Shown here one piece after another: positions 1 through 64,000 of a stretch of DNA of 64,000 nt; within the stretch, counting starts at the first letter, position 1, and every line of letters begins with the position of its first letter. The translations under genes were made by a program, and so were the position numbers. The notes under the pieces were generated by a model. The model was not told the DNA's origin. It was given only the letters and a program-made list of their open reading frames with translations, and searched no databases. Source of the DNA: a bacterium. GTDB taxonomy: Bacteria; JACRDZ01; JAQUKH01. The stretch spans positions 2,876-66,875 of the forward strand of contig JBFMCF010000068.1 of the NCBI GenBank assembly GCA_040754625.1. Direction: 5' to 3'.

Positions 1-1275
1 ATTTCTGAAGAACGGGCTTATATCGCCGAGCAGTTCCGAAGTCGCGACCCTCATAAACCGCACAACCAACTGCATAATTGTTATCGCAAGGACAATCATC
101 ATTACGCTTCCGTATGATTTGCCTAACTCCAGAGACAGTCCCAGCGCTCCCAGAAATTTGGAAACACCGGCCGCGAATATAACTCCCGGGCCGCTTGTAA
201 TCGCAGAACCATATTCAGATGGTGTCGCATAAATAGTTCCCGCTATTATCAATGCGAATAATGCAAGTATCATCTCAAGAAACATTACACCTGCGCCGAC
301 CGGCCGCGCGTCAAGCTCATTTTCCAGTTGCCGGGCGGTACCTGAGCTCGACACAATACTGTGCCACCCGGAAATTGCGCCGCAGGCAATTGTCACAAAC
401 ATAATTGGCCAGATTGGCCCGACTTTGATGTTAAAGCCTGTGTACGCGGGAAGTGTAAAATCAGGATGGAGAATAAATATCCCGATTATTCCCAGAAAAA
501 GCCCAAGAAAAACTATGTAAGAAGCCACGTAATTTATGGGAAGAGAGAATCTCCATATCGGAAGGACTGAAGCAAAATAGCAAAATATAAAGGCGATTAT
601 GGCCCACAGGAGCCGGCTGTTTGATATTGTTTCTCCTAAAATTTTATCCGACGGGAATATTGTTCCGAGCCATATGCCCAATAACGCGATTATAATTGTG
701 ACAAAAGTTGTTAAAATAATGTCCTTTTTCAGGTTATAAATCATCTGCCCCGCGACGATACCGGCTATTGTCAAAAACAGCCACGCCATGGGGGATGCTT
801 TCAGTCCGACAGCGGTGCTTACCACCACATTCCCGAATGCGCCGGCTATTAAAAGAAGATAGAAATATATGAATGAAAGAAGTATAATTCTTGCCCGCGG
901 GGAAATCAGTTTATGGCTCAAGGCCCCAAGTGAAGCTCCGTCATTCCTCATCGCAATCATCGCGGTTGAATAGTCCTGGACCCACCCTATGAAAAATGTC
1001 CCCAAAAGTATCCATATTAACGCGGGCAGCCATCCCCACTGGATTGCGATAATCGGCCCGATAATAGGGCCTGCTCCCGCGATTGATTTGAATTGATACC
1101 CGAAAAGAACATGTTTGCTTGTAGGGATAAATTCAACGCCATCCATGTACATCTTTGCCGGAGTTGTCTTTTTGGGGTCGGCTTTTATGATATTTTTGTC
1201 GATATATCCGGCATAAACGCGGTAACCGATGTAAAAAACCAGAAATCCGAGAATCAATATAATTATCGAATTCAT
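1..1275 (-). CDS. cstA: Carbon starvation protein CstA family transporter (3' end runs off the window)
   Basis: Absent from the ORF track because no stop lies inside the window. Hand translation of the minus strand from ATG 1275..1273 gives MNSIIILILGFLVFYIGYRVYAGYIDKNIIKADPKKTTPAKMYMDGVEFIPTSKHVLFGYQFKSIAGAGPIIGPIIAIQWGWLPALIWILLGTFFIGWVQDY... This is the conserved CstA N-terminus, including the FxxIAGAGPxxGP motif. AGGAG lies 7 nt upstream. The hydrophobic polytopic sequence continues to position 1. Confidence 0.85.
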   Translation of the reverse strand, partial: MNSIIILILGFLVFYIGYRVYAGYIDKNIIKADPKKTTPAKMYMDGVEFIPTSKHVLFGYQFKSIAGAGPIIGPIIAIQWGWLPALIWILLGTFFIGWVQDYSTAMIAMRNDGASLGALSHKLISPRARIILLSFIYFYLLLIAGAFGNVVVSTAVGLKASPMAWLFLTIAGIVAGQMIYNLKKDIILTTFVTIIIALLGIWLGTIFPSDKILGETISNSRLLWAIIAFIFCYFASVLPIWRFSLPINYVASYIVFLGLFLGIIGIFILHPDFTLPAYTGFNIKVGPIWPIMFVTIACGAISGWHSIVSSSGTARQLENELDARPVGAGVMFLEMILALFALIIAGTIYATPSEYGSAITSGPGVIFAAGVSKFLGALGLSLELGKSYGSVMMIVLAITIMQLVVRFMRVATSELLGDISPFFRN

Positions 1276-1303
1276 AAATTATCTCCTGCGAACTCCCCTT
1301 AAT

Positions 1304-1347
1304 CCCCTCTTTTCACGAAGTGATCGCTTCGCGAAAAAAAAGAGGGG
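1304..1347 (-). promoter_or_regulatory. Long hairpin in the cstA 5' leader
   Basis: CCCCTCTTTT (1304-1313) pairs perfectly with AAAAGAGGGG (1338-1347). An inner CGAAG/CTTCG stem lies between them. The element sits between the predicted promoter and the cstA RBS and has no trailing U-run on the minus strand, so it looks like a leader structure rather than a terminator. Confidence 0.4.
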
Positions 1348-1369
1348 AAAATACAAAAAATTGATTTTA

Positions 1370-1399
1370 ATTATATTAATAATTTTTACAACTTGTCAA
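1370..1399 (-). promoter_or_regulatory. Sigma70-type promoter for cstA
   Basis: On the minus strand: TTGACA (1399-1394), 18-nt spacer, TATAAT (1375-1370), about 95 nt upstream of the cstA ATG. Confidence 0.5.
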
Positions 1400-1439
1400 G
1401 GACAAATATAATACAATTTTTTTTATTAATTTTTTAAGT

Positions 1440-2621
1440 TTATTTTTTTAACTGTTCTTTTGCCCGTTCATAACAAGTTACCCATAGATACGGACGATGG
1501 GGAGACTGGTAATTCCCATTAGAATCTAAATCAGGGTAATATTTCGGCCAGCGGTATATTTGATTTTTTCCCTGCTTGATTACTTTTTCATAATAAAAGG
1601 CCGCTTCTTTATAATTTTTTTTGTTGAAATAGTATTCGGCAAAAAGAAGATTAATATGAGGCATATTTGATTCTTTTAATTTATCCGTTATTTTTTTTTC
1701 AAAATCATCGCAAAAATCGTCATTTTTAAAAAGTTCAAGAAGCCTCCTCAAAACATAAACAGTTCCCCTGCCGTTTGCGATTATCCTTTTATAAGTCAAA
1801 AGATCACAGGGCGGGTTTATAATCAAGGTATTGAGATAAAGGTCCGACAAAAGCTTATATTCTTTTTCCATAAGGCATAATTTTTCTTCAGGTGTTTGTA
1901 TTGTTTCAGGTTCAATAGTAAAAAACGGTTTGCCTTCATTCAGTAATTTCAGGGCTTGTAAGGCGTTTTTTGATTTTCCCTGCACCAGGCCGAGTATTTG
2001 AATTTTTGTCCTTTCATAATCTATATCTTTGAACCCGGATTTGATAGCTCCATCGGGAATTACCGCTTTCGCGGAGTTAAGAACAGTGTAAGCGTCGTTA
2101 AATTTTCCCGCGCGTGCATAAACCAGGCTTGCGTTAATAGCGGTTTCACCCCAAAGAGAAACAGCTTCGGTCCCGTTTTTAATAAAATCTTCTCTTGATA
2201 AAACCCGGGGATTTTTCCCAAAAATACGGCATCCTATTGCGAACGCTTTGTCATAATAAGTTACAGCTCCATTAAAATCGTTTTGTTTTGCGAGTGTTTC
2301 CGCGATTGGGGTAATTATCCAGATCCTGCTTTTTTCTGACTGGATATTTTTTTTAAGGAGCCATTTGCCTTGATTGATTAAAAGTTTATCCAGGGAATGT
2401 TTCTGGTAATAGTGGTTTAAATCGAGAAATATTCTCAGCCTGTCGTCAACATCAGGAAATTCATCCCATAGTATTTCTATTTTTTTTGTTCCTTCATGGG
2501 AATTGTGGCGGTATTCATCGCGGATCTCTCTTAAGCGGTATTCAAGCAAAGTTACAGCATGAGATGATGCGTTAAAAATTAAAAACAATAAAATTGTTGA
2601 TAATAAAACAGGTTTTTTCAT
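1440..2621 (-). CDS. Secreted TPR/Sel1-like repeat protein (hypothetical)
   Basis: 393-aa ORF with a signal peptide (MKKPVLLSTILLFLIFNASSHA). Recurrent helical repeat signatures are present (AVTYYDKAFAI, DAYTVLNSAKAV, EAAFYYEKVIKQ). It is the last gene of the minus-strand PBP operon. Confidence 0.6.
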   Translation of the reverse strand: MKKPVLLSTILLFLIFNASSHAVTLLEYRLREIRDEYRHNSHEGTKKIEILWDEFPDVDDRLRIFLDLNHYYQKHSLDKLLINQGKWLLKKNIQSEKSRIWIITPIAETLAKQNDFNGAVTYYDKAFAIGCRIFGKNPRVLSREDFIKNGTEAVSLWGETAINASLVYARAGKFNDAYTVLNSAKAVIPDGAIKSGFKDIDYERTKIQILGLVQGKSKNALQALKLLNEGKPFFTIEPETIQTPEEKLCLMEKEYKLLSDLYLNTLIINPPCDLLTYKRIIANGRGTVYVLRRLLELFKNDDFCDDFEKKITDKLKESNMPHINLLFAEYYFNKKNYKEAAFYYEKVIKQGKNQIYRWPKYYPDLDSNGNYQSPHRPYLWVTCYERAKEQLKK

Positions 2622-2633
2622 ATATATTTTGGC

Positions 2634-2672
2634 CGTTTAAACTGTTTGAACTATTTAAACCGCTTAAACCGT
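2634..2672. repeat. Tandem 9-bp NGTTTAAAC array, copy 1 of 4 in the window
   Basis: CGTTTAAAC TGTTTGAAC TATTTAAAC CGCTTAAAC CGTTTT. It fills the gap between the stop of the 645-aa gene (2676) and the start of the TPR gene (2621). Confidence 0.8.
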
Positions 2673-2675
2673 TTT

Positions 2676-4613
2676 TTACTTTGTCTTAAACCACTGTATC
2701 CTGCTGAAAGGGCTCCATAAACCATTTTTGCCCTTTCCTTTTACGCGAAAATAATACAGACTGCCGGGATTTAATTTTTCCTCCGGTTTTATTTTATAAT
2801 CCGCTTCCCACGACAGGTTCGGTTTATTTGATTTCTTTATTTCCGAAGAAAATATTTTGTTGATAATTAATTTTTTGGACGTGTTAAAGACCTGTATTTG
2901 CCATTCGTCAATGATCCGGTCGTTTAACCCGTCAATATTTACGCCGTAATTTTTTATTTTTTCATTTTCGTAAGTTAAAATACCAGGATAAATTTCGATA
3001 AAAACATCGTCTGTTGTATCAAAAAAAGTCCGGTATTGGTTTGAAAAATAACCCCAGCTTAAAATCGGTGTGAGGTTATTCATATTGATTCTTTTATCAG
3101 AGATATTTTCCCGTTCAGGAAAATATGCCGGGTAATAATTAAAAATTAATTTTCCGGGGCTCTTTGCGTTTGGAGAAAGACAGGGGATATTTTCAACCAT
3201 AAGGCAGTCAGGCGCGCGGGGTGCGTTGATGCCCAGGTCAACCAATTTGTTAACGGTAATTCTTTTCCTTTCAGGGAAAGAAAAAGTGGCAGGTTGATAA
3301 GAATACCAGTATACCAATTTATTACTATCCGGGTTAGAATCTTCAAGTCCCGTAAATGTCTCATTTTCATATTCAGGATGATAAAGTATCGAGGGTGCCA
3401 AAAACATATGAAAAATCTCTTCATTTTTTTTCCACCCGTCAACTATTGAATCATTATGGTTAAAACATTCGTCAATCAGGGGATGGTCTGATTTGCCTGT
3501 GGCGGTAAACCCGATAATTCCATGGAGATTGGAATCTTTGTTTAAGATATTTTTTGCCCAAAAAAGTCCCGGACGCGAATCATACCACGAATTGTATTTT
3601 TCATCATGAAAATTGGCCCATTGCCCTGTAATTTCCCCGTCATAATCAAGCACAGAACAGCCGGCCATATAAACCCACTCAAGGTCAAGGTCCCAATTGT
3701 TTCCGATTTCGTCATGCAGGGTGCGGTAGTAGTAGTCGTCAAGCATGCCGCGTGTTTTTTTGGGAACTATCTGCGCCGGCCAGCGTTTTGATAATTTCCA
3801 GTCATCTTTTAAAATTAGTGAGCTCAATGTCCCGCTTGATTCGTGTTCCCCGTGGAATGAGAAGTAAAAAATATCAGCCTGGTTTTTTACAAGCAGCCAG
3901 TCTTTCGCGGGATTGAATCCCGGCATCTCCCACTCTAAAGGTGTTATGTAATAAGGCCGTTCATTGCTATTATTAATACCCGCGTCAATGATGATTTTCT
4001 CCACGCCCGCGTACTGAATGTATTCATTTGTAAGCGCCGGTATTCCTTCATTTTCGTGTTCCTCAACCGTTCCTTCGTCCGTGAATGAGAAAAATGTCGC
4101 GTTGCCGCGGTTTTTATAGCCTTTTTTAACAAGTTTTTCGAGGAAATATTCCGCTTCCCATCCGCCGTCAGGAGCGCCTTCGGCAGTTGATACTTCAAGG
4201 ATTCCGTCATCTCCCTGCGGAATTCCGACAAAATTTTCAGGTTTATTTTCCGCCGTGCCGTCTATGAAAATAACTTCCCCGAGAAATTCGTTGATGTTTT
4301 TTGTCTGGTCCAGTTTAATTGTTTTGAATTTTCCGCCGGGGTAATCTTCCTGCCGGAAAAGTCTGACCTGATATGTAAGGTTCGCGAATTCCCTGAGTCC
4401 CTTTGTTTTTAAAAGGATATTGATCTTTCTTCCTTCTTCAGACGGGACAACAATCTCATCCCATGGAAGTTTTTCCAGGACAGGCTTTTTACTTTTTATG
4501 GATATAGTTTCTTTATAGAAATCCAGTCCTGCTGGCTCAATTTTTGGATTCGCGGCGTATGAATTGATATTTGGTATAAGAAAAATAATAAAAATCCAAA
4601 GGTAAAATTTCAT
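2676..4613 (-). CDS. Secreted 645-aa protein; possible clan-CD-like cysteine peptidase core plus C-terminal FN3-like domain (hypothetical)
   Basis: Signal peptide MKFYLWIFIIFLIPNINSYA. There is an ordered His...Cys pair in caspase/gingipain-like contexts (FYFSFHGEH ... WVYMAGCSVL). The C-terminus (LNPGSLYYFRVKGKGKNGLWSPFS) resembles an FN3 strand pattern. The ATG overlaps the PBP stop (ATGA at 4613-4610). The family assignment is weak. Confidence 0.55.
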   Translation of the reverse strand: MKFYLWIFIIFLIPNINSYAANPKIEPAGLDFYKETISIKSKKPVLEKLPWDEIVVPSEEGRKINILLKTKGLREFANLTYQVRLFRQEDYPGGKFKTIKLDQTKNINEFLGEVIFIDGTAENKPENFVGIPQGDDGILEVSTAEGAPDGGWEAEYFLEKLVKKGYKNRGNATFFSFTDEGTVEEHENEGIPALTNEYIQYAGVEKIIIDAGINNSNERPYYITPLEWEMPGFNPAKDWLLVKNQADIFYFSFHGEHESSGTLSSLILKDDWKLSKRWPAQIVPKKTRGMLDDYYYRTLHDEIGNNWDLDLEWVYMAGCSVLDYDGEITGQWANFHDEKYNSWYDSRPGLFWAKNILNKDSNLHGIIGFTATGKSDHPLIDECFNHNDSIVDGWKKNEEIFHMFLAPSILYHPEYENETFTGLEDSNPDSNKLVYWYSYQPATFSFPERKRITVNKLVDLGINAPRAPDCLMVENIPCLSPNAKSPGKLIFNYYPAYFPERENISDKRINMNNLTPILSWGYFSNQYRTFFDTTDDVFIEIYPGILTYENEKIKNYGVNIDGLNDRIIDEWQIQVFNTSKKLIINKIFSSEIKKSNKPNLSWEADYKIKPEEKLNPGSLYYFRVKGKGKNGLWSPFSRIQWFKTK

Positions 4614-7075
4614 TCCGGCTTTTTTCCCCTCAGCAGCCTGAACGGTATATTTTCCGCGCCTGGCTGGGTTTCATCGCATTCCTTAACAGGCTCAGTGCCT
4701 TTGATAAATGCCTGCACAACTATCTCTTTGCATTTCGGAGTGGCTAACAATCCTGTCTGGTTGTCAATTTCTTTAAATATAATATTTTTCGGTATGGGGA
4801 AATCGCGGATTTCCGAGTCTTGATAAATGTCTTTCATTATATATGCCCAGACGGGGCCCGTCATTTCTTCACCTGTGGCATGCTGTCCCATGGATGTCCG
4901 GTCGTCAAAACTGATATGGATACCAAGAGCGAGGTCAGGTGTAAAACCTATAAACCATGCGTCAGTGGCATTATCGGTTGTCCCTGTTTTTGCGCCTATC
5001 GGCCTTTCGACTATCTTGCGGACAGACCTGCCGGTCCCTTCTTTTGTTACCGCCTGCAGTATATCAACCATGATGTAGTTTACATCTTCTTTTAAGGCAA
5101 TATGTTCAATATGGTTATATTTTTCCAGTATGTTCCCATTAACATCTTTTATCATTTTTATTGCCATCGGTTCAACATGGACGCCTTCATTGGCATAGAT
5201 AGAATACGCCGATGTTATTTCAAGGAGTGTGACCTCGGATGTCCCGAGGGCCAGGGTAAAGTTTGGGACAAGCGGGCTTTTTATTCCCAGGAGCTTTGCA
5301 TATTCTATCGCTTTGTTTATTCCGGTTTCCTGCAAAAGTTTTATGGAAGCGATATTCAATGAAAGCGAGAGTGCCTTTCTGAGTGTAACAGGCCCGTAAT
5401 AAATTCCATAGTAATTGCTTGGCGACCATTCTTCGTTTTCCCGGGAATTATCTGGAAAGGTGACCGGGGCATCCACGACCGATTTGGCCCCTGTAAATCC
5501 CATGTCAACGGCCGCTGTATAGATAAATGGTTTAAAGGCCGAGCCCGGCTGTCTTTTTGTCTGCACAGCGCGGTTAAGGGGTGACTCCGCGTAATTGTAT
5601 CCGCCAATCATGGCTTTAATAAAACCTGTCTGCGGTTCGATGGCCAATACCGCACCCTGTAATGTTTGTTCCTGGTGCAATGAAAGTTGAATATTTTCCT
5701 TTTTGTTATCCACAGATGTAACTTTTACCCGGACAAGATGGTTTTTAGCAAGCGCGTCGTTGACCTTTGTTATTCTGGCACGGTAAAAACCTGTTTTTTT
5801 CTTTTCTTCAAATTCCCTGAACTCCTGTTTTTTAATCCATTTAATTCCATCTAAAGGAAGAATCCCTTCTACCCCCCATCCAAGCGAGATTACCGCTTTT
5901 TCTTTTCCAGCGGTTTTCACAGTTCCCCATAAAAGTTTATTAACATCCAGATATTTTAAAAGTTCTTTTTTGTCAGAGATACCCGTTTCCTTTTGTATTT
6001 TTTCTTCTATTGCCTGCCCTTTTTCAGGAAATCTCGGCTCATATTTCCCAAGCGCGTCATTTTTTTCTTTTATATATTTTTTAAAATTTATCTCAGCGGT
6101 CTGCTGGATTCTTAAATCCAGGGTTGTATAGACCGAAAGGCCTCCTTCATAGAGGGTCTTTTCATCAAATTTTTTTTCAAGCATTTTCCGGATATACTCG
6201 GTAAAATAAGGTGCTTTATTCTGCCGGTATTTGTAAGGGGCAAAATTTACTTTTTTGTCTTTTGTTTTTTCATATTCTTCCCCGCTTATCAAATTTGCTT
6301 TTAACATCCGTTTCAAGACAAACAACTGCCGTTTTTTCGCGAGTTTTGGATTTTTGTATGGTGAATAAAGAGTTGGCGCCTGGATAAACCCCGCAAGATA
6401 TGCGGCTTCTGCCAGGTTTAATTTAAAAACCGGTTTTTCAAAAAAGGTTTGACTGGCGGACTCCGCTCCATATGCCCCCTGGCCGAAAAATATCTGGTTG
6501 CAGTAAAATTCCAAAATTTCTTTTTTTGAATAATGCATTTCTATCTGGAGTGTTAAAATAACCTCTTTAAGTTTTCTTATAAAGGTCCTTTCGGAGCTCA
6601 GAAAAAGGTTTTTCGCAAGCTGCTGGGTCAATGTGCTTCCCCCCTGGACGATTTCCCCCGCCAGCATATTTTTCAAAAAAGCCCGCGCGATGGATGTCAT
6701 ATCTATACCCCAGTGTTTATAAAATTCGTGGTCTTCAGTGGCGATTATCGCATTAATAAAATAATCCGGCATTTTTTTTAATGGGACAACCACCCGTTTT
6801 TCATTGAAAAATTCAGAGATTAATTTATTATTGATGTCAAATATTCTTGTTGCCTGAATAGGCTGGTAGTTTTCCAGTTCCCGGACATCAGGCAGGGAAA
6901 AGAAATACCAGAAAATTATTGTGGACAGTATGGTAGTAAATATAAAAACACCTATAATCGTAATAGATAAATTTTTGCTGAGCTTCACCCCGAACTTCCT
7001 TTCTTGCAAATTGCACAATTTTGGCCCTGCGCTGTCCCTATTCTTTATATACCAACTGTCCGCAGGCGGCGTCAA
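4610..7075 (-). CDS. mrcA: Class A penicillin-binding protein (PBP1A: glycosyltransferase GT51 + transpeptidase)
   Basis: GT51 motifs EDHEFYKHWGID, GGSTLTQQLAKN and RKxxE (RKLKE). Transpeptidase motifs SAFKPF (SxxK), SLN (SxN) and KTGTT (KTG). N-terminal TM helix. The start is uncertain: ATG 7075 overlaps rlmN by 38 nt, and an in-frame GTG near 6988 just before the TM helix is an alternative. Confidence 0.9.
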   Translation of the reverse strand: MTPPADSWYIKNRDSAGPKLCNLQERKFGVKLSKNLSITIIGVFIFTTILSTIIFWYFFSLPDVRELENYQPIQATRIFDINNKLISEFFNEKRVVVPLKKMPDYFINAIIATEDHEFYKHWGIDMTSIARAFLKNMLAGEIVQGGSTLTQQLAKNLFLSSERTFIRKLKEVILTLQIEMHYSKKEILEFYCNQIFFGQGAYGAESASQTFFEKPVFKLNLAEAAYLAGFIQAPTLYSPYKNPKLAKKRQLFVLKRMLKANLISGEEYEKTKDKKVNFAPYKYRQNKAPYFTEYIRKMLEKKFDEKTLYEGGLSVYTTLDLRIQQTAEINFKKYIKEKNDALGKYEPRFPEKGQAIEEKIQKETGISDKKELLKYLDVNKLLWGTVKTAGKEKAVISLGWGVEGILPLDGIKWIKKQEFREFEEKKKTGFYRARITKVNDALAKNHLVRVKVTSVDNKKENIQLSLHQEQTLQGAVLAIEPQTGFIKAMIGGYNYAESPLNRAVQTKRQPGSAFKPFIYTAAVDMGFTGAKSVVDAPVTFPDNSRENEEWSPSNYYGIYYGPVTLRKALSLSLNIASIKLLQETGINKAIEYAKLLGIKSPLVPNFTLALGTSEVTLLEITSAYSIYANEGVHVEPMAIKMIKDVNGNILEKYNHIEHIALKEDVNYIMVDILQAVTKEGTGRSVRKIVERPIGAKTGTTDNATDAWFIGFTPDLALGIHISFDDRTSMGQHATGEEMTGPVWAYIMKDIYQDSEIRDFPIPKNIIFKEIDNQTGLLATPKCKEIVVQAFIKGTEPVKECDETQPGAENIPFRLLRGKKPE

Positions 7076-8072
7076 GACCTTCTCCGAAACGGAACCTTTG
7101 GGTTACTGCGATACCTTCTTTTTCCAAAATCTCTTTAAATATTTTTATTCTTTCGCCTTTAGAGGGCTTTAGCGTTTTTCCTGTAGGATTATAAGTTATC
7201 AGGTTTATAAAATAAAGCGGTTTTTTCATTAAAACGGATAATTTTTTCGCGCATTCAACGGAATCGTTAAAGTCTTTTATCATTATATACTCGAACATTA
7301 CCCTGCGGTTGGTTTTTTTAATATATTCATCCACGCAGGAAATAATTGCGTTAATCGGGTATTTTTTATTTGCCGGGATTATTTTTGAACGTAAATCATC
7401 AGATGGCGCGTGAAGCGATATGGCGAGGTTTACCTGTAAATTTTCATTCGAAAATTTTTTGATTCCCCCGGGAATTCCCACCGTCGAAATTGAAAAATGC
7501 CTGGCTCCAAGGTTAAACCCGTCCTTTTCATTTAAAAGCTTTATTGTGTTTAAGACATTATCATAATTCAGAAAAGGCTCTCCCATTCCCATGAAAACAA
7601 TATTTGTGATTTTTTTGTTTTCTTTTTTCAGTAACCTTGCGAAAAACAAAACCTGTTCAATAATCTCAAACATTTCAAGATTTCTTTTAAATCCAAGCCG
7701 CCCTGTCGCGCAAAATGAGCAGTTGAGGCTGCAGCCGGCCTGCGATGATACACAAACCGTGTTCCGTCCGTCACGGCTTTTCATTAAAACTGATTCAATC
7801 CGGATATTGTCTTTTAGGGTTATTGCGGCTTTGATAGCGCTTTTATCATGAGATTCAAAGAAGCTGCCTTTAATGGAAAGCCGGCATTCCTCGTTTAATT
7901 TTTTTCTAAGGTCAAATGGCAGGGTGGTTATATCCATCCAGTCTTCAATTAAATCAAGGAATAATGCCTTTTTTATCTGTCTTGACCGGTAATTCGGATA
8001 TTGTTTGAGAATATCGGCTAGATTTGATAAATCCATAACTGGTAATTCTATCATATATTTAACTATAGACAA
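7038..8072 (-). CDS. rlmN: 23S rRNA/tRNA (adenine-C2)-methyltransferase, radical SAM, RlmN/Cfr family
   Basis: 344 aa. Contains CSLNCSFCATG (CxxxCxxC), MGMGEPFLNYDNV and the C-terminal DAACGQL motif typical of RlmN. Confidence 0.9.
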   Translation of the reverse strand: MSIVKYMIELPVMDLSNLADILKQYPNYRSRQIKKALFLDLIEDWMDITTLPFDLRKKLNEECRLSIKGSFFESHDKSAIKAAITLKDNIRIESVLMKSRDGRNTVCVSSQAGCSLNCSFCATGRLGFKRNLEMFEIIEQVLFFARLLKKENKKITNIVFMGMGEPFLNYDNVLNTIKLLNEKDGFNLGARHFSISTVGIPGGIKKFSNENLQVNLAISLHAPSDDLRSKIIPANKKYPINAIISCVDEYIKKTNRRVMFEYIMIKDFNDSVECAKKLSVLMKKPLYFINLITYNPTGKTLKPSKGERIKIFKEILEKEGIAVTQRFRFGEGLDAACGQLVYKE

Positions 8073-8128
8073 AATTATGTTTTTATAATAAAATTAAAGA
8101 TTCTGTATTATTATAAAATGCGTATAAA

Positions 8129-10219
8129 ATGCCTGAAAAATTAAAACACAGAACAAATAAAAAGCTATCCGGGGGAAAGTATTATCCGCTGGGCGCCACA
8201 TTGCAAAAAGACGGTGTGAATTTCGCAATTTATTCCCAGCACGCGGATGATATATTTCTGCTTTTGTTTGATGACCCCGCTGGCGAACCGGCGGATATAA
8301 TAAAAATTGAACATAGAGAAAAAAATGTCTGGCATGTTTTTGTCCATGGATTAAAAAAAGGGCAATTGTATGGTTTTAAAATCAGGGGTGAATTTGATCC
8401 CGCAAAAGGCATGCGGTTTAATGAAAATAAACTTCTGATTGACCCTTATTCGAAGGCATTGACAGGCAAATTTACGAATGAAAATAACCTGCTTTTTGGA
8501 TATGATGCGGATTCTTTGGATAAAGATTTATCGAAAGACAATCGTGACAATTCTCATATCGTTCCAAAATCAATCGTGATGGATGAGCATTTCGACTGGC
8601 AAAATGATTCCCGGCCGGATATCCCTTTTGATAAATTAATAATTTATGAAGTGCATTTAAAAGGGTTTACCGCGCATTCCTCATCGGGTGTTAAGCATCC
8701 CGGCACATATTTGGGTTTTATTGAAAAAATTCCTTATCTCAAAGGCCTTGGGATAAATGTAGTTGAATTTCTTCCTCTCCAGGAATTTTATACGGAAGAT
8801 TTTTTAATCAAAAAAGGGCTTACTAATTATTGGGGGTATAATACAATAGGTTTTTTCAGCCCGGAATCATCTTACAGTTCAAAAAGTTATCCGGGATGCC
8901 AGGCGGATGAGTTTAAAATTCTTGTCCGTGAGCTTCATAAGGCAGGGATTGAAGTTATAATGGATGTGGTTTATAACCATACAGGCGAGGGGAATGAATT
9001 AGGCCCTACAATTTGTTTCAGGGGAATAGATAATCTTACATACTATTGTTTAAAAGGGAAAAAAGAGGAACCTTATCGTTCATATACAAATTATTCCGGG
9101 TGCGGAAACAGCCTTAACCTGGCTAACCAGGCAGTTATAGAATTAATAATGGATTCTCTTCGTTACTGGGTCAACATAATGCATGTTGATGGTTTTAGAT
9201 TTGACCTGGCAACAATTTTAGGACGTAAAGACGGTTTGTTTCAAAAGACCGCATCTTTTTTTGACGCAATTTCACAGGACCCGGTTTTGAACAGGGTGAA
9301 ACTTATCGCGGAACCATGGGATTTAGAAACATATCAAGTGGGTAATTTTCCTCCTGACTGGTCCGAATGGAACGGGAAATTCAGGGATACTGTCCGAAAG
9401 TTCGGAAGAGGAGATAAAGGACAGGTAAGGGATTTAAGTTTAAGATTGACAGGTTCTTCCGACCTATACGGGGATGACGGGCGGTCTCCATATCACAGTA
9501 TTAATTTTATAACATGCCATGACGGTTTTACCGTGAATGACCTTGTTTCATATAATCATAAACACAATGAATTAAATTTTGAGAATAATAAAGATGGCTT
9601 GACTGAAAATTTTTCATGGAATTGCGGTATCGAGGGAGAAACTGATGATGTTAATGTTGTTTGTCTCCGTAAGCGGCTGATTAAAAATTATTTTTGTTAT
9701 CTTTTGTTTTCACTGGGAACACCTATGATACTCGGGGGCGATGAATTTTTACGCTCACAAAAAGGAAATAATAATGCATACTGCCAGGATAATGAAATAA
9801 GCTGGTTTAACTGGGAACTTATTTTAAAGAATAAAGATATATTTGATTTTTGCAGGAAAGCAATTTTATTCAGGAAGAAACATATTATTTTACAAAACAG
9901 AAAGTTTATGGAAAAACTTTATGACGGGTTGATAATAAAATGGTATGGAAATGACGGACGGGAACCTGTGTGGGGCAATCATGATGCCCGGATTTTATGC
10001 TATATTCTTGATGGTATTTTTTTTATATGTAATGCAGATAGTTTTCTGCAATATGTTAAACTTCCCTGTTGTTCCGCCAATAAAAGATGGCATAGAGTTA
10101 TTGACACAAGCCTTCCAGGCAGCGAAGATTTTCTTGATGGCGGTAAAGAAATACTGATTAAACCGGATGATTATTATTTAGTTAACCCAAGAAGTATAGT
10201 TGTACTAATTGCCGGGTAA
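8129..10219 (+). CDS. glgX: Glycogen debranching enzyme GlgX (GH13 isoamylase-type)
   Basis: 696 aa. N-terminal YPLGAT...GVNFAIYS E-set domain. GH13 regions DVVYNHT, GFRFDLA and EPWD, plus WSEWNGKFRD, which is typical of GlgX/TreX. Confidence 0.9.
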   Translation: MPEKLKHRTNKKLSGGKYYPLGATLQKDGVNFAIYSQHADDIFLLLFDDPAGEPADIIKIEHREKNVWHVFVHGLKKGQLYGFKIRGEFDPAKGMRFNENKLLIDPYSKALTGKFTNENNLLFGYDADSLDKDLSKDNRDNSHIVPKSIVMDEHFDWQNDSRPDIPFDKLIIYEVHLKGFTAHSSSGVKHPGTYLGFIEKIPYLKGLGINVVEFLPLQEFYTEDFLIKKGLTNYWGYNTIGFFSPESSYSSKSYPGCQADEFKILVRELHKAGIEVIMDVVYNHTGEGNELGPTICFRGIDNLTYYCLKGKKEEPYRSYTNYSGCGNSLNLANQAVIELIMDSLRYWVNIMHVDGFRFDLATILGRKDGLFQKTASFFDAISQDPVLNRVKLIAEPWDLETYQVGNFPPDWSEWNGKFRDTVRKFGRGDKGQVRDLSLRLTGSSDLYGDDGRSPYHSINFITCHDGFTVNDLVSYNHKHNELNFENNKDGLTENFSWNCGIEGETDDVNVVCLRKRLIKNYFCYLLFSLGTPMILGGDEFLRSQKGNNNAYCQDNEISWFNWELILKNKDIFDFCRKAILFRKKHIILQNRKFMEKLYDGLIIKWYGNDGREPVWGNHDARILCYILDGIFFICNADSFLQYVKLPCCSANKRWHRVIDTSLPGSEDFLDGGKEILIKPDDYYLVNPRSIVVLIAG

Positions 10220-10227
10220 TTAAAAAA

Positions 10228-13200
10228 ATGAAACTAAAGATAACCTTTATGTTCTTATTGTTTTTCAGCGGCCGTTTCAGGATTTTGCATGCAGAAGCTC
10301 CTGTTATTGAATCGGTTACTCCGCAGACAGGCAGTATGACCTCTGCGACTGAAATAACTATTACCGGCAATAAGTTTGATAGTTCATGCAGGGTATACGT
10401 CGAAGCAGGAGGCCCGTACATGACAGGTTACATGGAAACCAAAGGATGGGCGTGCGGAGTCTATGTGTCTGGTAATTATGCATATGTGGCAGATGCATGG
10501 GCAGGATTGCAAATAATAGATATAGGGAATCCCTTTGAGCCTAAGAAGGTAAGCATGATTGATACGCCGGGTTGTGCATGCGGCATATATGTATCAGGCA
10601 ATTACGGTTATGTTGCAGATTGGGACAAAGGATTGCAGATAATTGATATAAGTAACCCTGTTAATCCCAGGATAGTAAGCGCCATAGATACTAACGGTTA
10701 TGCGGTTAAAGTATATGTATCAAGCAATTATGCGTATGTCGCAAACGAAAATAATGGGCTGCAGGTAATAGATATCAGTAATCCTTCAAAGCCAAATATA
10801 ATAAGTAAAGTGGAAATTATAGGCAACATAACAGGAATATATATAACGGGGAGTTACGCTTATGTATCAGACAAAGATACAGGATTATATATTATTGATA
10901 TAAGTAATGCAATTAATCCTTTTATCAACAGCCAGATAAATACTCCGGGCTATGCTTCCGGGGTGTATGTATCAGGCAATTATGCATATATTGCCGATGA
11001 TGTAGCAGGTCTTGAGATAATTAATATTGTTAACCCTGCAAATCCCAGCATTGAAGGCCGGATTAATATACAAGGCCATGCGGTTGGAATATCAAAAGCA
11101 GGAAATTATGTTTATGTTTTAGAACGAGAAAGCGGGCTACAGGTAATAGACATAAGCAATCCTTCCAAACCTAACATAGTAAGCAAATTTAACATAGAAG
11201 GTGCAAGAGAGATTTTTATTTCAGGCAATTTTGGTTATATTGTGGAGGGGATAGGATTAAAGATACTTAATATAGGAAATCCAATCAGCCCTAATATTAT
11301 AAACATTGTCGAGACGGATGATAAAGATTCACATATCGCCACCAAAAAATTAAAAAGTGACATAAATAAATTAAAATTTGAAGTGACGGGAGCCGTAAAG
11401 ACAGGCGGGAACGCTGTCGGAGTACATGCGGCCGGTAAATATGTTTATGTGGCGGACTGGAAAACAGGTTTTAAGACAATAGATGTGAGCAATCCTTCCA
11501 ATCCTGTCATTAGAGGCAGTGTCCAGACTGATTATGCATGGGAAATATATATATACGGTTATTACGCTTTTGTTGCGGACGGGATGTCAGGTTTAAAAAT
11601 AATAAATATCAGCAACCCGGATAATCCGGCCATAGTCGGCAGTGTCAGTACCGGGGGGAATGCGATTGGAATTTGTGTTGAAGAAAATTACGCATATGTT
11701 GCAAATGAAGGGCAGGAAATAAAAATAATAGATATAACGGATCCTGAAAACCCCGTTGTGAGTGCCAGTATAGATACTCCCGGTTACACAAACGGACTTT
11801 ATATTCTGGATAAGTTTTTGTATGTTGCGGATGGAGATAACGGTTTAGTGGTAATAGAAATAAGTGATCCTGCAAATCCTGTTGTAAAAAGCAGTATTAA
11901 TCTTTCCGGTTCGGCACGCGGAGTATGTATATCAGGTGATTATGCCTATGTTACTACTGAAAAAAAAGGACTTTTGATTGTAGATATAAGAAATCCTTAT
12001 AAGCCTGTTATACAGGGCAGTATAATCACTAATTATGCATGGGCGGTTCACGTTTTGGATAAATATGCTTATGTTGCTAATAGTTTTGGAGGATTAGCGG
12101 TAATAGATATAAGTAACCCGGTCAATCCTAAATTAGTAAAAAATATCAATATCCCAAGCAGTGCGGTTGGGGTACATGTTGTAGGTAATTATGCTTATGT
12201 TGCAAATTGGGATGCCGGATTGACAATAATAGATATCAGTTCCCTCGCTAATTTTGATATATCAAAAAATGGGAATGATGTGCATGGCCGTATAAATGGG
12301 ATATATGCGACAGATGATTATGCCTATGTAATAAATAATAATACCGGGTTAAATATCATAAAGACTGGTGATATGACCAATTCTAAGGTAATAACCAGCA
12401 TAAAAAGCCGTGACAGGGCGTTTGAAATCGATGTATCGCGTAATTATGGTTATATCGCAGACGGCAAAAATGGATTGCAAATAATAGATGTAATTAACCC
12501 TTTTGATGCCAAAATAATACAAGGCATTAATACCAGCGGCACTGCTGTTGATGTTTGTGTAGCGGATAATTACGCGTATGTCTTGAATAGTAATGGAGAT
12601 TTACAGATTATAAATATATTTAATAATATCCCTAAAATTGTCGGTATTATTAATAACAGCGGCAATGTGTATGGTATTGATGTGTCAGATAATTATATTT
12701 ATACTGCAAATGGTTTATCAGGGCTCGAAGTAACCAACATCAATGATCGTGCCAATCCAAAAATAATCGGCCATATCGATACTAAAGGTAACGCGGCCGG
12801 AGTGTTTATATCCGGTAATTATGGTTATATTGCAAACGGGAATGACGGATTTAAGATAATAGACATACGCAGCAAACCTTTGAAAAATAGAATAGTAAAC
12901 AGTATCGATACCCCGGGTTACGCGAGCGGGATTTATGTGTCCGGTGATTTTGCATATGTTGCGGATGAAAGAGGCGGGCTCCAGATAATAGACATAAACG
13001 ATCCTGGCAGTCCTGTATTGGTAAATTCTTTTGCAGCATATTACGCGTCAAAAATATTTGTATCAAATAAATATATATATGTTGCTGACGGAAGTTCTAC
13101 GTTTGTACTGCACAAATTAAGCACAAGCGCTTTTCTTCACAATGCGAAGGTAATCAATAATAAAATAATAAAAGCCGTTGTCCCAAAGGAATTGATACCG

Positions 13201-13287
13201 GGTAAATATAATATAAAAATAATTAATTCCTTAAATGAGCAGGTTGTTTTTCATAATGAGCTTGTAATTTCCTCCTCAAACAAATAA
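10228..13287 (+). CDS. Secreted LVIVD-repeat beta-propeller protein with N- and C-terminal IPT/TIG-like domains
   Basis: 1019 aa with a signal peptide. About 20 repeats (eye count) of the pattern G.A.GVYVSGNYAYVAD...GLQIIDISNP, which is the LVIVD repeat signature. They fall in two blocks separated by a linker near 11330-11390. The N-terminus reads PVIESVTPQTGSMTSATEITITGNKF (IPT-like). Confidence 0.8.
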   Translation: MKLKITFMFLLFFSGRFRILHAEAPVIESVTPQTGSMTSATEITITGNKFDSSCRVYVEAGGPYMTGYMETKGWACGVYVSGNYAYVADAWAGLQIIDIGNPFEPKKVSMIDTPGCACGIYVSGNYGYVADWDKGLQIIDISNPVNPRIVSAIDTNGYAVKVYVSSNYAYVANENNGLQVIDISNPSKPNIISKVEIIGNITGIYITGSYAYVSDKDTGLYIIDISNAINPFINSQINTPGYASGVYVSGNYAYIADDVAGLEIINIVNPANPSIEGRINIQGHAVGISKAGNYVYVLERESGLQVIDISNPSKPNIVSKFNIEGAREIFISGNFGYIVEGIGLKILNIGNPISPNIINIVETDDKDSHIATKKLKSDINKLKFEVTGAVKTGGNAVGVHAAGKYVYVADWKTGFKTIDVSNPSNPVIRGSVQTDYAWEIYIYGYYAFVADGMSGLKIINISNPDNPAIVGSVSTGGNAIGICVEENYAYVANEGQEIKIIDITDPENPVVSASIDTPGYTNGLYILDKFLYVADGDNGLVVIEISDPANPVVKSSINLSGSARGVCISGDYAYVTTEKKGLLIVDIRNPYKPVIQGSIITNYAWAVHVLDKYAYVANSFGGLAVIDISNPVNPKLVKNINIPSSAVGVHVVGNYAYVANWDAGLTIIDISSLANFDISKNGNDVHGRINGIYATDDYAYVINNNTGLNIIKTGDMTNSKVITSIKSRDRAFEIDVSRNYGYIADGKNGLQIIDVINPFDAKIIQGINTSGTAVDVCVADNYAYVLNSNGDLQIINIFNNIPKIVGIINNSGNVYGIDVSDNYIYTANGLSGLEVTNINDRANPKIIGHIDTKGNAAGVFISGNYGYIANGNDGFKIIDIRSKPLKNRIVNSIDTPGYASGIYVSGDFAYVADERGGLQIIDINDPGSPVLVNSFAAYYASKIFVSNKYIYVADGSSTFVLHKLSTSAFLHNAKVINNKIIKAVVPKELIPGKYNIKIINSLNEQVVFHNELVISSSNK

Positions 13288-13348
13288 AAATTTTTCTTCA
13301 CAATTTTTAGTCCAGCAATTTAAATCTTATGGTAAAATAGTATGCGAT

Positions 13349-14920
13349 ATGCAAAAAGAAATTAACATCCTTATAGTAGACGATGACCCCGCGTTCAGCC
13401 AGATTCTAATTGATATTTTAAAAGACGGCGGATATGAACTTAAAGCTGTTGAAAATATCGCTCTTGCCAAAAAAGAATTATCAAATAAATTTTATAATCT
13501 TGTTCTGACAGACCTCCGGCTTCCCGATGGTTCCGGGCTGGATTTAATAAAAGACATAAAAAAAATAAACGAAGACGTTTTAATAATCGTATTTACGGGA
13601 TTTGCGTCTTTGGAGACATCGATATCCGCTATGAATGAAGGCGCGTTTTCTTATATGCAAAAGCCGGTAAATATGGACGCCCTTAAGGAAATAATTAAAA
13701 AAGCGCTAAAAATGCAGGAGCTTTCTTTTAGAAATAAAGAGTTGTTAATTAAACTAAAAGAACTAAGCCTGAAAGATTCCCTGACAGGTTTATATAATTA
13801 CGGATACTTGACAGAAAGACTATCTTCCGAACTTAAAAGAGCAAGGAGATATATTCTGCCCTTCTCGATTATTATGATGGACATAGATTATTTTAAATCC
13901 ATCAATGATACTTACGGCCATGAATTCGGGGACAAAATATTGAAAGAATTATCCCAGTTTTTAAAAAATTCCGTGAGGAGCAATGATGTTGTTGTCCGGT
14001 ATGGAGGTGAGGAATTTGTTGTGCTTCTGCCTGATACAAATAAAAGCGGCGCTATTAAATTCAGCCGGCAGTTATTATCATCAATAAGAGAGCACAGTTT
14101 TGGCGGTAGAGAAAAAAATATAAAAATTAAAGTGAGTATGGGGATAGTGAGTTTCCCGGATGACGGAATTGATAAAGATTCTGATTTTTTGAATTTGGTT
14201 GATCGCGTGGTGCGCTATATTAAAGAAACAGGGGGAGACAGGTTATCCACCTTTGAAATGATAGATACGAAAGACTTGAAATCTGTCGACGTGGATAGCA
14301 GTTCCATCACCGTGAATAAATTGAAACAAAAACTTTCAAGGATGGAAAAAAGGGTAAACCAGGCTTTGCTGGAATCGCTTTATAGTTTTGCAAAAACGGC
14401 AGGGTTAAAAGATTCTTATAGCAATGACCATGCTGATAAAATGATTTCAATAGTTACAAGGATAGGAAAAAGGTTTAATCTTTCTAACAGGGAAATGGAA
14501 ATTTTAAAACAGGCGGCTGTGCTCCATGACCTTGGCAAGGTGGCTATTCCCGAAAAAATTTTACAGAAGAACGGAAAAATTAATAAAAAAGAATATGCCA
14601 GGGTAAAAAAACACCCGGAGATCGGAGCGAATATTATTAAAAATGTTAAATTTTTACATGAAATTGTTCCGATAGTGCATTGTCATCATGAAAGGTTTGA
14701 TGATTTGGAGTATCCAAAACGCAAGGGGTGTAAAAATATACCCCTTGGCGCGAAAATAGTGGGTATCGCAGATATATACCTGGCGCTGGTTTCTGACAGG
14801 CCGTATAGGAAAGCTTTTAGTAAGAAAGAGGCATTAGAGATAATTAGACAAAATTCCGGCAGGCAATTTGACCCAAAAATAGTTAAAGTATTTTTAAAAA
14901 TTTTGCAGTCAAAAGAATAG
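13349..14920 (+). CDS. Response regulator with REC + GGDEF + HD-GYP-like domains (c-di-GMP turnover)
   Basis: REC: ILIVDDD...LVLTDLRLPDGSG. GGDEF: RYGGEEFVVLL with an intact GGEEF. HD domain: HDLGKVAIPEKIL ... HCHHERFDDLEYPKRKG, where EYP replaces the canonical GYP and DD replaces DG. Confidence 0.85.
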   Translation: MQKEINILIVDDDPAFSQILIDILKDGGYELKAVENIALAKKELSNKFYNLVLTDLRLPDGSGLDLIKDIKKINEDVLIIVFTGFASLETSISAMNEGAFSYMQKPVNMDALKEIIKKALKMQELSFRNKELLIKLKELSLKDSLTGLYNYGYLTERLSSELKRARRYILPFSIIMMDIDYFKSINDTYGHEFGDKILKELSQFLKNSVRSNDVVVRYGGEEFVVLLPDTNKSGAIKFSRQLLSSIREHSFGGREKNIKIKVSMGIVSFPDDGIDKDSDFLNLVDRVVRYIKETGGDRLSTFEMIDTKDLKSVDVDSSSITVNKLKQKLSRMEKRVNQALLESLYSFAKTAGLKDSYSNDHADKMISIVTRIGKRFNLSNREMEILKQAAVLHDLGKVAIPEKILQKNGKINKKEYARVKKHPEIGANIIKNVKFLHEIVPIVHCHHERFDDLEYPKRKGCKNIPLGAKIVGIADIYLALVSDRPYRKAFSKKEALEIIRQNSGRQFDPKIVKVFLKILQSKE

Positions 14921-14964
14921 AAGAAGAAAATATCAGCTAAAAATTGATAAGGAAGGGATGCAGG

Positions 14965-15246
14965 ATGTCTTACGAAAAGATTTCTATTCCCGACTATGAA
15001 ATTATTGAAAGATTAGGAGAAAGCCCTCAATCAGTTGTTTACAAGGCCTTCCATAGAAAAGACCTGCGGAAATTACTCGCAATCATGGTACTTAATGCCA
15101 AAGCACTGAGAATAAGTTACTCTGTTGAATATCAGAAATTACATTTCAGGCAGAAAATAAAGAGACAACGTTTTGAAACGGCAATGGCTGGTCCTTTGCC
15201 CCTGGGTTGTTATGACAAAAAAGTCAAATATAAAACAAAATATTGA
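14965..15246 (+). pseudogene. Relic N-terminal fragment of a Ser/Thr protein-kinase domain (remnant of a kinase-AAA-GAF-HK fusion)
   Basis: MSYEKISIPDYEIIERLGESPQSVVYKAFHRKD..LLAIMVLNAKAL resembles kinase subdomains I-II (glycine loop, then VAIK with K replaced by M). It then ends after about 90 aa with no catalytic loop. Its 3' end overlaps, out of frame, the start of the GAF-HK gene. Confidence 0.45.
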
Positions 15247-16522
15247 TATAGATTATCTTATAAAATCCAGCCTTACTATCCCCGCTGAGACAGAGAAAAA
15301 GGTTGTCTTGCATAAAATAATGAATGTTGTTTTGAAAAGTTCAGGGGCTCAGTCCGGATATTTGATTATGGCAGAAAATGGCGAATTGATCATACGGGCG
15401 GGAAGCTGTCCGGGTGAGAAAAATACGGTAAAAACGCTCAATCTGAAATTTGAAAATTGCAGTTATTTATGCCATGCAATTGTCCGTTACGTACAATGCA
15501 AAAAAGAAACGCTAATCCTTGAAAATGCTTCTAAAAAGGGAAAATTTAAGGACGATGCCGAGGTTTTGGATATGAAATTAAAATCGGTTTTATGCATTCC
15601 TGTGATTAATCAAAACAATTTAATCGGGATACTATATCTTGAGAACCGCCTGTCAGATTCGGTTTTTACAAAAGAGAGGGTGGATTTGACAAAGTTATTT
15701 ACTTATGAAGCCGCTATTTCTCTTGAAAACTCGAGATTATTGGAAAAGATGAAACAGGCGGAAGGCGAGCTTAGCCGGCATCGTGAACATCTGGAAGAAA
15801 TGGTCAGGGAACGGACGGGACAATTGCAAAAAACACAGGAAAATTTACTTATTGCCAAACGGCTGGCTTCACTCGGGAAACTGGCCGGAAGTATTTCTCA
15901 CGAGATACGGAACCCTCTTAACGTTATAAGCACTTCGGCATATTATCTTAAAATGAAACTAAATATAACGGACGAAAGGATAAGAAAACGTATTGAATTT
16001 ATCGAATCCGAGGTAAAAAAAACCATTAATATTATTGATACGGTTTTGAGCCTTTCCGGCATGAAAGAACCGAAGAAGGAACGCATAGGTATTGTTAATA
16101 CTTTAAACGACGCTGTTAGTGATTCAAAAATACCTGATTCTATTGAAGTGGTTAAAAAAATACCTTCTGATGAAATTTTTATATTCGCGGATGAAGAACA
16201 GCTCAATATTGCATTTACCAATATTATAAGAAATGCCATGGATGCGATGAATAACAAAGGCAGGCTTGTTTTAGAAGTTGAAAAAACAAATGATGAAAAT
16301 GTGAAAATATCATTTAAAGATACAGGGCCGGGTATAGAATATGAAAATATTGATAAGCTGTTTCAGCCTCTATATACTACTAAAGCGCGCGGGTTCGGTT
16401 TTGGGCTTTCAATATGTAAAATGATTGTTGATAAACATAACGGCAGGGTTGAAATCAATTCCAGGCGCGGTAAAGGGACAACTGTTATTTTAATATTCCC
16501 GTTGGAACCGGTTTTGAAATGA
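15212..16522 (+). CDS. GAF-domain sensor histidine kinase
   Basis: GAF: LHKIMNVVLKSSGAQSGYLIM...LYLENR. HisKA H-box: GSISHEIRNPLN. HATPase_c N/G boxes: IIRNAMDAM, DTGPGI, GFGFGLSICK. The ORF track opens at TTG 15173; the first ATG is 15212. Confidence 0.85.
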   Translation: MTKKSNIKQNIDIDYLIKSSLTIPAETEKKVVLHKIMNVVLKSSGAQSGYLIMAENGELIIRAGSCPGEKNTVKTLNLKFENCSYLCHAIVRYVQCKKETLILENASKKGKFKDDAEVLDMKLKSVLCIPVINQNNLIGILYLENRLSDSVFTKERVDLTKLFTYEAAISLENSRLLEKMKQAEGELSRHREHLEEMVRERTGQLQKTQENLLIAKRLASLGKLAGSISHEIRNPLNVISTSAYYLKMKLNITDERIRKRIEFIESEVKKTINIIDTVLSLSGMKEPKKERIGIVNTLNDAVSDSKIPDSIEVVKKIPSDEIFIFADEEQLNIAFTNIIRNAMDAMNNKGRLVLEVEKTNDENVKISFKDTGPGIEYENIDKLFQPLYTTKARGFGFGLSICKMIVDKHNGRVEINSRRGKGTTVILIFPLEPVLK

Positions 16523-17937
16523 GGACATATATGTTGCTGGACTTCTTTACTTATAATTTAACTATAATATTTTTTGTATACGGCCTGGCGTTTTATGTCA
16601 TGGGTGTGTCTATTTTAATCCAGCCAAGGAAAGAGGAAAGCAGTTTCAAGCTGTCGGAATTTGTATGGCTTTTGGGCGCGTTTGGAATAAGCCATGGAAT
16701 AAACGAATGGCTGGATATGTTTATTCTTGCAACGAGTTATGATTTAATAATATGGAGGGAAATGCGGCTGGCTCTTTTGACTGTTTCATTTGTATTTTTA
16801 TTTGAATTCGGCCTCAGGTTAAATTGTTTTAAAACCAGATTTTTTGACTGGCGGGTTACCCTTTTTATGTGCGCGGTTACAGCCGTTTTTATTTTTACAT
16901 CCGGGGATGAACCGGCTATCTGGACCAGATATTTTTTAACCCTCCCGGCTGGTTTGTTGTCGGCGTTTGGATTTTTCCGGTATTACCGTGAAAATTCACA
17001 TTACTTAAAAAAATTCAACGTAGGCAAATATTTTTTATGGGCGTCTGCCTCTGTCGGGGTTTATGCAGTTCTTGCCGGAGTTATTGTTCCGAAAGGAAGC
17101 TTTTTCCCGGCGTCTCTTGTGAATAATACTTCTTTTTTAAAATTTTTTGGAATACCTGTTGAGATATTCAGGGCAATCTGCGCTATTATTTTATCTCGCG
17201 CTGTATGGAATATCCTGCATATTTTTAACCGTGAAATTATTTTAAATCTGAAGGACAGCCTCGAAAAATTGGCGCATTCTGAAAATCTCGCGGCCATGGG
17301 AAAATTCGCGGGCATAATGGGGCATGAGTTTAGAAACCAGTTGAGTGTGATGAAGAGCTCTTTGTATTTTTTGAAAATGAAATTTGGAGACGGGGACAAT
17401 AAAACAAAAAAGCATTTAGAGAGATTGGATAAACAAATCGCGGAGGCAAATACTATCATTGAGGATATTTTAATGTTTGCAAAAAGCCGCCAGATAGATT
17501 TTAAAGATGTGGATATCAGAAATATTTTGCTGACTACTGTCAGCTCGGTTCAAAAAGATGAAAAAATTAAAGTAATTACAGAAATAGATAAAAATTTACC
17601 CCATATAAAAGGAGATGAAATAAAGCTTGGTAGGTGTTTCTGGAACATTGTTTTAAATGCCGTGCAGGCAATGGATGGCGCGGGGAAATTACTTGTATCA
17701 GCCGATACAACGGGTAATTTTGTAAATATTTTATTTAAAGATACGGGGTGCGGCATAAAACCAGATGATATGGAAAGGGTTTTTGACCCGTTTTTTTCCA
17801 CCAAAAAAGGAGGAACGGGGCTTGGACTTGCCATATGCAGGACTGTAATAGGGGCGCATAACGGCATAATCGATATTAAAAGTGAATTTGATAAAGGGAC
17901 AACTGTTAAAATAACACTTCCGATTGTTCAAAACTAA
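16519..17937 (+). CDS. Membrane-bound sensor histidine kinase (multi-TM N-terminal sensor)
   Basis: About 6 predicted TM helices. H-box GIMGHEFRNQLS and ATP-binding boxes NAVQAM, DTGCGI, GGTGLGLAICR. ATGA overlap with the upstream HK stop (16519-16522). Confidence 0.85.
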   Translation: MRTYMLLDFFTYNLTIIFFVYGLAFYVMGVSILIQPRKEESSFKLSEFVWLLGAFGISHGINEWLDMFILATSYDLIIWREMRLALLTVSFVFLFEFGLRLNCFKTRFFDWRVTLFMCAVTAVFIFTSGDEPAIWTRYFLTLPAGLLSAFGFFRYYRENSHYLKKFNVGKYFLWASASVGVYAVLAGVIVPKGSFFPASLVNNTSFLKFFGIPVEIFRAICAIILSRAVWNILHIFNREIILNLKDSLEKLAHSENLAAMGKFAGIMGHEFRNQLSVMKSSLYFLKMKFGDGDNKTKKHLERLDKQIAEANTIIEDILMFAKSRQIDFKDVDIRNILLTTVSSVQKDEKIKVITEIDKNLPHIKGDEIKLGRCFWNIVLNAVQAMDGAGKLLVSADTTGNFVNILFKDTGCGIKPDDMERVFDPFFSTKKGGTGLGLAICRTVIGAHNGIIDIKSEFDKGTTVKITLPIVQN

Positions 17938-17949
17938 AGGAGGCAAATT

Positions 17950-18312
17950 GTGGCAACAAAATTAAAAGTGCTTATTGTAGATGACAATGAAAGATTTTGC
18001 AACAATATTGTGGATATTCTTGAGTTAAAAGGCTATGATATTTCAGGTGTTTACGACGGGTATCAGGCTGTCGAGGCCGTTAAAAAACAAAAATTTGATA
18101 TTGTGCTTATGGACATTAAAATGCCAGGGATGAATGGCGTTGATACAGTGAAAATGTTAAGAACCATTGACCCTGACATTAATATTGTAATGATAACGGC
18201 CTTTGCCGATGATAGTGTTTATAAGGATGAATTAAAAAATAGCAACCTGAAGATCATGCAGAAGCCAATGGACATTGATAAATTATGTACGGTGCTGGAA
18301 TCTTTAAATTGA
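17950..18312 (+). CDS. Single-domain response regulator (CheY-like receiver)
   Basis: 120 aa with a GTG start. Contains LIVDDN...DIVLMDIKMPGMNG...ITAF...K. GGAGG RBS at 17938-17942. Confidence 0.85.
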   Translation: MATKLKVLIVDDNERFCNNIVDILELKGYDISGVYDGYQAVEAVKKQKFDIVLMDIKMPGMNGVDTVKMLRTIDPDINIVMITAFADDSVYKDELKNSNLKIMQKPMDIDKLCTVLESLN

Positions 18313-18397
18313 AAACCCCGCTGAATGGCCCCTTGCTTTCATGGATTCCCATAAATTAAACTTTGACATCTTTTTTTTTTTAGGGTATATTTATTTT

Positions 18398-20524
18398 ATG
18401 AATTTGCAGAATTTATTGGAAAAAATCCAGGAGATCAACCCCCACGCTGATTTGACCCTTGTTAAACTTTCCTGTAATATCGCTGAAAAGACCCACAGGG
18501 AGCAGAAGAGGGAATCAGGTGAACCATATCTTGTCCATCCTCTTCGCGTGGCGGAAATTTTAGCCAACTGGGATATGGATATTGTTACTATTTCCGCCGG
18601 ATTACTGCATGATATTCTGGAAGAGTCTTTGATTAAACCCGAGGAAATCAGAAGATACCTGGGGGACGAGGTTACACATTTAGTGGAGGGTGTAACTAAA
18701 ATAAGCAAGCTGGAACTGCCTTCTTTTGAAGAGCGCCAGGCTGAGAACCTGCGCAAGATGCTTTTGGCCATGACCCAGGATATTCGTGTTATTCTTATTA
18801 AATTGGCGGACCGTCTTGATAATATGAGGACTTTGGAATTTTTATCCCCTCAAAGGCAGAAAAAGATCGCGCAGGAGACCCTCGATATTTACGCGCCCAT
18901 AGCCCATCGCATGGGTATGGGAAAGGTTATGTCTGAACTCGAGGACTTGAGCTTCAGGATATTAGAACCAAAAGGCTATAATGATTTAAGTGAAAGAGTA
19001 AATAAAAAAAGAGAAGAAAGAGAAAATAAAATCCAGGAGATTATAAATAACATTACGAAGAAAATGGAGGAAGTGCATATTAAGGCCAGGATAACAGGCA
19101 GGGCAAAGCATTACTACAGCATATATAAAAAAGTGCATAATGAAGGCAGGAATTTTTCAGATATTTATGACCTTACGGCAGTGCGTATCATAACAGAGTC
19201 GGTCAAGGATTGTTACGCAGCATTGGGAATTGTTCATACCATGTGGAAACCCGTTCCCGGCCGGTTTAAAGATTATATAGCCATGCCGAAATCCAATATG
19301 TATCAGTCCCTGCATACTACGATATTGGATAACCACGGGGAGGCGTTTGAGATCCAGATTAGAACGGAAGAAATGCATAAGATTGCGGAATATGGTATAG
19401 CCGCACATTGGAAGTATAAAGAGAAAAAAGGTGTTGCTGAAAGTGATGACCAGAAATTTGCATGGATTAGCCAGCTCCTGGAATTGCCTCCTGATAAAAA
19501 GGATCCGAATGAACTGATTCGCAGCCTCAAGGTGGACCTTTATCAAAACGAGGTTTTTGTTTTTACCCCTAAAGGCGCCGTGAAAAATCTCCCTCAGGGA
19601 TCAAATGTCATAGATTTTGCATACGCGGTCCACACGGACGTAGGGCATAATTGTGTTGGTGCAAAGGTAAACGGCAGGATTGTGCCTTTAAAGTATAAAT
19701 TAAAGAACGGAGACATTATCAATGTTTTAACTATGCCGACACACCGTCCCAGCCGTGACTGGCTGAAGATAGTCAAGACAAGCAAAGCCCGGACCAAGAT
19801 CCGGCAATGGTTTAAATCCCAGGCGGAAGATGAGACTATAAACCAGGGTAAAGAAATTTTAGAGCGTGAGCTGAAAAAGGAAAATACAAACCTTGCTAAT
19901 TATATAAAATCCGGCGAACTTTTAAAGGTTACCCAGGAGTTTAAACTTAAAAATATTAATGAGCTTTTTACAAATGTTGGTTACGGAGAATTGTCTGTCC
20001 GGCAGGTAATTAACCGCCTTTTACCTAACAGGGTTTCTATAAACGCAAAGACCGGCGCGCCTTTTAAAAAGGAATCCAGCGGGATAGTAATTGAAGGCAT
20101 GGATAATTGTCTTGTTCATTTCAGCCGCTGTTGCAGCCCGATTCCCGGTGATTCAATAGTGGGTTTTATCACCCGCGGCCGCGGGGTTTCCATACATCGC
20201 AAGGATTGTCCGAATTTGTTTAGTTTCAGTTTACAGCCGGAGAGAAAGGTCAACATCAAATGGGATTCAGCGAAGGTTTCAACTTATGAAGTAAATATAG
20301 ATATACTTGCGTATAACCGGGTCAAATTGCTGGCTGATATTTCTTCGGCGATATCCGAGATGGATACTGCTATCAATTTTGCTTCTGCGCAGGCGGTGCA
20401 GAATAATTTAGCCAATGCAAGATTTGTGGTTGAAATAAAAAATCATGACCACCTTAATCAGGTAATAGAAAATATCAAAAAGATTAAAGATGTAATTAAG
20501 GTTACAAGATCGGAACCGAAATAG
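18398..20524 (+). CDS. rel: Bifunctional (p)ppGpp synthetase/hydrolase, RelA/SpoT family
   Basis: HD hydrolase domain (HPLRVA...GLLHDILEES). Synthetase motifs (RAKHYYSIYKK, DLTAVRII, YIAMPKSNMYQSLHTT, EIQIRT..MH). TGS and ACT C-terminal domains. The track ORF opens at 18341; ATG 18398 (MNLQNLLEKI) matches the usual N-terminus. Confidence 0.9.
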   Translation: MNLQNLLEKIQEINPHADLTLVKLSCNIAEKTHREQKRESGEPYLVHPLRVAEILANWDMDIVTISAGLLHDILEESLIKPEEIRRYLGDEVTHLVEGVTKISKLELPSFEERQAENLRKMLLAMTQDIRVILIKLADRLDNMRTLEFLSPQRQKKIAQETLDIYAPIAHRMGMGKVMSELEDLSFRILEPKGYNDLSERVNKKREERENKIQEIINNITKKMEEVHIKARITGRAKHYYSIYKKVHNEGRNFSDIYDLTAVRIITESVKDCYAALGIVHTMWKPVPGRFKDYIAMPKSNMYQSLHTTILDNHGEAFEIQIRTEEMHKIAEYGIAAHWKYKEKKGVAESDDQKFAWISQLLELPPDKKDPNELIRSLKVDLYQNEVFVFTPKGAVKNLPQGSNVIDFAYAVHTDVGHNCVGAKVNGRIVPLKYKLKNGDIINVLTMPTHRPSRDWLKIVKTSKARTKIRQWFKSQAEDETINQGKEILERELKKENTNLANYIKSGELLKVTQEFKLKNINELFTNVGYGELSVRQVINRLLPNRVSINAKTGAPFKKESSGIVIEGMDNCLVHFSRCCSPIPGDSIVGFITRGRGVSIHRKDCPNLFSFSLQPERKVNIKWDSAKVSTYEVNIDILAYNRVKLLADISSAISEMDTAINFASAQAVQNNLANARFVVEIKNHDHLNQVIENIKKIKDVIKVTRSEPK

Positions 20525-20566
20525 CGCTGAAAAGGGGAAGGCTGAAGGATAAACCTGATATTGAAA

Positions 20567-20595
20567 TTGACAATCGCGAGGTTTTTTTATAAAAT
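20567..20595 (+). promoter_or_regulatory. Sigma70-type promoter upstream of the leuC-like gene
   Basis: TTGACA (20567-20572), 17-nt spacer, TAAAAT (20590-20595), about 50 nt before ATG 20645. Confidence 0.5.
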
Positions 20596-20644
20596 CAACA
20601 GTTTTAAATGAAAATTAATTAATTGTTTTTTGAAAAGGAGAAAA

Positions 20645-21910
20645 ATGGGAAAAACAATTGCTGAAAAGATATTTAGCAAAAAAGGCGGGCAGGATGTCCA
20701 TGCGAAAGATTTAGTCCTGGCTGAAGTCGATTTTTGCATGGGGCAGGATGGGACATCAGGCATTATTATTGATTCATTCCGTGAAATGGGGGCAAAGAGG
20801 GTTTTTAACCCTAAAAAAACCGCGTTTATAATTGACCACAGCAGTCCCAGCCCCAACATGGGTGTTTCCGCGATCCATAAAAAAATGCGTGATTTCGTCA
20901 ATGAACAGGGGATTATTCTTTATGATATAGGGTGCGGGGTCTGCCATCAGCTTCTTCCGGAAAAAGGCCATATTGTTCCCGGCGACCTTGTTATCGGAGC
21001 GGATTCACATACATGCAGTTACGGCGCGATAAATGTGTTTTCTACAGGCATGGGTTCAACGGATGTCGCGGTTGGTATTATTTCAGGAAAAAATTGGTTC
21101 AGGGTCCCTGAGACAGTTAAGTTTATTTTTAAAAATCAGTTAAAAAATGGTGTTTACTCAAAGGATTTAGCCTTGTTTATAGCGCGCCGGACAGGCGCGG
21201 ACGGTTTGACTTACATGGCGGCGGAATATACAGGGCACGCAATTGATAAACTTTCGGTGGAAGCCAGGTTTACAATCTGCAACATGGCCATTGAGATTGG
21301 TGCGAAGGCGGGAATAATGGACGCAGATGAAAAAGTTATTAATTGGGTTAAAAAAAGAACAAGGAGAAAATTTGTTCCTGTTAAAGCGGACAAAGACGCA
21401 ATTTACGCGGATGTGATGGAGTTTGACGCGGGTAAAATTGTTCCGCAGGTGGCGAAACCGCATGCCGTTGATAATGTTGTTGATATCGATGACGTTAAAC
21501 AGATTGAAATTCAACAGGGTTTGATCGGGACTTGCACAAACGGGCGCCTGGAGGATTTACAGATTGCCGCGTCAATTTTAAAAGGCAAAAAGATAAAAAA
21601 GGGACTTCGTCTTATTATTACGCCCGCGTCCAGGGAAGTGTTTATGGAAGCGATGAAAAAAGGCGTTGTGGCAAGTTTACTTGAATCTGGCGGGACTTTT
21701 GTAACGCCCGGTTGCGGGCCGTGCGTAGGGACGCATAACGGGGTGCCATCGGACGGTGAGCGGGTAATTTCCACGGCAAACCGTAATTTCAAGGGACGAA
21801 TGGGAAACCCGAATTCGGAAATTTATCTTGCGTCCCCGGCGACTGTAGCCGCGTCGATGCTGACAGGAAAAATTACGGACCCGAGAAAATACATTAAGAA
21901 GACCGTTTAA
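20645..21910 (+). CDS. leuC: Aconitase-superfamily dehydratase large subunit (3-isopropylmalate / homoaconitate dehydratase type, LeuC/HacA-like)
   Basis: About 421 aa from ATG 20645, preceded by AAAGGAG. Contains MGKTIAEKIF, the Fe-S ligand region GTCTNGR, and GCGPCVG...ANRNFKGRMG. This is the short archaeal-type architecture. Substrate cannot be read from the sequence alone. Confidence 0.8.
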   Translation: MGKTIAEKIFSKKGGQDVHAKDLVLAEVDFCMGQDGTSGIIIDSFREMGAKRVFNPKKTAFIIDHSSPSPNMGVSAIHKKMRDFVNEQGIILYDIGCGVCHQLLPEKGHIVPGDLVIGADSHTCSYGAINVFSTGMGSTDVAVGIISGKNWFRVPETVKFIFKNQLKNGVYSKDLALFIARRTGADGLTYMAAEYTGHAIDKLSVEARFTICNMAIEIGAKAGIMDADEKVINWVKKRTRRKFVPVKADKDAIYADVMEFDAGKIVPQVAKPHAVDNVVDIDDVKQIEIQQGLIGTCTNGRLEDLQIAASILKGKKIKKGLRLIITPASREVFMEAMKKGVVASLLESGGTFVTPGCGPCVGTHNGVPSDGERVISTANRNFKGRMGNPNSEIYLASPATVAASMLTGKITDPRKYIKKTV

Positions 21911-21948
21911 ACGGTTTGAACGGTTTAAACAGTTTAAACCGTTAAGAC
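21904..21948. repeat. Tandem 9-bp NGTTTAAAC array, copy 2 of 4
   Basis: CGTTTAAAC GGTTTGAAC GGTTTAAAC AGTTTAAAC CGTTAAGAC. The leuC-like stop codon (21908-21910) lies inside the first unit, and the array ends 13 nt before the leuD-like ATG. Confidence 0.85.
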
Positions 21949-21960
21949 ATTGGAGGAATA

Positions 21961-22464
21961 ATGATTTTACAAGGCAAAGCGCGCAGATTCAAGCAGGACG
22001 ATGATATTAACACGGATTATATAATTTCAGGGAGGTATAAATTCAAGATCCAGAAGCCCGAAGATCTGGCGCAATATGTTATGGAAGATTTGGACCCGGA
22101 TTTCAAAAATCGCCGCAAAACGGGAGATTTTATCGTCGCAGGTAAAAATTTCGGATGCGGCTCATCCCGGGAACAGGCGCCGCAGGCAATTAAATACGCC
22201 AAAATAAACGCGGTTATAGCAAAATCCTTCGCGAGAATATTTTACCGCAACAGTTTTAATATCGGGCTTCTTTTGATCGAATGTAACACAGACCAGATAA
22301 AGGAAAATGATGAACTGTTTCTGGACCTTGAAAAAGGCGTTCTGAAGGATGTTACTCAAAATTTGGATATTAAAATAAAACCCCTTCCCGCGATCATGGC
22401 GAAATTGCTGGAAGACGGCGGGATCATTAATCATTTTAAAAAGCACGGGGGATTCAAGCTTTAA
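21961..22464 (+). CDS. leuD: Aconitase-superfamily dehydratase small subunit (LeuD/HacB-like)
   Basis: 167 aa. Contains DINTDYII, GKNFGCGSSREQAPQAIK and SFARIFYRN, the swivel-domain signature. Confidence 0.8.
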   Translation: MILQGKARRFKQDDDINTDYIISGRYKFKIQKPEDLAQYVMEDLDPDFKNRRKTGDFIVAGKNFGCGSSREQAPQAIKYAKINAVIAKSFARIFYRNSFNIGLLLIECNTDQIKENDELFLDLEKGVLKDVTQNLDIKIKPLPAIMAKLLEDGGIINHFKKHGGFKL

Positions 22465-22468
22465 TAAC

Positions 22469-22513
22469 GGTTTAAACCGTTTAAACTGTTTAAACGGTTC
22501 AAACGGTTTGAAA
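22469..22513. repeat. Tandem 9-bp NGTTTAAAC array, copy 3 of 4
   Basis: GGTTTAAAC CGTTTAAAC TGTTTAAAC GGTTCAAAC GGTTTGAAA, starting 4 nt after the leuD-like stop. Confidence 0.85.
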
Positions 22514-22574
22514 GTTGTTTTAAAAATATTCAATGGCTAATTAATAACCAATGAGAGGAAAGACGGGAGAAAAA

Positions 22575-23657
22575 ATGGCATATAGAGTTACATTGATTCC
22601 CGGCGACGGGGTCGGCCCGGAATTGACAGAGCTGACTGTAAAATGTATTGAGGCGACAGGTGTTAAAATAGACTGGGAGGTTGTAGATGCCGGAGAAAAG
22701 GCCTTGAAGTCAGAAGGGACACCCCTTCCCCAAAAGGTGCTGGAGTCTATAAAGAAAAATAGAATAGCTTTTAAAGGTCCTATTACAACGCCGGTTGGAA
22801 CTGGTTTCCGAAGTGTGAATGTAAGTTTGCGCAGGGAGCTCGACCTGTATGCGTGTCTTCGTCCATGCAGGACATATCACGGAGTAAGGTCTAAATACGA
22901 AAATATCGACCTTGTTATTGTCAGGGAAAACACTGAGGATTTATACGCTGGAATAGAATTTGAACAGGGGAAGGAAGCCACATTGGATATTATCAGCCGG
23001 ATAGAAAAACTGAGCGGCGCGAATATCAGGAAGGATTCAGGGATATCAATAAAACCCATATCTGTTTCTGGGACTGAGCGTATTGTAAAATTCGCGTTTG
23101 AATACGCATCAAAAAATAACCGTAAAAAAGTTACCGCGGTCCACAAGGCCAATATTATGAAATACAGCGACGGCTTGTTTTTGTCCATTGCGAGAAAAGT
23201 GGCGGAGAAATACCCCGGCGTAAAATTTGAAGACAGGATAGTGGATAATATGTGCATGCAGCTGGTGCAGAAGCCTGAGCTTTATGATGTGCTGGTACTG
23301 CCGAATTTATACGGAGACATAATATCCGATTTGTGCGCCGGGCTGATCGGTGGATTGGGAGTGGCTCCCGGTGCCAATTTCGGAGACGACATGGTTTTAT
23401 TCGAACCGGTGCACGGCAGCGCCCCGAAATATAAGGGATTAAACAAATCAAATCCGGCCGCGATGATTCTGTCCGGCGTGCTTATGCTGAAATATATGGG
23501 GGAAGGGGCAAGGGCGGATAAACTGGAAAACGCGGTCAGCGAGGTGATCAGAGAAGGCAAGGCTGTGACTTATGACCTGAAAAACAGCCCAGCGGATCCG
23601 GGAGCGGCCGGGTCAAAAGAAATGGCGGATGCCATAATCGGCAAAATAAAAGGATAG
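22575..23657 (+). CDS. NAD(P)-dependent isocitrate/homoisocitrate dehydrogenase (beta-decarboxylating dehydrogenase family)
   Basis: About 360 aa from ATG 22575 ([16 protein letters not shown]). [21 protein letters not shown] carries the S-x-N substrate motif of IDH/HICDH rather than LeuB. Also contains [27 protein letters not shown]. Confidence 0.8.
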
Positions 23658-23690
23658 CCACAGGCGGCATAACGAAAGATTTAGGACAAA

Positions 23691-24959
23691 ATGAAAGACA
23701 GAAAAATATTAAATAAAACTTGTGAAAACAAGATATCAAAACACACAAGAGAATTCACAGAAATTAATAAAGAACTGCTTTTTGAAAAAAACAAGTTTGA
23801 GGCTATCCTCTCGAGTATGGCAGACGGGCTGTTTACAATAGACGATAAATTTTGCATAACCTCTTTTAACCGCGCGGCTGAAGAAATAACGGGTTATAAG
23901 AAAGAAGAAGTGATCGGCAAGCCTTGCAGGTATGTAATTCACGGGGAATTGTGCCATCGTGTTTCCTGCGCGCTTAATAAATCCAGAAAAACAGGAAAAC
24001 CCCATCTTAATGTAAGGACTTTTATCAAAAGCAAGAAAGGCGGGCTTATTTATATTTTAGCCAGCACCTCAGTTTTAAAAGACAAAGACGGAAATTTTAT
24101 CGGCGGGGTAGAAACTTTTCACGATATGACTGAATTGTATAAGATAGAAAGAGAAAAAAACAAATTAATCGCCGAATTGCAGAATATAAATAAGGAACTT
24201 GACCGTCTGAATAAGATAAAGACGGAATTTATTTCAGTGGTATCTCATGAATTACGGACACCTTTGACTGCTATCAAGGGTTATAGTGAATTGCTGAAAA
24301 ACAATAAATATGGAAAAATTACAAACACTCAAAATAAGATATTAAGTTTAGTTATAAAGAAATCCGACCAATTGAATAAACTTATTGTTCAATTGCTTGA
24401 TCTGTCCAGGATTGAACTGGGGAAATTTGAACTTAAAAAAGAACCCGTCGAACTGGACAAAGTAATTGAAAATTCTTTAGAGAATTTTCAGTCTATTATA
24501 AAAGAAAAGCAGATAAAATATAAATTGAATTTACTAAAAGAGCCTGTTTGGGTTATTGGAAATAATTTAAGATTGATTGAAGTTATGGATAATCTTATCG
24601 GAAACGCCGTAAAATTTACCCCCTCTAAAGGCAGGATAACTATCAGTTTTAGAAAATTACAGGGGAATATTGAAGTTTCTGTCCAGGACACGGGACAGGG
24701 TATTCCAAAAGAGGAATTTAACAACATATTCGAGAGTTTTTACCAGATTGATAGTTCATCCACCCGCAAATACGCGGGAACAGGATTGGGTCTCGCTATT
24801 GTAAAACATATTATTAACCGTCATAACGGGAAGATATGGGTTGAAAACGAGTTGAATAAAGGAAGCAAATTTATTTTTACACTTCCTATGGCTGAAAAAG
24901 AAAGTATAGTCAAGATACAAAATATTCTCGGAGGAGAAACAAATAAAAGACGGGTATAA
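23691..24959 (+). CDS. PAS-domain sensor histidine kinase
   Basis: PAS region (FEAILSSMADGLFTIDDKFCITSFNRAAEEITGY), H-box VSHELRTPLTAI, and N/G boxes GNAVKFT, DTGQGI, GTGLGLAIVK. Confidence 0.85.
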   Translation: MKDRKILNKTCENKISKHTREFTEINKELLFEKNKFEAILSSMADGLFTIDDKFCITSFNRAAEEITGYKKEEVIGKPCRYVIHGELCHRVSCALNKSRKTGKPHLNVRTFIKSKKGGLIYILASTSVLKDKDGNFIGGVETFHDMTELYKIEREKNKLIAELQNINKELDRLNKIKTEFISVVSHELRTPLTAIKGYSELLKNNKYGKITNTQNKILSLVIKKSDQLNKLIVQLLDLSRIELGKFELKKEPVELDKVIENSLENFQSIIKEKQIKYKLNLLKEPVWVIGNNLRLIEVMDNLIGNAVKFTPSKGRITISFRKLQGNIEVSVQDTGQGIPKEEFNNIFESFYQIDSSSTRKYAGTGLGLAIVKHIINRHNGKIWVENELNKGSKFIFTLPMAEKESIVKIQNILGGETNKRRV

Positions 24960-24984
24960 TATACGATTAAAGGAGAATAAAAAA

Positions 24985-25926
24985 ATGAAGGACGGGGTAA
25001 AAATCAGTATCATCGGCGCAGGGAATGTGGGGGCAAGTGCGGCCCTTATGTGTTTGATGAAAAATTTAGGAGATGAAATAGTCCTTCTTGATATTGTTCC
25101 GGGTGTCCCACAGGGGAAAGCCATGGATTTAAACCAGTCAGCCTCGGTTTTTGGGTTAAAAGGAAAAATAACCGGGACAAATGATTATGAAGATATTTCG
25201 TGCTCTGATTTAATAGTTGTAACAGCGGGTTTCCCGCGCAAGGAGGGGATGACAAGGTTTGATTTGCTTAAAAAAAACGCGGGTATAGTCCTTGATGTCG
25301 CGGAGAATATCAAAAAATATTCGCCCGGCAGTTTTGTCATACTGACGACAAATCCTCTTGATGTAATGTCCTGCCTTTTCTTTAAAAAATCGGGGTTTTC
25401 TAAAAACAAGGTAATAGGCATGGCTGGGATTTTGGATACGGCGAGGTTTATTTATTACCTGCAGAAGGCCGTGAAAGTTCCCAGAGAAGTAATTTCCACG
25501 GTTGTTCTCGGTGTTCACGGTGAAAACATGGTACCTGTTGAAGAGCACACAAAAGTCAATGAAATTCCCTTGACAAAAATTTTATCGCATGATGAAATAG
25601 AAAAAGTGGTTTTTTCTACAATGCAGGGCGGGGCGGAGATAATAAAAAACCTTAAAACGAGCGCCTATGTGGCCCCTGCTGCAGCGGTGGTACGCATGAT
25701 AGAAGCGATACTTAGAGATAAAAACGAGGTCCTTCCTTGCTCGGTCTATTTAGGTGGAGAATACGGTTATAAGGAAATATTTCTGGGTGTTCCTGTCAGA
25801 CTCGGTAAAAACGGTGTTGAAGAGATAATAAAACTTTCCTTGTCGGAAGAAATCAGAAAAAGACTAGATAAATCTGTGGAAGAAGTAAAAAACGGGATCA
25901 AGGAATTGGAACAAATAATTTTATAA
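24985..25926 (+). CDS. mdh: Malate dehydrogenase (LDH-like MDH family)
   Basis: 313 aa. Contains KISIIGAGNVGAS, VVTAGFPRKEGMTRFDLL (the Arg typical of MDH) and the catalytic LGVHGE. Confidence 0.85.
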   Translation: MKDGVKISIIGAGNVGASAALMCLMKNLGDEIVLLDIVPGVPQGKAMDLNQSASVFGLKGKITGTNDYEDISCSDLIVVTAGFPRKEGMTRFDLLKKNAGIVLDVAENIKKYSPGSFVILTTNPLDVMSCLFFKKSGFSKNKVIGMAGILDTARFIYYLQKAVKVPREVISTVVLGVHGENMVPVEEHTKVNEIPLTKILSHDEIEKVVFSTMQGGAEIIKNLKTSAYVAPAAAVVRMIEAILRDKNEVLPCSVYLGGEYGYKEIFLGVPVRLGKNGVEEIIKLSLSEEIRKRLDKSVEEVKNGIKELEQIIL

Positions 25927-25937
25927 TAAGGGGTAAT

Positions 25938-27146
25938 ATGAAAAAATCTGAATTATTGGAGCTTATAAAACAAGGTGAAAGTTCTACCGTTGAATTTAAA
26001 GAAGAAAATATTTCTCCTGATAAACTTGCACGTGAAATCATAGCCTTTGCAAATAGCGATGGGGGATTTATTTTAATAGGTGTTGATGATAATGGAAAAA
26101 TCAAGGGAATAAAAAAAGATGATATTGAGGAATGGGCAGTAAATATTTGCCGGAATAATTGCAGTCCGTCACTTATTCCCATTTATGAAAAAAATATACT
26201 TGATGGTAAAATTATTGCTGTTATTAAAATCCCAAGGTCAGAGGGTATTATACACAGGTCGTTAGACGGGCACTATTATATTCGGGTCGGCACAACGGTA
26301 AGGGATGCCACTCCTCAGGAACTTGCACGGTTATTTCAGAGATCAAAGGTTGTTCATAATGATATTCTTCCTGTATACGGCGCGTCAATATCAGATATCG
26401 ATGATGCAAGGATAGAGTATTATTTCACGCAAAAATTAAGTATTGACATTAAAACCTACAATGAATCAAAGGAAAGTCTATTGGAGAATATAAAGGTTCT
26501 GATTAAGGTTGACGGAAAAAATTATCTTACAATGGCAGGACTGCTTATTTTTGGAAAATTTCCGGAGAGATTTTTAACCCAGTCAGGAATAATCGCAGTC
26601 AGGTTCAGGGGTAACGAAATGGATTATGATACCCTGGACAGGAGGGAGATTAAAGGGCCGCTTGTAAATCAATATAATGCAGATGGTAATATTTCGTCTC
26701 TTGGCATAATTGATCAGACAATAGATTTTATTAAAAGAAATACATCGGTAACATCCAGATTAGAAGATATAAGAAGGATAGATACCCCCCAGTATCCAAT
26801 TGAACCAATCAGGGAAGGCATTGTCAATGCCATTGCCCACAGGGATTATACAATTTCCGGAGCAAAAATAAGGGTTTTTGTATTTCCTGATAGAATTGAA
26901 ATCTATAGCCCGGGTAAACTTCCGAACACAGTTACAATAGAAAATTTAAAAAGGACTGCCCATTATACCAGAAATCCGGAACTCTATAAATTTCTTGCCC
27001 ATTATGGTTATGCAGATGATATTGGCCTTGGGATACCAAAAAAAATTATAGGAAAAATGAAAGAATATAAATCCAGAGAACCTGAATTTATAGAAAGCGG
27101 TGAAGAATTTGTTGTGACACTTTTTGGTAAAAAGGATAATCCATGA
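25938..27146 (+). CDS. AlbA_2 (Schlafen-like) + HATPase_c_4 protein ('RecG-like transcriptional regulator' family)
   Basis: 402 aa. The N-terminus ELIKQGESSTVEFKEE...AREIIAFANSDGGFILIGVDDNG is the AlbA_2 signature. The C-terminus REGIVNAIAHRDY...IEIYSPGKLP...YTRNPELYKFL matches the HATPase_c_4/wHTH module. Confidence 0.8.
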   Translation: MKKSELLELIKQGESSTVEFKEENISPDKLAREIIAFANSDGGFILIGVDDNGKIKGIKKDDIEEWAVNICRNNCSPSLIPIYEKNILDGKIIAVIKIPRSEGIIHRSLDGHYYIRVGTTVRDATPQELARLFQRSKVVHNDILPVYGASISDIDDARIEYYFTQKLSIDIKTYNESKESLLENIKVLIKVDGKNYLTMAGLLIFGKFPERFLTQSGIIAVRFRGNEMDYDTLDRREIKGPLVNQYNADGNISSLGIIDQTIDFIKRNTSVTSRLEDIRRIDTPQYPIEPIREGIVNAIAHRDYTISGAKIRVFVFPDRIEIYSPGKLPNTVTIENLKRTAHYTRNPELYKFLAHYGYADDIGLGIPKKIIGKMKEYKSREPEFIESGEEFVVTLFGKKDNP

Positions 27147-30100
27147 ATGACCTTTTATGGTGGAAAAGTTTAGAGGATGGGAAAGAATACCTGTTTTCAT
27201 TTCTTTTTATTGACAGGGCTAAGAGTACAAAAGATCCTAAATATTACAATGAAGAACAAGCTTCGAAACGTGCAGAGTTATTTCACAAGGTTGTACAAAA
27301 TATTGCAAATTCATTTAACGGCCGATGTCTCGAATGGCATGGTGACGGCAATGTGATATTTTTTTATACATCGGACGCTTCCAATATTTTTGAAAAGAGC
27401 AATATTCTTTCAAAAAAAGCCGTTGAGGCAGGTCTTTCCATATTTCAGGAATTAATATTACAAAAAGAAGAAGAATTTAAGGAAATAAAGGCGTATATAA
27501 GCATTAATGTTGGAATGCTTGAGTTTAAAAAAGAAATGGGTCGGATAAAAAGCCGCGATCTTGACATCACAGGGCATATGTTAAAGGTATGCCCGGAGGC
27601 AGGTATATTGATTCATGAAGAAGTATATAAAATCCTGACAGACGATTTAAAAGAAAAATTCAGGTATTTAGGCACAACCTCAGAAGATTTTACCCCTGTT
27701 TTTGTATACCCAAGACAAAGAGAAATACCTCATAATAAAATTAATATGTTTATTCCACAAGACAAAGATAAATATAGAGAAAAAGAGTTATTTCTTAATT
27801 TTATAAGGGATAAATATTCAAAAATAATACCAAGGGGATTCCGACAGGAAAATTTAATTTCCGTTAATTTATTTGATATTTATTCACCTTTGAAGGTTAG
27901 GCAAAGATATGAAAAAGAGATAGCAGATTTTTCAAGTATAAAAGATCAGAAAATTATAGAATCGATAAATTTGCCTTCTGACCATCCTATAACACTTTTT
28001 AAAACTGTTGAAAAATCCGCTCCAATTAATATACAGGATGTTGTTAAAAAAAATAATCATTTTATTATTTTAGGTTCTCCAGGAAGTGGTAAATCAACGT
28101 TTATTAAATGGCTCGCATTAACCTGTGTAGCGGGTAAGATAAGCAGTTTTTATGGAATTGGTATATTGGAATCTTTGATTCCTATACCTGTTTCAATAGG
28201 CCATCTTTCAGAAATTTGGCAGGACAATAATAAAAATATAGGAGTTCTTGAGGCGATTAAGATTTATTTTAGCACCCTGAATTATAATATATCAGACTTT
28301 ATTGATGAAGAATTGGAAAACGGGATGGTTATATTCCTTTTTGATGGCTTAGATGAAGTGTTATCTGATATTGATAGAGATGATATTTCTTTATGGCTTG
28401 AAGATTTTGTAAAGAGATATTCAAAAAATCGGTTTGTAATTACAAGTAGAATCGTAGGATTTAAGGGGTTTTTTTTGCAAAGTGATAAGATATATTTAAT
28501 TGAAAATTTAGTTATTAATGAAGCAAAACCAATAATAAAAAAATGGATGACTGCGATTGAATATAGTTTGAATGGCGTAAATGATGTATCAAGAGTAAAT
28601 GCTAATGATGAGGCAGATAGACTTATAAAGATTTTAGAACATAAACCCCAGTTTGAAAAATTTATTTCTAATCCATTTCTTCTTACGTTGACTGTACTTT
28701 TACATAGAAATGAAGCAGAACTCCCAAATTATCGTATCCAGATATTTGAAAGAATGATCCAAACTCTTGTTGAAACATGGCAACAAGCAAGGAGTTTGGG
28801 TGGCATGAGCCTCAGGACTCTTCGGATGGATTTTAGGACAGAAGCAATACCAATTTTATCACCATTAGCTTTATGGATACATAAAAATTTTCCAGCAGGT
28901 ATAGTTCCGGAAGAAGAAATTAAAGAATTTATAAAAGACAAATTAAATGAACTGGGAGTATCTCGTAATGAAATTGATAAAGCAGTTGATAATTTTTTTA
29001 ATAAACTGAGAATTGGTACCGGTCTTCTTGAGGAAAAAGGTAAAGGCCTCTGGGGGTTTATGCATCAATCATTTCAAGAGTATTTATGCAGTATAGAACT
29101 TGTAAGGGATGAATCTTATGAGGCCAATTTTAGAAAATATAATTATGATCCCCGGTGGGAAGAGATTTTTATCCTTGTGGCAGGAGAACTTGGAATAACG
29201 CAGGCAAATACTAAAAAGGTGTCAAAATTTATAGAAATAATTGTGCAAGGCATAAACGATCCAATTAAGGATAAAATTCTTAAAAAAAATATGCTTCTCG
29301 CGGGTAAGTGTTTAGTAAGTAGCGCAAATATAAATATTAAACTGGTAGAAAGGATAATAAATTTTTATAAAGAAAATCTTTTTAGTAGTGATATTAATAA
29401 TTTAAGAAAACGTCTTATTGATATACTTTGTGACATGATGAACATAAAAATTGTTTTTGAAAATATCAGAAATGAAATATCATCTAAATTAAAAATTGAA
29501 GAAAAAAAAGATTTTGCAATTAATGCTATAGGTCATCTTGGCCTAAAAGAGGAATGGGCAATAGAAGCTATAAAAAGAGGATTAAGAGATGATAGTTCAT
29601 GGGTTAGAAATTCCGCGATTGATGCTATAGGTCATCTTGGCCTAAAAGAGGAATGGGCAATAGAAGCCTTAAAAAGCGGACTGGAAGATGATAACCGCTG
29701 GATTCGACGTTATACGATTTATGCAATTGGTAGACTAAGTATAAAAGAGAAATGGGCAATAGAAGCTATAAAAAACGGGTTGCAGGATGCAGATTATTTG
29801 GTTAGAAATTCTGCGATTGATGCTATAGGTTATTTTGATTTAAAAGAGGAGTGGGTAATAGAAGCTATAAAAAATAGATTAAGAGATAGAGATCGATGGA
29901 TTCGGCAATATACAATATATGCAATAGGACGGCTTAATATAAAAGAGGAATGGGCAATAGAAGCTATAAAAGAAGGGCTACAAAATACAGATTATTTGAT
30001 TAGAAATTCAGCAATTGATGCTGTAGGTCATCTTGGTATAAAAGAGGAGTGGGTAATAGAAGCTATAAAAAGCGGATTAAAAGATGATAGAGTTAAACGT

Positions 30101-30226
30101 TCTGCAATTGATACCATAAGGCGTCTTGATATAAAAGAAGAATGGGTACTTAATGCATTGGTCGAAAATTTTAAGGAAAAAGACTTAAAAAATTATGTTT
30201 ATGAAACCTTATGGGAATTGGTATAA
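27143..30226 (+). CDS. STAND NTPase: class-III-cyclase-like N-domain + NACHT P-loop + C-terminal HEAT (PBS-lyase type) repeats
   Basis: 1027 aa. ATGA overlap with the upstream stop (27143-27146). N-domain: FLFIDRAKST ... EWHGDGNVIFF ... YISINVGMLEF ... GILIHEEVY follows the nucleotidyl-cyclase palm-fold pattern. NACHT: Walker A IILGSPGSGKST and Walker B VIFLFDGLDEV. Seven 31-33-aa repeats AIDAIGHLGLKEEWAIEAIK.GL.D...VR.S. Confidence 0.8.
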   Translation: MNDLLWWKSLEDGKEYLFSFLFIDRAKSTKDPKYYNEEQASKRAELFHKVVQNIANSFNGRCLEWHGDGNVIFFYTSDASNIFEKSNILSKKAVEAGLSIFQELILQKEEEFKEIKAYISINVGMLEFKKEMGRIKSRDLDITGHMLKVCPEAGILIHEEVYKILTDDLKEKFRYLGTTSEDFTPVFVYPRQREIPHNKINMFIPQDKDKYREKELFLNFIRDKYSKIIPRGFRQENLISVNLFDIYSPLKVRQRYEKEIADFSSIKDQKIIESINLPSDHPITLFKTVEKSAPINIQDVVKKNNHFIILGSPGSGKSTFIKWLALTCVAGKISSFYGIGILESLIPIPVSIGHLSEIWQDNNKNIGVLEAIKIYFSTLNYNISDFIDEELENGMVIFLFDGLDEVLSDIDRDDISLWLEDFVKRYSKNRFVITSRIVGFKGFFLQSDKIYLIENLVINEAKPIIKKWMTAIEYSLNGVNDVSRVNANDEADRLIKILEHKPQFEKFISNPFLLTLTVLLHRNEAELPNYRIQIFERMIQTLVETWQQARSLGGMSLRTLRMDFRTEAIPILSPLALWIHKNFPAGIVPEEEIKEFIKDKLNELGVSRNEIDKAVDNFFNKLRIGTGLLEEKGKGLWGFMHQSFQEYLCSIELVRDESYEANFRKYNYDPRWEEIFILVAGELGITQANTKKVSKFIEIIVQGINDPIKDKILKKNMLLAGKCLVSSANINIKLVERIINFYKENLFSSDINNLRKRLIDILCDMMNIKIVFENIRNEISSKLKIEEKKDFAINAIGHLGLKEEWAIEAIKRGLRDDSSWVRNSAIDAIGHLGLKEEWAIEALKSGLEDDNRWIRRYTIYAIGRLSIKEKWAIEAIKNGLQDADYLVRNSAIDAIGYFDLKEEWVIEAIKNRLRDRDRWIRQYTIYAIGRLNIKEEWAIEAIKEGLQNTDYLIRNSAIDAVGHLGIKEEWVIEAIKSGLKDDRVKRSAIDTIRRLDIKEEWVLNALVENFKEKDLKNYVYETLWELV
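29512..30170 (+). repeat. Seven tandem 93-99-nt coding repeats (HEAT units) with long identical nucleotide stretches
   Basis: For example, GGTCATCTTGGCCTAAAAGAGGAATGGGCAATAGAAGC occurs at 29531 and again at 29630 (99-nt period). AAAGAGGA(A/G)TGGG(C/T)AATAGAAGCTATAAAA recurs in every unit. Confidence 0.85.
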
Positions 30227-30252
30227 TTACTAACTTATAGGGGGGCTTACCA

Positions 30253-30786
30253 ATGGGGAAAATAGATGGTAAAAAAATACTTATTATTATTGCCTCGAAT
30301 AATTTCAGGGATGAAGAATACAGCCGTCCCCGGTCGGTTTTTGAAAAAGAGGGCGCGAAGGTTACAGTCGTCTCATCAAGTTTAAATGTATCAGCAGGTG
30401 TTAAAGGGATGGAAAGGGTAAAACCTGATATTCTTATTTCCGCTGCCGATGTTTCTGATTATGATGCAGTAATGTTTGTAGGAGGGGCGGGCGCAAGGGA
30501 ATATTTTAACAGCGCGGCGGCCCATAAAATTGCAAAAGACGCCCTTGAAAAAGGCAAAATATTGAGCGCTATCTGCATCGGGCCTGGAATTTTGGCGTAC
30601 GCCGGGGTCCTGAAGGGGAAAAAGGCCACGGTTTTTTCTTCTGAAATAAACACAATCAAATCAAAAGGCGCGATTTATACAGGCAATCCTGTTGAAAAAG
30701 ACGGGAAGATTATTACGGCAGACGGACCTGAAGCGGCGTATGAGTTTGGAAATGAGATTGTAAATGCGTTAATGCGTAAAGCGTAA
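30253..30786 (+). CDS. DJ-1/PfpI family protein
   Basis: 177 aa. Contains DAVMFVGGAGA and the nucleophile elbow LSAICIGPGILA. Confidence 0.85.
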   Translation: MGKIDGKKILIIIASNNFRDEEYSRPRSVFEKEGAKVTVVSSSLNVSAGVKGMERVKPDILISAADVSDYDAVMFVGGAGAREYFNSAAAHKIAKDALEKGKILSAICIGPGILAYAGVLKGKKATVFSSEINTIKSKGAIYTGNPVEKDGKIITADGPEAAYEFGNEIVNALMRKA

Positions 30787-30832
30787 AAATTTAAATTTGT
30801 AGAAATGTATATGCAGTTAAACGCATCAAAAA

Positions 30833-31678
30833 ATGAATATGAAAACAATACACGCAGAGCAAATTGTATCCGAAGTTTCAAAGTTATGGCGGGAGGCTAA
30901 TTTTTATCTTAATGAAGATATTATTGGTGTACTGAAAAACTCATTAAAAAAAGAAAAAAATATCCGGGCAAAAGATGCCTTAAGAGTAATATTGAAAAAT
31001 GCGGGATTAGCGCGAAAAGAAAACCGTCCCATTTGTCAGGACACCGGTTTTCCTTTGGTTTTTTTGGAAGTCGGGCAGGATGTGAATATTAAAGGTGATT
31101 TGCATAAATCAGTAAATCAGGGTATAAGGGAAGGGACAAAAGAGGGGTTTTTAAGGCCGTCGGTGGTTGATTGTCCTTTTAACCGAAAAAATACAGGCGA
31201 TAATACACCGGCAGTAATTCATTGTGAAATTGTTCCCGGGGATAAAGTCAAAATTTTTGTGGCGGCAAAAGGAGCGGGGAGTGAAAACTGTTCAAAAACA
31301 GCAATGTTGCTGCCTACGGCAGGTGAAAAAGAAATCGAAGATTTTGCCGTTGAGTCAGTTAAAATAGCAGGGTCAAATCCGTGCCCGCCGATTATTGTCG
31401 GCCTGGGAATCGGCGGGACCCTGGAAAAAGCAGTTTTACTTTCCAAAAAGGCGTTGCTAAGGCCCTTGAATAAAAAAAATCCAGATAGAAATTTGAACAG
31501 ACTTGAGGTAAAATTGTTGCAGAAAATAAATAAATTAGGCATTGGACCAAATGGTTTTGGAGGAAAAACGACTGCGCTTGGAGTAAGAATTGAAAGATTT
31601 CCATGCCATCTTGCAAGTTTGCCTATAGCGATAAATATTAGCTGCCATGTGAACAGGCATAAGGAAACTGTCATATAA
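30833..31678 (+). CDS. Fe-S hydro-lyase alpha subunit (class I fumarate hydratase / tartrate dehydratase alpha type)
   Basis: 281 aa. Contains PICQDTGFPLVFLEVGQDV, and GIGGT...GPNGFGG in the C-terminal half. Confidence 0.8.
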   Translation: MNMKTIHAEQIVSEVSKLWREANFYLNEDIIGVLKNSLKKEKNIRAKDALRVILKNAGLARKENRPICQDTGFPLVFLEVGQDVNIKGDLHKSVNQGIREGTKEGFLRPSVVDCPFNRKNTGDNTPAVIHCEIVPGDKVKIFVAAKGAGSENCSKTAMLLPTAGEKEIEDFAVESVKIAGSNPCPPIIVGLGIGGTLEKAVLLSKKALLRPLNKKNPDRNLNRLEVKLLQKINKLGIGPNGFGGKTTALGVRIERFPCHLASLPIAINISCHVNRHKETVI

Positions 31679-31720
31679 AAAGTAGAACTTATTACTCTCT
31701 ACTTCTGAAAGGAGGATTTC

Positions 31721-32680
31721 ATGGATAGAAATTTGGCATTAGAATTTGTCAGGGTAACGGAAGCGGCTGCACTGGGGTCAGCGAAATGGATGGGGATGGG
31801 GAATGACAAGGCTGCAGACCAGGCGGCAGTAGATTTTATGCGCCGCGCATTTTCCGCGATTAGTTTTGAAGGTACGGTTGTTATCGGCGAGGGTGAACGG
31901 GATGAGGCGCCTATGCTTTATATAGGTGAGAAGATAGGGAATGGAAACGGGCCAAAACTTGACATTGCGATTGACCCGCTTGAAGGGACGACCTTAACGG
32001 CCCAGGGCAGGCCCAACGCTATCTCTGTTGTGGCGGCAGCCCCGAGCGGTTGTTTTTTAAATGCACCTGATACTTATATGAAAAAAATTGCGGTTGGACG
32101 CAGTGCATCAGGGGTAATAGATATTAATGCGCCTGTAAAGGATAATGTTAAAGCGGTTGCGAAAAAACTCGGGCGTGACATAGAAGAGGTTACGGTTGTT
32201 ATTTTAGACAGGCCCCGACATGCGGACATTGTCAAGGATGTCAGGGAGCTTGGCGCAAGGATTTGCCTGATCCAGGACGGGGATGTTGCTGCTGCGATTG
32301 CTACGGCATTCCCTGAGGATTCGGGGATTGAAATGCTTATCGGCATAGGCGGTGCGCCAGAGGGAGTATTGGCGGCGGCCGCGTTAAAGTGTCTGGGCGG
32401 GGATATGCAGGGACAGTTAAGCCCGAGAAATGAAGAAGAAATTCAGCGCGCACACAAGATGGGAATTAAAAATATAAACAAGGTTTTTACGATAAATGAA
32501 TTGGCAAGAGGCGATGATATTATGTTTGCGGCCACCGGAGTAACTAATGGTTCATTCCTGAAAGGGGTGCGGTTTACTGCAGAGGGAGCGATAACTCATT
32601 CTGTTGTTATGAGGTCAAAAACCGGGACTGTGCGCTATATTGAGGCACACCACAAATTTGCGAAAAAACCGGTATATTAA
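31721..32680 (+). CDS. glpX: Fructose-1,6-bisphosphatase class II
   Basis: 319 aa. Contains MDRNLALEFVRVTEAAALGSAKWMGMGNDKAADQAAVD, DIAIDPLEGT and GIGGAPEGVLAAAALKC. Confidence 0.9.
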   Translation: MDRNLALEFVRVTEAAALGSAKWMGMGNDKAADQAAVDFMRRAFSAISFEGTVVIGEGERDEAPMLYIGEKIGNGNGPKLDIAIDPLEGTTLTAQGRPNAISVVAAAPSGCFLNAPDTYMKKIAVGRSASGVIDINAPVKDNVKAVAKKLGRDIEEVTVVILDRPRHADIVKDVRELGARICLIQDGDVAAAIATAFPEDSGIEMLIGIGGAPEGVLAAAALKCLGGDMQGQLSPRNEEEIQRAHKMGIKNINKVFTINELARGDDIMFAATGVTNGSFLKGVRFTAEGAITHSVVMRSKTGTVRYIEAHHKFAKKPVY

Positions 32681-32692
32681 AAAACGCAAAAA

Positions 32693-32761
32693 GCATAGAG
32701 CATAGCGCAAGAAATTTATACTTATACTTTCACTCTATGCCCTATGCCCTATGCACTATGC
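32693..32761 (+). repeat. CTATGC(C/A) heptamer cluster: four direct copies plus an upstream inverted pair
   Basis: GCATAGAGCATAG (32693-32705) is the reverse complement, with 1 mismatch, of CTATGCCCTATGC (32742-32754). The direct run CTCTATGC CCTATGC CCTATGC ACTATGC ends on the likely start codon of the ligase gene (32758). Confidence 0.5.
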
Positions 32762-33528
32762 AAAATTCCTGGCGTTTACTACTTCTTTCAGAAAATAATC
32801 CTTATCTGAACATGGCTGTAGATGAGGCTGTTCTCTTAGCTCACAGCCAGAAAAAAACACAACCAACACTGCGTTTTTACACATGGGACCCTCCCTGTAT
32901 TTCATTGGGTTATTTTCAGAAGGCAGCCGAAGAAGACAGGAAAAAATGGCAGGGATTAAATGTCCCTTTTGTCCGCAGATTAAGCGGCGGCAGAGCGGTC
33001 TTCCATAATCATGATTTGACATATAGTTTTACGATTCATGAGGACTATAATCTGCTTCCAAAGAATATTATTCAATCCTGCCAGATAATAGGCCAATGCC
33101 TGTATAAAGGCCTTAATTTTTTTGGAATAAGCGGGAAATTGCTGGAGATAAATAATCTGAGGCAGAGAGCGGAAAAGAAAGGGCGGGAGACAAAAGATTG
33201 TTTTAATGTATTTTCAAGCGGGGAGATACTTTATGCCCGCAGAAAATTAATCGGGAGCGCCCAGGTCAGGAAAAAAGGTGTAATTCTGCAGCATGGATCA
33301 ATTCTGATGAATTATCCGCCGGTATTAGGAAATACAGAATCATTAAGAACGATAACACTCAAAGAAATTCTTGGCCATGAAGTGAAACCGGAAGAGATTA
33401 TTCCTTGCATTATAAAAGGTTTTGAAAATATATTTAATGTTAAATTTGAAAATGTTTGCCTGACAGATGAAGAAAAAAAAACAGCCAAAAAATTAGAGCT
33501 GGAATATAGACAAAGGGGAATAACTTGA
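32758..33528 (+). CDS. Biotin/lipoate A/B protein ligase family protein (lipoate-protein ligase / octanoyltransferase-like)
   Basis: Contains PYLNMAVDEAVL, LRFYTWDPPCISLGYFQ and RRLSGGRAVFH; KLIGSAQ carries the catalytic-type Lys. The track ORF opens at 32737; ATG 32758 is preferred. Confidence 0.75.
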   Translation: MQNSWRLLLLSENNPYLNMAVDEAVLLAHSQKKTQPTLRFYTWDPPCISLGYFQKAAEEDRKKWQGLNVPFVRRLSGGRAVFHNHDLTYSFTIHEDYNLLPKNIIQSCQIIGQCLYKGLNFFGISGKLLEINNLRQRAEKKGRETKDCFNVFSSGEILYARRKLIGSAQVRKKGVILQHGSILMNYPPVLGNTESLRTITLKEILGHEVKPEEIIPCIIKGFENIFNVKFENVCLTDEEKKTAKKLELEYRQRGIT

Positions 33529-33538
33529 AAGTTAATTT

Positions 33539-34390
33539 ATGAATGATTTGAAAAAATGGTATTTGCTTTTATCTTCAATTTTGTTCGCGGTCATGACTTT
33601 TTTTATAAAAATGGTTTCCGGGCAAATCCCCGCTTATGAACTGCTTTTTTTCCGTTTTTTCGGCGGCGCAGCGGGTTGCCTTTTGGTGGATAAATCTTGT
33701 TTTCGTTTTTCCCATGGCAGTTTTAAAATACTTTTTCTGCGAAGCTTGTATGGAACTATTGCCATGTTTGCTTTTTTTTACGCCCTCGATTTTTCGCCGA
33801 TAAGCCGCGTAGCGGTCCTGCATTTCAGTTATCCTGTTTTTGAAGTATTTTTTTCGGCTTTATGGATGAAAGAAAGGCCCCAAAAAATTATTTATATTTC
33901 CTTGCCTCTTTCATTGGCCGGGATTTATTATATGGGTAATCCTGTAAGCGGTTTCAATATTGGAGATATACTTGCCCTTTGCTCCGGGATTTTTGGCGGC
34001 CTTGCTGTTGTGGGTTTACGGCAGGCGAGAATAGTCAATTCTTCCGCGACAATTTATTTTTATTTTTGTATTTTTGGAATGTTGTCCACTATTATTCCAT
34101 CCGCCGCCCGCTGGGTCACTCCTCCAAAAACAAGTTTATGGCCGATTTTTTTTGTTGTTTTTTTGGGAGGCATTGGACAGCTTGTTATGAATTACGCTTA
34201 TAAATTTTCAAAATCAGGAGAAGGAAGCATAATTACCATTTTTACAATAGTTTTTATTAACCTTATGGGTTTTGTTTTTTTAAAAGAAGAAGTTACCGCC
34301 CGGCTTTTGACAGGGGAATTGTTAATTGCCGCTTCAATATTTTTACTTTTTCTGAAAAAGAAAAAAGATAAAGAATTATTTTTGGAATAA
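33539..34390 (+). CDS. EamA/DMT-family transporter
   Basis: 283 aa with about 10 TM helices arranged as two EamA-like halves. Confidence 0.75.
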   Translation: MNDLKKWYLLLSSILFAVMTFFIKMVSGQIPAYELLFFRFFGGAAGCLLVDKSCFRFSHGSFKILFLRSLYGTIAMFAFFYALDFSPISRVAVLHFSYPVFEVFFSALWMKERPQKIIYISLPLSLAGIYYMGNPVSGFNIGDILALCSGIFGGLAVVGLRQARIVNSSATIYFYFCIFGMLSTIIPSAARWVTPPKTSLWPIFFVVFLGGIGQLVMNYAYKFSKSGEGSIITIFTIVFINLMGFVFLKEEVTARLLTGELLIAASIFLLFLKKKKDKELFLE

Positions 34391-34484
34391 AATGTGTTAA
34401 ATGTCCCTGATTTGATTTTTTGTTTGGAGAATTAAAGGAATAAAGGTATAATTAATTTGTAGGTTTTTTTAAGGAGGAATACCT

Positions 34485-34718
34485 ATGAGTACGGTAACAG
34501 CAGGCTTAATGGAAAAGATATTATCACTGCCGATTGAAGAAAGAGTGTCATTAGCTCAGCGGGTATGGGACAGTGTGGAGCATTTTGTTAATCCAGAGAT
34601 TGAAAAGGCGTGGTTGAATGAAGCAGAAAGAAGATGGCAGGAGATTGAACAAGACCGAATACAATGTATTTCGGCGGAAAAAGCAATGAAAAAAGCAAGA
34701 GCCAGCTTAAAAAAATGA
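34485..34718 (+). CDS. Addiction-module antitoxin (TIGR02574-like component)
   Basis: 77 aa. EKILSLPIEERVSLAQRVWDSV is the characteristic motif. GGAGG RBS. Its stop overlaps the toxin ATG. Confidence 0.75.
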   Translation: MSTVTAGLMEKILSLPIEERVSLAQRVWDSVEHFVNPEIEKAWLNEAERRWQEIEQDRIQCISAEKAMKKARASLKK

Positions 34719-35020
34719 TTTTAAATTATCATCCGGACGCAGTTGAGGAACTTATTAATGCCGCTCAGTTTTATGAATCCCGCCAAAATAATCTAGGTCA
34801 TAGATTTCTCGATGCCGTTGATACTGCTTTAAAAACTATCAAAAAAAATCCTTTAATTTGGCAATCAGATAAATTAGACAGAAGAAAATGCCCTGTGAAA
34901 AAGTTTCCCTATCTTCTTATATATAAGTTAAACAATAGGATTGTTTATATTTTAGCTGTAGCTCACACAAGCAGAAAGCCGGATTATTGGAAGTCGAGAG
35001 ATAGACAAAAGGAATTGTGA
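34715..35020 (+). CDS. RelE/ParE-family toxin
   Basis: About 101 aa from ATG 34715 (ATGA overlap with the antitoxin stop). Contains HPDAVEEL..A..FYE, FPYLLIYKL....VYILAVAHTSRKPDYW. Confidence 0.75.
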   Translation: MILNYHPDAVEELINAAQFYESRQNNLGHRFLDAVDTALKTIKKNPLIWQSDKLDRRKCPVKKFPYLLIYKLNNRIVYILAVAHTSRKPDYWKSRDRQKEL

Positions 35021-35051
35021 ATAAAATTTATATATGGTATAGTATTAAACT

Positions 35052-36962
35052 ATGAGCGAAGAAATAAGTTTATTTTCAGATTACGATATACATCTTTTTA
35101 AAGAGGGTAATCATTTTACGATTTATGAAAAATTGGGCTCTCATTTGATGAACGTTAATGGTGTTGACGGGGTCTATTTTTCTGTCTGGGCGCCTAATGC
35201 CGAATATGTTTCGGTCATAGGAGATTTTAACGGGTGGAACGCCGGTTCAAATAAGATGTCCCATAGAAAAGACGGGTCAGGCATCTGGGAAGTTTTTTTG
35301 CCCGGGGCCGCCAGGGGCGCCATTTACAAATATCATATCGTTTCGAAATATCACAATTATAAGGTTAACAAGGGAGACCCTTATGCGTTTTACTGGGAAA
35401 TCCCCTCAAAGACCGCGTCGCGCGTCTGGGACCTGGATTATAAATGGAACGATGAGTCATGGATGCAGAACCGGGTTGATTATAACAGTTTGAACGCTCC
35501 CGTTTCCATTTACGAAGTCCATCTTGGTTCGTGGAGAAGAATTCCTGAAGAAAAAAACAGGTTTCTGACATACCGGGAATTAGCGCCTCTCCTCGCGGAT
35601 TACGTCAGGGCGATGGGCTTTACCCACGTGGAATTTTTACCTGTCATGGAACACCCGCTTTACCGTTCATGGGGGTACCAGACTGTGGGTTATTTCGCCC
35701 CGACAAGCCGTTACGGCACACCGCAGGATTTTATGTTCCTTGTTGATTACCTGCACCAGAACAATATAGGAGTGATACTTGACTGGGTGCCTTCCCATTT
35801 CCCGTCGGATGAACACGGGCTTTCGTATTTTGACGGGACCCATCTTTATGAACATTCCGACAGGCGGAAGGGTTTTCACCCGGACTGGAAGACCCATATT
35901 TTTAATTACGGGAGGGGCGAGGTAAGGAATTTTCTCATAAGCAACGCCCTTTTTTGGCTGAAAAATTATCATATAGACGGAATCAGGGTTGACGCGGTAG
36001 CGTCGATGCTTTACCTTGATTACTCGCGCAAAGACGGCGAATGGCTTCCAAATGAGTACGGCGGCAGGGAAAATATAGAGGCGATAAATTTCTTAAGGCG
36101 GTTTAATGAGGTTGTTTATGGCAATGTCCACGGTGTGCAGACTTTCGCCGAAGAATCCACGGCGTGGGCCATGGTTTCGCGCCCCGCGCATATGGGAGGC
36201 CTGGGATTCGGCATGAAGTGGAACATGGGATGGATGCATGACACGCTTGAATATTTCAAAAAAGACCCGCTTCACAGAAAATACCACCAGAACGATATCA
36301 CATTCAGCATGTGGTACGCCTTTACGGAAAATTTTTTACTGCCGTTTTCACATGATGAAGTGGTCCATGGCAAGGGTTCTTTATTTGGGAAGATGTCGGG
36401 AGATATATGGCAGAAATTCGCGAACCTCCGGCTTCTTTTAGGGTATATGTTTACGCACCCGGGCAAAAAACTTTTGTTTATGGGAGATGAAATCGCCCAG
36501 TGGAAGGAATGGAATGAATCGCACAGCCTGGACTGGGATGTCCTGAAATATTCCACTCACCAGGGCATAAGGGCCTGGGTCCGCGACCTGAATTATTTTT
36601 ACAGGAATGAACCCGCGTTATACGAACTTGATTTTGAACTTGAAGGTTTTAAATGGATTGATTTCCGTGACGCGAGTAACAGCATAATAAGTTTCCTGAG
36701 AATGGGGAAAACCGTGGACGATATAATCCTTGTTGTTTGTAATTTTACGCCGATCGTCCGGCATAATTACAAGGTTGGTGTGCCGAAGGACGGGTTCTGG
36801 AAGGAAGTTTTGAATAGCGACGCGGCATATTACGGGGGAAGCAACCAGGGAAATCTGGGTGGCCTTGACGCTATTGAATTCAATATGAATAATATGGATT
36901 ATTCCCTTTCACTGACTTTGCCGCCGCTCGCGGTTTTGGTGTTTAAGAAGGAAGCGGAATAA
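35052..36962 (+). CDS. glgB: 1,4-alpha-glucan branching enzyme (GH13)
   Basis: 636 aa. Contains [24 protein letters not shown] (CBM48) plus [24 protein letters not shown] and [10 protein letters not shown]. Confidence 0.92.
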
Positions 36963-37031
36963 TCCTGACTTGCTGTCAAATATAAAGTATATTAATCATG
37001 CTTTTTTAACAACCGATAATAAAAACATAAC

Positions 37032-38537
37032 ATGTCAAACCGGAAAAGCGGGATACTTTTACATATAAGTTCACTTCCATCTCCATACGGGATAGGCGAT
37101 TTTGGGCCTGAGGCCTATAAATTCGCCGATTTTCTTTTTAATACAAAACAGGGTGCCTGGCAGGTTCTGCCGTTCAGTCCCACGGACCCTGTTTTCGGCA
37201 ATTGTCCTTATAACAGTATTTCAGCCTGCGCCTGCAACACGCTTTTTATAAGTCCTGACCTTTTGGCGAAGGAAGGATATATAAACAAAAAAGACCTAGC
37301 TTCGAAACCGGAGTTCCCAAAAAATAAATGCGATTATTCCAACGCGGGTTTATATAAACAGAAATTGTTTGAAGCGGCGTATCAAAAATTTAAATCAAGA
37401 AAAATAAATCATGACGGGTTTGAAAAATTCTGTTTTGAAAATTCGTACTGGCTGGATGATTTTTCCCTTTTTGTGTTTATAAAAAGAAATTATAAGGGTA
37501 AAATCTGGTATGAATGGCCGGATTCGCTAAAAAGCAGGGATAAAAATGTTTTATCTAACATTACATATGAATACAAGGGTGAATTGGAAAAAGAAAAATT
37601 TTTACAGTATATTTTTTTCAGGCAGTGGATTTCATTAAGAAATTATTGCAACAACAGAAATATTAAATTAATAGGGGATGTCCCGATCTATGTTTGTTAT
37701 GACAGTGTTGATGTCTGGAAAAACCATGAGTTGTTTAATCTTGATGAATCCCAAAAACCCGTTACAGTCGCGGGTGTTCCTCCTGATTATTTCAGCGCCA
37801 CGGGGCAGTTGTGGGGGAACCCGGTGTTCCGGTGGGACGTTTTGAAGAACACAAACTATAAGTGGTGGATTGACAGGATAGCACACAATTTGAAACTTTT
37901 TGACAAAATAAGAATTGACCATTTCCGGGGATTTGAAGGATACTGGGAAGTCCCCGCCGGCGAGACAACGGCGATTAACGGCAGGTGGGTAAAGGCTGAA
38001 GGTGCGGATTTTTTCAGGGTGATAACGGAAAAATTTTCCGACAGGCCTTTTATCGCGGAGGACCTGGGTGTTATAACCGATGATGTCCGGGAAGTTATGA
38101 AACAATTTAACCTGCCTGGCATGAGGGTCCTGCTTTTTGCCTTCGGAGATGATAACCAGGACAACCCGTACCTCCCGCGTAATTTTATTGAAAATTGCGT
38201 GGTTTACACGGGGACCCACGATAATAACACGGTAAAAGGGTGGTTTAAAAACGAAGCGTGCCAGAAAGAAAAGGAAAGATTGTTCCATTATTTAGGGCAT
38301 AAGGCAGGTTTGAAAAATGTCCACCTGGAATTTATCAGACTCGCGATGGAATCAATCGCGGACACGGTAATTTTTCCGATGCAGGACATACTCGGCCTCG
38401 GCAGTGAGTCAAGGATGAATAAGCCGTCAACTACAAAAGGAAATTGGGAGTGGCGGCTTTCACCGGAGCAAATTACCAAAGATATCGCCGGCAGGCTTTT
38501 AAAAATGACAGAGATATGCGGGAGAGGGAAATCATAA
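37032..38537 (+). CDS. malQ: 4-alpha-glucanotransferase (amylomaltase, GH77)
   Basis: 501 aa. Contains SGILLHISSLPSPYGIGDFG, IRIDHFRGF, IAEDLG and YTGTHDN. Confidence 0.92.
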   Translation: MSNRKSGILLHISSLPSPYGIGDFGPEAYKFADFLFNTKQGAWQVLPFSPTDPVFGNCPYNSISACACNTLFISPDLLAKEGYINKKDLASKPEFPKNKCDYSNAGLYKQKLFEAAYQKFKSRKINHDGFEKFCFENSYWLDDFSLFVFIKRNYKGKIWYEWPDSLKSRDKNVLSNITYEYKGELEKEKFLQYIFFRQWISLRNYCNNRNIKLIGDVPIYVCYDSVDVWKNHELFNLDESQKPVTVAGVPPDYFSATGQLWGNPVFRWDVLKNTNYKWWIDRIAHNLKLFDKIRIDHFRGFEGYWEVPAGETTAINGRWVKAEGADFFRVITEKFSDRPFIAEDLGVITDDVREVMKQFNLPGMRVLLFAFGDDNQDNPYLPRNFIENCVVYTGTHDNNTVKGWFKNEACQKEKERLFHYLGHKAGLKNVHLEFIRLAMESIADTVIFPMQDILGLGSESRMNKPSTTKGNWEWRLSPEQITKDIAGRLLKMTEICGRGKS

Positions 38538-38656
38538 AGCGCGCCAGCGGGGCTTATTTAAATATAAGGTTAAAAATGTTTTGAAAATTTAAAAGTTAAT
38601 TTAAGTAATTTGATTATAAACCGATAATTAATAATCAATATTATACGGGAGAAAAC

Positions 38657-39676
38657 ATGGGTGAACTTCGCAAAGATCCGATTCTGGAACGTTGGGTAAT
38701 CATAGCGAGCGAACGGTCAAAAAGGCCGGGGGGATTTTTTAAAGAGGCAAGAATAACTGATAAAACAGATCCGGATAAATGTCCTTTCTGCCCGGGGCAT
38801 GAATCAATGACTCCTCCTGAAATTTTCAGCCTGCGCGACCCGGGAAAAAATGGCTGGAAAACGCGGGTCATCCCGAACAAATACCTGGCGTTAAGCATAG
38901 ATAACCCCTTTATAAAAAAAGGCAAAGGGATGTATGATATGATGACAAATTTCGGCGCTCATGAAGTTTTAATTGAAACTCCAAACCATGAAAAAGAAGC
39001 CAAAGACCAGTCAAAGGAAGAAATAGTTACATGGCTTTCTGTTCTGCAGCACAGGACGGAAGATTTATCCAAGGACCAGAGGTTCCGGCATCTTTTGATA
39101 TTTAAAAATAAAGGGAAGGCGGCAGGCGCTTCATTGACTCATCCTCATCATCAAATTATGGCGACTCCCATAACGCCCAAAAGAGTAAGAGAAGAATTAA
39201 ACGGGGCGTTTCATTATTATAGTATGAAAGAAAGATGCATTTTTTGCGATATTATCAACCAGGAAAAATCTGACGGGGAAAGGATTGTTTATGAGAATGA
39301 GGCATACATAAGTTTTTGTCCCTTCGCGTCAAGATTCCCTTATGAAATATGGATATTGCCGAAAACTCATGAGATTGATTTTTTCGCGAAAAGCGTAAAT
39401 GATTCTTTGCATCTGCTGGCGGAACACCTTAAAATAGTTCTTCAGAAATTATCCGGTGTTTTAGGCGACCCGGATTATAATTATATTTTCCATAACTCGC
39501 CCAACAGGATACCACGAAGGGATTACTGGCATACTATAAAGGACGATTACCACTGGCATATCGAACTCCTGCCAAAATTAACGACAATCGCGGGTTTTGA
39601 ATGGGGCACGGGTTTTTTCATAAATCCACTCGCGCCTGAAGATGCCGCAAAGGAATTAAGGGAAGCAAAAATATGA
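38657..39676 (+). CDS. galT: Galactose-1-phosphate uridylyltransferase family (HIT superfamily; nucleotide-sugar:hexose-1-P nucleotidyltransferase/phosphorylase)
   Basis: 339 aa. Contains the zinc motif CPFCPGHE and the active site HPHHQIMA (HxHxQ), with duplicated HIT-like halves. Confidence 0.8.
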   Translation: MGELRKDPILERWVIIASERSKRPGGFFKEARITDKTDPDKCPFCPGHESMTPPEIFSLRDPGKNGWKTRVIPNKYLALSIDNPFIKKGKGMYDMMTNFGAHEVLIETPNHEKEAKDQSKEEIVTWLSVLQHRTEDLSKDQRFRHLLIFKNKGKAAGASLTHPHHQIMATPITPKRVREELNGAFHYYSMKERCIFCDIINQEKSDGERIVYENEAYISFCPFASRFPYEIWILPKTHEIDFFAKSVNDSLHLLAEHLKIVLQKLSGVLGDPDYNYIFHNSPNRIPRRDYWHTIKDDYHWHIELLPKLTTIAGFEWGTGFFINPLAPEDAAKELREAKI

Positions 39677-39703
39677 AGATGTGTGGAATATCATTGCTAT
39701 TGA

Positions 39704-40087
39704 TTAATTCTTTTTTTCAATATATTTTACGCCGGGCAGGTTTTTGAAATGTTCGTCCTGCGTCCATAAAATTGCCTTGTGTTTTAAAGTAACCGCGTAA
39801 ATAAAGCTGTCTGCCATAGGGATTTTGTATTCATAACTTAGCCTGGCTGCTTTTATCGCGGTTGAATCGTCGATGTTTTCTATTTGATAGTTTTTAAAAA
39901 CGGCTATAACCTGTAAAGCCCTGTCCTCGTCCGCTTCGACCAATATCTTTTTGAATATTTCATAAATTATTATTACCGGGATTATAATCGTGCTTGTTTT
40001 GTTTAAAATAACTTCGGCGAAGAAATCAGCACTTTTTCCGTCGGAAAAATATTCCAGCCAGCCGCTTGAATCAATTATAATATTCAT
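39704..40087 (-). CDS. vapC: PIN-domain toxin VapC
   Basis: 127 aa. Contains the N-terminal IIIDSSGWLEY acidic residue and a C-terminal WTQDEHF motif. The ATG overlaps the vapB stop. Confidence 0.8.
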   Translation of the reverse strand: MNIIIDSSGWLEYFSDGKSADFFAEVILNKTSTIIIPVIIIYEIFKKILVEADEDRALQVIAVFKNYQIENIDDSTAIKAARLSYEYKIPMADSFIYAVTLKHKAILWTQDEHFKNLPGVKYIEKKN

Positions 40088-40290
40088 GTCCTGTCATCTT
40101 CCCTTGAAATTTCAGTATTTATATTTTTCAAAAAACCGCGCATCGATTTTATATCTTTTTCTCTGATCATTTCGATCCTTTCTTCATAAGGAAGAATAAT
40201 CATTTTTTCCCCTGACTTTAATTTATATCTCTTTCTGATGTTTTTTGGAATTACAACCTGAAATTTCGGCGATATTTTCACTGCCTCCAT
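40084..40290 (-). CDS. vapB: AbrB/SpoVT-family antitoxin VapB
   Basis: 68 aa. VKISPKFQVVIPKNIRKRYKLKSGEKMIIL is the swapped-hairpin AbrB motif. Confidence 0.8.
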   Translation of the reverse strand: MEAVKISPKFQVVIPKNIRKRYKLKSGEKMIILPYEERIEMIREKDIKSMRGFLKNINTEISREDDRT

Positions 40291-40301
40291 AAATTCTCCT
40301 T

Positions 40302-40339
40302 ATCGATTGATATATTGTAATACGATTATATCATCGATT
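40302..40339. promoter_or_regulatory. Imperfect inverted repeat in the vapBC promoter region (likely VapB operator)
   Basis: ATCGATTGATATA (40302-40314) pairs with TATATCATCGAT (40327-40338). The arms are complementary apart from a 1-nt deletion. The repeat lies 12-50 nt upstream of the vapB ATG. Confidence 0.45.
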
Positions 40340-40436
40340 GCATAAATGTCAAGAGTTTAAATTTGTTTATACCTTAAAAATCAATAGAATATTATGGTTA
40401 AGAGGAGTAAAATATAAAAAACAGTTTATAAACCAT

Positions 40437-43400
40437 ATGTTTAAAATTGGACAGATCGTTTCCTTAAAATCGAACCAGGAATTACGCGGGGCCGTAATAG
40501 AAATCATACCGGGTCAGCCCGAAGATCGCTGTACTGTTTTTCTTAGCGGTACTAAACAGACATTTTATGCCTCTCAACTTCAACCGGAAACAGAAAGAAC
40601 AGCGGAATATGAGCATCTTCCCGTTGATTATTTCCATGCCCGTTTAACTGCTCTCCAAATCCGCCATCCGGGTTTATCCGCCTTATATTCTTTAAATGCC
40701 GCCAGGGTTGATTTTATCCCGTATCAATACAGGCCGGTTTTGAAATTTATTCGTTCCGATCGTCCACGCTTGCTTATCGCGGACAGCGTTGGAGTGGGAA
40801 AAACCATAGAAGCCGGGCTTATTCTGCGGGAGTTGCAATCACGGCGGGACATTCGATCAATTCTTATTATATGTCCCCGGCCGCTTGTTATCGAGCGAAA
40901 ATGGGAAACAGAGATGAAACGTTTTGACGAACGTTTCACTTCTCTGGATGGTAAAACCCTTAGATACTGCATCAGTGAAATGGATAAGGATGGGTATTGG
41001 CCGGACCAGTATCAGAAGGTTATAATTCCCTATTCTCTGTTTGATGAAACTCTTTTGAATGGAAAAAATGGCGAAAAAAAGAAATATCTCAAGGGACTTT
41101 TGGATTTAGACCCGGCCCCGCGTTTTGACGTGGTAATTATTGATGAAGCCCATCATGTAAGAAATCCGGAAACTTATGCTCACAAAGTGGTACGGTTTTT
41201 CTGCGATAACGCGGAGGCGGTTTTATTTCTTACGGCCACTCCGATTCAGTTAGGAAGCGATGATCTCTTTGTACTGCTGAACCTGCTCCGTTCGGATTTG
41301 ATTATTGACCGGGAAAGTTTTAGCCTTATGGCGGAACCTAATCCATTTATCAATAGAGCTGTTGCCTATGTGCGTTCAGCATCTTCCGACTGGATTAAAA
41401 ATGCCTTGAGTTCATTAAACGAGGCGGCGGCAACTCAATGGGGCGGGCTAGTCCTTAAGAATAATCCGGAATTTCAGAGGATTGTGGGATTACTTCAAAA
41501 AGGAGAAATTTCTCCAGATGAGCGGGTTGGAATCATAAATAACCTCGAAAGTTTGCATACTTTCTCAAGGCTGATAAACCGAACCCGGAGGCGGGACATC
41601 GGTGAGTTTACCATGCGCAAGCCCGAAACTGTAAGTGTGGATTTTACGCCTTCGCAGAAAAAACTTCATGACGAATTGCTGGAAGTTCAGGCTAAAATTC
41701 TTGCTCTTTTACACGGCGATGTGAATGTGAAATTTATGATGACTACAATTTGCCGCCAAGCTGCAAGCTGTCTTTATGGCCTGGCTCCATTTATTGAGGA
41801 TAGGTTAACTGGCAAGTTGGATGATTTGGACGATGTAGATAATAACAATGGTATTCTTGATGCAAAAACCATTGAGGAAATAAAAGGCCAGGTTCAGGGG
41901 ATAATAAAACAAGCGGAGAATCTCGATCCCTATGACCCGAAGCTGGAAGCTTTAAAAAAAGTTGTCCGGGACAAACAGAAACTTATAAACAACAAGGTCA
42001 TGCTTTTTAGTACATTCAGGCATACTTTGAACTATTTATACCGACATTTGCAATCCGACGGTTTCCGGGTGGGGCTTGTCCATGGCGGTGTCCCGGATGA
42101 GGAACGCAGGTCGTTGCGCGACCGCTTTCAATTGGAAAAGACTGATGTAAGTGCTCTTGATATATTGCTCTTCTCCGAGATTGGCTGTGAGGGTTTGGAT
42201 TACCAGTTTTGCGATTGCCTGACAAACTATGATTTGCCATGGAATCCCATGCGTATCGAACAACGAATAGGCCGGATAGACAGAAACGGCCAGCGGAGTG
42301 AAAGCGTAATCATTTATAATTTTGTTACACCCGGCACCATTGACGCGGAAATTTATAATCGCTGTCTGCTTCGCATAGGCATTTTTAACAGCGCGCTTGG
42401 CGGCAGTGAAGAGATATTGGGTGAGATAAACCGGGAAATAAGGGACATTGCCGAAAATATCAGCCTGAGCGCGGAAGAACGACAGGAAAAATTTCAACAG
42501 CTCGCCGATAACAAAATAAGGTTGCTAAGGGAACAGGAGGAACTTGAAGAAAAACAGGTTGAATTTTTCGGCATCAGGCTTCCCGCCAATCAATTCAAGA
42601 AGGAAGTCGAAGAAGCATCCAGTTTCTGGCTTACACCCGGTTCCATCCAAAATATTATCTCCTGCTATTTAAAAACAATTTATTCTAAAGAACAAGAACT
42701 GATTCTTGGAGAGAAGGCGTTAAAAACCCTGCGGTTGTCCCAGGAAGCCAGAAACCGGCTTATTCAGGATTTGAATAAATTGCCGCGAGAAACAACGCCC
42801 GGTTACAGGGAATGGGAAAAATGGCTTAAGGGTAACGATCCTCTTCTACCCATTACTTTTGATTCCGACTGTGCTTCCAAAAATCCAAAAGCGGCTTTTA
42901 TTACACCGGTGCACCCTATTGTCCGTCAGTCCGCGATGGCCTTCGATACGGGGAATATGGCGGCTATATCTCTTACCGTTAAAGACAATTCTGTACCGGC
43001 CGGGATTTATCCTTTCGTGATTTATCAATGGCACTATCAGGGCATACTGGAGGATGTGATCTTGCAGCCGGTTACTCTGTCGGAAAAATTAAATACCCGC
43101 CTTGTACAATTGTTGGAAAAAGCAGAAGAAATGGCATCGGGTCTTTCGGCCACCCCGGATAGTTCAGCTTTGAATGAGCTTGATAATCAGCACCGCAAAC
43201 TGTGGTCGGAGGCCGTGGAAACTCACCGGAAGCGCACGGAAGAGCAGGTCAATTATAAGCGGGAGAGCCTTAACACAAGCCACAAGGCTAGAATTTCCCT
43301 GCTTAACGAACAGCTTTCCCAGGCTAAGGAAGAAAATATCAAGCGCATGCGCAATTTCCAGATTGCAAACGCCGAAGCAGATTATAACGGACTGATTGCC

Positions 43401-43481
43401 AAGCTGGACGCCGCCGTTAAACAGGCGGATATCAGGTTTCAGCAGGTGGCGTGCGGGGTTATTAAGATAGAGGGAGTTTAG
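40437..43481 (+). CDS. SNF2/SWI2-family superfamily-2 helicase with N-terminal SH3/Tudor-like module and about 330-aa coiled-coil C-terminal extension
   Basis: Motif I LIADSVGVGKTIEAG, motif II VVIIDEAHHVRN, motif III LFLTATPIQ, motif VI QRIGRIDRNGQ. The first ATG is 40437 (MFKIGQIVSLKS) and has no good RBS. The track ORF opens at TTG 40338, so the start is uncertain. Confidence 0.85.
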   Translation: MFKIGQIVSLKSNQELRGAVIEIIPGQPEDRCTVFLSGTKQTFYASQLQPETERTAEYEHLPVDYFHARLTALQIRHPGLSALYSLNAARVDFIPYQYRPVLKFIRSDRPRLLIADSVGVGKTIEAGLILRELQSRRDIRSILIICPRPLVIERKWETEMKRFDERFTSLDGKTLRYCISEMDKDGYWPDQYQKVIIPYSLFDETLLNGKNGEKKKYLKGLLDLDPAPRFDVVIIDEAHHVRNPETYAHKVVRFFCDNAEAVLFLTATPIQLGSDDLFVLLNLLRSDLIIDRESFSLMAEPNPFINRAVAYVRSASSDWIKNALSSLNEAAATQWGGLVLKNNPEFQRIVGLLQKGEISPDERVGIINNLESLHTFSRLINRTRRRDIGEFTMRKPETVSVDFTPSQKKLHDELLEVQAKILALLHGDVNVKFMMTTICRQAASCLYGLAPFIEDRLTGKLDDLDDVDNNNGILDAKTIEEIKGQVQGIIKQAENLDPYDPKLEALKKVVRDKQKLINNKVMLFSTFRHTLNYLYRHLQSDGFRVGLVHGGVPDEERRSLRDRFQLEKTDVSALDILLFSEIGCEGLDYQFCDCLTNYDLPWNPMRIEQRIGRIDRNGQRSESVIIYNFVTPGTIDAEIYNRCLLRIGIFNSALGGSEEILGEINREIRDIAENISLSAEERQEKFQQLADNKIRLLREQEELEEKQVEFFGIRLPANQFKKEVEEASSFWLTPGSIQNIISCYLKTIYSKEQELILGEKALKTLRLSQEARNRLIQDLNKLPRETTPGYREWEKWLKGNDPLLPITFDSDCASKNPKAAFITPVHPIVRQSAMAFDTGNMAAISLTVKDNSVPAGIYPFVIYQWHYQGILEDVILQPVTLSEKLNTRLVQLLEKAEEMASGLSATPDSSALNELDNQHRKLWSEAVETHRKRTEEQVNYKRESLNTSHKARISLLNEQLSQAKEENIKRMRNFQIANAEADYNGLIAKLDAAVKQADIRFQQVACGVIKIEGV

Positions 43482-43484
43482 AGA

Positions 43485-46400
43485 ATGACGAGTGATTATG
43501 GATATAGATATGAATGGTTTGAAGCATTAAAAAAAGACCGTGAGGAAAACGCTAGAGTACTAGAAAAACCTTCACTGGAGGAGACTAAACGTATCGTTTC
43601 AGAAATGTATTCCAAACAAGCTCATTTTATTTACGAATTATTGCAAAATGCGAGCGATGCCAAGGCGACAAAAATTAAATTTGTCTTGAAGAAGAACGGG
43701 CTTATATTTAAGCATAACGGAGCAGTTAGATTTAGTATTAGCGATCCACAAAAGGAAAGAGAAGATAAGAAAAATGGGAAGTTGGGGCACATTAATGCCA
43801 TTACCTCTGTGGCGCAAACTTCGAAAGGCCCTGAAGAAATAGGGAAATTTGGGTTAGGATTTAAGGCTGTATTTAAGTACACTGAAACACCAGAAATTTA
43901 CGATCCTAATTTTAAGTTTAAAATAGAGCGCTTTATTGTTCCTGTCGAGATAGAAAAGGATCATGAACTTCGGGAAAATGAAGAAACTCTGTTTTATTTC
44001 CCGTTTAATTTATCATCCAAACCATCCAAAGACGCCTATGAAGAAATCATGGAGAGATTAAAGCAGTTAGAAAATCCTTTATTATTTCTTGCTGGAGTGA
44101 TTGAGTGGAGTTGTGAAGGTAATGAAAGCGGAGTTTATTATAAAGACGAAAAGGCTTACCCAATTATAGATACCATAGAAGAAATAAACGGAGATGTTTT
44201 CTCAAGAAAGTTCCTGGTGTTTAAATCAAACAAAAATTGTTATGATGCAAGAATCGCATACCCAATAGTAAAAGAAAATGATAAAGAAGTACTAAAATCG
44301 AATCAAAAATTTCCTGCATATTATTTTTTCCCAACAAAAGAATCCACAGAATTAAAATTTATTTTACACGGGCGTTTTGATCTGACTGAAAACAGAGAAA
44401 ATATTAGAGAAAATAGCTGGAATAAAGAGCCAATCAAAGAATTGGCTTCCTTAGTCTGCGAAAGTTTACCAATAATTAAAAGCATGGGCTGGTTAAATGC
44501 TGGTTTTTTGGAAATCCTTCCCTTAGACTGTGATAGCTTACATGATAACCACATGTTTAGACCTATTTATGATGCTGTGCGGAATGCGTTATTCACACAA
44601 CCATTGTTGCCAACCAATGATGGCGGCTTTGTGTCTGCTAACCAGGCCAAATTGGCACGAGGGGCAGATTTGAGAAATCTATTATCCAGTGACCAATTAC
44701 AGCGACTATTTTCTTCTGAACGGCCACTGCGTTGGATTACCGGAGAAATTACAAAGGATTCATCCTCCGATTTACATTCTTATCTCATAAAAGAATTGAA
44801 TATACAGGAAGTTACTCCTGAAATGCTGGCTGGCAAACTTACGGAAATCTTTCTGGAAGCGCAAACCGATGAGGAGATGATTGAGTTGTACAAATTCTTT
44901 TTGAATAAAGAGTCCTTATGGCGTAGCAATATGCCTTTTATTCGCCGAAGCGATAATCAACATGTAAAACCTTTCAAAGATAACGGCGATCCCAACATTT
45001 ACATCTCCCTTAAAGAATCATCCGAACTCCCAATCGTAAAGCAAGAAATAGTTAGGGATGAGCAGGCTCGGGATTTTTTAAAAAAATTGGGTATTCCCGA
45101 ACTTGATAATGTAGCGGAGATAATCGGGAAAATTTTGCCAAAATATAAAAATGGTGGTGTGCAATTATTATCGGATGAGGAACATAAGAATGATATTTTT
45201 AAAATATTACAGGCATTAAAAACGGATTCACAAACAAAAAAAGAAAAGCTTATTAATGAATTCAAAGAAACGCCATTTCTCCTCGCCAAAAATGCCTCTT
45301 CAATGGAATCGGCTTATAGAAAACCAGGGGAGATTTACTTTCGATCCGCGGATTTAGAAATTTATTTTCAGGGCAATCCCAACGCCTGGTTTTTGAATGA
45401 ACCGGATGCAGAGAATAATATGGTTTTTAAAGAATTGGGTGTAGCGGATTCAGTGCGGGTAAAGACGAGGAGCACGGATAGGGTTGGAAATGTCATAATA
45501 AGAGATGAGCATCGTCGCAACACCGAGGGGCATATACGTGGCCTTCACGGGTTTGATCCAGACTGCACAATCGATGGTCTTGAACACGCACTTTCCCAAA
45601 TAACAAAAGAAAAGGCGATCTTTATTTGGAATAGGCTTGCTATCCCAAATATAAACAATATATCAGGAACTATTGAAAAGTCGAAATATAAAGATTATAA
45701 ACCAAGCGACAAACAGGGAGATCAACCCTCTAAAATGGGGGAACTGTTACGTTCAAATGCCTGGTTGCCTGGTGATAATGGAAAATTTGTTAATCCGCGT
45801 GAGATTACTCTTGAAAGTCTTCCAAGCGAATTTGAATCCAGCAAAGACTTGGCTGGAAAATTAATGATGAAGAGTAGCCCGGTGGAAACAGATGAAATTT
45901 TTGGTTTTAATCGTAAAGATATTTTTGAAGCAATAGAACAGGATCCAGATTGGCTGAGGGAACTTATGGCTCGCCAAAGCAAAAAGCCCGAATTTCCAGA
46001 CGAACCGGTTTCATACTCCTCGCGCAGGGAAGGAAAGGTAACTGAAGAAATTGAAGGTGCCACAGTTAAGTCGTATGGACCAAAGGTGAGAAGCGTCAGA
46101 ACATCCGAAAATAGCATTGATCCGGTTACCTGGTTAAGAAATCAATATACCAACTCTAATGAGGAAATGATTTGTCAGATATGCAAAGATGCTATGCCTT
46201 TTAAGAAACGCGATGGGCAATACTATTTTGAAAAGGTAGAAATACTATCCAGAGATCATTTTACCAAAGAACACGTAGCTCAATGGCTTGCCCTGTGTCC
46301 TGAATGTGCGGCTAGGTATCATGAATTTATAAAAAATGATCCTGAAAAAAAGGAGATGCAAAAAATTAAATCTGCTCTGGTTTCAGATAAGCCGGAGATT

Positions 46401-46508
46401 AGCATTTCTCTTGGAGAACTTAAAACAACCATTCGATTTACAGATAAACATTTTTCTGATTTAAAAACAATTACCAAAAATTATGATAAAGACGGAGGTA
46501 GACAATAG
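43485..46508 (+). CDS. Sacsin/NO-VEIN-type GHKL (Bergerat-fold) ATPase, 1007 aa, with C-terminal CxxC...CxxC zinc ribbon
   Basis: N-box FIYELLQNASDAKATKI and G-box IGKFGLGFKAVFKYT match the sacsin-type HATPase signature (ELxQNAxDA / GxFGxGFxSVF). The C-terminus is CQICKDAMPF...(about 45 aa)...CPECAARYHEF. The gene starts 3 nt after the SNF2 stop, with a GAGGGAG RBS inside the upstream gene. Confidence 0.8.
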   Translation: MTSDYGYRYEWFEALKKDREENARVLEKPSLEETKRIVSEMYSKQAHFIYELLQNASDAKATKIKFVLKKNGLIFKHNGAVRFSISDPQKEREDKKNGKLGHINAITSVAQTSKGPEEIGKFGLGFKAVFKYTETPEIYDPNFKFKIERFIVPVEIEKDHELRENEETLFYFPFNLSSKPSKDAYEEIMERLKQLENPLLFLAGVIEWSCEGNESGVYYKDEKAYPIIDTIEEINGDVFSRKFLVFKSNKNCYDARIAYPIVKENDKEVLKSNQKFPAYYFFPTKESTELKFILHGRFDLTENRENIRENSWNKEPIKELASLVCESLPIIKSMGWLNAGFLEILPLDCDSLHDNHMFRPIYDAVRNALFTQPLLPTNDGGFVSANQAKLARGADLRNLLSSDQLQRLFSSERPLRWITGEITKDSSSDLHSYLIKELNIQEVTPEMLAGKLTEIFLEAQTDEEMIELYKFFLNKESLWRSNMPFIRRSDNQHVKPFKDNGDPNIYISLKESSELPIVKQEIVRDEQARDFLKKLGIPELDNVAEIIGKILPKYKNGGVQLLSDEEHKNDIFKILQALKTDSQTKKEKLINEFKETPFLLAKNASSMESAYRKPGEIYFRSADLEIYFQGNPNAWFLNEPDAENNMVFKELGVADSVRVKTRSTDRVGNVIIRDEHRRNTEGHIRGLHGFDPDCTIDGLEHALSQITKEKAIFIWNRLAIPNINNISGTIEKSKYKDYKPSDKQGDQPSKMGELLRSNAWLPGDNGKFVNPREITLESLPSEFESSKDLAGKLMMKSSPVETDEIFGFNRKDIFEAIEQDPDWLRELMARQSKKPEFPDEPVSYSSRREGKVTEEIEGATVKSYGPKVRSVRTSENSIDPVTWLRNQYTNSNEEMICQICKDAMPFKKRDGQYYFEKVEILSRDHFTKEHVAQWLALCPECAARYHEFIKNDPEKKEMQKIKSALVSDKPEISISLGELKTTIRFTDKHFSDLKTITKNYDKDGGRQ

Positions 46509-46625
46509 GAGGGGCAACCATGGGTCTGTCTGCTGCAGGCAGGGAGCTGCCCCTACGTTTAACGATCCAGAAATATTTGTAACCCATGAAATTCAACCCC
46601 GACATCCATCCCGCACAAAAATAAC

Positions 46626-46654
46626 TTGACAAGTGAATAACATCTGGCTAAAAT
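46626..46654 (+). promoter_or_regulatory. Consensus sigma70 promoter of the abiE operon
   Basis: TTGACA (46626-46631), 17-nt spacer, TAAAAT (46649-46654). Confidence 0.6.
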
Positions 46655-46657
46655 ACC

Positions 46658-46693
46658 AATTATCGGCAATATATTTAATTATTGCCGATAATT
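46658..46693. promoter_or_regulatory. Perfect 14-bp inverted repeat (putative AbiEi operator)
   Basis: AATTATCGGCAATA (46658-46671), 8-nt spacer, TATTGCCGATAATT (46680-46693). It lies immediately downstream of the -10 element and 13 nt before the abiEi-like ATG. Confidence 0.6.
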
Positions 46694-46706
46694 TGATGGT
46701 GAGAAT

Positions 46707-47462
46707 ATGATAAATAAAACCGATACTGAAGAATTTATTGAATATTTTAAAAAAGAGAAATCATTTACCGCGAATGATGTTTATCATTTTTTTAATAATA
46801 TCCGGCAGGGTATAAAAAGATCTACGGTGAACTGGCGGATATATAATTATATTCAGCAGGGGATATTGCGCAGAGTCGGCCGGGGTGTTTATATAACGGG
46901 GGAAAGCAGAAATTTCACGCCTGTTCAAGATGAAAAGCAAAAAATTATAGCGTTTCAAATAAAAAAACAATTTCCTTTTGCCACGTTTTGTTCCTGGAGA
47001 TTGTCTATCCTGAAAGAGTTGTTTCAACACGTGCCCGCGATTAATTTTCTGATTGTTGAAGTTGAAAAAGACAGTTTAGACGCGGTCTTCCATTTTCTAA
47101 AAGAATCGAAAAAAAATACATTTAAAGAACCATCAAAAAACATAGTAGAAGATTTTGTCTGCGGAACGGATACTGCCATAGTTGTTAAAACGATGATAAG
47201 TGAATCGCCCGTGTTACAAATCGACGGTATAACCATTCCGGCTCTGGAAAAAATTTTGGTTGATTTATATATTGAGAGAGATATTTTCTATTTTCTCCAA
47301 GGTATCGAATTGTTAAACGTTTTTAAAAATGCCGCTGGGAAATACACGATTAATCGTAATAAAATGCTGCGTTATGCCAAAAGAAGAGGAAAAGAAACAG
47401 AAATCGAAAATATATTAATGCAAATAAACGGCAACAATCTACAAAAATTGACAATAATTTGA
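46707..47462 (+). CDS. abiEi: AbiEi-like antitoxin / transcriptional regulator (N-terminal wHTH)
   Basis: 251 aa. FTANDVYHFF...STVNWRIYNYIQQGILRRVGRGVY matches the AbiEi N-terminal wHTH pattern (..G.l.RvgRGvY). It ends 4 nt before the AbiEii gene. Confidence 0.65.
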   Translation: MINKTDTEEFIEYFKKEKSFTANDVYHFFNNIRQGIKRSTVNWRIYNYIQQGILRRVGRGVYITGESRNFTPVQDEKQKIIAFQIKKQFPFATFCSWRLSILKELFQHVPAINFLIVEVEKDSLDAVFHFLKESKKNTFKEPSKNIVEDFVCGTDTAIVVKTMISESPVLQIDGITIPALEKILVDLYIERDIFYFLQGIELLNVFKNAAGKYTINRNKMLRYAKRRGKETEIENILMQINGNNLQKLTII

Positions 47463-47466
47463 AATT

Positions 47467-48540
47467 ATGATTTCTAAAGATACGCTGCGGCTTGAATGGA
47501 TAAATCAGGTGTCCGCGAAAAATCGCAGGGCAGACAAAATACTTATTGAGAAGGTAATAAGGGCTTTAATGCTTCTGGAGGGTCTAGCGGAGTCAGATCT
47601 GCAGTTTGTTTTCAAAGGCGGAACGGCTGTAATGCTTCTTCAAGATATACCCGGAAGATTTTCGATTGACATCGACATAATCGTATTAAAAGAGGTTGAT
47701 TTCGATGCCATTTTCAAAACACTTATTAAAGAAAAAGGTTTTTCAAAATATGAACGGCAGAGCAGGAACACAGTTTCCGGAATTCAAAAACTTCATTATA
47801 AATTTTATTATACTTCTCTTTCAAGAATCAATACCGCAGAAGATAATGTCCTGCTCGATATCCTTGTTGAATCCTCGAAATACAAGCATATTATCCCGGT
47901 AAACATTGATTCACGGTTTGTAAAACATGATGGGCTGCCGGTAAAGGTAAATATTCCAAGTAAAGAGGACATCCTTGCCGATAAATTGACTGCTTTCGCC
48001 CCAAACACTACAGGAATACCTTATGAAAAAGGCGGCTTCAGCCGAGCGATGGAAATTATCAAGCAGCTGTATGATATCGGAAATCTTTTTGATGAAATCG
48101 ATAATGTGGCTGTTATCGGAGAGACTTTTAACAAAATAGTACAAACAGAAATGAAATATCGCGGAATGACCGGGGATATAGAGATTGTTTTAAATGATAT
48201 TTTTCAGACAGCACTTTGTTTGTCAACAAAAGGGAAAGCAGGTAAAGGAGATTTTACCGCGCTACAAAACGGCGTTTCACGAATCAGAGCGTACATATTT
48301 TCGGAATCGTACCATATTGAAAAAGCTATTATTCACGCTTCGCGTATCGCGTATCTTGTTAAAATGATCGAGCTGAAAGAAAAAACTATTACGCGTTTTG
48401 AAAACCCTGAACAAATCAGGGATTTTTTGATGATTGAAAACACTTTGGATACGAAACTTAATAAACTTAAAAAATCAAGTCCCGAAGCATTTTTTTACTG
48501 GTACCAGGTGTATTTGCGCATAAAGAATCAGAACCGATAG
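47467..48540 (+). CDS. abiEii: Nucleotidyltransferase AbiEii/AbiGii-family toxin
   Basis: 357 aa. FVFKGGTAVMLL....RFSIDIDIIV is the pol-beta NTase motif of AbiEii. DKL.A is also conserved. Confidence 0.8.
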   Translation: MISKDTLRLEWINQVSAKNRRADKILIEKVIRALMLLEGLAESDLQFVFKGGTAVMLLQDIPGRFSIDIDIIVLKEVDFDAIFKTLIKEKGFSKYERQSRNTVSGIQKLHYKFYYTSLSRINTAEDNVLLDILVESSKYKHIIPVNIDSRFVKHDGLPVKVNIPSKEDILADKLTAFAPNTTGIPYEKGGFSRAMEIIKQLYDIGNLFDEIDNVAVIGETFNKIVQTEMKYRGMTGDIEIVLNDIFQTALCLSTKGKAGKGDFTALQNGVSRIRAYIFSESYHIEKAIIHASRIAYLVKMIELKEKTITRFENPEQIRDFLMIENTLDTKLNKLKKSSPEAFFYWYQVYLRIKNQNR

Positions 48541-48607
48541 ACCCATCTTTCGTAAATACAATCGAGCCTTCGGGACGCCGTCAAAAGGATAAAAAGGAGA
48601 GACACAA

Positions 48608-48905
48608 ATGGCGACCAAAACATTAAGCATAAGAATAAGTGACGATGATTATAAATTTCTTTCTCATCTTGCGAAAGAGGAGAAGGATGATGTTTCAAAG
48701 GCGGTCAGGGAGCTCATCGATACCGGCAGGGTCATGCTCGCGATAGAAAAGTACAAAAAGTCTGATGTCCCTTGAAAAAGCCGCGAAAATCGCGGGAGTT
48801 TCCATATCGAAAATAATGGATATTTTGAAAGAATATTCCGTGGAAATAAATCTGGACTTTGAGGATTATCTTTCGAGCCTGGATTCTACGAGAAAAATCT
48901 GGTGA
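48608..48905 (+). pseudogene. Frameshifted RHH/UPF0175-family antitoxin-like gene
   Basis: Frame 1 (48608-48775): MATKTLSIRISDDDYKFLSHLAKEEKDDVSKAVRELIDTGRVMLAIEKYKKSDVP*. The +1 frame (48765-48905): MSLEKAAKIAGVSISKIMDILKEYSVEINLDFEDY...*. Joined, they recreate the UPF0175 pattern (..LY..G.iSLgKAAeiAGvS..efm..L...gi). The break maps to the A-run at about 48753-48760. Confidence 0.5.
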
Positions 48906-48917
48906 CGCGCGATTGAT

Positions 48918-49178
48918 TCAGGAATACAAATTACTGTGAGTGTCCACGGCCACGAAAATACATTTATCCCCGCCGCAATCTTTGTAAATTGCCCTTAAAT
49001 CACCTGTTATGTTTATGCTTCTGTAATCCAGATATTTTCCTTTCAGAGGATGATTGTTCAAAATGGGGGAGTAGGGGGTTTGAAGGAAGACGGATAATCT
49101 TTCCTGCGTTTTTTTCTGTTCACTGTCCTTTGGCTTTTTATATTGTTTTTCAAAATTTTTATGAAAACGGATTTTCAT
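48918..49178 (-). CDS. yafQ: YafQ/RelE-family mRNA interferase toxin
   Basis: 86 aa. Contains FHKNFEKQYKK and HPLKGKYLDYRSINITGDLRAIY. The ATG overlaps the dinJ stop. Confidence 0.8.
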   Translation of the reverse strand: MKIRFHKNFEKQYKKPKDSEQKKTQERLSVFLQTPYSPILNNHPLKGKYLDYRSINITGDLRAIYKDCGGDKCIFVAVDTHSNLYS

Positions 49179-49456
49179 AGAGACTCGAAATATTCTTTTA
49201 ATTCTCTTTCATCAGAGATCTTTCGGGAAAGGTTTCTATCTTTTTTGATATCCGATTCCACCGTGCCTAAAAGCTCTTCCATTTCCCTGGACATGCGGGG
49301 AGTTGAAGAAAAGTAAACTTCCTGGTTCCTTATAAATTGTTTTAGGAAGGCATTTATCACTGCACTCAGGGAAAGTCCAAGATCGTTAGCCAGCTTTTGA
49401 GCGTTTTGTTTAACATCGCGATCGGTTTTAACATTTATTACAGTTTTCATAACCAT
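49175..49456 (-). CDS. dinJ: DinJ/RelB-family antitoxin
   Basis: 93 aa. INVKTDRDVKQNAQKLANDLGLSLSAVINAFLKQ is the DinJ RHH signature. Confidence 0.8.
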   Translation of the reverse strand: MVMKTVINVKTDRDVKQNAQKLANDLGLSLSAVINAFLKQFIRNQEVYFSSTPRMSREMEELLGTVESDIKKDRNLSRKISDERELKEYFESL

Positions 49457-49562
49457 AGTATATACAACGGTTATTATTTTGTCAATAGGAATTTAAGAAT
49501 TGTCCATGAACTTTTAAAATTTTTGTAGCGTTAATTGTCTTATTGAAATATAATATTAAATC

Positions 49563-50987
49563 ATGAATATTCTTTTTGTCTCATCCGAAGTTTTTCCTTT
49601 CGCGAAGACAGGAGGGCTCGCTGATGTTTCAGGGGCTTTGCCTGAGGCGTTAAATAATCTTGAGCATAAATGCAGTATTATTATGCCGATGTACCGAAAA
49701 GTCCGGGAAAACGGGTTTCATCCTTCAAATATCAAATCGAACATAAAAGTCAAATTGGGGCAGGATGAATATAACTTTAATCTGCTTTTTTTAAAACATA
49801 ACAATACGGATGTGTATTTTATCGACAGGAAAGAATTTTTCGACAGGGACGGCCTTTACGGGACACCCGGGTCCGACCATGCCGATAACGCGCTAAGGTT
49901 TGCTTTTTTTGCGAAGGCCGTTGTTTCCGTGATAAAAAACATCGGGAAGATAGATATAATCCACTGCAATGATTGGCAGTCCTCGCTTTTGCCGCTTTAC
50001 TTGAAGAATGCCGGGCTTGATAAGATAAAAACAGTTTTAACAATCCATAATCTGGCATACCAGGGACTGTTTGCTCCGGATACGCTTTCTTCGATAGGCT
50101 TATCATGGGACTATTTCACGATGGACAAGCTTGAATTTTACGGCAAAGTAAGTTTTTTAAAAGCGGGAATAATTTATTCCGACGCGGTCACGACGGTAAG
50201 CAGGGGATACGCGAGGGAAATATTGACTCCTGAGTTCGGGTGCGGGCTTGAAGGCCTGCTCCAGACAAGAAAGGATTCCCTTTACGGGATTATTAACGGC
50301 GTGGATTATAATGAATGGAATCCTTTGAATGATAAATATATAGCGAAAAATTACAGCGAAAAAAATTTAAATGATAAAACAGAATGCAAGAAAGACCTTT
50401 TGAAGTCATTTAGCCTTCCGTTTGACAGCAGAAAACCCGTTATCGGAATGATAACGCGGCTTGCCGCCCAAAAAGGACTTGACCTTGTAGCGGAACGGAT
50501 TGAAGAAATTCTTTCATTAAATGTTTATTTGGTGCTCCTGGGAACAGGCGACGAGAAATACAATAACATGTTTAAAGATATCGCTGGAAAATACAAAGGA
50601 AAAGCCGGTATTAAAATAGGGTTTGATAATACCCTTGCCCATAAAATAGAAGCGGGAAGCGATATGTTCCTTATGCCGTCGCGTTATGAACCCTGCGGCT
50701 TAAACCAGATGTACAGCCTGAAATACGGGACTGTCCCTGTTGTCCGGGCGACAGGCGGTTTGGATGACACGATTTCGGATTTTGATCATTTTACGAAAAA
50801 AGGCAACGGTTTTAAGTTTTTAAACGCCACTATCGACGCCTTATACGCGGTTTTAAAAAGGGCAGTTGAAGTTTATAAAGACAGCAAAAGCTGGCATATT
50901 TTGCAGTTAAACGGCATGCACTGCGATTTCTCATGGGAAAATTCCGCGAAAGAGTATGTTGAATTGTATAAGAAGATTTTGAAGTAA
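49563..50987 (+). CDS. glgA: Glycogen synthase (GT5)
   Basis: 474 aa. Contains MNILFVSSEVFPFAKTGGLADV, HCNDWQS and PSRYEPCGLNQMY. Confidence 0.92.
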   Translation: MNILFVSSEVFPFAKTGGLADVSGALPEALNNLEHKCSIIMPMYRKVRENGFHPSNIKSNIKVKLGQDEYNFNLLFLKHNNTDVYFIDRKEFFDRDGLYGTPGSDHADNALRFAFFAKAVVSVIKNIGKIDIIHCNDWQSSLLPLYLKNAGLDKIKTVLTIHNLAYQGLFAPDTLSSIGLSWDYFTMDKLEFYGKVSFLKAGIIYSDAVTTVSRGYAREILTPEFGCGLEGLLQTRKDSLYGIINGVDYNEWNPLNDKYIAKNYSEKNLNDKTECKKDLLKSFSLPFDSRKPVIGMITRLAAQKGLDLVAERIEEILSLNVYLVLLGTGDEKYNNMFKDIAGKYKGKAGIKIGFDNTLAHKIEAGSDMFLMPSRYEPCGLNQMYSLKYGTVPVVRATGGLDDTISDFDHFTKKGNGFKFLNATIDALYAVLKRAVEVYKDSKSWHILQLNGMHCDFSWENSAKEYVELYKKILK

Positions 50988-51053
50988 AATATTATCCCAT
51001 CCTGCCTGATAATCCTATTGACATCTTGATATATTGGGTTATATTATACCAAT

Positions 51054-51416
51054 ATGAAAAAATTAATTGTCTCGTTAAAGACATCATCTGAAGTGCTGGA
51101 TAATTTTAAAAATGCTTTAAAAAATAAGCAATATTATAACAAAGAACATAATGTTGAAATTTCATTTGATAATAAAAATGATTTTTCCCGTTTTGTGCGG
51201 AATATCGATATTTTAACTTACATAATAAATTTCAAGCCGGCTTCTGTTTATGAGCTTGCAAAATTAACCAAAAGAGACGTTTCAAATTTAAATAAAATAA
51301 TAAAATTTTTCAATGAATTAGGAGTTATTAAAATTGAGAGAAATAAAATTTCAGGAAGGTATACCAGCAAACCTTTTGTGGAATACTACGCTATCCAGTT
51401 TAAACTCGCGGCATAA
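51054..51416 (+). CDS. Small winged-helix DNA-binding protein (possible antitoxin-type regulator)
   Basis: 120 aa. PASVYELAKLTKRDVSNLNKIIKFFNELGVIKIE is wHTH-like. A promoter-like TTGACA precedes it (about 51019-51024). Confidence 0.5.
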   Translation: MKKLIVSLKTSSEVLDNFKNALKNKQYYNKEHNVEISFDNKNDFSRFVRNIDILTYIINFKPASVYELAKLTKRDVSNLNKIIKFFNELGVIKIERNKISGRYTSKPFVEYYAIQFKLAA

Positions 51417-51444
51417 GTTTTTCGCCAAATCCTTTTTGTATTCC

Positions 51445-51804
51445 TCAGGAGGCATAAATCTCAATTCCTTCGTTAAAAACATTTTTATAGAATGGCACAT
51501 AAGCCGCATATTCCGAAAATTCATTAAAATTTTTGTCAATCGCAGATATAACAACATCATATTTTAACGAAATATCAGTTATTGCCTGTATTAATTTTTT
51601 TCTATATGGTTTCAGTTCAGGATCTTTTTTCTTCAATAAAATCATTATGTCTATGTCTGAATAATTGTCATTGGTTTCTTTTGCATAAGAACCGTATAGA
51701 ATAATGTCTTTTAAGTCATTTCCGTATATCTTTTGAATTTCTTTTTCTATATCATTTAATAAAGAAACTACCTTAGAATCTTTAATAAATCCCTTTTCCC
51801 GCAT
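51445..51804 (-). CDS. Minimal nucleotidyltransferase (MNT-type, pol-beta superfamily)
   Basis: 119 aa. IILYGSYAKETNDNYSDIDIMILL is the GSx(n)DxD motif. Confidence 0.8.
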   Translation of the reverse strand: MREKGFIKDSKVVSLLNDIEKEIQKIYGNDLKDIILYGSYAKETNDNYSDIDIMILLKKKDPELKPYRKKLIQAITDISLKYDVVISAIDKNFNEFSEYAAYVPFYKNVFNEGIEIYAS

Positions 51805-51869
51805 AATATTTCCTTTTTAAAAATTTTCAAAATACTCAATTTTTTGAGTTTAGTAATTGTAAGAGTTCT

Positions 51870-52097
51870 TTAAAGTCTTTCGGCAGATGGATCATAACCG
51901 AACATAATCCTTCTCAATTTTTCCAGCGCGCTGATTTTTTCAAGATAAGTTTTGGTTTTCCAAAAGCCATAATCGTCACTTTTATGAACCGATGTAATTT
52001 CAAAAACCTTTTTATTCACAATGTAATTATAACATGTTTTACATTTTTTTTGAAATTTTATAAAGTTTGAAACATTGACATACAATAGTAATGGCAA
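51870..52097 (-). CDS. Small hypothetical protein upstream of the MNT gene
   Basis: 75-aa ORF. The start is uncertain; an internal GTG at VNKKVF is possible. The conserved-looking tail is YLEKISALEKLRRIMFGYDPSAERL. Confidence 0.35.
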   Translation of the reverse strand: MPLLLYVNVSNFIKFQKKCKTCYNYIVNKKVFEITSVHKSDDYGFWKTKTYLEKISALEKLRRIMFGYDPSAERL

Positions 52098-52112
52098 TAT
52101 AATTATGAAAAT

Positions 52113-53357
52113 ATGACTATTTTCTTACGAAAATTCCCCAATAATGTTTTGACCCTCCCTGTTCTTGTTAATTCACTTGAAAATGTGTTTAAAGCTGATA
52201 ATTTAAACTGTTCCTATTTCTCTTCGATGGAAGAACTGGGAAAACTTAGTAATTCCCAGGATAAAACTTTTTATGTCGCGTATTCGTTTATGACTACGGA
52301 AGCGGAAAAGGTTTATGATGAAGTCAAACAGATAAGAGGATTATTAAAGAATAAGAAATATCTTATTCTTGGCGGAGGCTCTCATTTAAACGGCGACGAA
52401 ACAAATCATTTTGGCTTCGATTATGTGTTTTCAGGATACAGCGAGGAAAGTTTTCCTTATTTCTTGAAGGATTTGGAAAGCGGTCCGGCCGGTTATTTAA
52501 ATAAAAAATATTCATTGAGAAATAAAACTGTTTATCCATTTCTCCCGCCTGTTTTTGACAATTCTTATCCTTTTACAAAATCTCTTGTTACGCTTCCTCC
52601 GCTTGAAATAATGCGGGGGTGCAGATGGAAATGTAATTTTTGCCAGACGGGGACTTTAACCAAGTCCGTTTTAAATTTACAGATACGAAGTTTAGAATCA
52701 GTAGAAAAATATCTGGTTTATTTGAAAAATAAAGGAGTGAGACGGGTAAATTTTATCTCGCCTAACGCGTTTGACTATAAACTGCCGGGTGAAACGGTTT
52801 CTAATTCAATAAAAAAATTATTGTTGCTTTGCGCCGGATATAAATTCGATTTTATTGAATATGGAATTTTTCCTTCGGAGGTCCGGCCGGAATCAGTAAC
52901 AGGAGAGACAGCAGGGCTTGTAAAAGAATATTGCGGTAACAAAATAATAACATTGGGCGCTCAAAGCGGGAATGATAAAATGTTGAAATCAATAAACCGG
53001 ACGCATACGGTTGAAGATATTATTAAAGCGTCGCGTGTTGTTTATGAACACGGTTTGGTTCCAAATATCGATTTTATCATAGGTTTCCCGGAGGAATCGC
53101 GGCAGGACAGGAGAGATTTATTCAATTTAATAAAAACGCTTTCTAAAGATTTCAGGGCGAAAATCCAGATGCATTATTTTATTCCGCTCCCCGGCACAAA
53201 ATTTTATTCAAAAAACCCGGCCCCCATTGATGTCGAAACCTTTAATGACCTTGAGAAATTAACTGCAGACGGTATTATTTCAAACTGGTGGAAGAACGGC
53301 GTTAAATTATCCGGGCAGGTGGTTAAATTCAGGGATTATTTGCGTTCCAAAGCGTGA
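52113..53357 (+). CDS. Radical SAM protein with N-terminal B12-binding-like (Rossmann) domain
   Basis: 414 aa. Contains EIMRGCRWKCNFCQ (CxxxCxxC) with a downstream GAQSG region. Specific function unknown. Confidence 0.75.
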   Translation: MTIFLRKFPNNVLTLPVLVNSLENVFKADNLNCSYFSSMEELGKLSNSQDKTFYVAYSFMTTEAEKVYDEVKQIRGLLKNKKYLILGGGSHLNGDETNHFGFDYVFSGYSEESFPYFLKDLESGPAGYLNKKYSLRNKTVYPFLPPVFDNSYPFTKSLVTLPPLEIMRGCRWKCNFCQTGTLTKSVLNLQIRSLESVEKYLVYLKNKGVRRVNFISPNAFDYKLPGETVSNSIKKLLLLCAGYKFDFIEYGIFPSEVRPESVTGETAGLVKEYCGNKIITLGAQSGNDKMLKSINRTHTVEDIIKASRVVYEHGLVPNIDFIIGFPEESRQDRRDLFNLIKTLSKDFRAKIQMHYFIPLPGTKFYSKNPAPIDVETFNDLEKLTADGIISNWWKNGVKLSGQVVKFRDYLRSKA

Positions 53358-53486
53358 AAAAAAATATTTATTAGCTTGACAAAGTTAACTAAATGTGAAA
53401 GAATAAAATTTTCCAAAAGTAACAAAATGTTTCGGCGGATTTAATGTTTTACAAATTGTTAAATTAACATTTTATGAGGGGAAAAT

Positions 53487-53984
53487 ATGGGGATAGATAA
53501 TGTTGGTTTGAATCTGAAAAAGTTCCGCGAAAATAACGGGTTTACGCAGGAATCCATAGCTAAAAGGCTGGGGGTGTCAAGGCAGGCTGTTTGCATGTGG
53601 GAGTCCGGGAAAAGGGAATTGAGGGTATCGACACTTATTGAAATAGCCGATTTTTTTGATGCCGGGATCGACGAAATAATAAGGCCGGGGAAAATAAAGG
53701 CGAATAATAACAAAAAAATATTAATTTCCAGGGCTACTTTTGAATTAAACGCGCCCGGCGCTAACGAGGTCTTGTTAATCGGCGATTTTAATTCATGGAA
53801 CGCGCCGGGGATACCTTTAAAGAAAAGTAAAAACGGCATTTGGAAAATTGATTTGGACCTTATGCCGGGGAAATATGAATATAAATTTATTATTGACGGA
53901 AAATGGGTAAACGACCCGGTCAATCCAAAAACAATTATAAATTCTTACGGCACACATAATTCAGTAAAGGAAATAATTGGATGA
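53487..53984 (+). CDS. XRE-family HTH fused to a CBM48/AMPK-beta-type glycogen-binding module
   Basis: 165 aa. HTH: LKKFRENNGFTQESIAKRLGVSRQAVCMWESGKRE. CBM48: FELNAPGANEVLLIGDFNSWN...KNGIWKIDLDLMPGKYEYKFIIDGKWVNDP. The stop overlaps the ATG of the next gene (ATGA at 53981-53984). Confidence 0.8.
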   Translation: MGIDNVGLNLKKFRENNGFTQESIAKRLGVSRQAVCMWESGKRELRVSTLIEIADFFDAGIDEIIRPGKIKANNNKKILISRATFELNAPGANEVLLIGDFNSWNAPGIPLKKSKNGIWKIDLDLMPGKYEYKFIIDGKWVNDPVNPKTIINSYGTHNSVKEIIG

Positions 53985-55141
53985 GAATAGCGTTTTTTTC
54001 ATGGGAATCATTACATTCCATAGCGATAGGCGGCATCGCGGTCCATGTTACCGAGATAGCCTGCGCCCTGCAGCGAAAGGGGCATGAAGTCCATGTTTTT
54101 ACCCGGATGGGACGCTCTAATCACAGCCAATATGAAAATATTCATGGTGTTCATTACCATAGGTGCCCTTACGCGCATCATCCTGATTTTATCGAGGAAG
54201 TGAATAATATGTGCAGATCAATGGTCCATTCTTTTTTCCAGACGGAAGATTATATAGGGCATTTTGATATTGTCCACTGCCATGACTGGCTTACAACAAA
54301 CGTCCTGGTCTGGATAAAAAAAGGCAGGCCGCGCAAGTCTGTTATTACAATTCATTCAACGGAATTCGGGAGATGCGGCAACAAATTTAACAAAGGCAGG
54401 TCGGATATTATCAGACATCTTGAGTGGTATGGGACATATGAGGCCAGCAAGGTGATTTGTGTCTCTAATTTCTTAAAGGAAGAGGTTAAGCGGATATACT
54501 CCGTGCCGGAAGACAAAATTAATGTTATCTATAACGGTATAAATTACAGGGATTTTGACGGCTGGATAGACCCGGGCGCCGTAAAAAGGATGTACGGAAT
54601 AGGGCCTATGGACCCCATGGTTTTATTTGTGGGAAGAATAGTTTATCAGAAAGGTACAGACCTTTTAATTGAAGCAATCCCGAGTATCCTGAAATTTCAT
54701 GGGAACGCGAAGTTTATATTTGTGGGTGACGGGGAAATGCGGCACCAGGTTGAGTCAAGGGCGCATCATCTGGGAGTAGCCCACGCGACAAGGTTTTTGG
54801 GGCACGCGAACGGATATAAATTAATAGACCTTTATAAGGCTTGTGATTGTGTGTGTATCCCAAGCCGTAATGAACCGTTCGGGATAGTCCTCCTTGAGGC
54901 GTGGAGCGCGGGAAAACCGGCAGTCGCTAGCGTAAACGGCGGGCCGGGAGAAATAATATGGCATGATGTTAACGGATTAAAAATTAATGACAATGTCGAT
55001 TCCGTGGCATGGGGAATAGGCACGCTGTTTTCTGATTTTGAACACGCCAGATGGATGGGACGAAACGGCCGTATAGCGGTTGAGACTGCCTTTTCGTGGG
55101 ATGTAATTGCCGATGTTACGCTTTCTGTTTATGAGAATTAG
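53981..55141 (+). CDS. GT-B glycosyltransferase, archaeal-type glycogen synthase-like (GT4/GT5)
   Basis: 386 aa. Contains MRIAFFSWESLHSIAIGGIAVHV, HCHDW and PSRNEPFGIVLLEAWSAGKPAV. Confidence 0.8.
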   Translation: MRIAFFSWESLHSIAIGGIAVHVTEIACALQRKGHEVHVFTRMGRSNHSQYENIHGVHYHRCPYAHHPDFIEEVNNMCRSMVHSFFQTEDYIGHFDIVHCHDWLTTNVLVWIKKGRPRKSVITIHSTEFGRCGNKFNKGRSDIIRHLEWYGTYEASKVICVSNFLKEEVKRIYSVPEDKINVIYNGINYRDFDGWIDPGAVKRMYGIGPMDPMVLFVGRIVYQKGTDLLIEAIPSILKFHGNAKFIFVGDGEMRHQVESRAHHLGVAHATRFLGHANGYKLIDLYKACDCVCIPSRNEPFGIVLLEAWSAGKPAVASVNGGPGEIIWHDVNGLKINDNVDSVAWGIGTLFSDFEHARWMGRNGRIAVETAFSWDVIADVTLSVYEN

Positions 55142-55194
55142 TTCTCTGGTATTGCATCGGAATTTATTAAACAGAGCACTAACGGGATATATAT

Positions 55195-56235
55195 ATGCAG
55201 AAAAAAAATTTTGTTGAAGACCTTAACCTGCCTTCACATTATAATAATACAAGCCTTACTCTTATCGCAAGAGATCCATACTGGGTATTTGCCCATTGGA
55301 AAATAGCCCCTTATGACCTTGAAAAACTTAAAGGAAATATAGGTGAAAAATTATTTAAAAAATCATCTTTTATAATAAGGATGCACGATGTTACATCCGT
55401 TGATTTTAACGGAAAAAACGCGAATTCATCATTTGACATTGATATAGCTCTCCACGCGAACAAAAAGTATATTAACCTGCCCTGTGACAATGTCAATTAT
55501 TGCGCTGAATTGGGAATAAATGCCCCGGGCGGTAAATTTTTACCGATTGCAACGTCGAATTTTGCAACCACCCCGCGCCTTAGTCCGTCACCAAGGTCTG
55601 ATGTAATATGGATGGACCCGGGAGGCAAAAAAAGACGGCCGTTTGTGGCTTTGAAAAAAGAAGAAAAAAATAAACAGCTTTTTCTGAAAAAAGAAAAATA
55701 TCACGGTAAAAAAATTGAGGACCTGCCGAGAAAAGCGAAAAGAATGTTTCTTACGGAAGATGATATCCGGGCATATTATTCAAGGATCATGCCTTTATAT
55801 AAAAAGGGGCTTAAAGAAACAGCAAAGATATCCGCTAAAAAGGACGGAAACAACCGTAAAAATAATCACCCTGTGAACGGCGCCATTTTAAATAATATTT
55901 TTTTAAATGAAGGGTTTAATAATAATTTTTTAGGTTCGTCGGCAATTGGCTCGAGTGAACAAAAAATCGGGGGCGCGAGCGAAAGACAGGGAAAAGGGAG
56001 AAAATTCTTTTTTGAGATAGGGACGGAATTAATAGTTTACGGGCGCACCGAACCAAGTGCGGAAGTAAGGCTTAATGATAAAAAAATTGAACTTCGCAGT
56101 GACGGAACTTTTAACCTGCGTTTTGCGCTTCCGGACGGCAGGATACCGCTTGATTTTATCGCTATGTCCAATGATAAAGTTGATAAACGGACTATTACAA
56201 CTTCAGCCGAACGCGCAAGAACAAAATCACGCTAA
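55195..56235 (+). CDS. DUF4912-domain protein
   Basis: 346 aa. [26 protein letters not shown] is the DUF4912 N-terminal signature, followed by a Lys-rich linker. This family commonly neighbours alpha-glucan genes. Confidence 0.7.
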
Positions 56236-56239
56236 AATT

Positions 56240-56962
56240 ATGAAACGAAAAACCATTACTTTATTAATTTTACTGATTTTTATATCACATACAAAAATCT
56301 TAGGTGTTGAAGAGACCGGGTTTTCCCAAGCAAGAAAAGAAATGGTGGAAACACAGATAAGGGCCATGGGAGTAAAGGATGAACGTGTCCTTGAAGCAAT
56401 GTTGAAAGTCAGGAGGCATTTATTTGTGCCAAAGACATACCAAAACAGTGCTTATATAGACAGCCCGCTGCCTATCGGCGAAGGCCAGACAATTTCCCAG
56501 CCGTACATTGTCGCATTAATGACTGAGCTCTTGGAATTAAAAGGTGACGAAAAGGTACTGGAGATAGGAACAGGTTCCGGTTACCAGGCGGCGATTTTGT
56601 CTGAATTATGCAAAGAAGTATATACAATAGAAATTATCGAAACACTGGGAAAAAGAGCGGGAAAACTTTTAGAGGATTTAGGATACAAAAATATAAAGGT
56701 AAAAATCGGCGATGGTTACAAAGGCTGGCCTGAATACGCGCCGTTTGACGCGGTAATCGTAACGGCAGCTCCTGACCATATCCCGCAGGCTTTAATAGAC
56801 CAGTTGAAGGAAGGCGGGAGGATGGTTATTCCTGTCGGAGATTATTTTCAGGAGTTGAAGCTGGTAAAAAAGATAAACGGGAAACCGGTCATTGAAAATA
56901 TTACTGCTGTAAGATTTGTTCCGATGATTAAGGGGACTGAAGAAATAAAGGAAAAAAAATAA
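56240..56962 (+). CDS. pcm: Protein-L-isoaspartate O-methyltransferase with signal peptide
   Basis: The start is taken at ATG 56240 ([22 protein letters not shown]). Contains [15 protein letters not shown] and [15 protein letters not shown]. The track ORF start at 56075 would overlap the DUF4912 gene. Confidence 0.88.
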
Positions 56963-56990
56963 GAGTAGACAGGCATGGAGATTTTTAAAC

Positions 56991-57020
56991 TTGACATGCA
57001 TAAAAAAATAATGGTAAAAT
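56991..57020 (+). promoter_or_regulatory. Sigma70 promoter with extended -10, orphan (no ORF directly downstream)
   Basis: TTGACA (56991-56996), 18-nt spacer, TGgTAAAAT (57012-57020). Confidence 0.5.
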
Positions 57021-57027
57021 AATCGTC

Positions 57028-57183
57028 TAAATAAAGAAATTTTATACAACTGACGGCTGTTATATATCTTACGGGGTATATAATTTAGGATGGTGCTTAC
57101 CATCGGGGAGTATGAAATAGATTAAATAATTAGTCGACCGTCTGGGCATTCTATGATGAAATTGAATACTCAGGCGGTTTTTT
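57028..57183 (+). ncRNA. Candidate about 155-nt structured RNA (small RNA or riboswitch/attenuator leader of the fdh operon)
   Basis: Bounded by the promoter above and the intrinsic terminator below. Contains a perfect hairpin GATGGT-GCTT-ACCATC (about 57089-57104). No ORF and no known RNA family recognised. Confidence 0.3.
57138..57183 (+). terminator. Rho-independent terminator/attenuator upstream of fdhA
   Basis: CCGUCUGGGCAUUC (57138-57151) pairs with GAAUACUCAGGCGG (57164-57177). This is 14 bp with 2 G-U pairs and 1 mismatch, followed by UUUUUU (57178-57183). Confidence 0.6.
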
Positions 57184-57246
57184 ATTAAAAGAGACTCCGT
57201 AATTAGTAAGTGGTAACTGGTTACGAATTATTATTTGGAGGAAAAT

Positions 57247-59943
57247 ATGCAGAAAGTAACATTGACAATTGACGGGAAAACTTGTTTTGGCAAAGAAGGC
57301 CGGACAGTTTTAGAAGTGGCCTTGGAAAATGGAATCAATATCCCTCATTTATGTTATGATCCCAGATTGGAAGCGTATGGCGGATGCCGGATGTGTCTGG
57401 TCGAAATTGAGGGTATGCGGGGGATGGTGACCTCCTGCACGGTAAAAGTTAAAGAAGGAATGAAGGTAGTTACGGACAACGAACTTCTGCATCATCACCG
57501 CGTAATGGTTTTGAAGCTTATTTTAGCCAATCATCCTTTTGATTGTATGATATGCAGTAAATCAGGTGACTGCAGTTTACAGGAATTGGCGTATAACCTG
57601 GGGATAGAAAACATTGAACCTTTCCAGAAGGAAGAAAGAAATTTTCCTCTTACAGTAGATAATCCGCTGGTGGAATTAGACCGGAATAAGTGTATTCATT
57701 GCGGCCGTTGTATCAGGATATGCAATGAAGTTGTCCAGAGAGATGTTTTGAGTTTTGCAAAACGCGGGTTTAACACAGTAGTAACTACGCCAATTTATCG
57801 TTCGTTTGAAGAATCGGATTGTGAATTTTGCGGCCAGTGTATTTCATCCTGCCCGACAGGGGCTTTAACGGAAAAGCCAAGTAAAGGTAAAGGAAGAACA
57901 TGTGATATTAAAAGGGTGAGAACTACGTGCGGATATTGCGGGACAGGATGCAATTTTTATCTTAATGTAAATATTAAGGGAAAAAAAGTGGTTAAGGTTA
58001 CTTCTTGTTTTGAGGGGCCGGTGAATAACGGGAATCTTTGCGTTAAAGGCAGGTTTGGATATGAATTTATTCATCACCCTGACAGGATTTTGAAACCTAT
58101 GATAAGGAAAAACAGCGGGTTGCAAGAAGTATCTTATGAAGAAGCTATAAACTATACAGCCGGCAGGTTTTTGGAATTAAAGAAGAAATACGGACCTGAC
58201 AGCCTTGGCGCTTTTTCTTCTTCCAGATGCACAAATGAGGAAAATTTTTTAGTCGCTAAACTTGCGCGGGCGGTATTCGGGACAAAGAATATTGATAATT
58301 GCGCGCGTGTTTGTCACGCGCCTTCGGTAACAGGTTTGTCCGCTTGTTTTGGAAGCGGTGCGGCGACCAATTCCTTTGACCAGATTGAAGGTGCTGACGT
58401 TCTTTTCATTACCGGTTCAAATACTACCGAGGCTCACCCGATAGTTGGGCTTAAGGTTAAAAGAGCGTTAAGAAAGGGTGTAAAACTGATTATTGCTGAC
58501 CCAAGGAAAATCGAACTTGTGAAACGCGCGGATATCTGGCTGGATTTGAGACCAGGGACAAATATCGCGCTTCTTAACGGAATGATGAACGTAATTATTT
58601 CCGGGAAACTGCAAAACGATAAATTTATCAGGGATAGGACTGAAGGATACGAGGCATTGAAAGAGACAGTCAAAAAGTATACCCCTCAATATGTGGAGAA
58701 AATTACAGGCGTGGATAGAAATAAAATTATTGAAGCTGCAAAATTGTATGCTAAAGCTCCTAAATCAATGATTCTTTACAGCCTTGGAATGACGGAACAT
58801 GTTACAGGTACCTACAATGTAATGTCAATGGGAAACCTGGCCATGCTCTGCGGCCATGTGGGGCGCGAATCTACAGGTGTTAACCCGCTTCGCGGACAGA
58901 ACAATGTACAGGGAGCCTGTGATATGGGAGCGCTTCCAAATGTGTTTTCCGGGTATCAGTCTGTGGAAGACCCGGTTGTCCGGTCGAAATTTGAAAAAAT
59001 CTGGGGTGTGTCTCTTCCTGATAAAAAAGGTTTGCAGTCAACAAAAATGATTGAGGCGGCCCACGAAGGAAAACTTAAAGGCCTGTTTATTTTAGGTGAA
59101 GACCCGTGCCATACCGATCCCAATATGAATCTTGTAAGAAAATCGCTGGAAAATCTTGAGTTTTTAGTTGTCCAGGAATTATTTCCGACAAAAACCACTG
59201 AAATTGCCGATGTGGTTTTGCCCGCGGCCAGTTTCGCGGAATGCAACGGGACATTTACAAACGGTGAAAGAAGGATTCAATTGGTTCGAAGGGCGATACC
59301 GCCGCTCTGCGGCAGGGAAAACTGGCAGACGATTTGTGATCTTTCAACAGCGATGGGTTATCCGATGCATTATAACCATCCGTCGGAAATTATGGAAGAG
59401 GTTGCCTTTTTAAGTCCGATATTTGCGGGGGTGACTTATGAGCGCCTCGCAGACAAAGGACTGCAGTGGCCTATTCCTGACAGGAAACACATGGGGACAT
59501 GTACAATGTATGAAAAGGCTTTCAATTTCCCTGCAGGGTTGGGAAAATTTAACGCGATTCAACATAAAGATCCGGCTGAGATGCCGGATAAAAAATATCC
59601 TTATGTTTTAATAACAGGAAGAAGGCGTGAGCATTACAACAATGGTTCAATGTCCCGCCGGAATAAAGGTATTTTTGAACTCTGGCCGGAAGAGACGCTG
59701 GAAATTAATCCGGAGGATGCCGAAAAACTGAAGATATCCGACGGGGAATACATTAATTTAATTTCACGGCGCGGAAAAGTTAAAATCAAGGCGTCTATAA
59801 CAGAGAGGGCAAAGGAAGGCAGATTTTTTACGTCCTTCCATTTTATAGATACACTTACAAATACAGTAACAAATTCGGTTTTTGACCCGCTCGCGGGAAC
59901 ACCGGAATATAAGGCGTGCGCGGTGAAAGTGGAAAAAATATAA
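57247..59943 (+). CDS. fdhA: Formate dehydrogenase catalytic subunit, NAD-linked FdsA/FdhA type (2Fe-2S + 4Fe-4S + Mo/W-bisPGD), cysteine variant
   Basis: N-terminal 2Fe-2S (CRMCLVEIEG). 4Fe-4S clusters (CIHCGRCIRIC, CEFCGQCISSCP). MopB domain beginning CGYCGTGC. Active site NCARVCHAPSV, with Cys where Sec occurs in FdhF. GGAGG RBS before ATG 57247. Confidence 0.9.
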   Translation: MQKVTLTIDGKTCFGKEGRTVLEVALENGINIPHLCYDPRLEAYGGCRMCLVEIEGMRGMVTSCTVKVKEGMKVVTDNELLHHHRVMVLKLILANHPFDCMICSKSGDCSLQELAYNLGIENIEPFQKEERNFPLTVDNPLVELDRNKCIHCGRCIRICNEVVQRDVLSFAKRGFNTVVTTPIYRSFEESDCEFCGQCISSCPTGALTEKPSKGKGRTCDIKRVRTTCGYCGTGCNFYLNVNIKGKKVVKVTSCFEGPVNNGNLCVKGRFGYEFIHHPDRILKPMIRKNSGLQEVSYEEAINYTAGRFLELKKKYGPDSLGAFSSSRCTNEENFLVAKLARAVFGTKNIDNCARVCHAPSVTGLSACFGSGAATNSFDQIEGADVLFITGSNTTEAHPIVGLKVKRALRKGVKLIIADPRKIELVKRADIWLDLRPGTNIALLNGMMNVIISGKLQNDKFIRDRTEGYEALKETVKKYTPQYVEKITGVDRNKIIEAAKLYAKAPKSMILYSLGMTEHVTGTYNVMSMGNLAMLCGHVGRESTGVNPLRGQNNVQGACDMGALPNVFSGYQSVEDPVVRSKFEKIWGVSLPDKKGLQSTKMIEAAHEGKLKGLFILGEDPCHTDPNMNLVRKSLENLEFLVVQELFPTKTTEIADVVLPAASFAECNGTFTNGERRIQLVRRAIPPLCGRENWQTICDLSTAMGYPMHYNHPSEIMEEVAFLSPIFAGVTYERLADKGLQWPIPDRKHMGTCTMYEKAFNFPAGLGKFNAIQHKDPAEMPDKKYPYVLITGRRREHYNNGSMSRRNKGIFELWPEETLEINPEDAEKLKISDGEYINLISRRGKVKIKASITERAKEGRFFTSFHFIDTLTNTVTNSVFDPLAGTPEYKACAVKVEKI

Positions 59944-59945
59944 TC

Positions 59946-60002
59946 AGGGTCAAGTAGCAAAGGGTTTTTTTATTCTTGACCCATGACCCTTGACCCTCTT
60001 TT
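59946..60002 (+). terminator. Hairpin-forming element after fdhA (weak terminator/processing site)
   Basis: AGGGTCAAG (59946-59954) can pair with either of two CTTGACCC copies (59975-59982 and 59989-59997). The second is followed by CTCTTTTGG. Confidence 0.3.
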
Positions 60003-60628
60003 GGGGATTTGCCAAAAAAATGCTGGAAAAGAATAGTCGTTTTCGTGAAATAGACGATCAATTGCTAAAAGACGCGGAGCATTTCCACGGCCGGCTGGCG
60101 CCGGGCCTTTATCTCGGCTTTTTAATGGTTGAAAAAGTGCTTAAGGAACTTGGCAATTGTGAAATGATTGACGCGGCTGCCGAGAGTGTTAAATGTCTTC
60201 CTGATTCTATACAATTAATGACACCCTGCACAGTGGGAAACGGATGGCTGAAAGTTTTTGATTATGGGAATTTCGCGATAACCCTTTATGATAAGAAATC
60301 AAAAGAGGGAGTAAGGGTTAAAGTGGATTTGGATAAAATACCAAGAGGCACACTTTTTTATAAATGGATTACGCGGGAGATAGAAGAAAAAGAAAGCGAC
60401 AGCAAAGTTGTTATTGAAGATATTAAAAAATTAAAAGGCAGGATTTTTTCCTTAAAGCGGGTTAAGGTTCAGATTGAGAAAGAAAAACATCTTCCTTTGA
60501 TGAATTGCAAAAAATGCGGCGAGTCTTTCCCTGTCAAAAATAACGCTGGCGGGTTGTGCATGATTTGTCAGGGGAAGGGGTACTGGAATGAAATTCAAAA
60601 TGCAAAAATCAAAATTGATGAGTGGTAA
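59990..60628 (+). CDS. FmdE-family protein with C-terminal zinc ribbon
   Basis: HFHGRLAPGLYLGFLM is the FmdE signature (FHGHxCPG-like). The C-terminus is CKKCGESF...CMICQ. ATG 60020 (MLEKNSRF) is a likelier start than 59990. Confidence 0.75.
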   Translation: MTLFWGFAKKMLEKNSRFREIDDQLLKDAEHFHGRLAPGLYLGFLMVEKVLKELGNCEMIDAAAESVKCLPDSIQLMTPCTVGNGWLKVFDYGNFAITLYDKKSKEGVRVKVDLDKIPRGTLFYKWITREIEEKESDSKVVIEDIKKLKGRIFSLKRVKVQIEKEKHLPLMNCKKCGESFPVKNNAGGLCMICQGKGYWNEIQNAKIKIDEW

Positions 60629-61419
60629 TGGACAGGGCAATAAAATTATATAGAATTTTTTCTTTTAAAGAAAATAGCAGAAGGGAAACAAAAGACACAA
60701 TAGTTAAAGAAGAACCACTGGGTATTTTAATAAACAGTGAGCCTTACGCGGTGTTAATGAGGACCCCGGGATTTGAAGAAGATTTAGCCATGGGCTTTCT
60801 TTATAGTGAAGGAATAATCGGACGAAAGGAAGATGTTGAAGTTATACATTATTGTGAAAAGGAAAAAGAGAAAAATACGGTAGTCGTTGTTTTAAAGAAC
60901 AAAAGGATTTTGAAGAACAAAAAGCGGGCTTTTGAAGTCAGGTCAAGCTGCGGGATATGCGGCGAGGATGTTATTTGCGGTTTAGAAAAAGTTTTAAAAA
61001 AAGTCCCGTCAAGCGCGGTATTTTCGAATAAAAAATTATACGGCCTTGATAAAAAAATATTTGACTCGCAAAAGATATTCAGATTGACCGGCGGGACCCA
61101 TGCCGCGGCGTTATTTAACAAAAACGGCAGAATGCTGTTTCTAAGAGAGGATATCGGAAGGCATAACGCGTTAGATAAAATCGCGGGTTTTATAATTAAA
61201 AAGAACATCAACTGCGGTGATAAAATTGTTTTTTTGAGCGGGCGGACAAGTTATGAAATGGTTCTTAAGGCAATACGTTTAGGTGTGCCGGTTGTGGCCT
61301 CCATTTCAGGGTCAACAAGTTTGGCGGTAAACTTAAGCGAAAAGTTCGATTTAACGTTAATTGGTTTCCTCCGCGGCGATAAAATGAATATTTATACTCA
61401 CCCGTGGAGAATAAAATAA
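60628..61419 (+). CDS. fdhD: Formate dehydrogenase accessory sulfurtransferase FdhD
   Basis: Contains EEPLGILING, SSCGICG, GGTHAAAL and GRHNALDK. ATG 60628 overlaps the upstream stop (TAATG). Confidence 0.88.
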   Translation: MDRAIKLYRIFSFKENSRRETKDTIVKEEPLGILINSEPYAVLMRTPGFEEDLAMGFLYSEGIIGRKEDVEVIHYCEKEKEKNTVVVVLKNKRILKNKKRAFEVRSSCGICGEDVICGLEKVLKKVPSSAVFSNKKLYGLDKKIFDSQKIFRLTGGTHAAALFNKNGRMLFLREDIGRHNALDKIAGFIIKKNINCGDKIVFLSGRTSYEMVLKAIRLGVPVVASISGSTSLAVNLSEKFDLTLIGFLRGDKMNIYTHPWRIK

Positions 61420-61420
61420 C

Positions 61421-61456
61421 GGTTTAAACTGTTTAAACCGTTTGAACTGTTTGAAC
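61421..61456. repeat. Tandem 9-bp NGTTTAAAC array, copy 4 of 4
   Basis: GGTTTAAAC TGTTTAAAC CGTTTGAAC TGTTTGAAC, beginning 2 nt after the fdhD stop and ending about 23 nt before the NuoE-like ATG. Confidence 0.85.
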
Positions 61457-61479
61457 AGTTATTTGAAAATGGAGGTTTA

Positions 61480-62004
61480 ATGAAAGAAGGTAAAAAAACA
61501 GAAAGTAAAAATTATAAGGACAGACTCAAGGTAAAATCCAACTGTGAAACAAGCTGTAAAGCAAAAGAGGTTATAGAAAAATTTCCTCACAAAGGGAAAA
61601 AGTATATAATCCCGCTGCTGCAGAAAGTCCAGGAAATAGAAGGATATATCGGTGAATCAGCCATGGATATGGTATCGGAAAAACTTAATGTCCCAATGAG
61701 CCAGATTTACGGTGTGGTTACTTTTTATTCTCTTTTCAGGCTGCAGCCCCTGGGAAAATACCATCTTAAACCGTGCCAGGGAACAGCGTGTCATGTCAGG
61801 GGTTCAAAAAGAATACTGAACGCGATAAAGAATAAACTGGAAATCCGTGATATTGACACCACGCTTGATAATAAGTTTACATTAACTCCTGTTGCGTGCC
61901 TTGGGACCTGCGGATTGGCCCCGGTTATGATGATAGGGGATACGGTGTACGGCAATCTGAACGAGGAAAAAGTGGGAAAGATAATAGATAAACTGAAATT
62001 TTGA
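61480..62004 (+). CDS. NuoE/HydC-like thioredoxin-fold 2Fe-2S subunit
   Basis: 174 aa. Contains PLLQKVQEIEGYI, CQGTACHVRG and CLGTCGLAP. Confidence 0.85.
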   Translation: MKEGKKTESKNYKDRLKVKSNCETSCKAKEVIEKFPHKGKKYIIPLLQKVQEIEGYIGESAMDMVSEKLNVPMSQIYGVVTFYSLFRLQPLGKYHLKPCQGTACHVRGSKRILNAIKNKLEIRDIDTTLDNKFTLTPVACLGTCGLAPVMMIGDTVYGNLNEEKVGKIIDKLKF

Positions 62005-62035
62005 GACCATAGTTTAAATTTACACGAGGAGAACA

Positions 62036-63832
62036 ATGATGAAAAAAAGAGGTAAGGTTTACATCGGTATGGCCACATGCGGCCTTGCAGCCGGGGCAAA
62101 AGATGTCTATGATACTTTTATTTCCGAATTAGGGAAAGAAACAAAAAATATTGAGATTATATCGACAGCCTGTATAGGGATGTGTTCCCGCGAGGTGCTT
62201 GTGGATGTAGAATTGGAAGGGAAGGCCCGTGTTACATATGAAAAGGTAAAACCGGATATGGTCAGAAAAATCATTGCAGAACATATCAAAGAGAATAAAC
62301 CCGTTAAAGAATGGATTTTCGGCCAGATGGAGGGAAAAAAAGGTTATCCTGATATCAATTATTATAAGGACCTGCCTATGTTTAAACATCAGGTACGGGT
62401 AGTTTTGCGAAATTGCGGTTTTATTGACCCTGATAAAATTGATGATTATATTAAAGCCGGCGGTTATAAAGCTCTCAAAAAAGCTTTAAAAATGAAACCC
62501 TCAGAAGTGATAGATGAAATTAAAAAGTCGGGACTCAGGGGAAGGGGTGGTGCAGGATTCCCCACTGGAATTAAATGGGAGTTATGTTCTAAATCTGTTT
62601 CTTCCCAAAAATATTTTATTTGCAACGCGGATGAAGGAGACCCGGGCGCGTTTATGGACAGAAGCACTTTGGAAGGAGACCCGCACGCGGTTATTGAGGG
62701 CATGATAATCGGGGGTTATGCGATTGGCGCAGGCAAGGGCTATATATACTGCAGGGCGGAGTATCCGTTAGCCCTGAAACGGCTGGATAAAGCGTTAGCC
62801 CAGGCACGGGAAAAAGGTTTTCTGGGGAAGAAAATATTTGGCGGTAAATTTGATTTTGATATTGAAGTAAAAGAGGGCGCCGGGGCGTTTGTATGCGGAG
62901 AAGAGACGGCGCTGATGGCCTCTATTGAGGGTGAACGCGGTATGCCAAGACCGAGGCCTCCGTACCCTGCTCAATCAGGCCTGTGGGGGAAACCGACAAA
63001 TATCAATAACGTTGAAACATTGGCTAACGTTCCGTTTATTATCAATGCGGGTGCGGAGAAATTTGCCGCGCTGGGGACGGAAAAAAGCAAAGGGACTAAA
63101 GTATTTGCTATTACAGGGAAAGTGAAAGATTCCGGTTTGATAGAGGTCCCTATGGGTATCACAATCAATGACATGGTTTATAAAGCTGCCGGAGGTATGA
63201 TTAGCAGGAAAAAGTTTAAAGGTATCCAGATTGGCGGGCCGTCGGGCGGATGTGTTCCCGCGTCTTTAGGGGATACAAAAGTTGATTATGAATCTTTGGT
63301 TTCTGTCGGGGCCATTATGGGTTCCGGGGGCGCTGTTGTGCTGGACGAAGGGACCTGTATGGTCGATATGGCAAGATTTTTTCTGGAATTTACAGCGAAT
63401 GAATCCTGCGGGAAATGTTCTCCCTGCCGTTTGGGAATACGCCAGTTATTGCATGTTATCAATCGTATCTGCGCCGGTAAAGGGGAAATTTCGGACAAGG
63501 CAAATTTAGTCAAAATGGCTGAAACTATTAAGAGCTGTTCTCTTTGCGGGCTGGGGCATACCGCGCCAAATCCTGTAATGAGCACGCTGAGGTATTTTGA
63601 TAAAGAATATGATGAGCATATTTTAGAGAAAAAATGCAAAGCTGGAACGTGTGTTGATCTTTTAAAGTTTGAAGTAGATGAATCCCGGTGCAAAAAATGC
63701 GGTATTTGCGTTAGCGCCTGTACTGTTAACGCGATACAGGGCGGGGCAAAAAGTATTGCGAATATAATAAAGGAAAAATGCGTAAAATGCCGTAAATGCA
63801 TCGAGGCCTGCCCGTTCTGCGCGATTTATTAA
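62036..63832 (+). CDS. NuoF/HydB-like NAD(P)H-binding FMN flavoprotein with extra N-terminal 2Fe-2S and C-terminal 2x[4Fe-4S] domains
   Basis: 598 aa. Contains GRGGAGFPTGIKW, ICNADEGDPGAFMDR and ESCGKCSPCR. The C-terminal ferredoxin motifs are CKKCGICVSAC and CVKCRKCIEACP. Confidence 0.88.
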   Translation: MMKKRGKVYIGMATCGLAAGAKDVYDTFISELGKETKNIEIISTACIGMCSREVLVDVELEGKARVTYEKVKPDMVRKIIAEHIKENKPVKEWIFGQMEGKKGYPDINYYKDLPMFKHQVRVVLRNCGFIDPDKIDDYIKAGGYKALKKALKMKPSEVIDEIKKSGLRGRGGAGFPTGIKWELCSKSVSSQKYFICNADEGDPGAFMDRSTLEGDPHAVIEGMIIGGYAIGAGKGYIYCRAEYPLALKRLDKALAQAREKGFLGKKIFGGKFDFDIEVKEGAGAFVCGEETALMASIEGERGMPRPRPPYPAQSGLWGKPTNINNVETLANVPFIINAGAEKFAALGTEKSKGTKVFAITGKVKDSGLIEVPMGITINDMVYKAAGGMISRKKFKGIQIGGPSGGCVPASLGDTKVDYESLVSVGAIMGSGGAVVLDEGTCMVDMARFFLEFTANESCGKCSPCRLGIRQLLHVINRICAGKGEISDKANLVKMAETIKSCSLCGLGHTAPNPVMSTLRYFDKEYDEHILEKKCKAGTCVDLLKFEVDESRCKKCGICVSACTVNAIQGGAKSIANIIKEKCVKCRKCIEACPFCAIY

Positions 63833-63853
63833 AATGATTTATTATGGTAAAAT

Positions 63854-63894
63854 ACAGGGAGAATGATAAACTGGTCGTTCTCCCTGTTTATTTT
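63854..63894 (+). terminator. Rho-independent terminator of the fdh-nuoEF operon
   Basis: ACAGGGAGAA (63854-63863) pairs perfectly with TTCTCCCTGT (63878-63887), followed by TTTATTTT. Confidence 0.7.
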
Positions 63895-63933
63895 GGGATT
63901 AAAATTTCAATGGAAAATTTGGAGAAATAAAAT

Positions 63934-64000
63934 ATGAACCAGGCGTTTAAAATTATATATGAAGATGATGTTTTGCTTGTGGTTGATAAATCCGCGGGTC
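63934..64000 (+). CDS. RluA/RluD-family pseudouridine synthase, N-terminal 22 codons only (runs off the window)
   Basis: MNQAFKIIYEDDVLLVVDKSAG matches the conserved (I/V)YEDxxLLVVNKPAG start of the catalytic domain. GGAGA RBS upstream. Confidence 0.55.
   Translation, partial: MNQAFKIIYEDDVLLVVDKSAG

Follow-up and report, generated by a model that had tools for sequence, protein, structure and literature searches.

Two large adjacent genes (1014 and 1007 amino acids), placed between vapBC and an AbiEi/AbiEii module, raise the question of whether they constitute a defence system and, if so, whether that system already carries a name. They lie in a 64-kb stretch of DNA, hereafter the window, which was analysed as a whole. 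As the initial annotation had read from the sequence, the genes are 3 nt apart and the ribosome binding site (RBS) of the second lies within the first:

40437 to 43481, + strand: gene 1 (1014 aa), predicted RapA/DrmD-like SNF2 (SF2) ATPase, HEPN-less form
43485 to 46508, + strand: gene 2 (1007 aa), predicted Hsp90/sacsin-type GHKL ATPase with C-terminal degenerate HNH zinc finger
43470 to 43487, + strand: translational-coupling junction (RBS GAGGGAG, TAG stop, 3 nt, ATG), read in the sequence

Both open reading frames are intact and full length in the window sequence. The RBS of gene 2 occupies positions 43470-43476, inside gene 1, the intergenic 3 nt are aga, and in relatives of the pair the two genes overlap or abut closely. 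Annotation of the neighbouring genes gives the order glgB, malQ, a galT-like gene, vapC (PIN), vapB, the pair, DUF6577/AbiEi, AbiEii, YafQ/RelB and glgA, with glgX farther upstream; the pair is thus situated within a glycogen gene cluster, as had been noted. The GC-richness of gene 1 had been taken to fit horizontal acquisition. Gene 1 is indeed richer in GC than its neighbours (0.450 vs 0.31-0.38), but its value is in line with those of core genes (such as glgB, 0.460, and glpX, 0.489), so this weak argument lends no support to a separate acquisition of gene 1.

Profile searches and the modelled fold both place gene 1 as a RapA/DrmD-like SNF2 ATPase, with the following predicted parts:

40437 to 40616, + strand: N-terminal small beta-barrel (SH3/Tudor-like), residues 1-60; AF2 strands at 7-60, pLDDT 81-87
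40737 to 41426, + strand: SNF2 N-lobe (Pfam SNF2-rel_dom, residues 111-326)
41940 to 42356, + strand: helicase C-lobe (Pfam Helicase_C, residues 502-618, E=7e-18)
42852 to 43478, + strand: C-terminal RapA_C-like region with long helical hairpin, the coiled-coil tail (weak Pfam RapA_C match, residues 806-980, E=0.0075)

Pfam matches comprise SNF2-rel_dom, Helicase_C and ResIII. Walker A (GVGKT, 40791-40805, residues 119-123) and DEAH (41142-41153, residues 236-239) fall in stretches that are invariant in the family alignment (G119-T123 and D236-H240), motif VI (QRIGRIDRNGQ, 42261-42293, residues 609-619) is invariant or nearly so from Q609 to Q619, and the TATP motif is present. The AF2 model also bears out the SH3/Tudor-like module and coiled-coil tail that had been proposed for gene 1, with a barrel at residues 7-60 (pLDDT >80) and a hairpin at 909-995 formed by helices 909-962 and 966-995. 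The barrel is kept in all relatives, following the HEPN domain where one is present, and its sequence profile had no significant match in the PDB.

Among solved structures, gene 1 is closest to RapA (HepA), the RNA-polymerase-associated SNF2 ATPase of E. coli, which is its best PDB profile match (E=2e-41) and matches it by Foldseek (6bog, E=4e-25 over ~1100 columns, from a gene 1 model of modest quality, pLDDT 63). The two appear to share an N-terminal beta-barrel, SNF2 core and C-terminal domain, but identity is only ~19%, and the gene 1 score of 199 bits falls well short of the 576 bits that NCBIfam requires for RapA. Among PADLOC models the best matches are DrmD, BrxHI/II and DrmA, led by DrmD of class 1 DISARM (PDLC02623, E=9e-119), which aligns over nearly the full length (residues 81-897) and belongs to the same bacterial SNF2 clade. 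These matches, and one relative that adjoins PglZ, could suggest that the pair is an incomplete DISARM or BREX system, or an accessory to one, with a DrmD- or BrxH-type helicase whose partners are encoded elsewhere. We consider this highly improbable: the NCBIfam DrmD equivalog score is about half of its cutoff (327 vs 610 bits), the conserved partner of gene 1 is gene 2 rather than any DISARM or BREX gene, and a search of the whole 64-kb window found no DUF3883, methyltransferase (DrmMI included), DrmA, DrmB, DrmC, PLD, PglZ, BrxC or other BREX gene. The initial annotation had likewise listed such partners as missing and had set the pair apart from DISARM, BREX, Zorya, Hachiman and Mza; this holds, and the two genes form a conserved operon of their own.

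Gene 2 was resolved into four predicted parts:

43587 to 44384, + strand: Bergerat-fold ATPase domain (sacsin SRR structures 5v44-47, E~1e-17)
44385 to 45884, + strand: Hsp90-like middle and C-terminal part (residues ~300-800; aligned by Foldseek with Hsp90-family chains over 540-720 columns)
46146 to 46322, + strand: HNH-derived Cys4 zinc finger without catalytic His (C897, C900, C938, C941)
46323 to 46505, + strand: beta-hairpin plus helix that extend the HNH-like domain (residues 956-1004 in the AF2 model; H989 invariant)

The sacsin/NO-VEIN flavour first noted for its ATPase agrees with the sacsin SRR structures and with matches to Pfam SACS (47 bits, cutoff 32.8) and NCBIfam P_loop_sacsin (69 bits, cutoff 50). 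A suggested link to MORC/paraMORC was not borne out: HATPase_c_3 scores 15 bits where 25 are required, and profiles and fold assign this GHKL domain to the Hsp90/sacsin clade. The N-box ELLQNASDA (43635-43661, residues 51-59) and the G-box GKFGLGFKAVF (43842-43874, residues 120-130) are present as quoted, and H47, F48, E51-A56, D58, H77, G79, K114, I119-V129 and T168 are invariant across 28 relatives; judged by their motifs, both ATPase sites of the pair are intact. The ~800 residues in which no motif had been recognised correspond in Foldseek to Hsp90-like middle and C-terminal domains, the AF2 model (pLDDT 82) matching full-length Hsp90, HtpG and TRAP1 at E=1e-9. Residues ~300-800 are comparatively weakly conserved and include no conserved catalytic residues; apart from R304 and N313, most invariant positions there are aromatic or aliphatic.

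The C-terminal end had been described as a CxxC-45-CxxC zinc ribbon at about 46172-46320. The coordinates and Cys pairs stand; the spacing between C897-x2-C900 and C938-x2-C941 is 37 residues, all four Cys are invariant in relatives, and the domain appears to derive from HNH. A profile of the last 140 aa returned one PDB match, the HNH domain of E. coli McrA (6ghc, E=2.9e-6), with which gene 2 shares the CxxC...CxxC zinc site and a PF / DGxxYxE / LALCPxC framework. By contrast, the catalytic His-His of McrA is replaced by Val-Glu, CxxCH reads CxxCA, and McrA's 5mC-reading N-terminal domain is absent. The catalytic His is missing in HEPN-bearing and HEPN-less loci alike. By alignment, then, what had been called a zinc ribbon is an HNH domain of the McrA type, degenerate in that it has lost its catalytic histidines while keeping its Cys4 site. 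The earlier statement that the pair lacks a nuclease holds in that none is recognisable, but a nuclease-derived domain, which looks inactive, is present after all. The 148-aa C-terminal domain is restricted to the C-terminal end of proteins of ~1000-1070 aa (591 clusters, E<=1e-10), and gene 2 relatives without it are never accompanied by the SNF2 helicase; it is specific to the pair.

The remainder of gene 2 is more widely shared. Tiamat (TmtA) is reportedly a validated single-gene anti-phage system, described by Millman and colleagues in 2022. Gene 2 matches the PADLOC TmtA models at E=1e-53, in its N-terminal part only (residues 34-778), and the ~800-residue module, with its GHKL ATPase, middle and C-terminal domains, is also found in bona fide DUF3883-bearing TmtA-like proteins (e.g. 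P0106) and, in another branch, fused to an SF1 helicase (a Rosetta-stone link); residues ~300-800 are common to both. Gene 2 might therefore be a Tiamat that defends alone, with the helicase as an accessory. This appears unlikely, given that TmtA ends in a NOV_C/DUF3883 PD-(D/E)XK nuclease and acts alone as a single-gene PD-(D/E)XK system (bioRxiv 10.1101/2024.10.26.620412), whereas Pfam and PADLOC scans of gene 2 found no DUF3883 nuclease, its end being the family-specific dead HNH finger, and gene 2 hardly ever occurs apart from the SNF2 gene, which often bears HEPN.

Co-conservation of the pair is strong, nearly always with the helicase gene first and gene 2 translationally coupled behind it. 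The helicase is directly adjacent on the same strand in 30/31 loci selected through gene 2, as is gene 2 in 57/59 loci selected through the helicase. Exceptions were L043 and L183, without the helicase, and L139, without gene 2 at the expected place; at L141 the downstream slot was empty and a partial gene 2 match occurred on the opposite strand only. Sequence divergence is much more rapid in gene 2 than in gene 1 (median identity 33% and 53%, respectively; gene 1 higher in 80/82 pairs). The pair typically resides within defence islands, usually beside restriction-modification (R-M), BREX or toxin-antitoxin genes, an association drawn from example loci and pooled flank counts. Examples include type IIG R-M with PDDEXK ATPases, BREX PglZ, and type I R-M with a PLD-helicase, and pooled flanks are rich in ResIII, REase-ARP, GmrSD, PLD, AEP-TOTE, ParB, RhuM and transposases.

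These distributions also bear on whether the pair could be a housekeeping transcription or proteostasis module, in which a RapA-like RNA-polymerase recycling ATPase works with an Hsp90-type chaperone. The kinship of gene 1 to RapA and the full-length Hsp90 fold modelled for gene 2 favour such a role, and RNA polymerase binding by gene 1 is putative. We nevertheless regard it as quite improbable: beyond the low RapA score, the pair occurs patchily across >12 bacterial phyla, yet helicase identity remains 50-65% between them; the genes around it vary from locus to locus, with many defence and mobile elements among them; it is carried on Rhizobium plasmids and six proviral contigs; a HEPN RNase is fused to the helicase in most relatives; and the domain at the end of gene 2 is of the DNA type, derived from HNH.

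That HEPN domain is located at the helicase N-terminus in 65/96 decidable loci (about two-thirds), and HEPN_Swt1 with an intact RNRWAH motif was present in 8/8 fused relatives checked. The window copy is the minority, HEPN-less form, so that its pair consists of two ATPases and no recognisable nuclease. Eukaryotic sacsin combines Hsp90-like SRR repeats with DnaJ and HEPN, and plant NO VEIN joins a sacsin-like ATPase to NOV_C. Gene 2 falls in the same GHKL subfamily, and in most relatives of the pair its ATPase is likewise linked to HEPN, through the helicase; it differs in being prokaryotic, with a single ATPase module and no DnaJ, and the HEPN of the pair is on a separate protein and of a Swt1-like clade, vs HEPN-T in sacsin.

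Loss of HEPN could mean that the window copy has been disarmed and is now a non-functional remnant, decaying in a toxin-antitoxin-rich junk island. Consistent with this, the nearest gene 1 relatives (62-66% identity over full length) mostly bear HEPN, the pair itself is without a recognisable nuclease, and vapBC lies only 144 nt from the 5' end of gene 1. However, both reading frames are full length, the ATPase motifs and Cys4 ligands are all intact, and the translational-coupling signal is kept; moreover, HEPN-less pairs with intact partners occur in at least 31 loci over several helicase-identity groups (46-59% to the window helicase), with near HEPN-less relatives at 65% identity (e.g. P0134). 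Decay is therefore a doubtful explanation.

As to naming, profile and fold searches placed gene 2 near TmtA and gene 1 near DrmD and RapA, so the pair is not an orphan by sequence, but PADLOC has no model for it. NCBIfam likewise leaves it unclassified, RefSeq labels are of the type "helicase-related protein" (gene 1) and "hypothetical protein" (gene 2), and we found no paper describing it in the open-access literature, where an existing name could have escaped us. Operons of a MORC-type GHKL, a SWI2/SNF2 helicase and an HNH/EcoRII nuclease were predicted to be R-M-like (Iyer, Abhiman, Aravind 2008, PMC2292703). They resemble the pair in uniting a GHKL ATPase, SNF2 helicase and HNH-type domain in a single operon, whereas the GHKL of the pair is predicted to be of the Hsp90/sacsin clade and its HNH, fused onto the GHKL, is catalytically degenerate, with no methylase associated. 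HEPN(Swt1-like)-SWI2/SNF2 fusions of the WQE_15321 type, to which gene 1 is 62-66% identical over full length apart from its absent HEPN, were catalogued in 2013 (Anantharaman et al., PMC3710099), the portion consulted listing the fusion with no mention of a sacsin-type partner gene. The claim of an uncharacterised minimal two-gene architecture thus survives as regards classification, but the two-gene form is a minority one and its HEPN fusion was already on record. Our verdict from sequence comparison is that the pair is a real, unclassified candidate defence system, related to Tiamat yet distinct, and best grouped as a further variant with Tiamat and other combinations of GHKL ATPase and helicase.

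On balance, we lean towards reading the pair as a copy of a two-ATPase conflict module that is widespread, lacks a name and is directed against phages or mobile elements. The defence reading draws on the adjacency counts, the pair-specific C-terminal domain, the SF1 fusion and the module shared with TmtA, together with the active-looking HEPN of relatives, defence contexts, mobility, sensor-like divergence and invariant ATPase motifs. From relative divergence and by analogy with GHKL clamps and RapA, we infer a sensor role for gene 2 and a motor role for gene 1. GHKL proteins dimerise on ATP; the fast-evolving, Hsp90-like gene 2 protein would do so as sensor and clamp, hold nucleic acid via its dead HNH finger, recognise an invader-specific feature (DNA or a phage protein), and then recruit or license the SNF2 translocase. 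In the HEPN-bearing two-thirds of relatives, the Swt1-type RNase, with its Rx4H motif intact, would cleave RNA and bring about abortive infection. Since the window copy has no HEPN, its output would have to be motor-driven, conjecturally by dislodging or stalling the complexes that replicate or transcribe invader DNA, much as RapA acts with RNA polymerase; alternatively, its effector may be encoded elsewhere.

The two genes examined here are long open reading frames on the forward strand:

40437-43481, + strand: gene 1, a RapA/DrmD-like SNF2 ATPase of 1014 aa, counted from the ATG chosen in the initial annotation
43485-46508, + strand: gene 2, an Hsp90/sacsin-type GHKL ATPase of 1007 aa with a C-terminal degenerate HNH finger

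The near-abutting arrangement described in the initial annotation is real: the TAG stop of gene 1 is followed 3 bases on by the start of gene 2, and the ribosome-binding site of gene 2 (GAGGGAG) lies within the last codons of gene 1, an organization that, as read from the sequence, is typical of translational coupling. Every motif quoted in that annotation was found, and all are invariant in alignments of 28 relatives per protein. Annotation of the neighbours gave the gene order glgB, malQ, and a galT-like gene; vapC (PIN) and vapB; the pair; DUF6577/AbiEi and AbiEii; YafQ and RelB; and glgA, in agreement with the proposed placement between vapBC and AbiE amid glycogen genes. The vapC/vapB genes are transcribed divergently from the pair, with the vapB start 144 nt upstream of gene 1. 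Gene 1 is indeed GC-richer (0.450) than its immediate neighbours (0.31-0.38), but as an argument for separate acquisition this is weak because its GC content is typical of core genes (glgB, 0.460; glpX, 0.489). A search of the window for tRNA genes returned none, and no meaningful direct repeats that could mark mobile-element boundaries were found flanking the island. Just 5' of the DUF6577/AbiEi gene lie a sigma70-like promoter (46626-46654; 11/12 matches) and, after it, an inverted repeat with a 14-bp perfect stem (46658-46693), which together are probably the AbiEi autoregulatory operator; given its own strong promoter and this repeat, the AbiE module is a transcription unit separate from the pair.

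Several other features of the region were recorded. A perfect 12/12 promoter (TTGACA-16-TATAAT with an extended TG; 40325-40352, - strand) drives vapBC and overlaps the stretch upstream of gene 1. Directly 5' of glgB, a ParD-like antitoxin (Unstab_antitox) and a ParE toxin (34485-35020, + strand) form a further toxin-antitoxin insertion within the glycogen cluster. At 27143-30226 (+ strand), a 1027-aa STAND NTPase with NACHT/nSTAND3 and HEAT-repeat regions has a very low GC content (0.315; GC3 0.225) and looks like another immune-type, horizontally acquired gene.

Gene 1 belongs to the SNF2/SF2 helicases, having Walker A, DEAH, motif III, and motif VI in two RecA lobes, all invariant in family alignment A2; Pfam gives above-cutoff matches to SNF2-rel_dom (60.9 bits) and Helicase_C (65.4 bits), as well as a match to ResIII. 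Its best match in the PADLOC defence library is the DrmD model (E=9e-119, residues 81-897), which is a sign of relatedness only; against the NCBIfam model for DISARM DrmD (NF038317; cutoff 610) gene 1 scores 326.8 bits. The closest solved relative is E. coli RapA (family profile E=2e-41), compared with only ~1e-19 for eukaryotic remodellers, and the AlphaFold2 (AF2) model of gene 1 superposes on RapA over its whole length (E=4e-25); this model is of modest quality (pLDDT 63) and is therefore used only to support the RapA relationship. Gene 1 is not a RapA/HepA equivalog, scoring 199 bits against NF003426 (cutoff 576). The N-terminal module noted initially is visible in the AF2 model as a small beta-barrel formed by the first 60 residues (pLDDT >80), but its sequence profile gave only chance matches to the PDB (E>=0.05), leaving the "SH3/Tudor-like" label as a structural impression.

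The N-terminus of gene 2 is, as first proposed, a sacsin-type Bergerat ATPase, with matches above cutoff to Pfam SACS (47.2 bits; cutoff 32.8) and NCBIfam P_loop_sacsin (69.2 bits; cutoff 50), similarity to sacsin SRR crystal structures (E~1e-17), and an invariant ExxxNxxD N-box, G-rich lid, and sacsin signatures that place it in the Hsp90/sacsin clade of GHKL ATPases. The following ~800 aa had been described as carrying no recognizable motif. Foldseek comparison of the AF2 model, which is good (pLDDT 82), aligned 540-720 columns with full-length Hsp90-family chains (HtpG, Hsc82, TRAP1, GRP94; E~1e-9), from which we infer that some 800 residues of gene 2 comprise Hsp90-like N-terminal, middle, and C-terminal domains. 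Gene 2 is not a MORC/paraMORC ATPase, as HATPase_c_3 scores 15 bits (cutoff 25) and the structural neighbours are Hsp90-family proteins rather than MORC or MutL.

What had been read as a zinc ribbon at the end of gene 2 does contain a Cys4 site, but its Cys pairs are 37 rather than 45 residues apart and the domain is HNH-derived. The HNH domain of E. coli McrA (6ghc) was matched by both the family profile and the profile of the last 140 residues, and was the single PDB match of the latter (E=2.9e-6). The beta-beta-alpha-Me framework and Cys4 zinc site are present, the four Cys being invariant; relative to McrA, the CxxC, PF, DGxxYxE, and LALCPxC elements are kept, while the catalytic His-His is replaced by Val-Glu and the His of CxxCH by Ala. 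Gene 2 thus lacks the catalytic His and Asn/His metal ligands of an active HNH nuclease, and with the catalytic His lost the finger most likely binds nucleic acid without cutting. Across 52 scorable related loci the catalytic position is occupied by VE, KE, VQ, YQ, or SE, with His only in locus L031 (Micromonospora phytophila, an actinobacterium). L031, locus L010, and protein P0105 belong to a divergent gene 2 clade in which HNH-like features are kept, namely 'GN' ahead of the second pair of Cys and, in L031, that His; nuclease activity may survive in this clade. With the 148-aa C-terminal domain as query, 591 representative clusters matched at E<=1e-10, and 892 when the threshold was relaxed to E<=1e-3; among the matches listed it is always C-terminal, in complete proteins of ~1000-1070 aa, and by these sequence criteria it is diagnostic of the gene 2 subfamily.

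Conservation of the link between the two genes, a check proposed in the initial annotation, was tested in both directions, using 80 genome loci selected via gene 2 (36 with the C-terminal domain) and 80 metagenome loci selected via the helicase. Where enough flanking sequence was available, a same-strand adjacent partner was present in 30/31 loci of the first set (exception L043) and in 57/59 of the second (exceptions L139 and L141). The remaining 44/80 gene-2-selected relatives lack the C-terminal domain, and no close homologue of this helicase accompanies any of them: the SNF2 gene downstream in L063 is a distant one (28% identity), and L076, on a truncated contig, has a helicase C-terminal fragment upstream. 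Five of these 44 are SF1-helicase fusions, and most of the others are stand-alone proteins of ~850 aa (L032-L081, mostly from actinomycete metagenome-assembled genomes) that consist of the shared Hsp90-like module alone, with neither helicase nor nuclease; a conserved neighbour or partner was sought for these actinomycete proteins and was not found. Gene 2 has diverged far more than the helicase: median identities to their window counterparts are 33% and 53%, respectively, and the helicase is the more similar in 80/82 pairs.

The nearest relatives of gene 1 are 62-66% identical over their full length, and most are ~1190 aa long owing to an extra N-terminal domain, PF18731 (HEPN_Swt1), whose RNRWAH catalytic motif is kept in 8/8 HEPN-fused relatives examined. 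An entry in the 2013 HEPN survey catalogues such a HEPN-SNF2 fusion (SWI2/SNF2-ATPase, WQE_15321, "active"; Anantharaman 2013, PMC3710099). Gene 1 is not a member of the fusion: Pfam detected no HEPN domain in it, the Swt1-like HEPN with its Rx4-6H motif is absent, and its ATG is preceded by only 33 in-frame codons, vapB starting 144 nt upstream. The domain was present in 65, absent from 31, and undeterminable in 10 of 106 pairs. HEPN-less pairs are spread over several helicase-identity groups, with 46-59% identity to the helicase of the window, and near relatives lacking HEPN exist at 65% identity to it, so the form in the window is a recurrent variant and not a local accident. The loss of HEPN and of HNH catalysis might suggest a disarmed remnant of a once complete system; this recurrence, together with the invariance of the ATPase motifs, contradicts it. 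The idea that HEPN-less loci compensate by regaining an active HNH was also rejected, since their catalytic position stays without His.

Further variation was seen around the core genes. In six loci (L002, at 9262-9879, L004, L013, L025, L084, and L085) a homologous gene of ~205-238 aa, with a coiled-coil N-terminal half and an alpha/beta C-terminal half, lies between them; this optional ~210-aa insertion is seen both in loci with HEPN and in loci lacking it, and neither Pfam nor the PDB gave a match. A RecD-like SF1 helicase of ~1180 aa (PADLOC candidate PDC-S68), with a ~550-aa N-terminal region of no known family, is adjacent to the pair on the same strand in 6/74 independent loci (L008, 7420-10971; L119, 10816-14457; L057, 3193-6687; and three others). 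Gene 2 is tandemly duplicated downstream of one helicase in L012, L018, and L165, and the first paralogue of L018 (9989-13720) ends in an Hfq/Sm-like domain. In L142, the gene immediately downstream of the pair (14450-18085) encodes a 1212-aa product whose N-terminal domain is of the Cpn60/TCP-1 chaperonin type.

Assignment to Tiamat, DISARM, RapA, MORC, or the active HNH nucleases fails in each case at a defining feature. A fragment of DISARM or BREX, to which the DrmD match could point, is contradicted by the gene content: in a PADLOC scan, as proposed initially, of the other 44 open reading frames of the window (outside 39.7-49.5 kb), no DrmA (DUF1998 helicase), DrmB, DrmC (PLD), methyltransferase, or BREX partner was detected among them, in agreement with Pfam annotation of the neighbours, which showed no DISARM partner or methyltransferase. 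The initial claim that the pair fits none of DISARM, BREX, Zorya, Hachiman, and Mza is supported. Apart from AbiE, the scan gave a few unrelated matches, including pAgo (1e-22), a SIR2-type Argonaute-associated protein (1e-15), PDC-S09 (6e-25), PDC-S33, and PDC-M43B. The source of the pAgo and SIR2 matches was sought and not located; the three open reading frames checked are:

8129-10216: GlgX
4613-7075: PBP1A
10228-13284: 1019-aa protein with no PDB sequence match

PADLOC model PDLC03972, for the TmtA protein of the anti-phage system Tiamat, aligns with gene 2 (E=1.1e-53), residues 34-778 corresponding to positions 30-808 of 1302, so that gene 2 shares the ~800-residue N-terminal sacsin-type ATPase module of TmtA but lacks its nuclease end. 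The rest of the TmtA models, towards the C-terminus, matches NOV_C of a DUF3883-bearing relative (P0106) and is missing from gene 2, where Pfam found no NOV_C/DUF3883 (PF13020) nuclease, as the initial annotation had observed. Tiamat has been described as a single-gene PD-(D/E)XK system (bioRxiv 10.1101/2024.10.26.620412), and an assignment of the pair to plain Tiamat, favoured by the common module, is contradicted by the missing nuclease and by the adjacent SNF2 partner. Sister branches carry the same Hsp90-like module as a fusion with either an SF1 helicase or a DUF3883 nuclease. The closest architectural analogue is the set of MORC, SNF2, and HNH operons predicted in 2008 to be restriction-modification-like (PMC2292703). 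PADLOC v2 does not model the pair, and no description of it was found in open-access text, in line with the initial view that the two-gene architecture is uncharacterized, although a name may exist elsewhere; the same literature yielded no account of how Tiamat works. Overall, the initial interpretation was partly right, in that the pair is conserved and unclassified; it is best described as an unnamed candidate defence system of the Tiamat or GHKL-plus-helicase kind.

Hosts span Latescibacterota, Chloroflexota, Gamma- and Alphaproteobacteria, Desulfobacterota, Planctomycetota, Acidobacteriota, Kiritimatiellia, Poribacteria, Ignavibacteria, Actinomycetota, Cloacimonadota, and Armatimonadota. 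Gene-called neighbourhoods, which are individual examples, included a type IIG restriction-modification enzyme with three AAA-ATPase/PDDEXK_9 genes, a BREX PglZ cluster, and a type I restriction-modification system with a PLD-DEAD-DUF3427 helicase. Among the nearest neighbours, pooled over ~50 independent loci, were ResIII, REase-ARP, GmrSD, PLD, AEP-TOTE, ParB, RhuM, PDDEXK, and transposases, along with ordinary metabolic genes. The pair is also carried by Rhizobium plasmids, with the RefSeq product names "helicase-related protein" and "hypothetical protein", and by six predicted proviral contigs. Taken as examples and pooled counts, these settings are the signature of a putative mobile defence module. 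They contradict a housekeeping RapA/Hsp90 module, a reading to which the RapA relationship of gene 1 and the Hsp90-like fold of gene 2 would otherwise lend themselves.

Two intact ATPases are encoded in one coupled operon and are co-inherited. We propose, with a slight balance of probability in its favour, that the pair as a whole is a defence module; we hold the individual steps that follow with considerably less confidence. The Hsp90-like protein would dimerize in an ATP-driven manner to serve as sensor and clamp, with the dead HNH finger holding it on nucleic acid, and would license the RapA-like translocase. With HEPN, the output would be RNA cleavage and hence abortive infection; without it, as in the window, the motor would interfere with complexes engaged in replication or transcription, or an effector outside the locus would be used. 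A bolder proposal, which we consider rather improbable, is that the pair confers nuclease-independent immunity, the Hsp90-type sensor switching on the RapA-like motor and HEPN being an optional back-up suicide effector. The variable middle region and dead-HNH finger of the sensor would then bind a DNA structure or a protein of the phage, and the motor would strip or stall polymerases on invader DNA. If this were true, the combination of Hsp90-like ATPase and HEPN in eukaryotic sacsin would descend from this prokaryotic conflict module.

Sacsin is a human ataxia protein and NO VEIN a plant protein; the link between a sacsin-type ATPase and HEPN seen here echoes both and is a possible prokaryotic antecedent. 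The pair also offers a route into Tiamat, since the shared ~800-aa Hsp90-like module is here genetically separable into sensor, motor, and optional RNase. The HEPN-less form in the window is mechanistically the more puzzling variant, and poses a sharp question of how two ATPases stop an invader with no recognizable nuclease. If validated as a defence module, the pair would add to the defence catalogue a widespread two-gene system that is missed by current annotation tools; its diagnostic C-terminal domain spans >12 phyla and some 600-900 protein clusters (50% identity). On such loci, PADLOC would give stray DrmD and TmtA matches alone.

Follow-up and report, generated by a model that had tools for sequence, protein, structure and literature searches.

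We propose that P0001, a 165-amino-acid protein encoded in the 64,000-nucleotide stretch of DNA analysed here (the window), is a glucan-binding autorepressor of a CBM48-GT4-DUF4912 operon, titrated onto alpha-glucan in the way that PhaR is titrated onto PHB, a reading to which we assign a probability of about 45%. It draws on the identity of the two domains of P0001, on the conservation of the sugar-contacting residues, on a gene order that recurs across phyla, and on an upstream motif found together with the helix-turn-helix (HTH).

P0001 matches the HTH_3 profile (PF01381) over residues 10-64 (E = 2.1e-14; 53.7 bits, cut-off 23) and covers it completely (positions 1-55 of 55), while residues 82-162 match both AMPK1_CBM (PF16561; E = 4.2e-13) and CBM_48 (PF02922; E = 1.6e-10), with 49.8 and 41.6 bits against curated cut-offs of 26.8 and 22.4. 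A previous interpretation made from the letters of the DNA (hereafter the sequence-only reading) had described a 165-aa fusion of a Cro/C1 HTH to an AMPK-beta type carbohydrate-binding module (CBM) bearing the motif GDFNSWN...W...G.YEYKF..DG.W..DP; both domains exceed their Pfam cut-offs and the motif was found in P0001. The AF2 model (pLDDT 86) displays a five-helix HTH (residues 4-16, 21-28, 32-39, 47-57 and 61-65; pLDDT 84-94), including the helix 2-turn-helix 3 unit, followed by a beta-sandwich. Using Foldseek, the CBM of this model superposed on AMPK beta CBMs with an rmsd of 1.3-1.6 Å over approximately 85 residues (TM-score by target 0.8-0.9; E = 3e-9 to 5e-8) at 31-36% identity, the targets being 1Z0M, 1Z0N, 4YEE and 4YEF, with cyclodextrin complexes among them. 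Because the linker is modelled with pLDDT <50, and because the pTM is 0.51 against a pLDDT of 86, P0001 appears to have no fixed interface between HTH and CBM48; a linker of such flexibility would therefore favour sequestration over allostery.

The HMMER alignment equates W104, K133, W140, Y154, G155, T156 and N158 of P0001 with W100, K126, W133, L146, G147, T148 and N150 of AMPK beta1, respectively, and W104, K133, W140, G155 and N158 are unchanged in 29 family members. In AMPK, glycogen binding is impaired by mutating W100, K126, W133, L146 or T148, and the CBM accepts cyclodextrin (beta-cyclodextrin KD 0.3 mM) and oligosaccharides longer than five glucose units, branched oligosaccharides acting on AMPK via this module (PMC2642990). 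The concern that the C-terminal module might be a generic Ig-like domain devoid of sugar-binding aromatic residues is answered by the AMPK beta CBM superposition and by the retained contact residues. Residues and fold suggest that P0001 binds alpha-glucan, and the protein has the features expected of a DNA binder with affinity for alpha-glucan. To this extent the direct polymer sensing put forward previously is partly supported, the coupling of the two activities being something that we infer.

The TGA of P0001 (53982-53984) overlaps the ATG of P0002 (53981-53983) within an ATGA, as had been read previously, and the DUF4912 gene comes next (Table 1). P0002 is a GT4 member by its Glycos_transf_1 (135.5 bits) and Glyco_transf_4 (106.1 bits) matches, both over the cut-offs, and its Glyco_transf_5 match (5e-20) is also over the cut-off. 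It scores below the NCBIfam cut-offs for GlgA (GT5; TIGR02095, 87.3 bits against 328.45) and for GlgM/GlgA_Coryne, the GT4 maltose-1-phosphate synthase (TIGR02149, 155.8 against 302.4 bits), and the N-domain of GlgE (PF11896) was not found in the 98%-complete genome. A bona fide GT5 GlgA is encoded at 49563-50987, and the neighbourhood of P0001 further includes glgB, malQ and a galT-like gene; glgC is present in the genome. Orthologues of P0002, 63-87% identical, are always preceded by a CBM48 gene. P0003 is built from an N-terminal beta-sandwich, a K-rich disordered middle and a small C-terminal beta domain; its AF2 fold, compared using VIA-align, is generic FN3/Ig-like (Z of about 9, as is common between unrelated models).

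Table 1. Features of the P0001 operon and its upstream region (positions in the window)
Feature	Position	Strand	Details and basis
Sigma-70-type promoter	53376-53404	+	Consensus scan, 10/12 matches with TG
Promoter -35, TTGACA	53376-53381	+	Followed by a 17-nt spacer
Promoter TG extension; -10, AAGAAT	53396-53397; 53399-53404	+	Consensus scan
Predicted operator O1, AAGTTAACTAAATGTGAAA	53382-53400	+	Family motif; PWM 13-14 bits, leave-one-out 11.9
Predicted operator O2, AAAGTAACAAAATGTTTCG	53416-53434	+	About +5 to +24 from the inferred transcription start
Palindrome TGTTAAATTAACA	53457-53469		In the 5' leader; probably no functional element
Ribosome-binding site, GAGGGG	53476-53481	+	5 nt before the P0001 ATG; read from the sequence
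HTH-CBM48 gene, P0001	53487-53984	+	165 aa; Pfam, AF2, Foldseek, family alignment
XRE HTH of P0001	53514-53678	+	Residues 10-64; Pfam
Disordered linker of P0001	53682-53726	+	Residues 66-80; pLDDT <50 (AF2)
CBM48 of P0001	53727-53975	+	Residues 81-163; Pfam (82-162), Foldseek
GT4-type glycosyltransferase, P0002	53981-55141	+	386 aa; Pfam Glycos_transf_1, Glyco_transf_4, Glyco_transf_5
DUF4912 protein, P0003	55195-56235	+	346 aa; Pfam DUF4912 (PF16258), E = 4.4e-31, 108 bits against a cut-off of 29.4

A de novo search on 16 upstream regions yielded a 19-nt family motif with the consensus AAGTTAACAAAATGTGTCA. In leave-one-out scoring, 12 of the 16 loci scored above every one of 1000 random genomic windows, and in one further locus the site lies at -250. 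Of the two copies preceding P0001, O1 fills the -35/-10 spacer and runs into the extended -10 of a promoter whose layout (TTGACA / TGTGnCAtAAT) is repeated in orthologous loci, while O2 is the top PWM match of the entire 2.75-Mb genome (20.3 bits, O2 itself being part of the training set), its leave-one-out score of 15.7 being reached by none of 1000 random windows. Extension of the analysis to other loci revealed that (i) the motif, at 13.9-24.6 bits, is carried by each of the new fused loci taken from metagenome contigs, redundancy removed (11/11, out-of-sample), (ii) none of 52 CBM48-only loci reaches 13 bits (maximum 12.2), (iii) CBM48-only loci with a GT (n = 9) score 10.4 or less, and (iv) the motif co-occurs strictly with the HTH. 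Within this genome, O1 and O2 form the sole strong tandem pair. No match of 13 bits or more lies here upstream of glgC, GH57, glgA, glgB or malQ, of the galT-like, rSAM or PCMT genes, or of either other CBM48 gene, the paralogous CBM48-GT pair on contig C83 being likewise devoid of a site. Near glgB, the highest score is 11.5, a borderline value for a minus-strand match, and the best single matches elsewhere mostly overlap long ORFs and lie upstream of no glycogen gene. The regulon predicted for P0001 would consist of its own operon only.

In the family alignment, the helix-3 segment of P0001, SRQAVCMWE, is invariant or nearly so among members that are 44-73% identical overall, and one shared DNA target is therefore predicted. 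Comparison among loci argues for DNA binding by P0001, and the tandem 19-nt motif is its likely operator; the positions of the two copies, in the promoter spacer and just downstream, would be those usual for repression. The dyad symmetry of the motif is weak (AACA-N3-4-TGTK), and a factor other than P0001 could read it. Promoter-embedded copies have inflated scores because their right half (TGTGnCAtaat) overlaps the apparent extended -10 of the lineage; copies that have no -35 argue against a pure promoter element. One genome of the same genus (G005) keeps the fused gene, and no operator or GT was detected there.

The sequence-only reading had suggested as operator the palindrome in the 5' leader. 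The palindrome is present, but shuffling this intergenic region, which is 78% A+T, yields perfect 6+6 palindromes (loop 0-3 nt) in 32% of cases (P ~0.32), its left arm is not kept in the nearest relative (L012), and it does not match the family-conserved 19-nt motif. The expectation of an operator upstream of P0001 is nevertheless supported by a conserved motif, tied to the presence of the HTH, that differs from this palindrome. The possibility that the 19-nt motif is a sigma-54 promoter on the opposite strand (TGnCACA-N4-TGTTAAC) was rejected, as the -24 GG is absent and it is directed away from the operon.

Across phyla, the core gene order consists of a small CBM48 protein, a GT4 and DUF4912. 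One clade, related to Omnitrophota, has the HTH in place of a lysine-rich N-terminal tail of the CBM48 protein. The stand-alone GT-adjacent orthologues carry, at the position of the HTH, tails of 21-43 aa with 29-44% K+R in all 10 cases and a net charge of +6 to +14 in 9 of 10; these tails may have a histone-like, polyanion-binding character. On contig C83 of the same genome, a CBM48 gene without HTH precedes a paralogous GT (75% identical). As judged from these sequences, the small CBM48 upstream of GT4 represents the widespread ancestral arrangement and the HTH a clade-specific N-terminal addition; the CBM48 is no add-on to a regulator, but the reverse. HTH and CBM48 occur together in 38 homologues and in an ESM Atlas cluster (n = 54), and the order of the genes recurs, with DUF4912 after the GT in more than 20 loci; the fusion is not an accident of assembly. 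A tree of the CBM48 domain (88 aa; fused, GT-adjacent and other sequences) is too poorly resolved for counting fusion events, and it is the invariant recognition helix of the HTH that suggests a single origin. A search of representatives recovered mainly proteins with multiple CBM48 or multiple HTH repeats, and at least about six representatives of the fused form. In the ESM Atlas, clusters of 89, 142 and 234 members from Omnitrophota and Planctomycetota consist of fusions of a ParA-like ATPase to CBM48, and contig C128 of the same genome encodes an ECF sigma factor together with an anti-sigma factor of the architecture zf-HC2-TM-CBM48. The host organism is uncultivated.

In the mechanism that we propose, free P0001 would bind both operators, one in the -35/-10 spacer and the other just past the transcription start, and the operon would be off, its own gene included. 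As alpha-glucan, a glycogen-like polymer, builds up, the CBM48 would pull P0001 onto the polymer, this capture taking place through a flexible tether and not an allosteric interface. Glucan binding would release the DNA, and with the operators vacated, GT4, DUF4912 and CBM48 proteins would be made at levels that rise with the amount of polymer, following the logic of PhaR and the phasins on PHB granules. Two domains joined by a flexible linker, as modelled, suggest that glucan binding alters DNA binding. A loop in which glucan raises the level of its synthase would be positive feedback, and this is unusual among biosynthetic operons except where they encode proteins of the granule surface.

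In many phyla the GT keeps its CBM48 partner in a form without the HTH, so that the main task of this partner may be enzymatic or structural and the HTH may provide plain autoregulation. P0001 would then be a constitutive negative autoregulator whose CBM48 assists the GT4 in glucan targeting or priming, comparable to PTST/FLO6, which target the synthase GBSS to starch, glucan having no effect on DNA binding. We regard this as rather unlikely, although HTH-less small CBM48 genes directly precede orthologous GT4 genes in many loci and phyla, and the paralogous GT on C83 as well, although starts and stops overlap or abut, suggesting stoichiometric co-production, and although XRE proteins are often simple autoregulators. 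A protein held on a huge or insoluble polymer cannot, in most cells, also occupy a single chromosomal site, and some coupling would therefore be nearly automatic if both activities are real; moreover, the flexible tether of P0001 is what a sequestration design needs.

Alternatively, P0001 could serve to position or segregate alpha-glucan granules, or the synthase, by anchoring them to DNA, with effects on transcription being secondary. PhaM and PhaF, which position or segregate PHA granules via DNA, provide the model for such an arrangement, and for ParA ATPases the nucleoid serves as a positioning matrix. The K+R-rich tails that stand in place of the HTH in the stand-alone orthologues and the ParA-like ATPase-CBM48 fusions fit this idea. 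However, a tether should show non-specific DNA binding or have many binding sites, whereas the recognition helix is invariant, the motif is confined to the protein's own promoter, with one tandem pair in 2.75 Mb, and the predicted sites overlap core promoter elements, making this explanation improbable. Least probable is that the CBM48 is an effector domain for short malto-oligosaccharides that changes oligomerisation or DNA affinity with no granule sequestration: the AMPK CBM does take cyclodextrin as well as oligosaccharides that exceed five glucose units (PMC2642990) and the sugar-binding residues are conserved in P0001, but the linker is disordered, no inter-domain interface is predicted, and the affinities of CBM48 for oligosaccharides, sub-millimolar to millimolar, are weak for an effector site.

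Bacterial glycogen is known to be controlled by allosteric regulation of GlgC, by CsrA and by global regulators. Our literature search retrieved no description of a bacterial glycogen regulator that senses the polymer itself, and searches on DUF4912, on CBM48 with a helix-turn-helix, on glycogen-binding transcription factors and on ParA with a CBM found nothing relevant. The sequence-only reading had presented the mechanism as one not known to be characterised in bacteria; this applies to glycogen only, as titration is known for PHB (PhaR; PMC12542648). In a broader view, which is possible but has the odds somewhat against it, P0001 would be the first glycogen counterpart of PhaR, reading the amount of intracellular alpha-glucan by leaving its operator for the polymer, and one of several ways in which CBM48 is wired to DNA or gene control in Omnitrophota- and PVC-related bacteria, the other candidates being the lysine-rich-tail CBM48 proteins, the ParA-ATPase-CBM48 fusions and the ECF anti-sigma factor with CBM48. 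If autorepression by titration is confirmed, P0001, compact at 165 aa and with both its operator and its sugar site defined, would allow the direct sensing of a storage polymer to be tested in vitro for glycogen, and the operator/repressor pair could become a glycogen-responsive genetic part. It would also provide a first functional handle on the widespread, uncharacterised CBM48-GT4-DUF4912 module and on the GT4 genes of glycogen clusters, whose role a recent review flagged as needing clarification (PMC11046441).

Among known systems, PhaR (AniA) is a repressor titrated by PHB granules; it represses phasin genes in Cupriavidus, Paracoccus and Sinorhizobium, and autoregulatory binding at its own promoter has been reported in some species (PMC12542648). 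In the accepted model, one polypeptide binds both promoter DNA and the storage polymer, and the accumulating polymer sequesters PhaR and derepresses granule proteins, as we propose for P0001. The likeness is in mechanism only, since P0001 has no match to the PhaR family in Pfam (PHB_acc); PhaR contacts PHB by hydrophobic surface binding, whereas P0001 would hold alpha-glucan through a lectin-like CBM48, and its predicted regulon is restricted to its own operon. The AMPK/SNF1 beta CBM (1Z0M, 4YEE; PMC2642990) has its fold and sugar-contacting residues in common with P0001 and links a regulator to glycogen as a glycogen sensor, the role that we propose here. Its output, however, is a eukaryotic kinase heterotrimer and not a bacterial HTH, and its allostery proceeds via a CBM-kinase interface, whereas P0001 has a flexible linker and no predicted interface.

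With the XRE autorepressors (434/lambda cI-like, SinR, C-proteins), P0001 shares the five-helix Cro/C1 HTH and tandem predicted operators over its own promoter, but it carries a carbohydrate-binding module at its C-terminus where these have a dimerisation or peptidase domain, and the dyad symmetry of its predicted operator is weak. The plant proteins PTST/FLO6, which bring granule-bound starch synthase (GBSS) to starch, are likewise non-catalytic CBM48 proteins paired with an alpha-glucan synthase (PMC13475482); they bind GBSS through a coiled coil and have no DNA-binding domain, whereas the CBM48-GT4 pairing described here is known from the genes. Finally, in the RsgI-type anti-sigma factors of Clostridium thermocellum (PMC10328401, PMC6852018), the CBM of a regulator senses a polysaccharide directly in the control of bacterial transcription. 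These are membrane proteins that respond to an extracellular polymer and signal by proteolysis to a sigma factor, whereas P0001 is cytoplasmic, is itself the predicted DNA binder and would respond to a storage polymer inside the cell. In the same genome, a closer analogue of RsgI is the zf-HC2-TM-CBM48 anti-sigma factor on C128, encoded with its ECF sigma factor.

By ORF reading, the 165-aa protein P0001 was confirmed as an HTH joined to a CBM48 module, with Pfam matching HTH_3 at residues 10-64 (E 2.1e-14) and AMPK1_CBM/CBM_48 at residues 82-162 (E 4.2e-13 and 1.6e-10), all three matches exceeding the curated cut-offs. P0001 is a true member of two families, XRE HTH and CBM48. As the sequence-only reading had stated, its TGA stop shares bases with the ATG of a glycosyltransferase gene (P0002), and a DUF4912 gene (P0003) follows. 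Nearby lie the glycogen genes glgB, malQ, a galT-like gene and GT5 glgA; glgC and GH57 are also encoded in this genome, away from this neighbourhood. In the nearest relative (L007) the galT-like gene is next to glgA; here a block of about 10 kb (40338-48540) lies between them, encoding a SNF2-family helicase (1047 aa), a sacsin-like protein (1007 aa), DUF6577 and an AbiEii nucleotidyltransferase toxin. This block appears to be a defence/TA island inserted into, and splitting, the glycogen cluster.

Genes of the HTH-CBM48 operon and predicted operator copies in the window
Feature	Position	Strand	Basis or placement
HTH-CBM48 gene (P0001), 165 aa	53487-53984	+	ORF reading, Pfam
GT4-type glycosyltransferase (P0002), 386 aa	53981-55141	+	ORF reading, Pfam
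DUF4912 protein (P0003)	55195-56235	+	ORF reading, Pfam
Predicted operator O1	53382-53400	+	fills 17-nt spacer of TTGACA / TG-n-AAGAAT promoter
Predicted operator O2	53416-53434	+	about +5 to +24 from inferred transcription start

P0002 is assigned to GT4 by Pfam; against NCBIfam it reached neither the GT5 GlgA cut-off nor that of the GlgA_Coryne/GlgM subfamily. Its earlier description as glycogen-synthase-like seems fair, and no close relative was found among solved structures. A GlgM-GlgE route is improbable, since no GlgE N-domain was found in the window's genome (98% complete). What GT4 genes do in glycogen clusters is, according to a recent review, still in need of clarification (PMC11046441). 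The model of P0003, for which no informative structural match was obtained, comprises an FN3/Ig-like beta-sandwich (19-131) and, at the C-terminus, a small conserved beta domain (278-338), with about 130 aa of disordered, K-rich sequence between them.

An AlphaFold2 model of P0001, derived from a 29-member family alignment (mean pLDDT 86), consists of a five-helix HTH, a disordered linker (residues 70-76, pLDDT <50) and a beta-sandwich. As its pTM is only 0.51, the domains are predicted to lack a fixed mutual orientation; the model shows two intact domains on a flexible tether, and such a linker favours sequestration over allostery. With Foldseek, the C-terminal domain matched the AMPK beta1/beta2 carbohydrate-binding modules, cyclodextrin complexes included (rmsd 1.3-1.6 A over about 85 residues; TM by target 0.8-0.9; identity 31-36%). 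HMMER alignment equates P0001 W104 with AMPK W100 (FNSW/FNNW), K133 with K126 (YKF/YKF), W140 with W133 (DGKW/DGQW), and Y154, G155, T156 and N158 with L146, G147, T148 and N150 (YGTHN/LGTIN). In AMPK, W100, K126, W133, L146 and T148 touch carbohydrate, and their mutation weakens glycogen binding (PMC2642990). Across the fused family, W104, K133, W140, G155 and N158 are invariant in the alignment. As it superposes on the AMPK modules and keeps the sugar-binding aromatics, the module is a CBM48 and not the generic Ig domain that the sequence-only reading had named as refuting its case.

The palindrome TGTTAAATTAACA, which the sequence-only reading had correctly placed at 53457-53469 and suggested as a possible operator, did not hold up in that role, as perfect palindromes of 6+6 nt around a short loop arose in 32% of shuffles of this intergenic region (78% A+T) and its left arm is not kept in the nearest relative (L012). 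An unsupervised EM search of 16 orthologous upstream regions recovered a recurring 19-nt motif, AAGTTAACAAAATGTGTCA. On leave-one-out scoring, 12 of the 16 regions outscored all 1000 random 220-nt windows from the window's genome, and one further locus has a site at -250; nine loci with a CBM48-only protein (without HTH) and the same GT downstream scored at most 10.4. For an out-of-sample test, metagenome contigs were scanned for further fused loci: all that were new, non-redundant and usable in their upstream sequence (11/11) carried a site of 13.9-24.6 bits, and 0/52 CBM48-only loci in the same scan had a site of 13 bits or more in the 450 nt before the gene (maximum 12.2; median 3.1). Outside the motif and a promoter patch, the new loci show little similarity to the training regions, with the exception of L098, which resembles training region L015 over 180 nt. 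The presence of the candidate operator tracks the HTH.

Within the 2.75-Mb genome, O2, itself in the training set, is the top motif match, O1/O2 form the only strong tandem pair, and no comparable site was found 5' of glgC, glgA, glgB, malQ, GH57, the paralogous CBM48-GT pair or the other CBM48 gene. The positions of both copies are typical of repression. Many loci hold motif copies without a -35 box, which shows that a promoter consensus alone does not account for the element. Fused proteins otherwise 44-73% identical keep the helix-3 segment SRQAVCMWE unchanged or almost unchanged, in keeping with a single conserved DNA target. In some loci the DNA coding for a conserved GT4 peptide, E-V/I-N-N-M-C-R, also matches the motif (L012:6736-6754, 18.7 bits; L008:6722-6740 and L018:921-939, 13-14 bits; only 5.0 bits in the window's own copy), which is either a coding coincidence or an internal site in some lineages.

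We propose that P0001 would repress its own operon and bind alpha-glucan, and that polymer binding would take it off the DNA, output of the GT4, DUF4912 and CBM48 proteins then being proportional to the polymer present. On comparative sequence grounds, glucan binding is probable and action as an operator-binding autorepressor likely; the coupling of glucan binding to DNA release is more tentative, and we put the whole reading at a probability of roughly 0.45.

The fused architecture recurs, with 38 relatives (44-71% identity) in a word-indexed protein search, all from MAGs and metagenomes and, where named, Candidatus Omnitrophota; one ESM Atlas cluster of 54 members with HTH_3 + CBM48; and about six fused-form representatives (P0144 checked) among the top matches of an exhaustive profile search of 1.84 billion representatives. 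Many top matches of the latter belong to a large family of multivalent glucan binders, as yet uncharacterised, whose members are about 470-490 aa long and have four tandem AMPK-type CBM48 repeats (e.g. P0058). In GTDB, the phylum of the window's genome is small, with six species genomes; 3/3 genomes of its genus have the fused gene. In the same-genus genome G005 (L013/L011; 92% complete) this gene lies directly 3' of glgA, with no operator motif nearby and no GT4 orthologue found using P0002 as query. The order HTH-CBM48, GT4, DUF4912 is kept across loci, followed in some lineages by a GH57 branching enzyme.

At many other loci the same GT4 (63-74% identical) and DUF4912 are preceded by a CBM48 protein of 90-145 aa without HTH; such stand-alone CBM48-GT4 loci occur in Omnitrophota, Nitrospirota, Nitrospinota and others. 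These loci, together with a paralogous pair on contig C83, indicate that the conserved unit is CBM48 plus GT4, usually with DUF4912; the HTH is an N-terminal addition specific to one clade. Orthologues without HTH favour the foremost rival, plain autoregulation in which CBM48 is only a PTST-like glucan-targeting partner of GT4. At the position equivalent to the HTH, stand-alone orthologues have a 21-43-aa tail, with 29-44% K+R in 10/10 and a net charge of +6 to +14 in 9/10; histone-like tails were noted in CBM48 genes 5' of GT4 in L024, L025, L028, L031, L038, L045, L046, L057 and L078. A granule-nucleoid tether is suggested by these lysine-rich tails and by clusters of ParA-ATPase-CBM48 fusions from the same phyla; the predicted target of P0001, which is single, promoter-overlapping and sequence-specific, speaks against such a tether. 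The fusions (ParA-like ATPase, AAA_31/CbiA, with AMPK1_CBM/CBM48; three ESM Atlas clusters with 89, 142 and 234 members, most of them from Omnitrophota and Planctomycetota), of which we found no account in the literature, suggest a possible ParA-type positioning of glycogen granules on the nucleoid. A soluble malto-oligosaccharide sensor is disfavoured, the model of P0001 having no interface between its domains.

The C83 module (G000:C83:63243-64722; L092:6232-8722; L002) encodes, in this order, a GerE/LuxR-type HTH protein (289 aa), a stand-alone 94-aa CBM48 (57% identical to that of P0001) and a GT4 (75% identical to P0002). It lacks both a DUF4912 gene after the GT4 and an upstream 19-nt operator, and in it the fused HTH may have its separate-gene counterpart in the GerE protein. 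The minus strand of contig C128 (L003:1498-2869) encodes an ECF sigma factor (230 aa) and, after it, a 244-aa anti-sigma factor that combines a zf-HC2 zinc finger with a single predicted transmembrane helix and, at the C-terminus, a CBM48 reading YQYMF instead of YKF. By its predicted domains this pair is a second CBM48-coupled transcription regulator in the genome, and the anti-sigma factor probably senses extracytoplasmic alpha-glucan, as in RsgI.

No description of a bacterial DNA-binding protein with CBM48 was found in the literature. P0001 is proposed to work by the repressor-polymer logic that PhaR and phasins are known to follow on PHB granules (PMC12542648), although it is unrelated to PhaR; with AMPK beta it would share CBM48 as a glycogen-sensing element, and with RsgI anti-sigma factors it shares a CBM placed on a transcription regulator (PMC10328401, PMC6852018).
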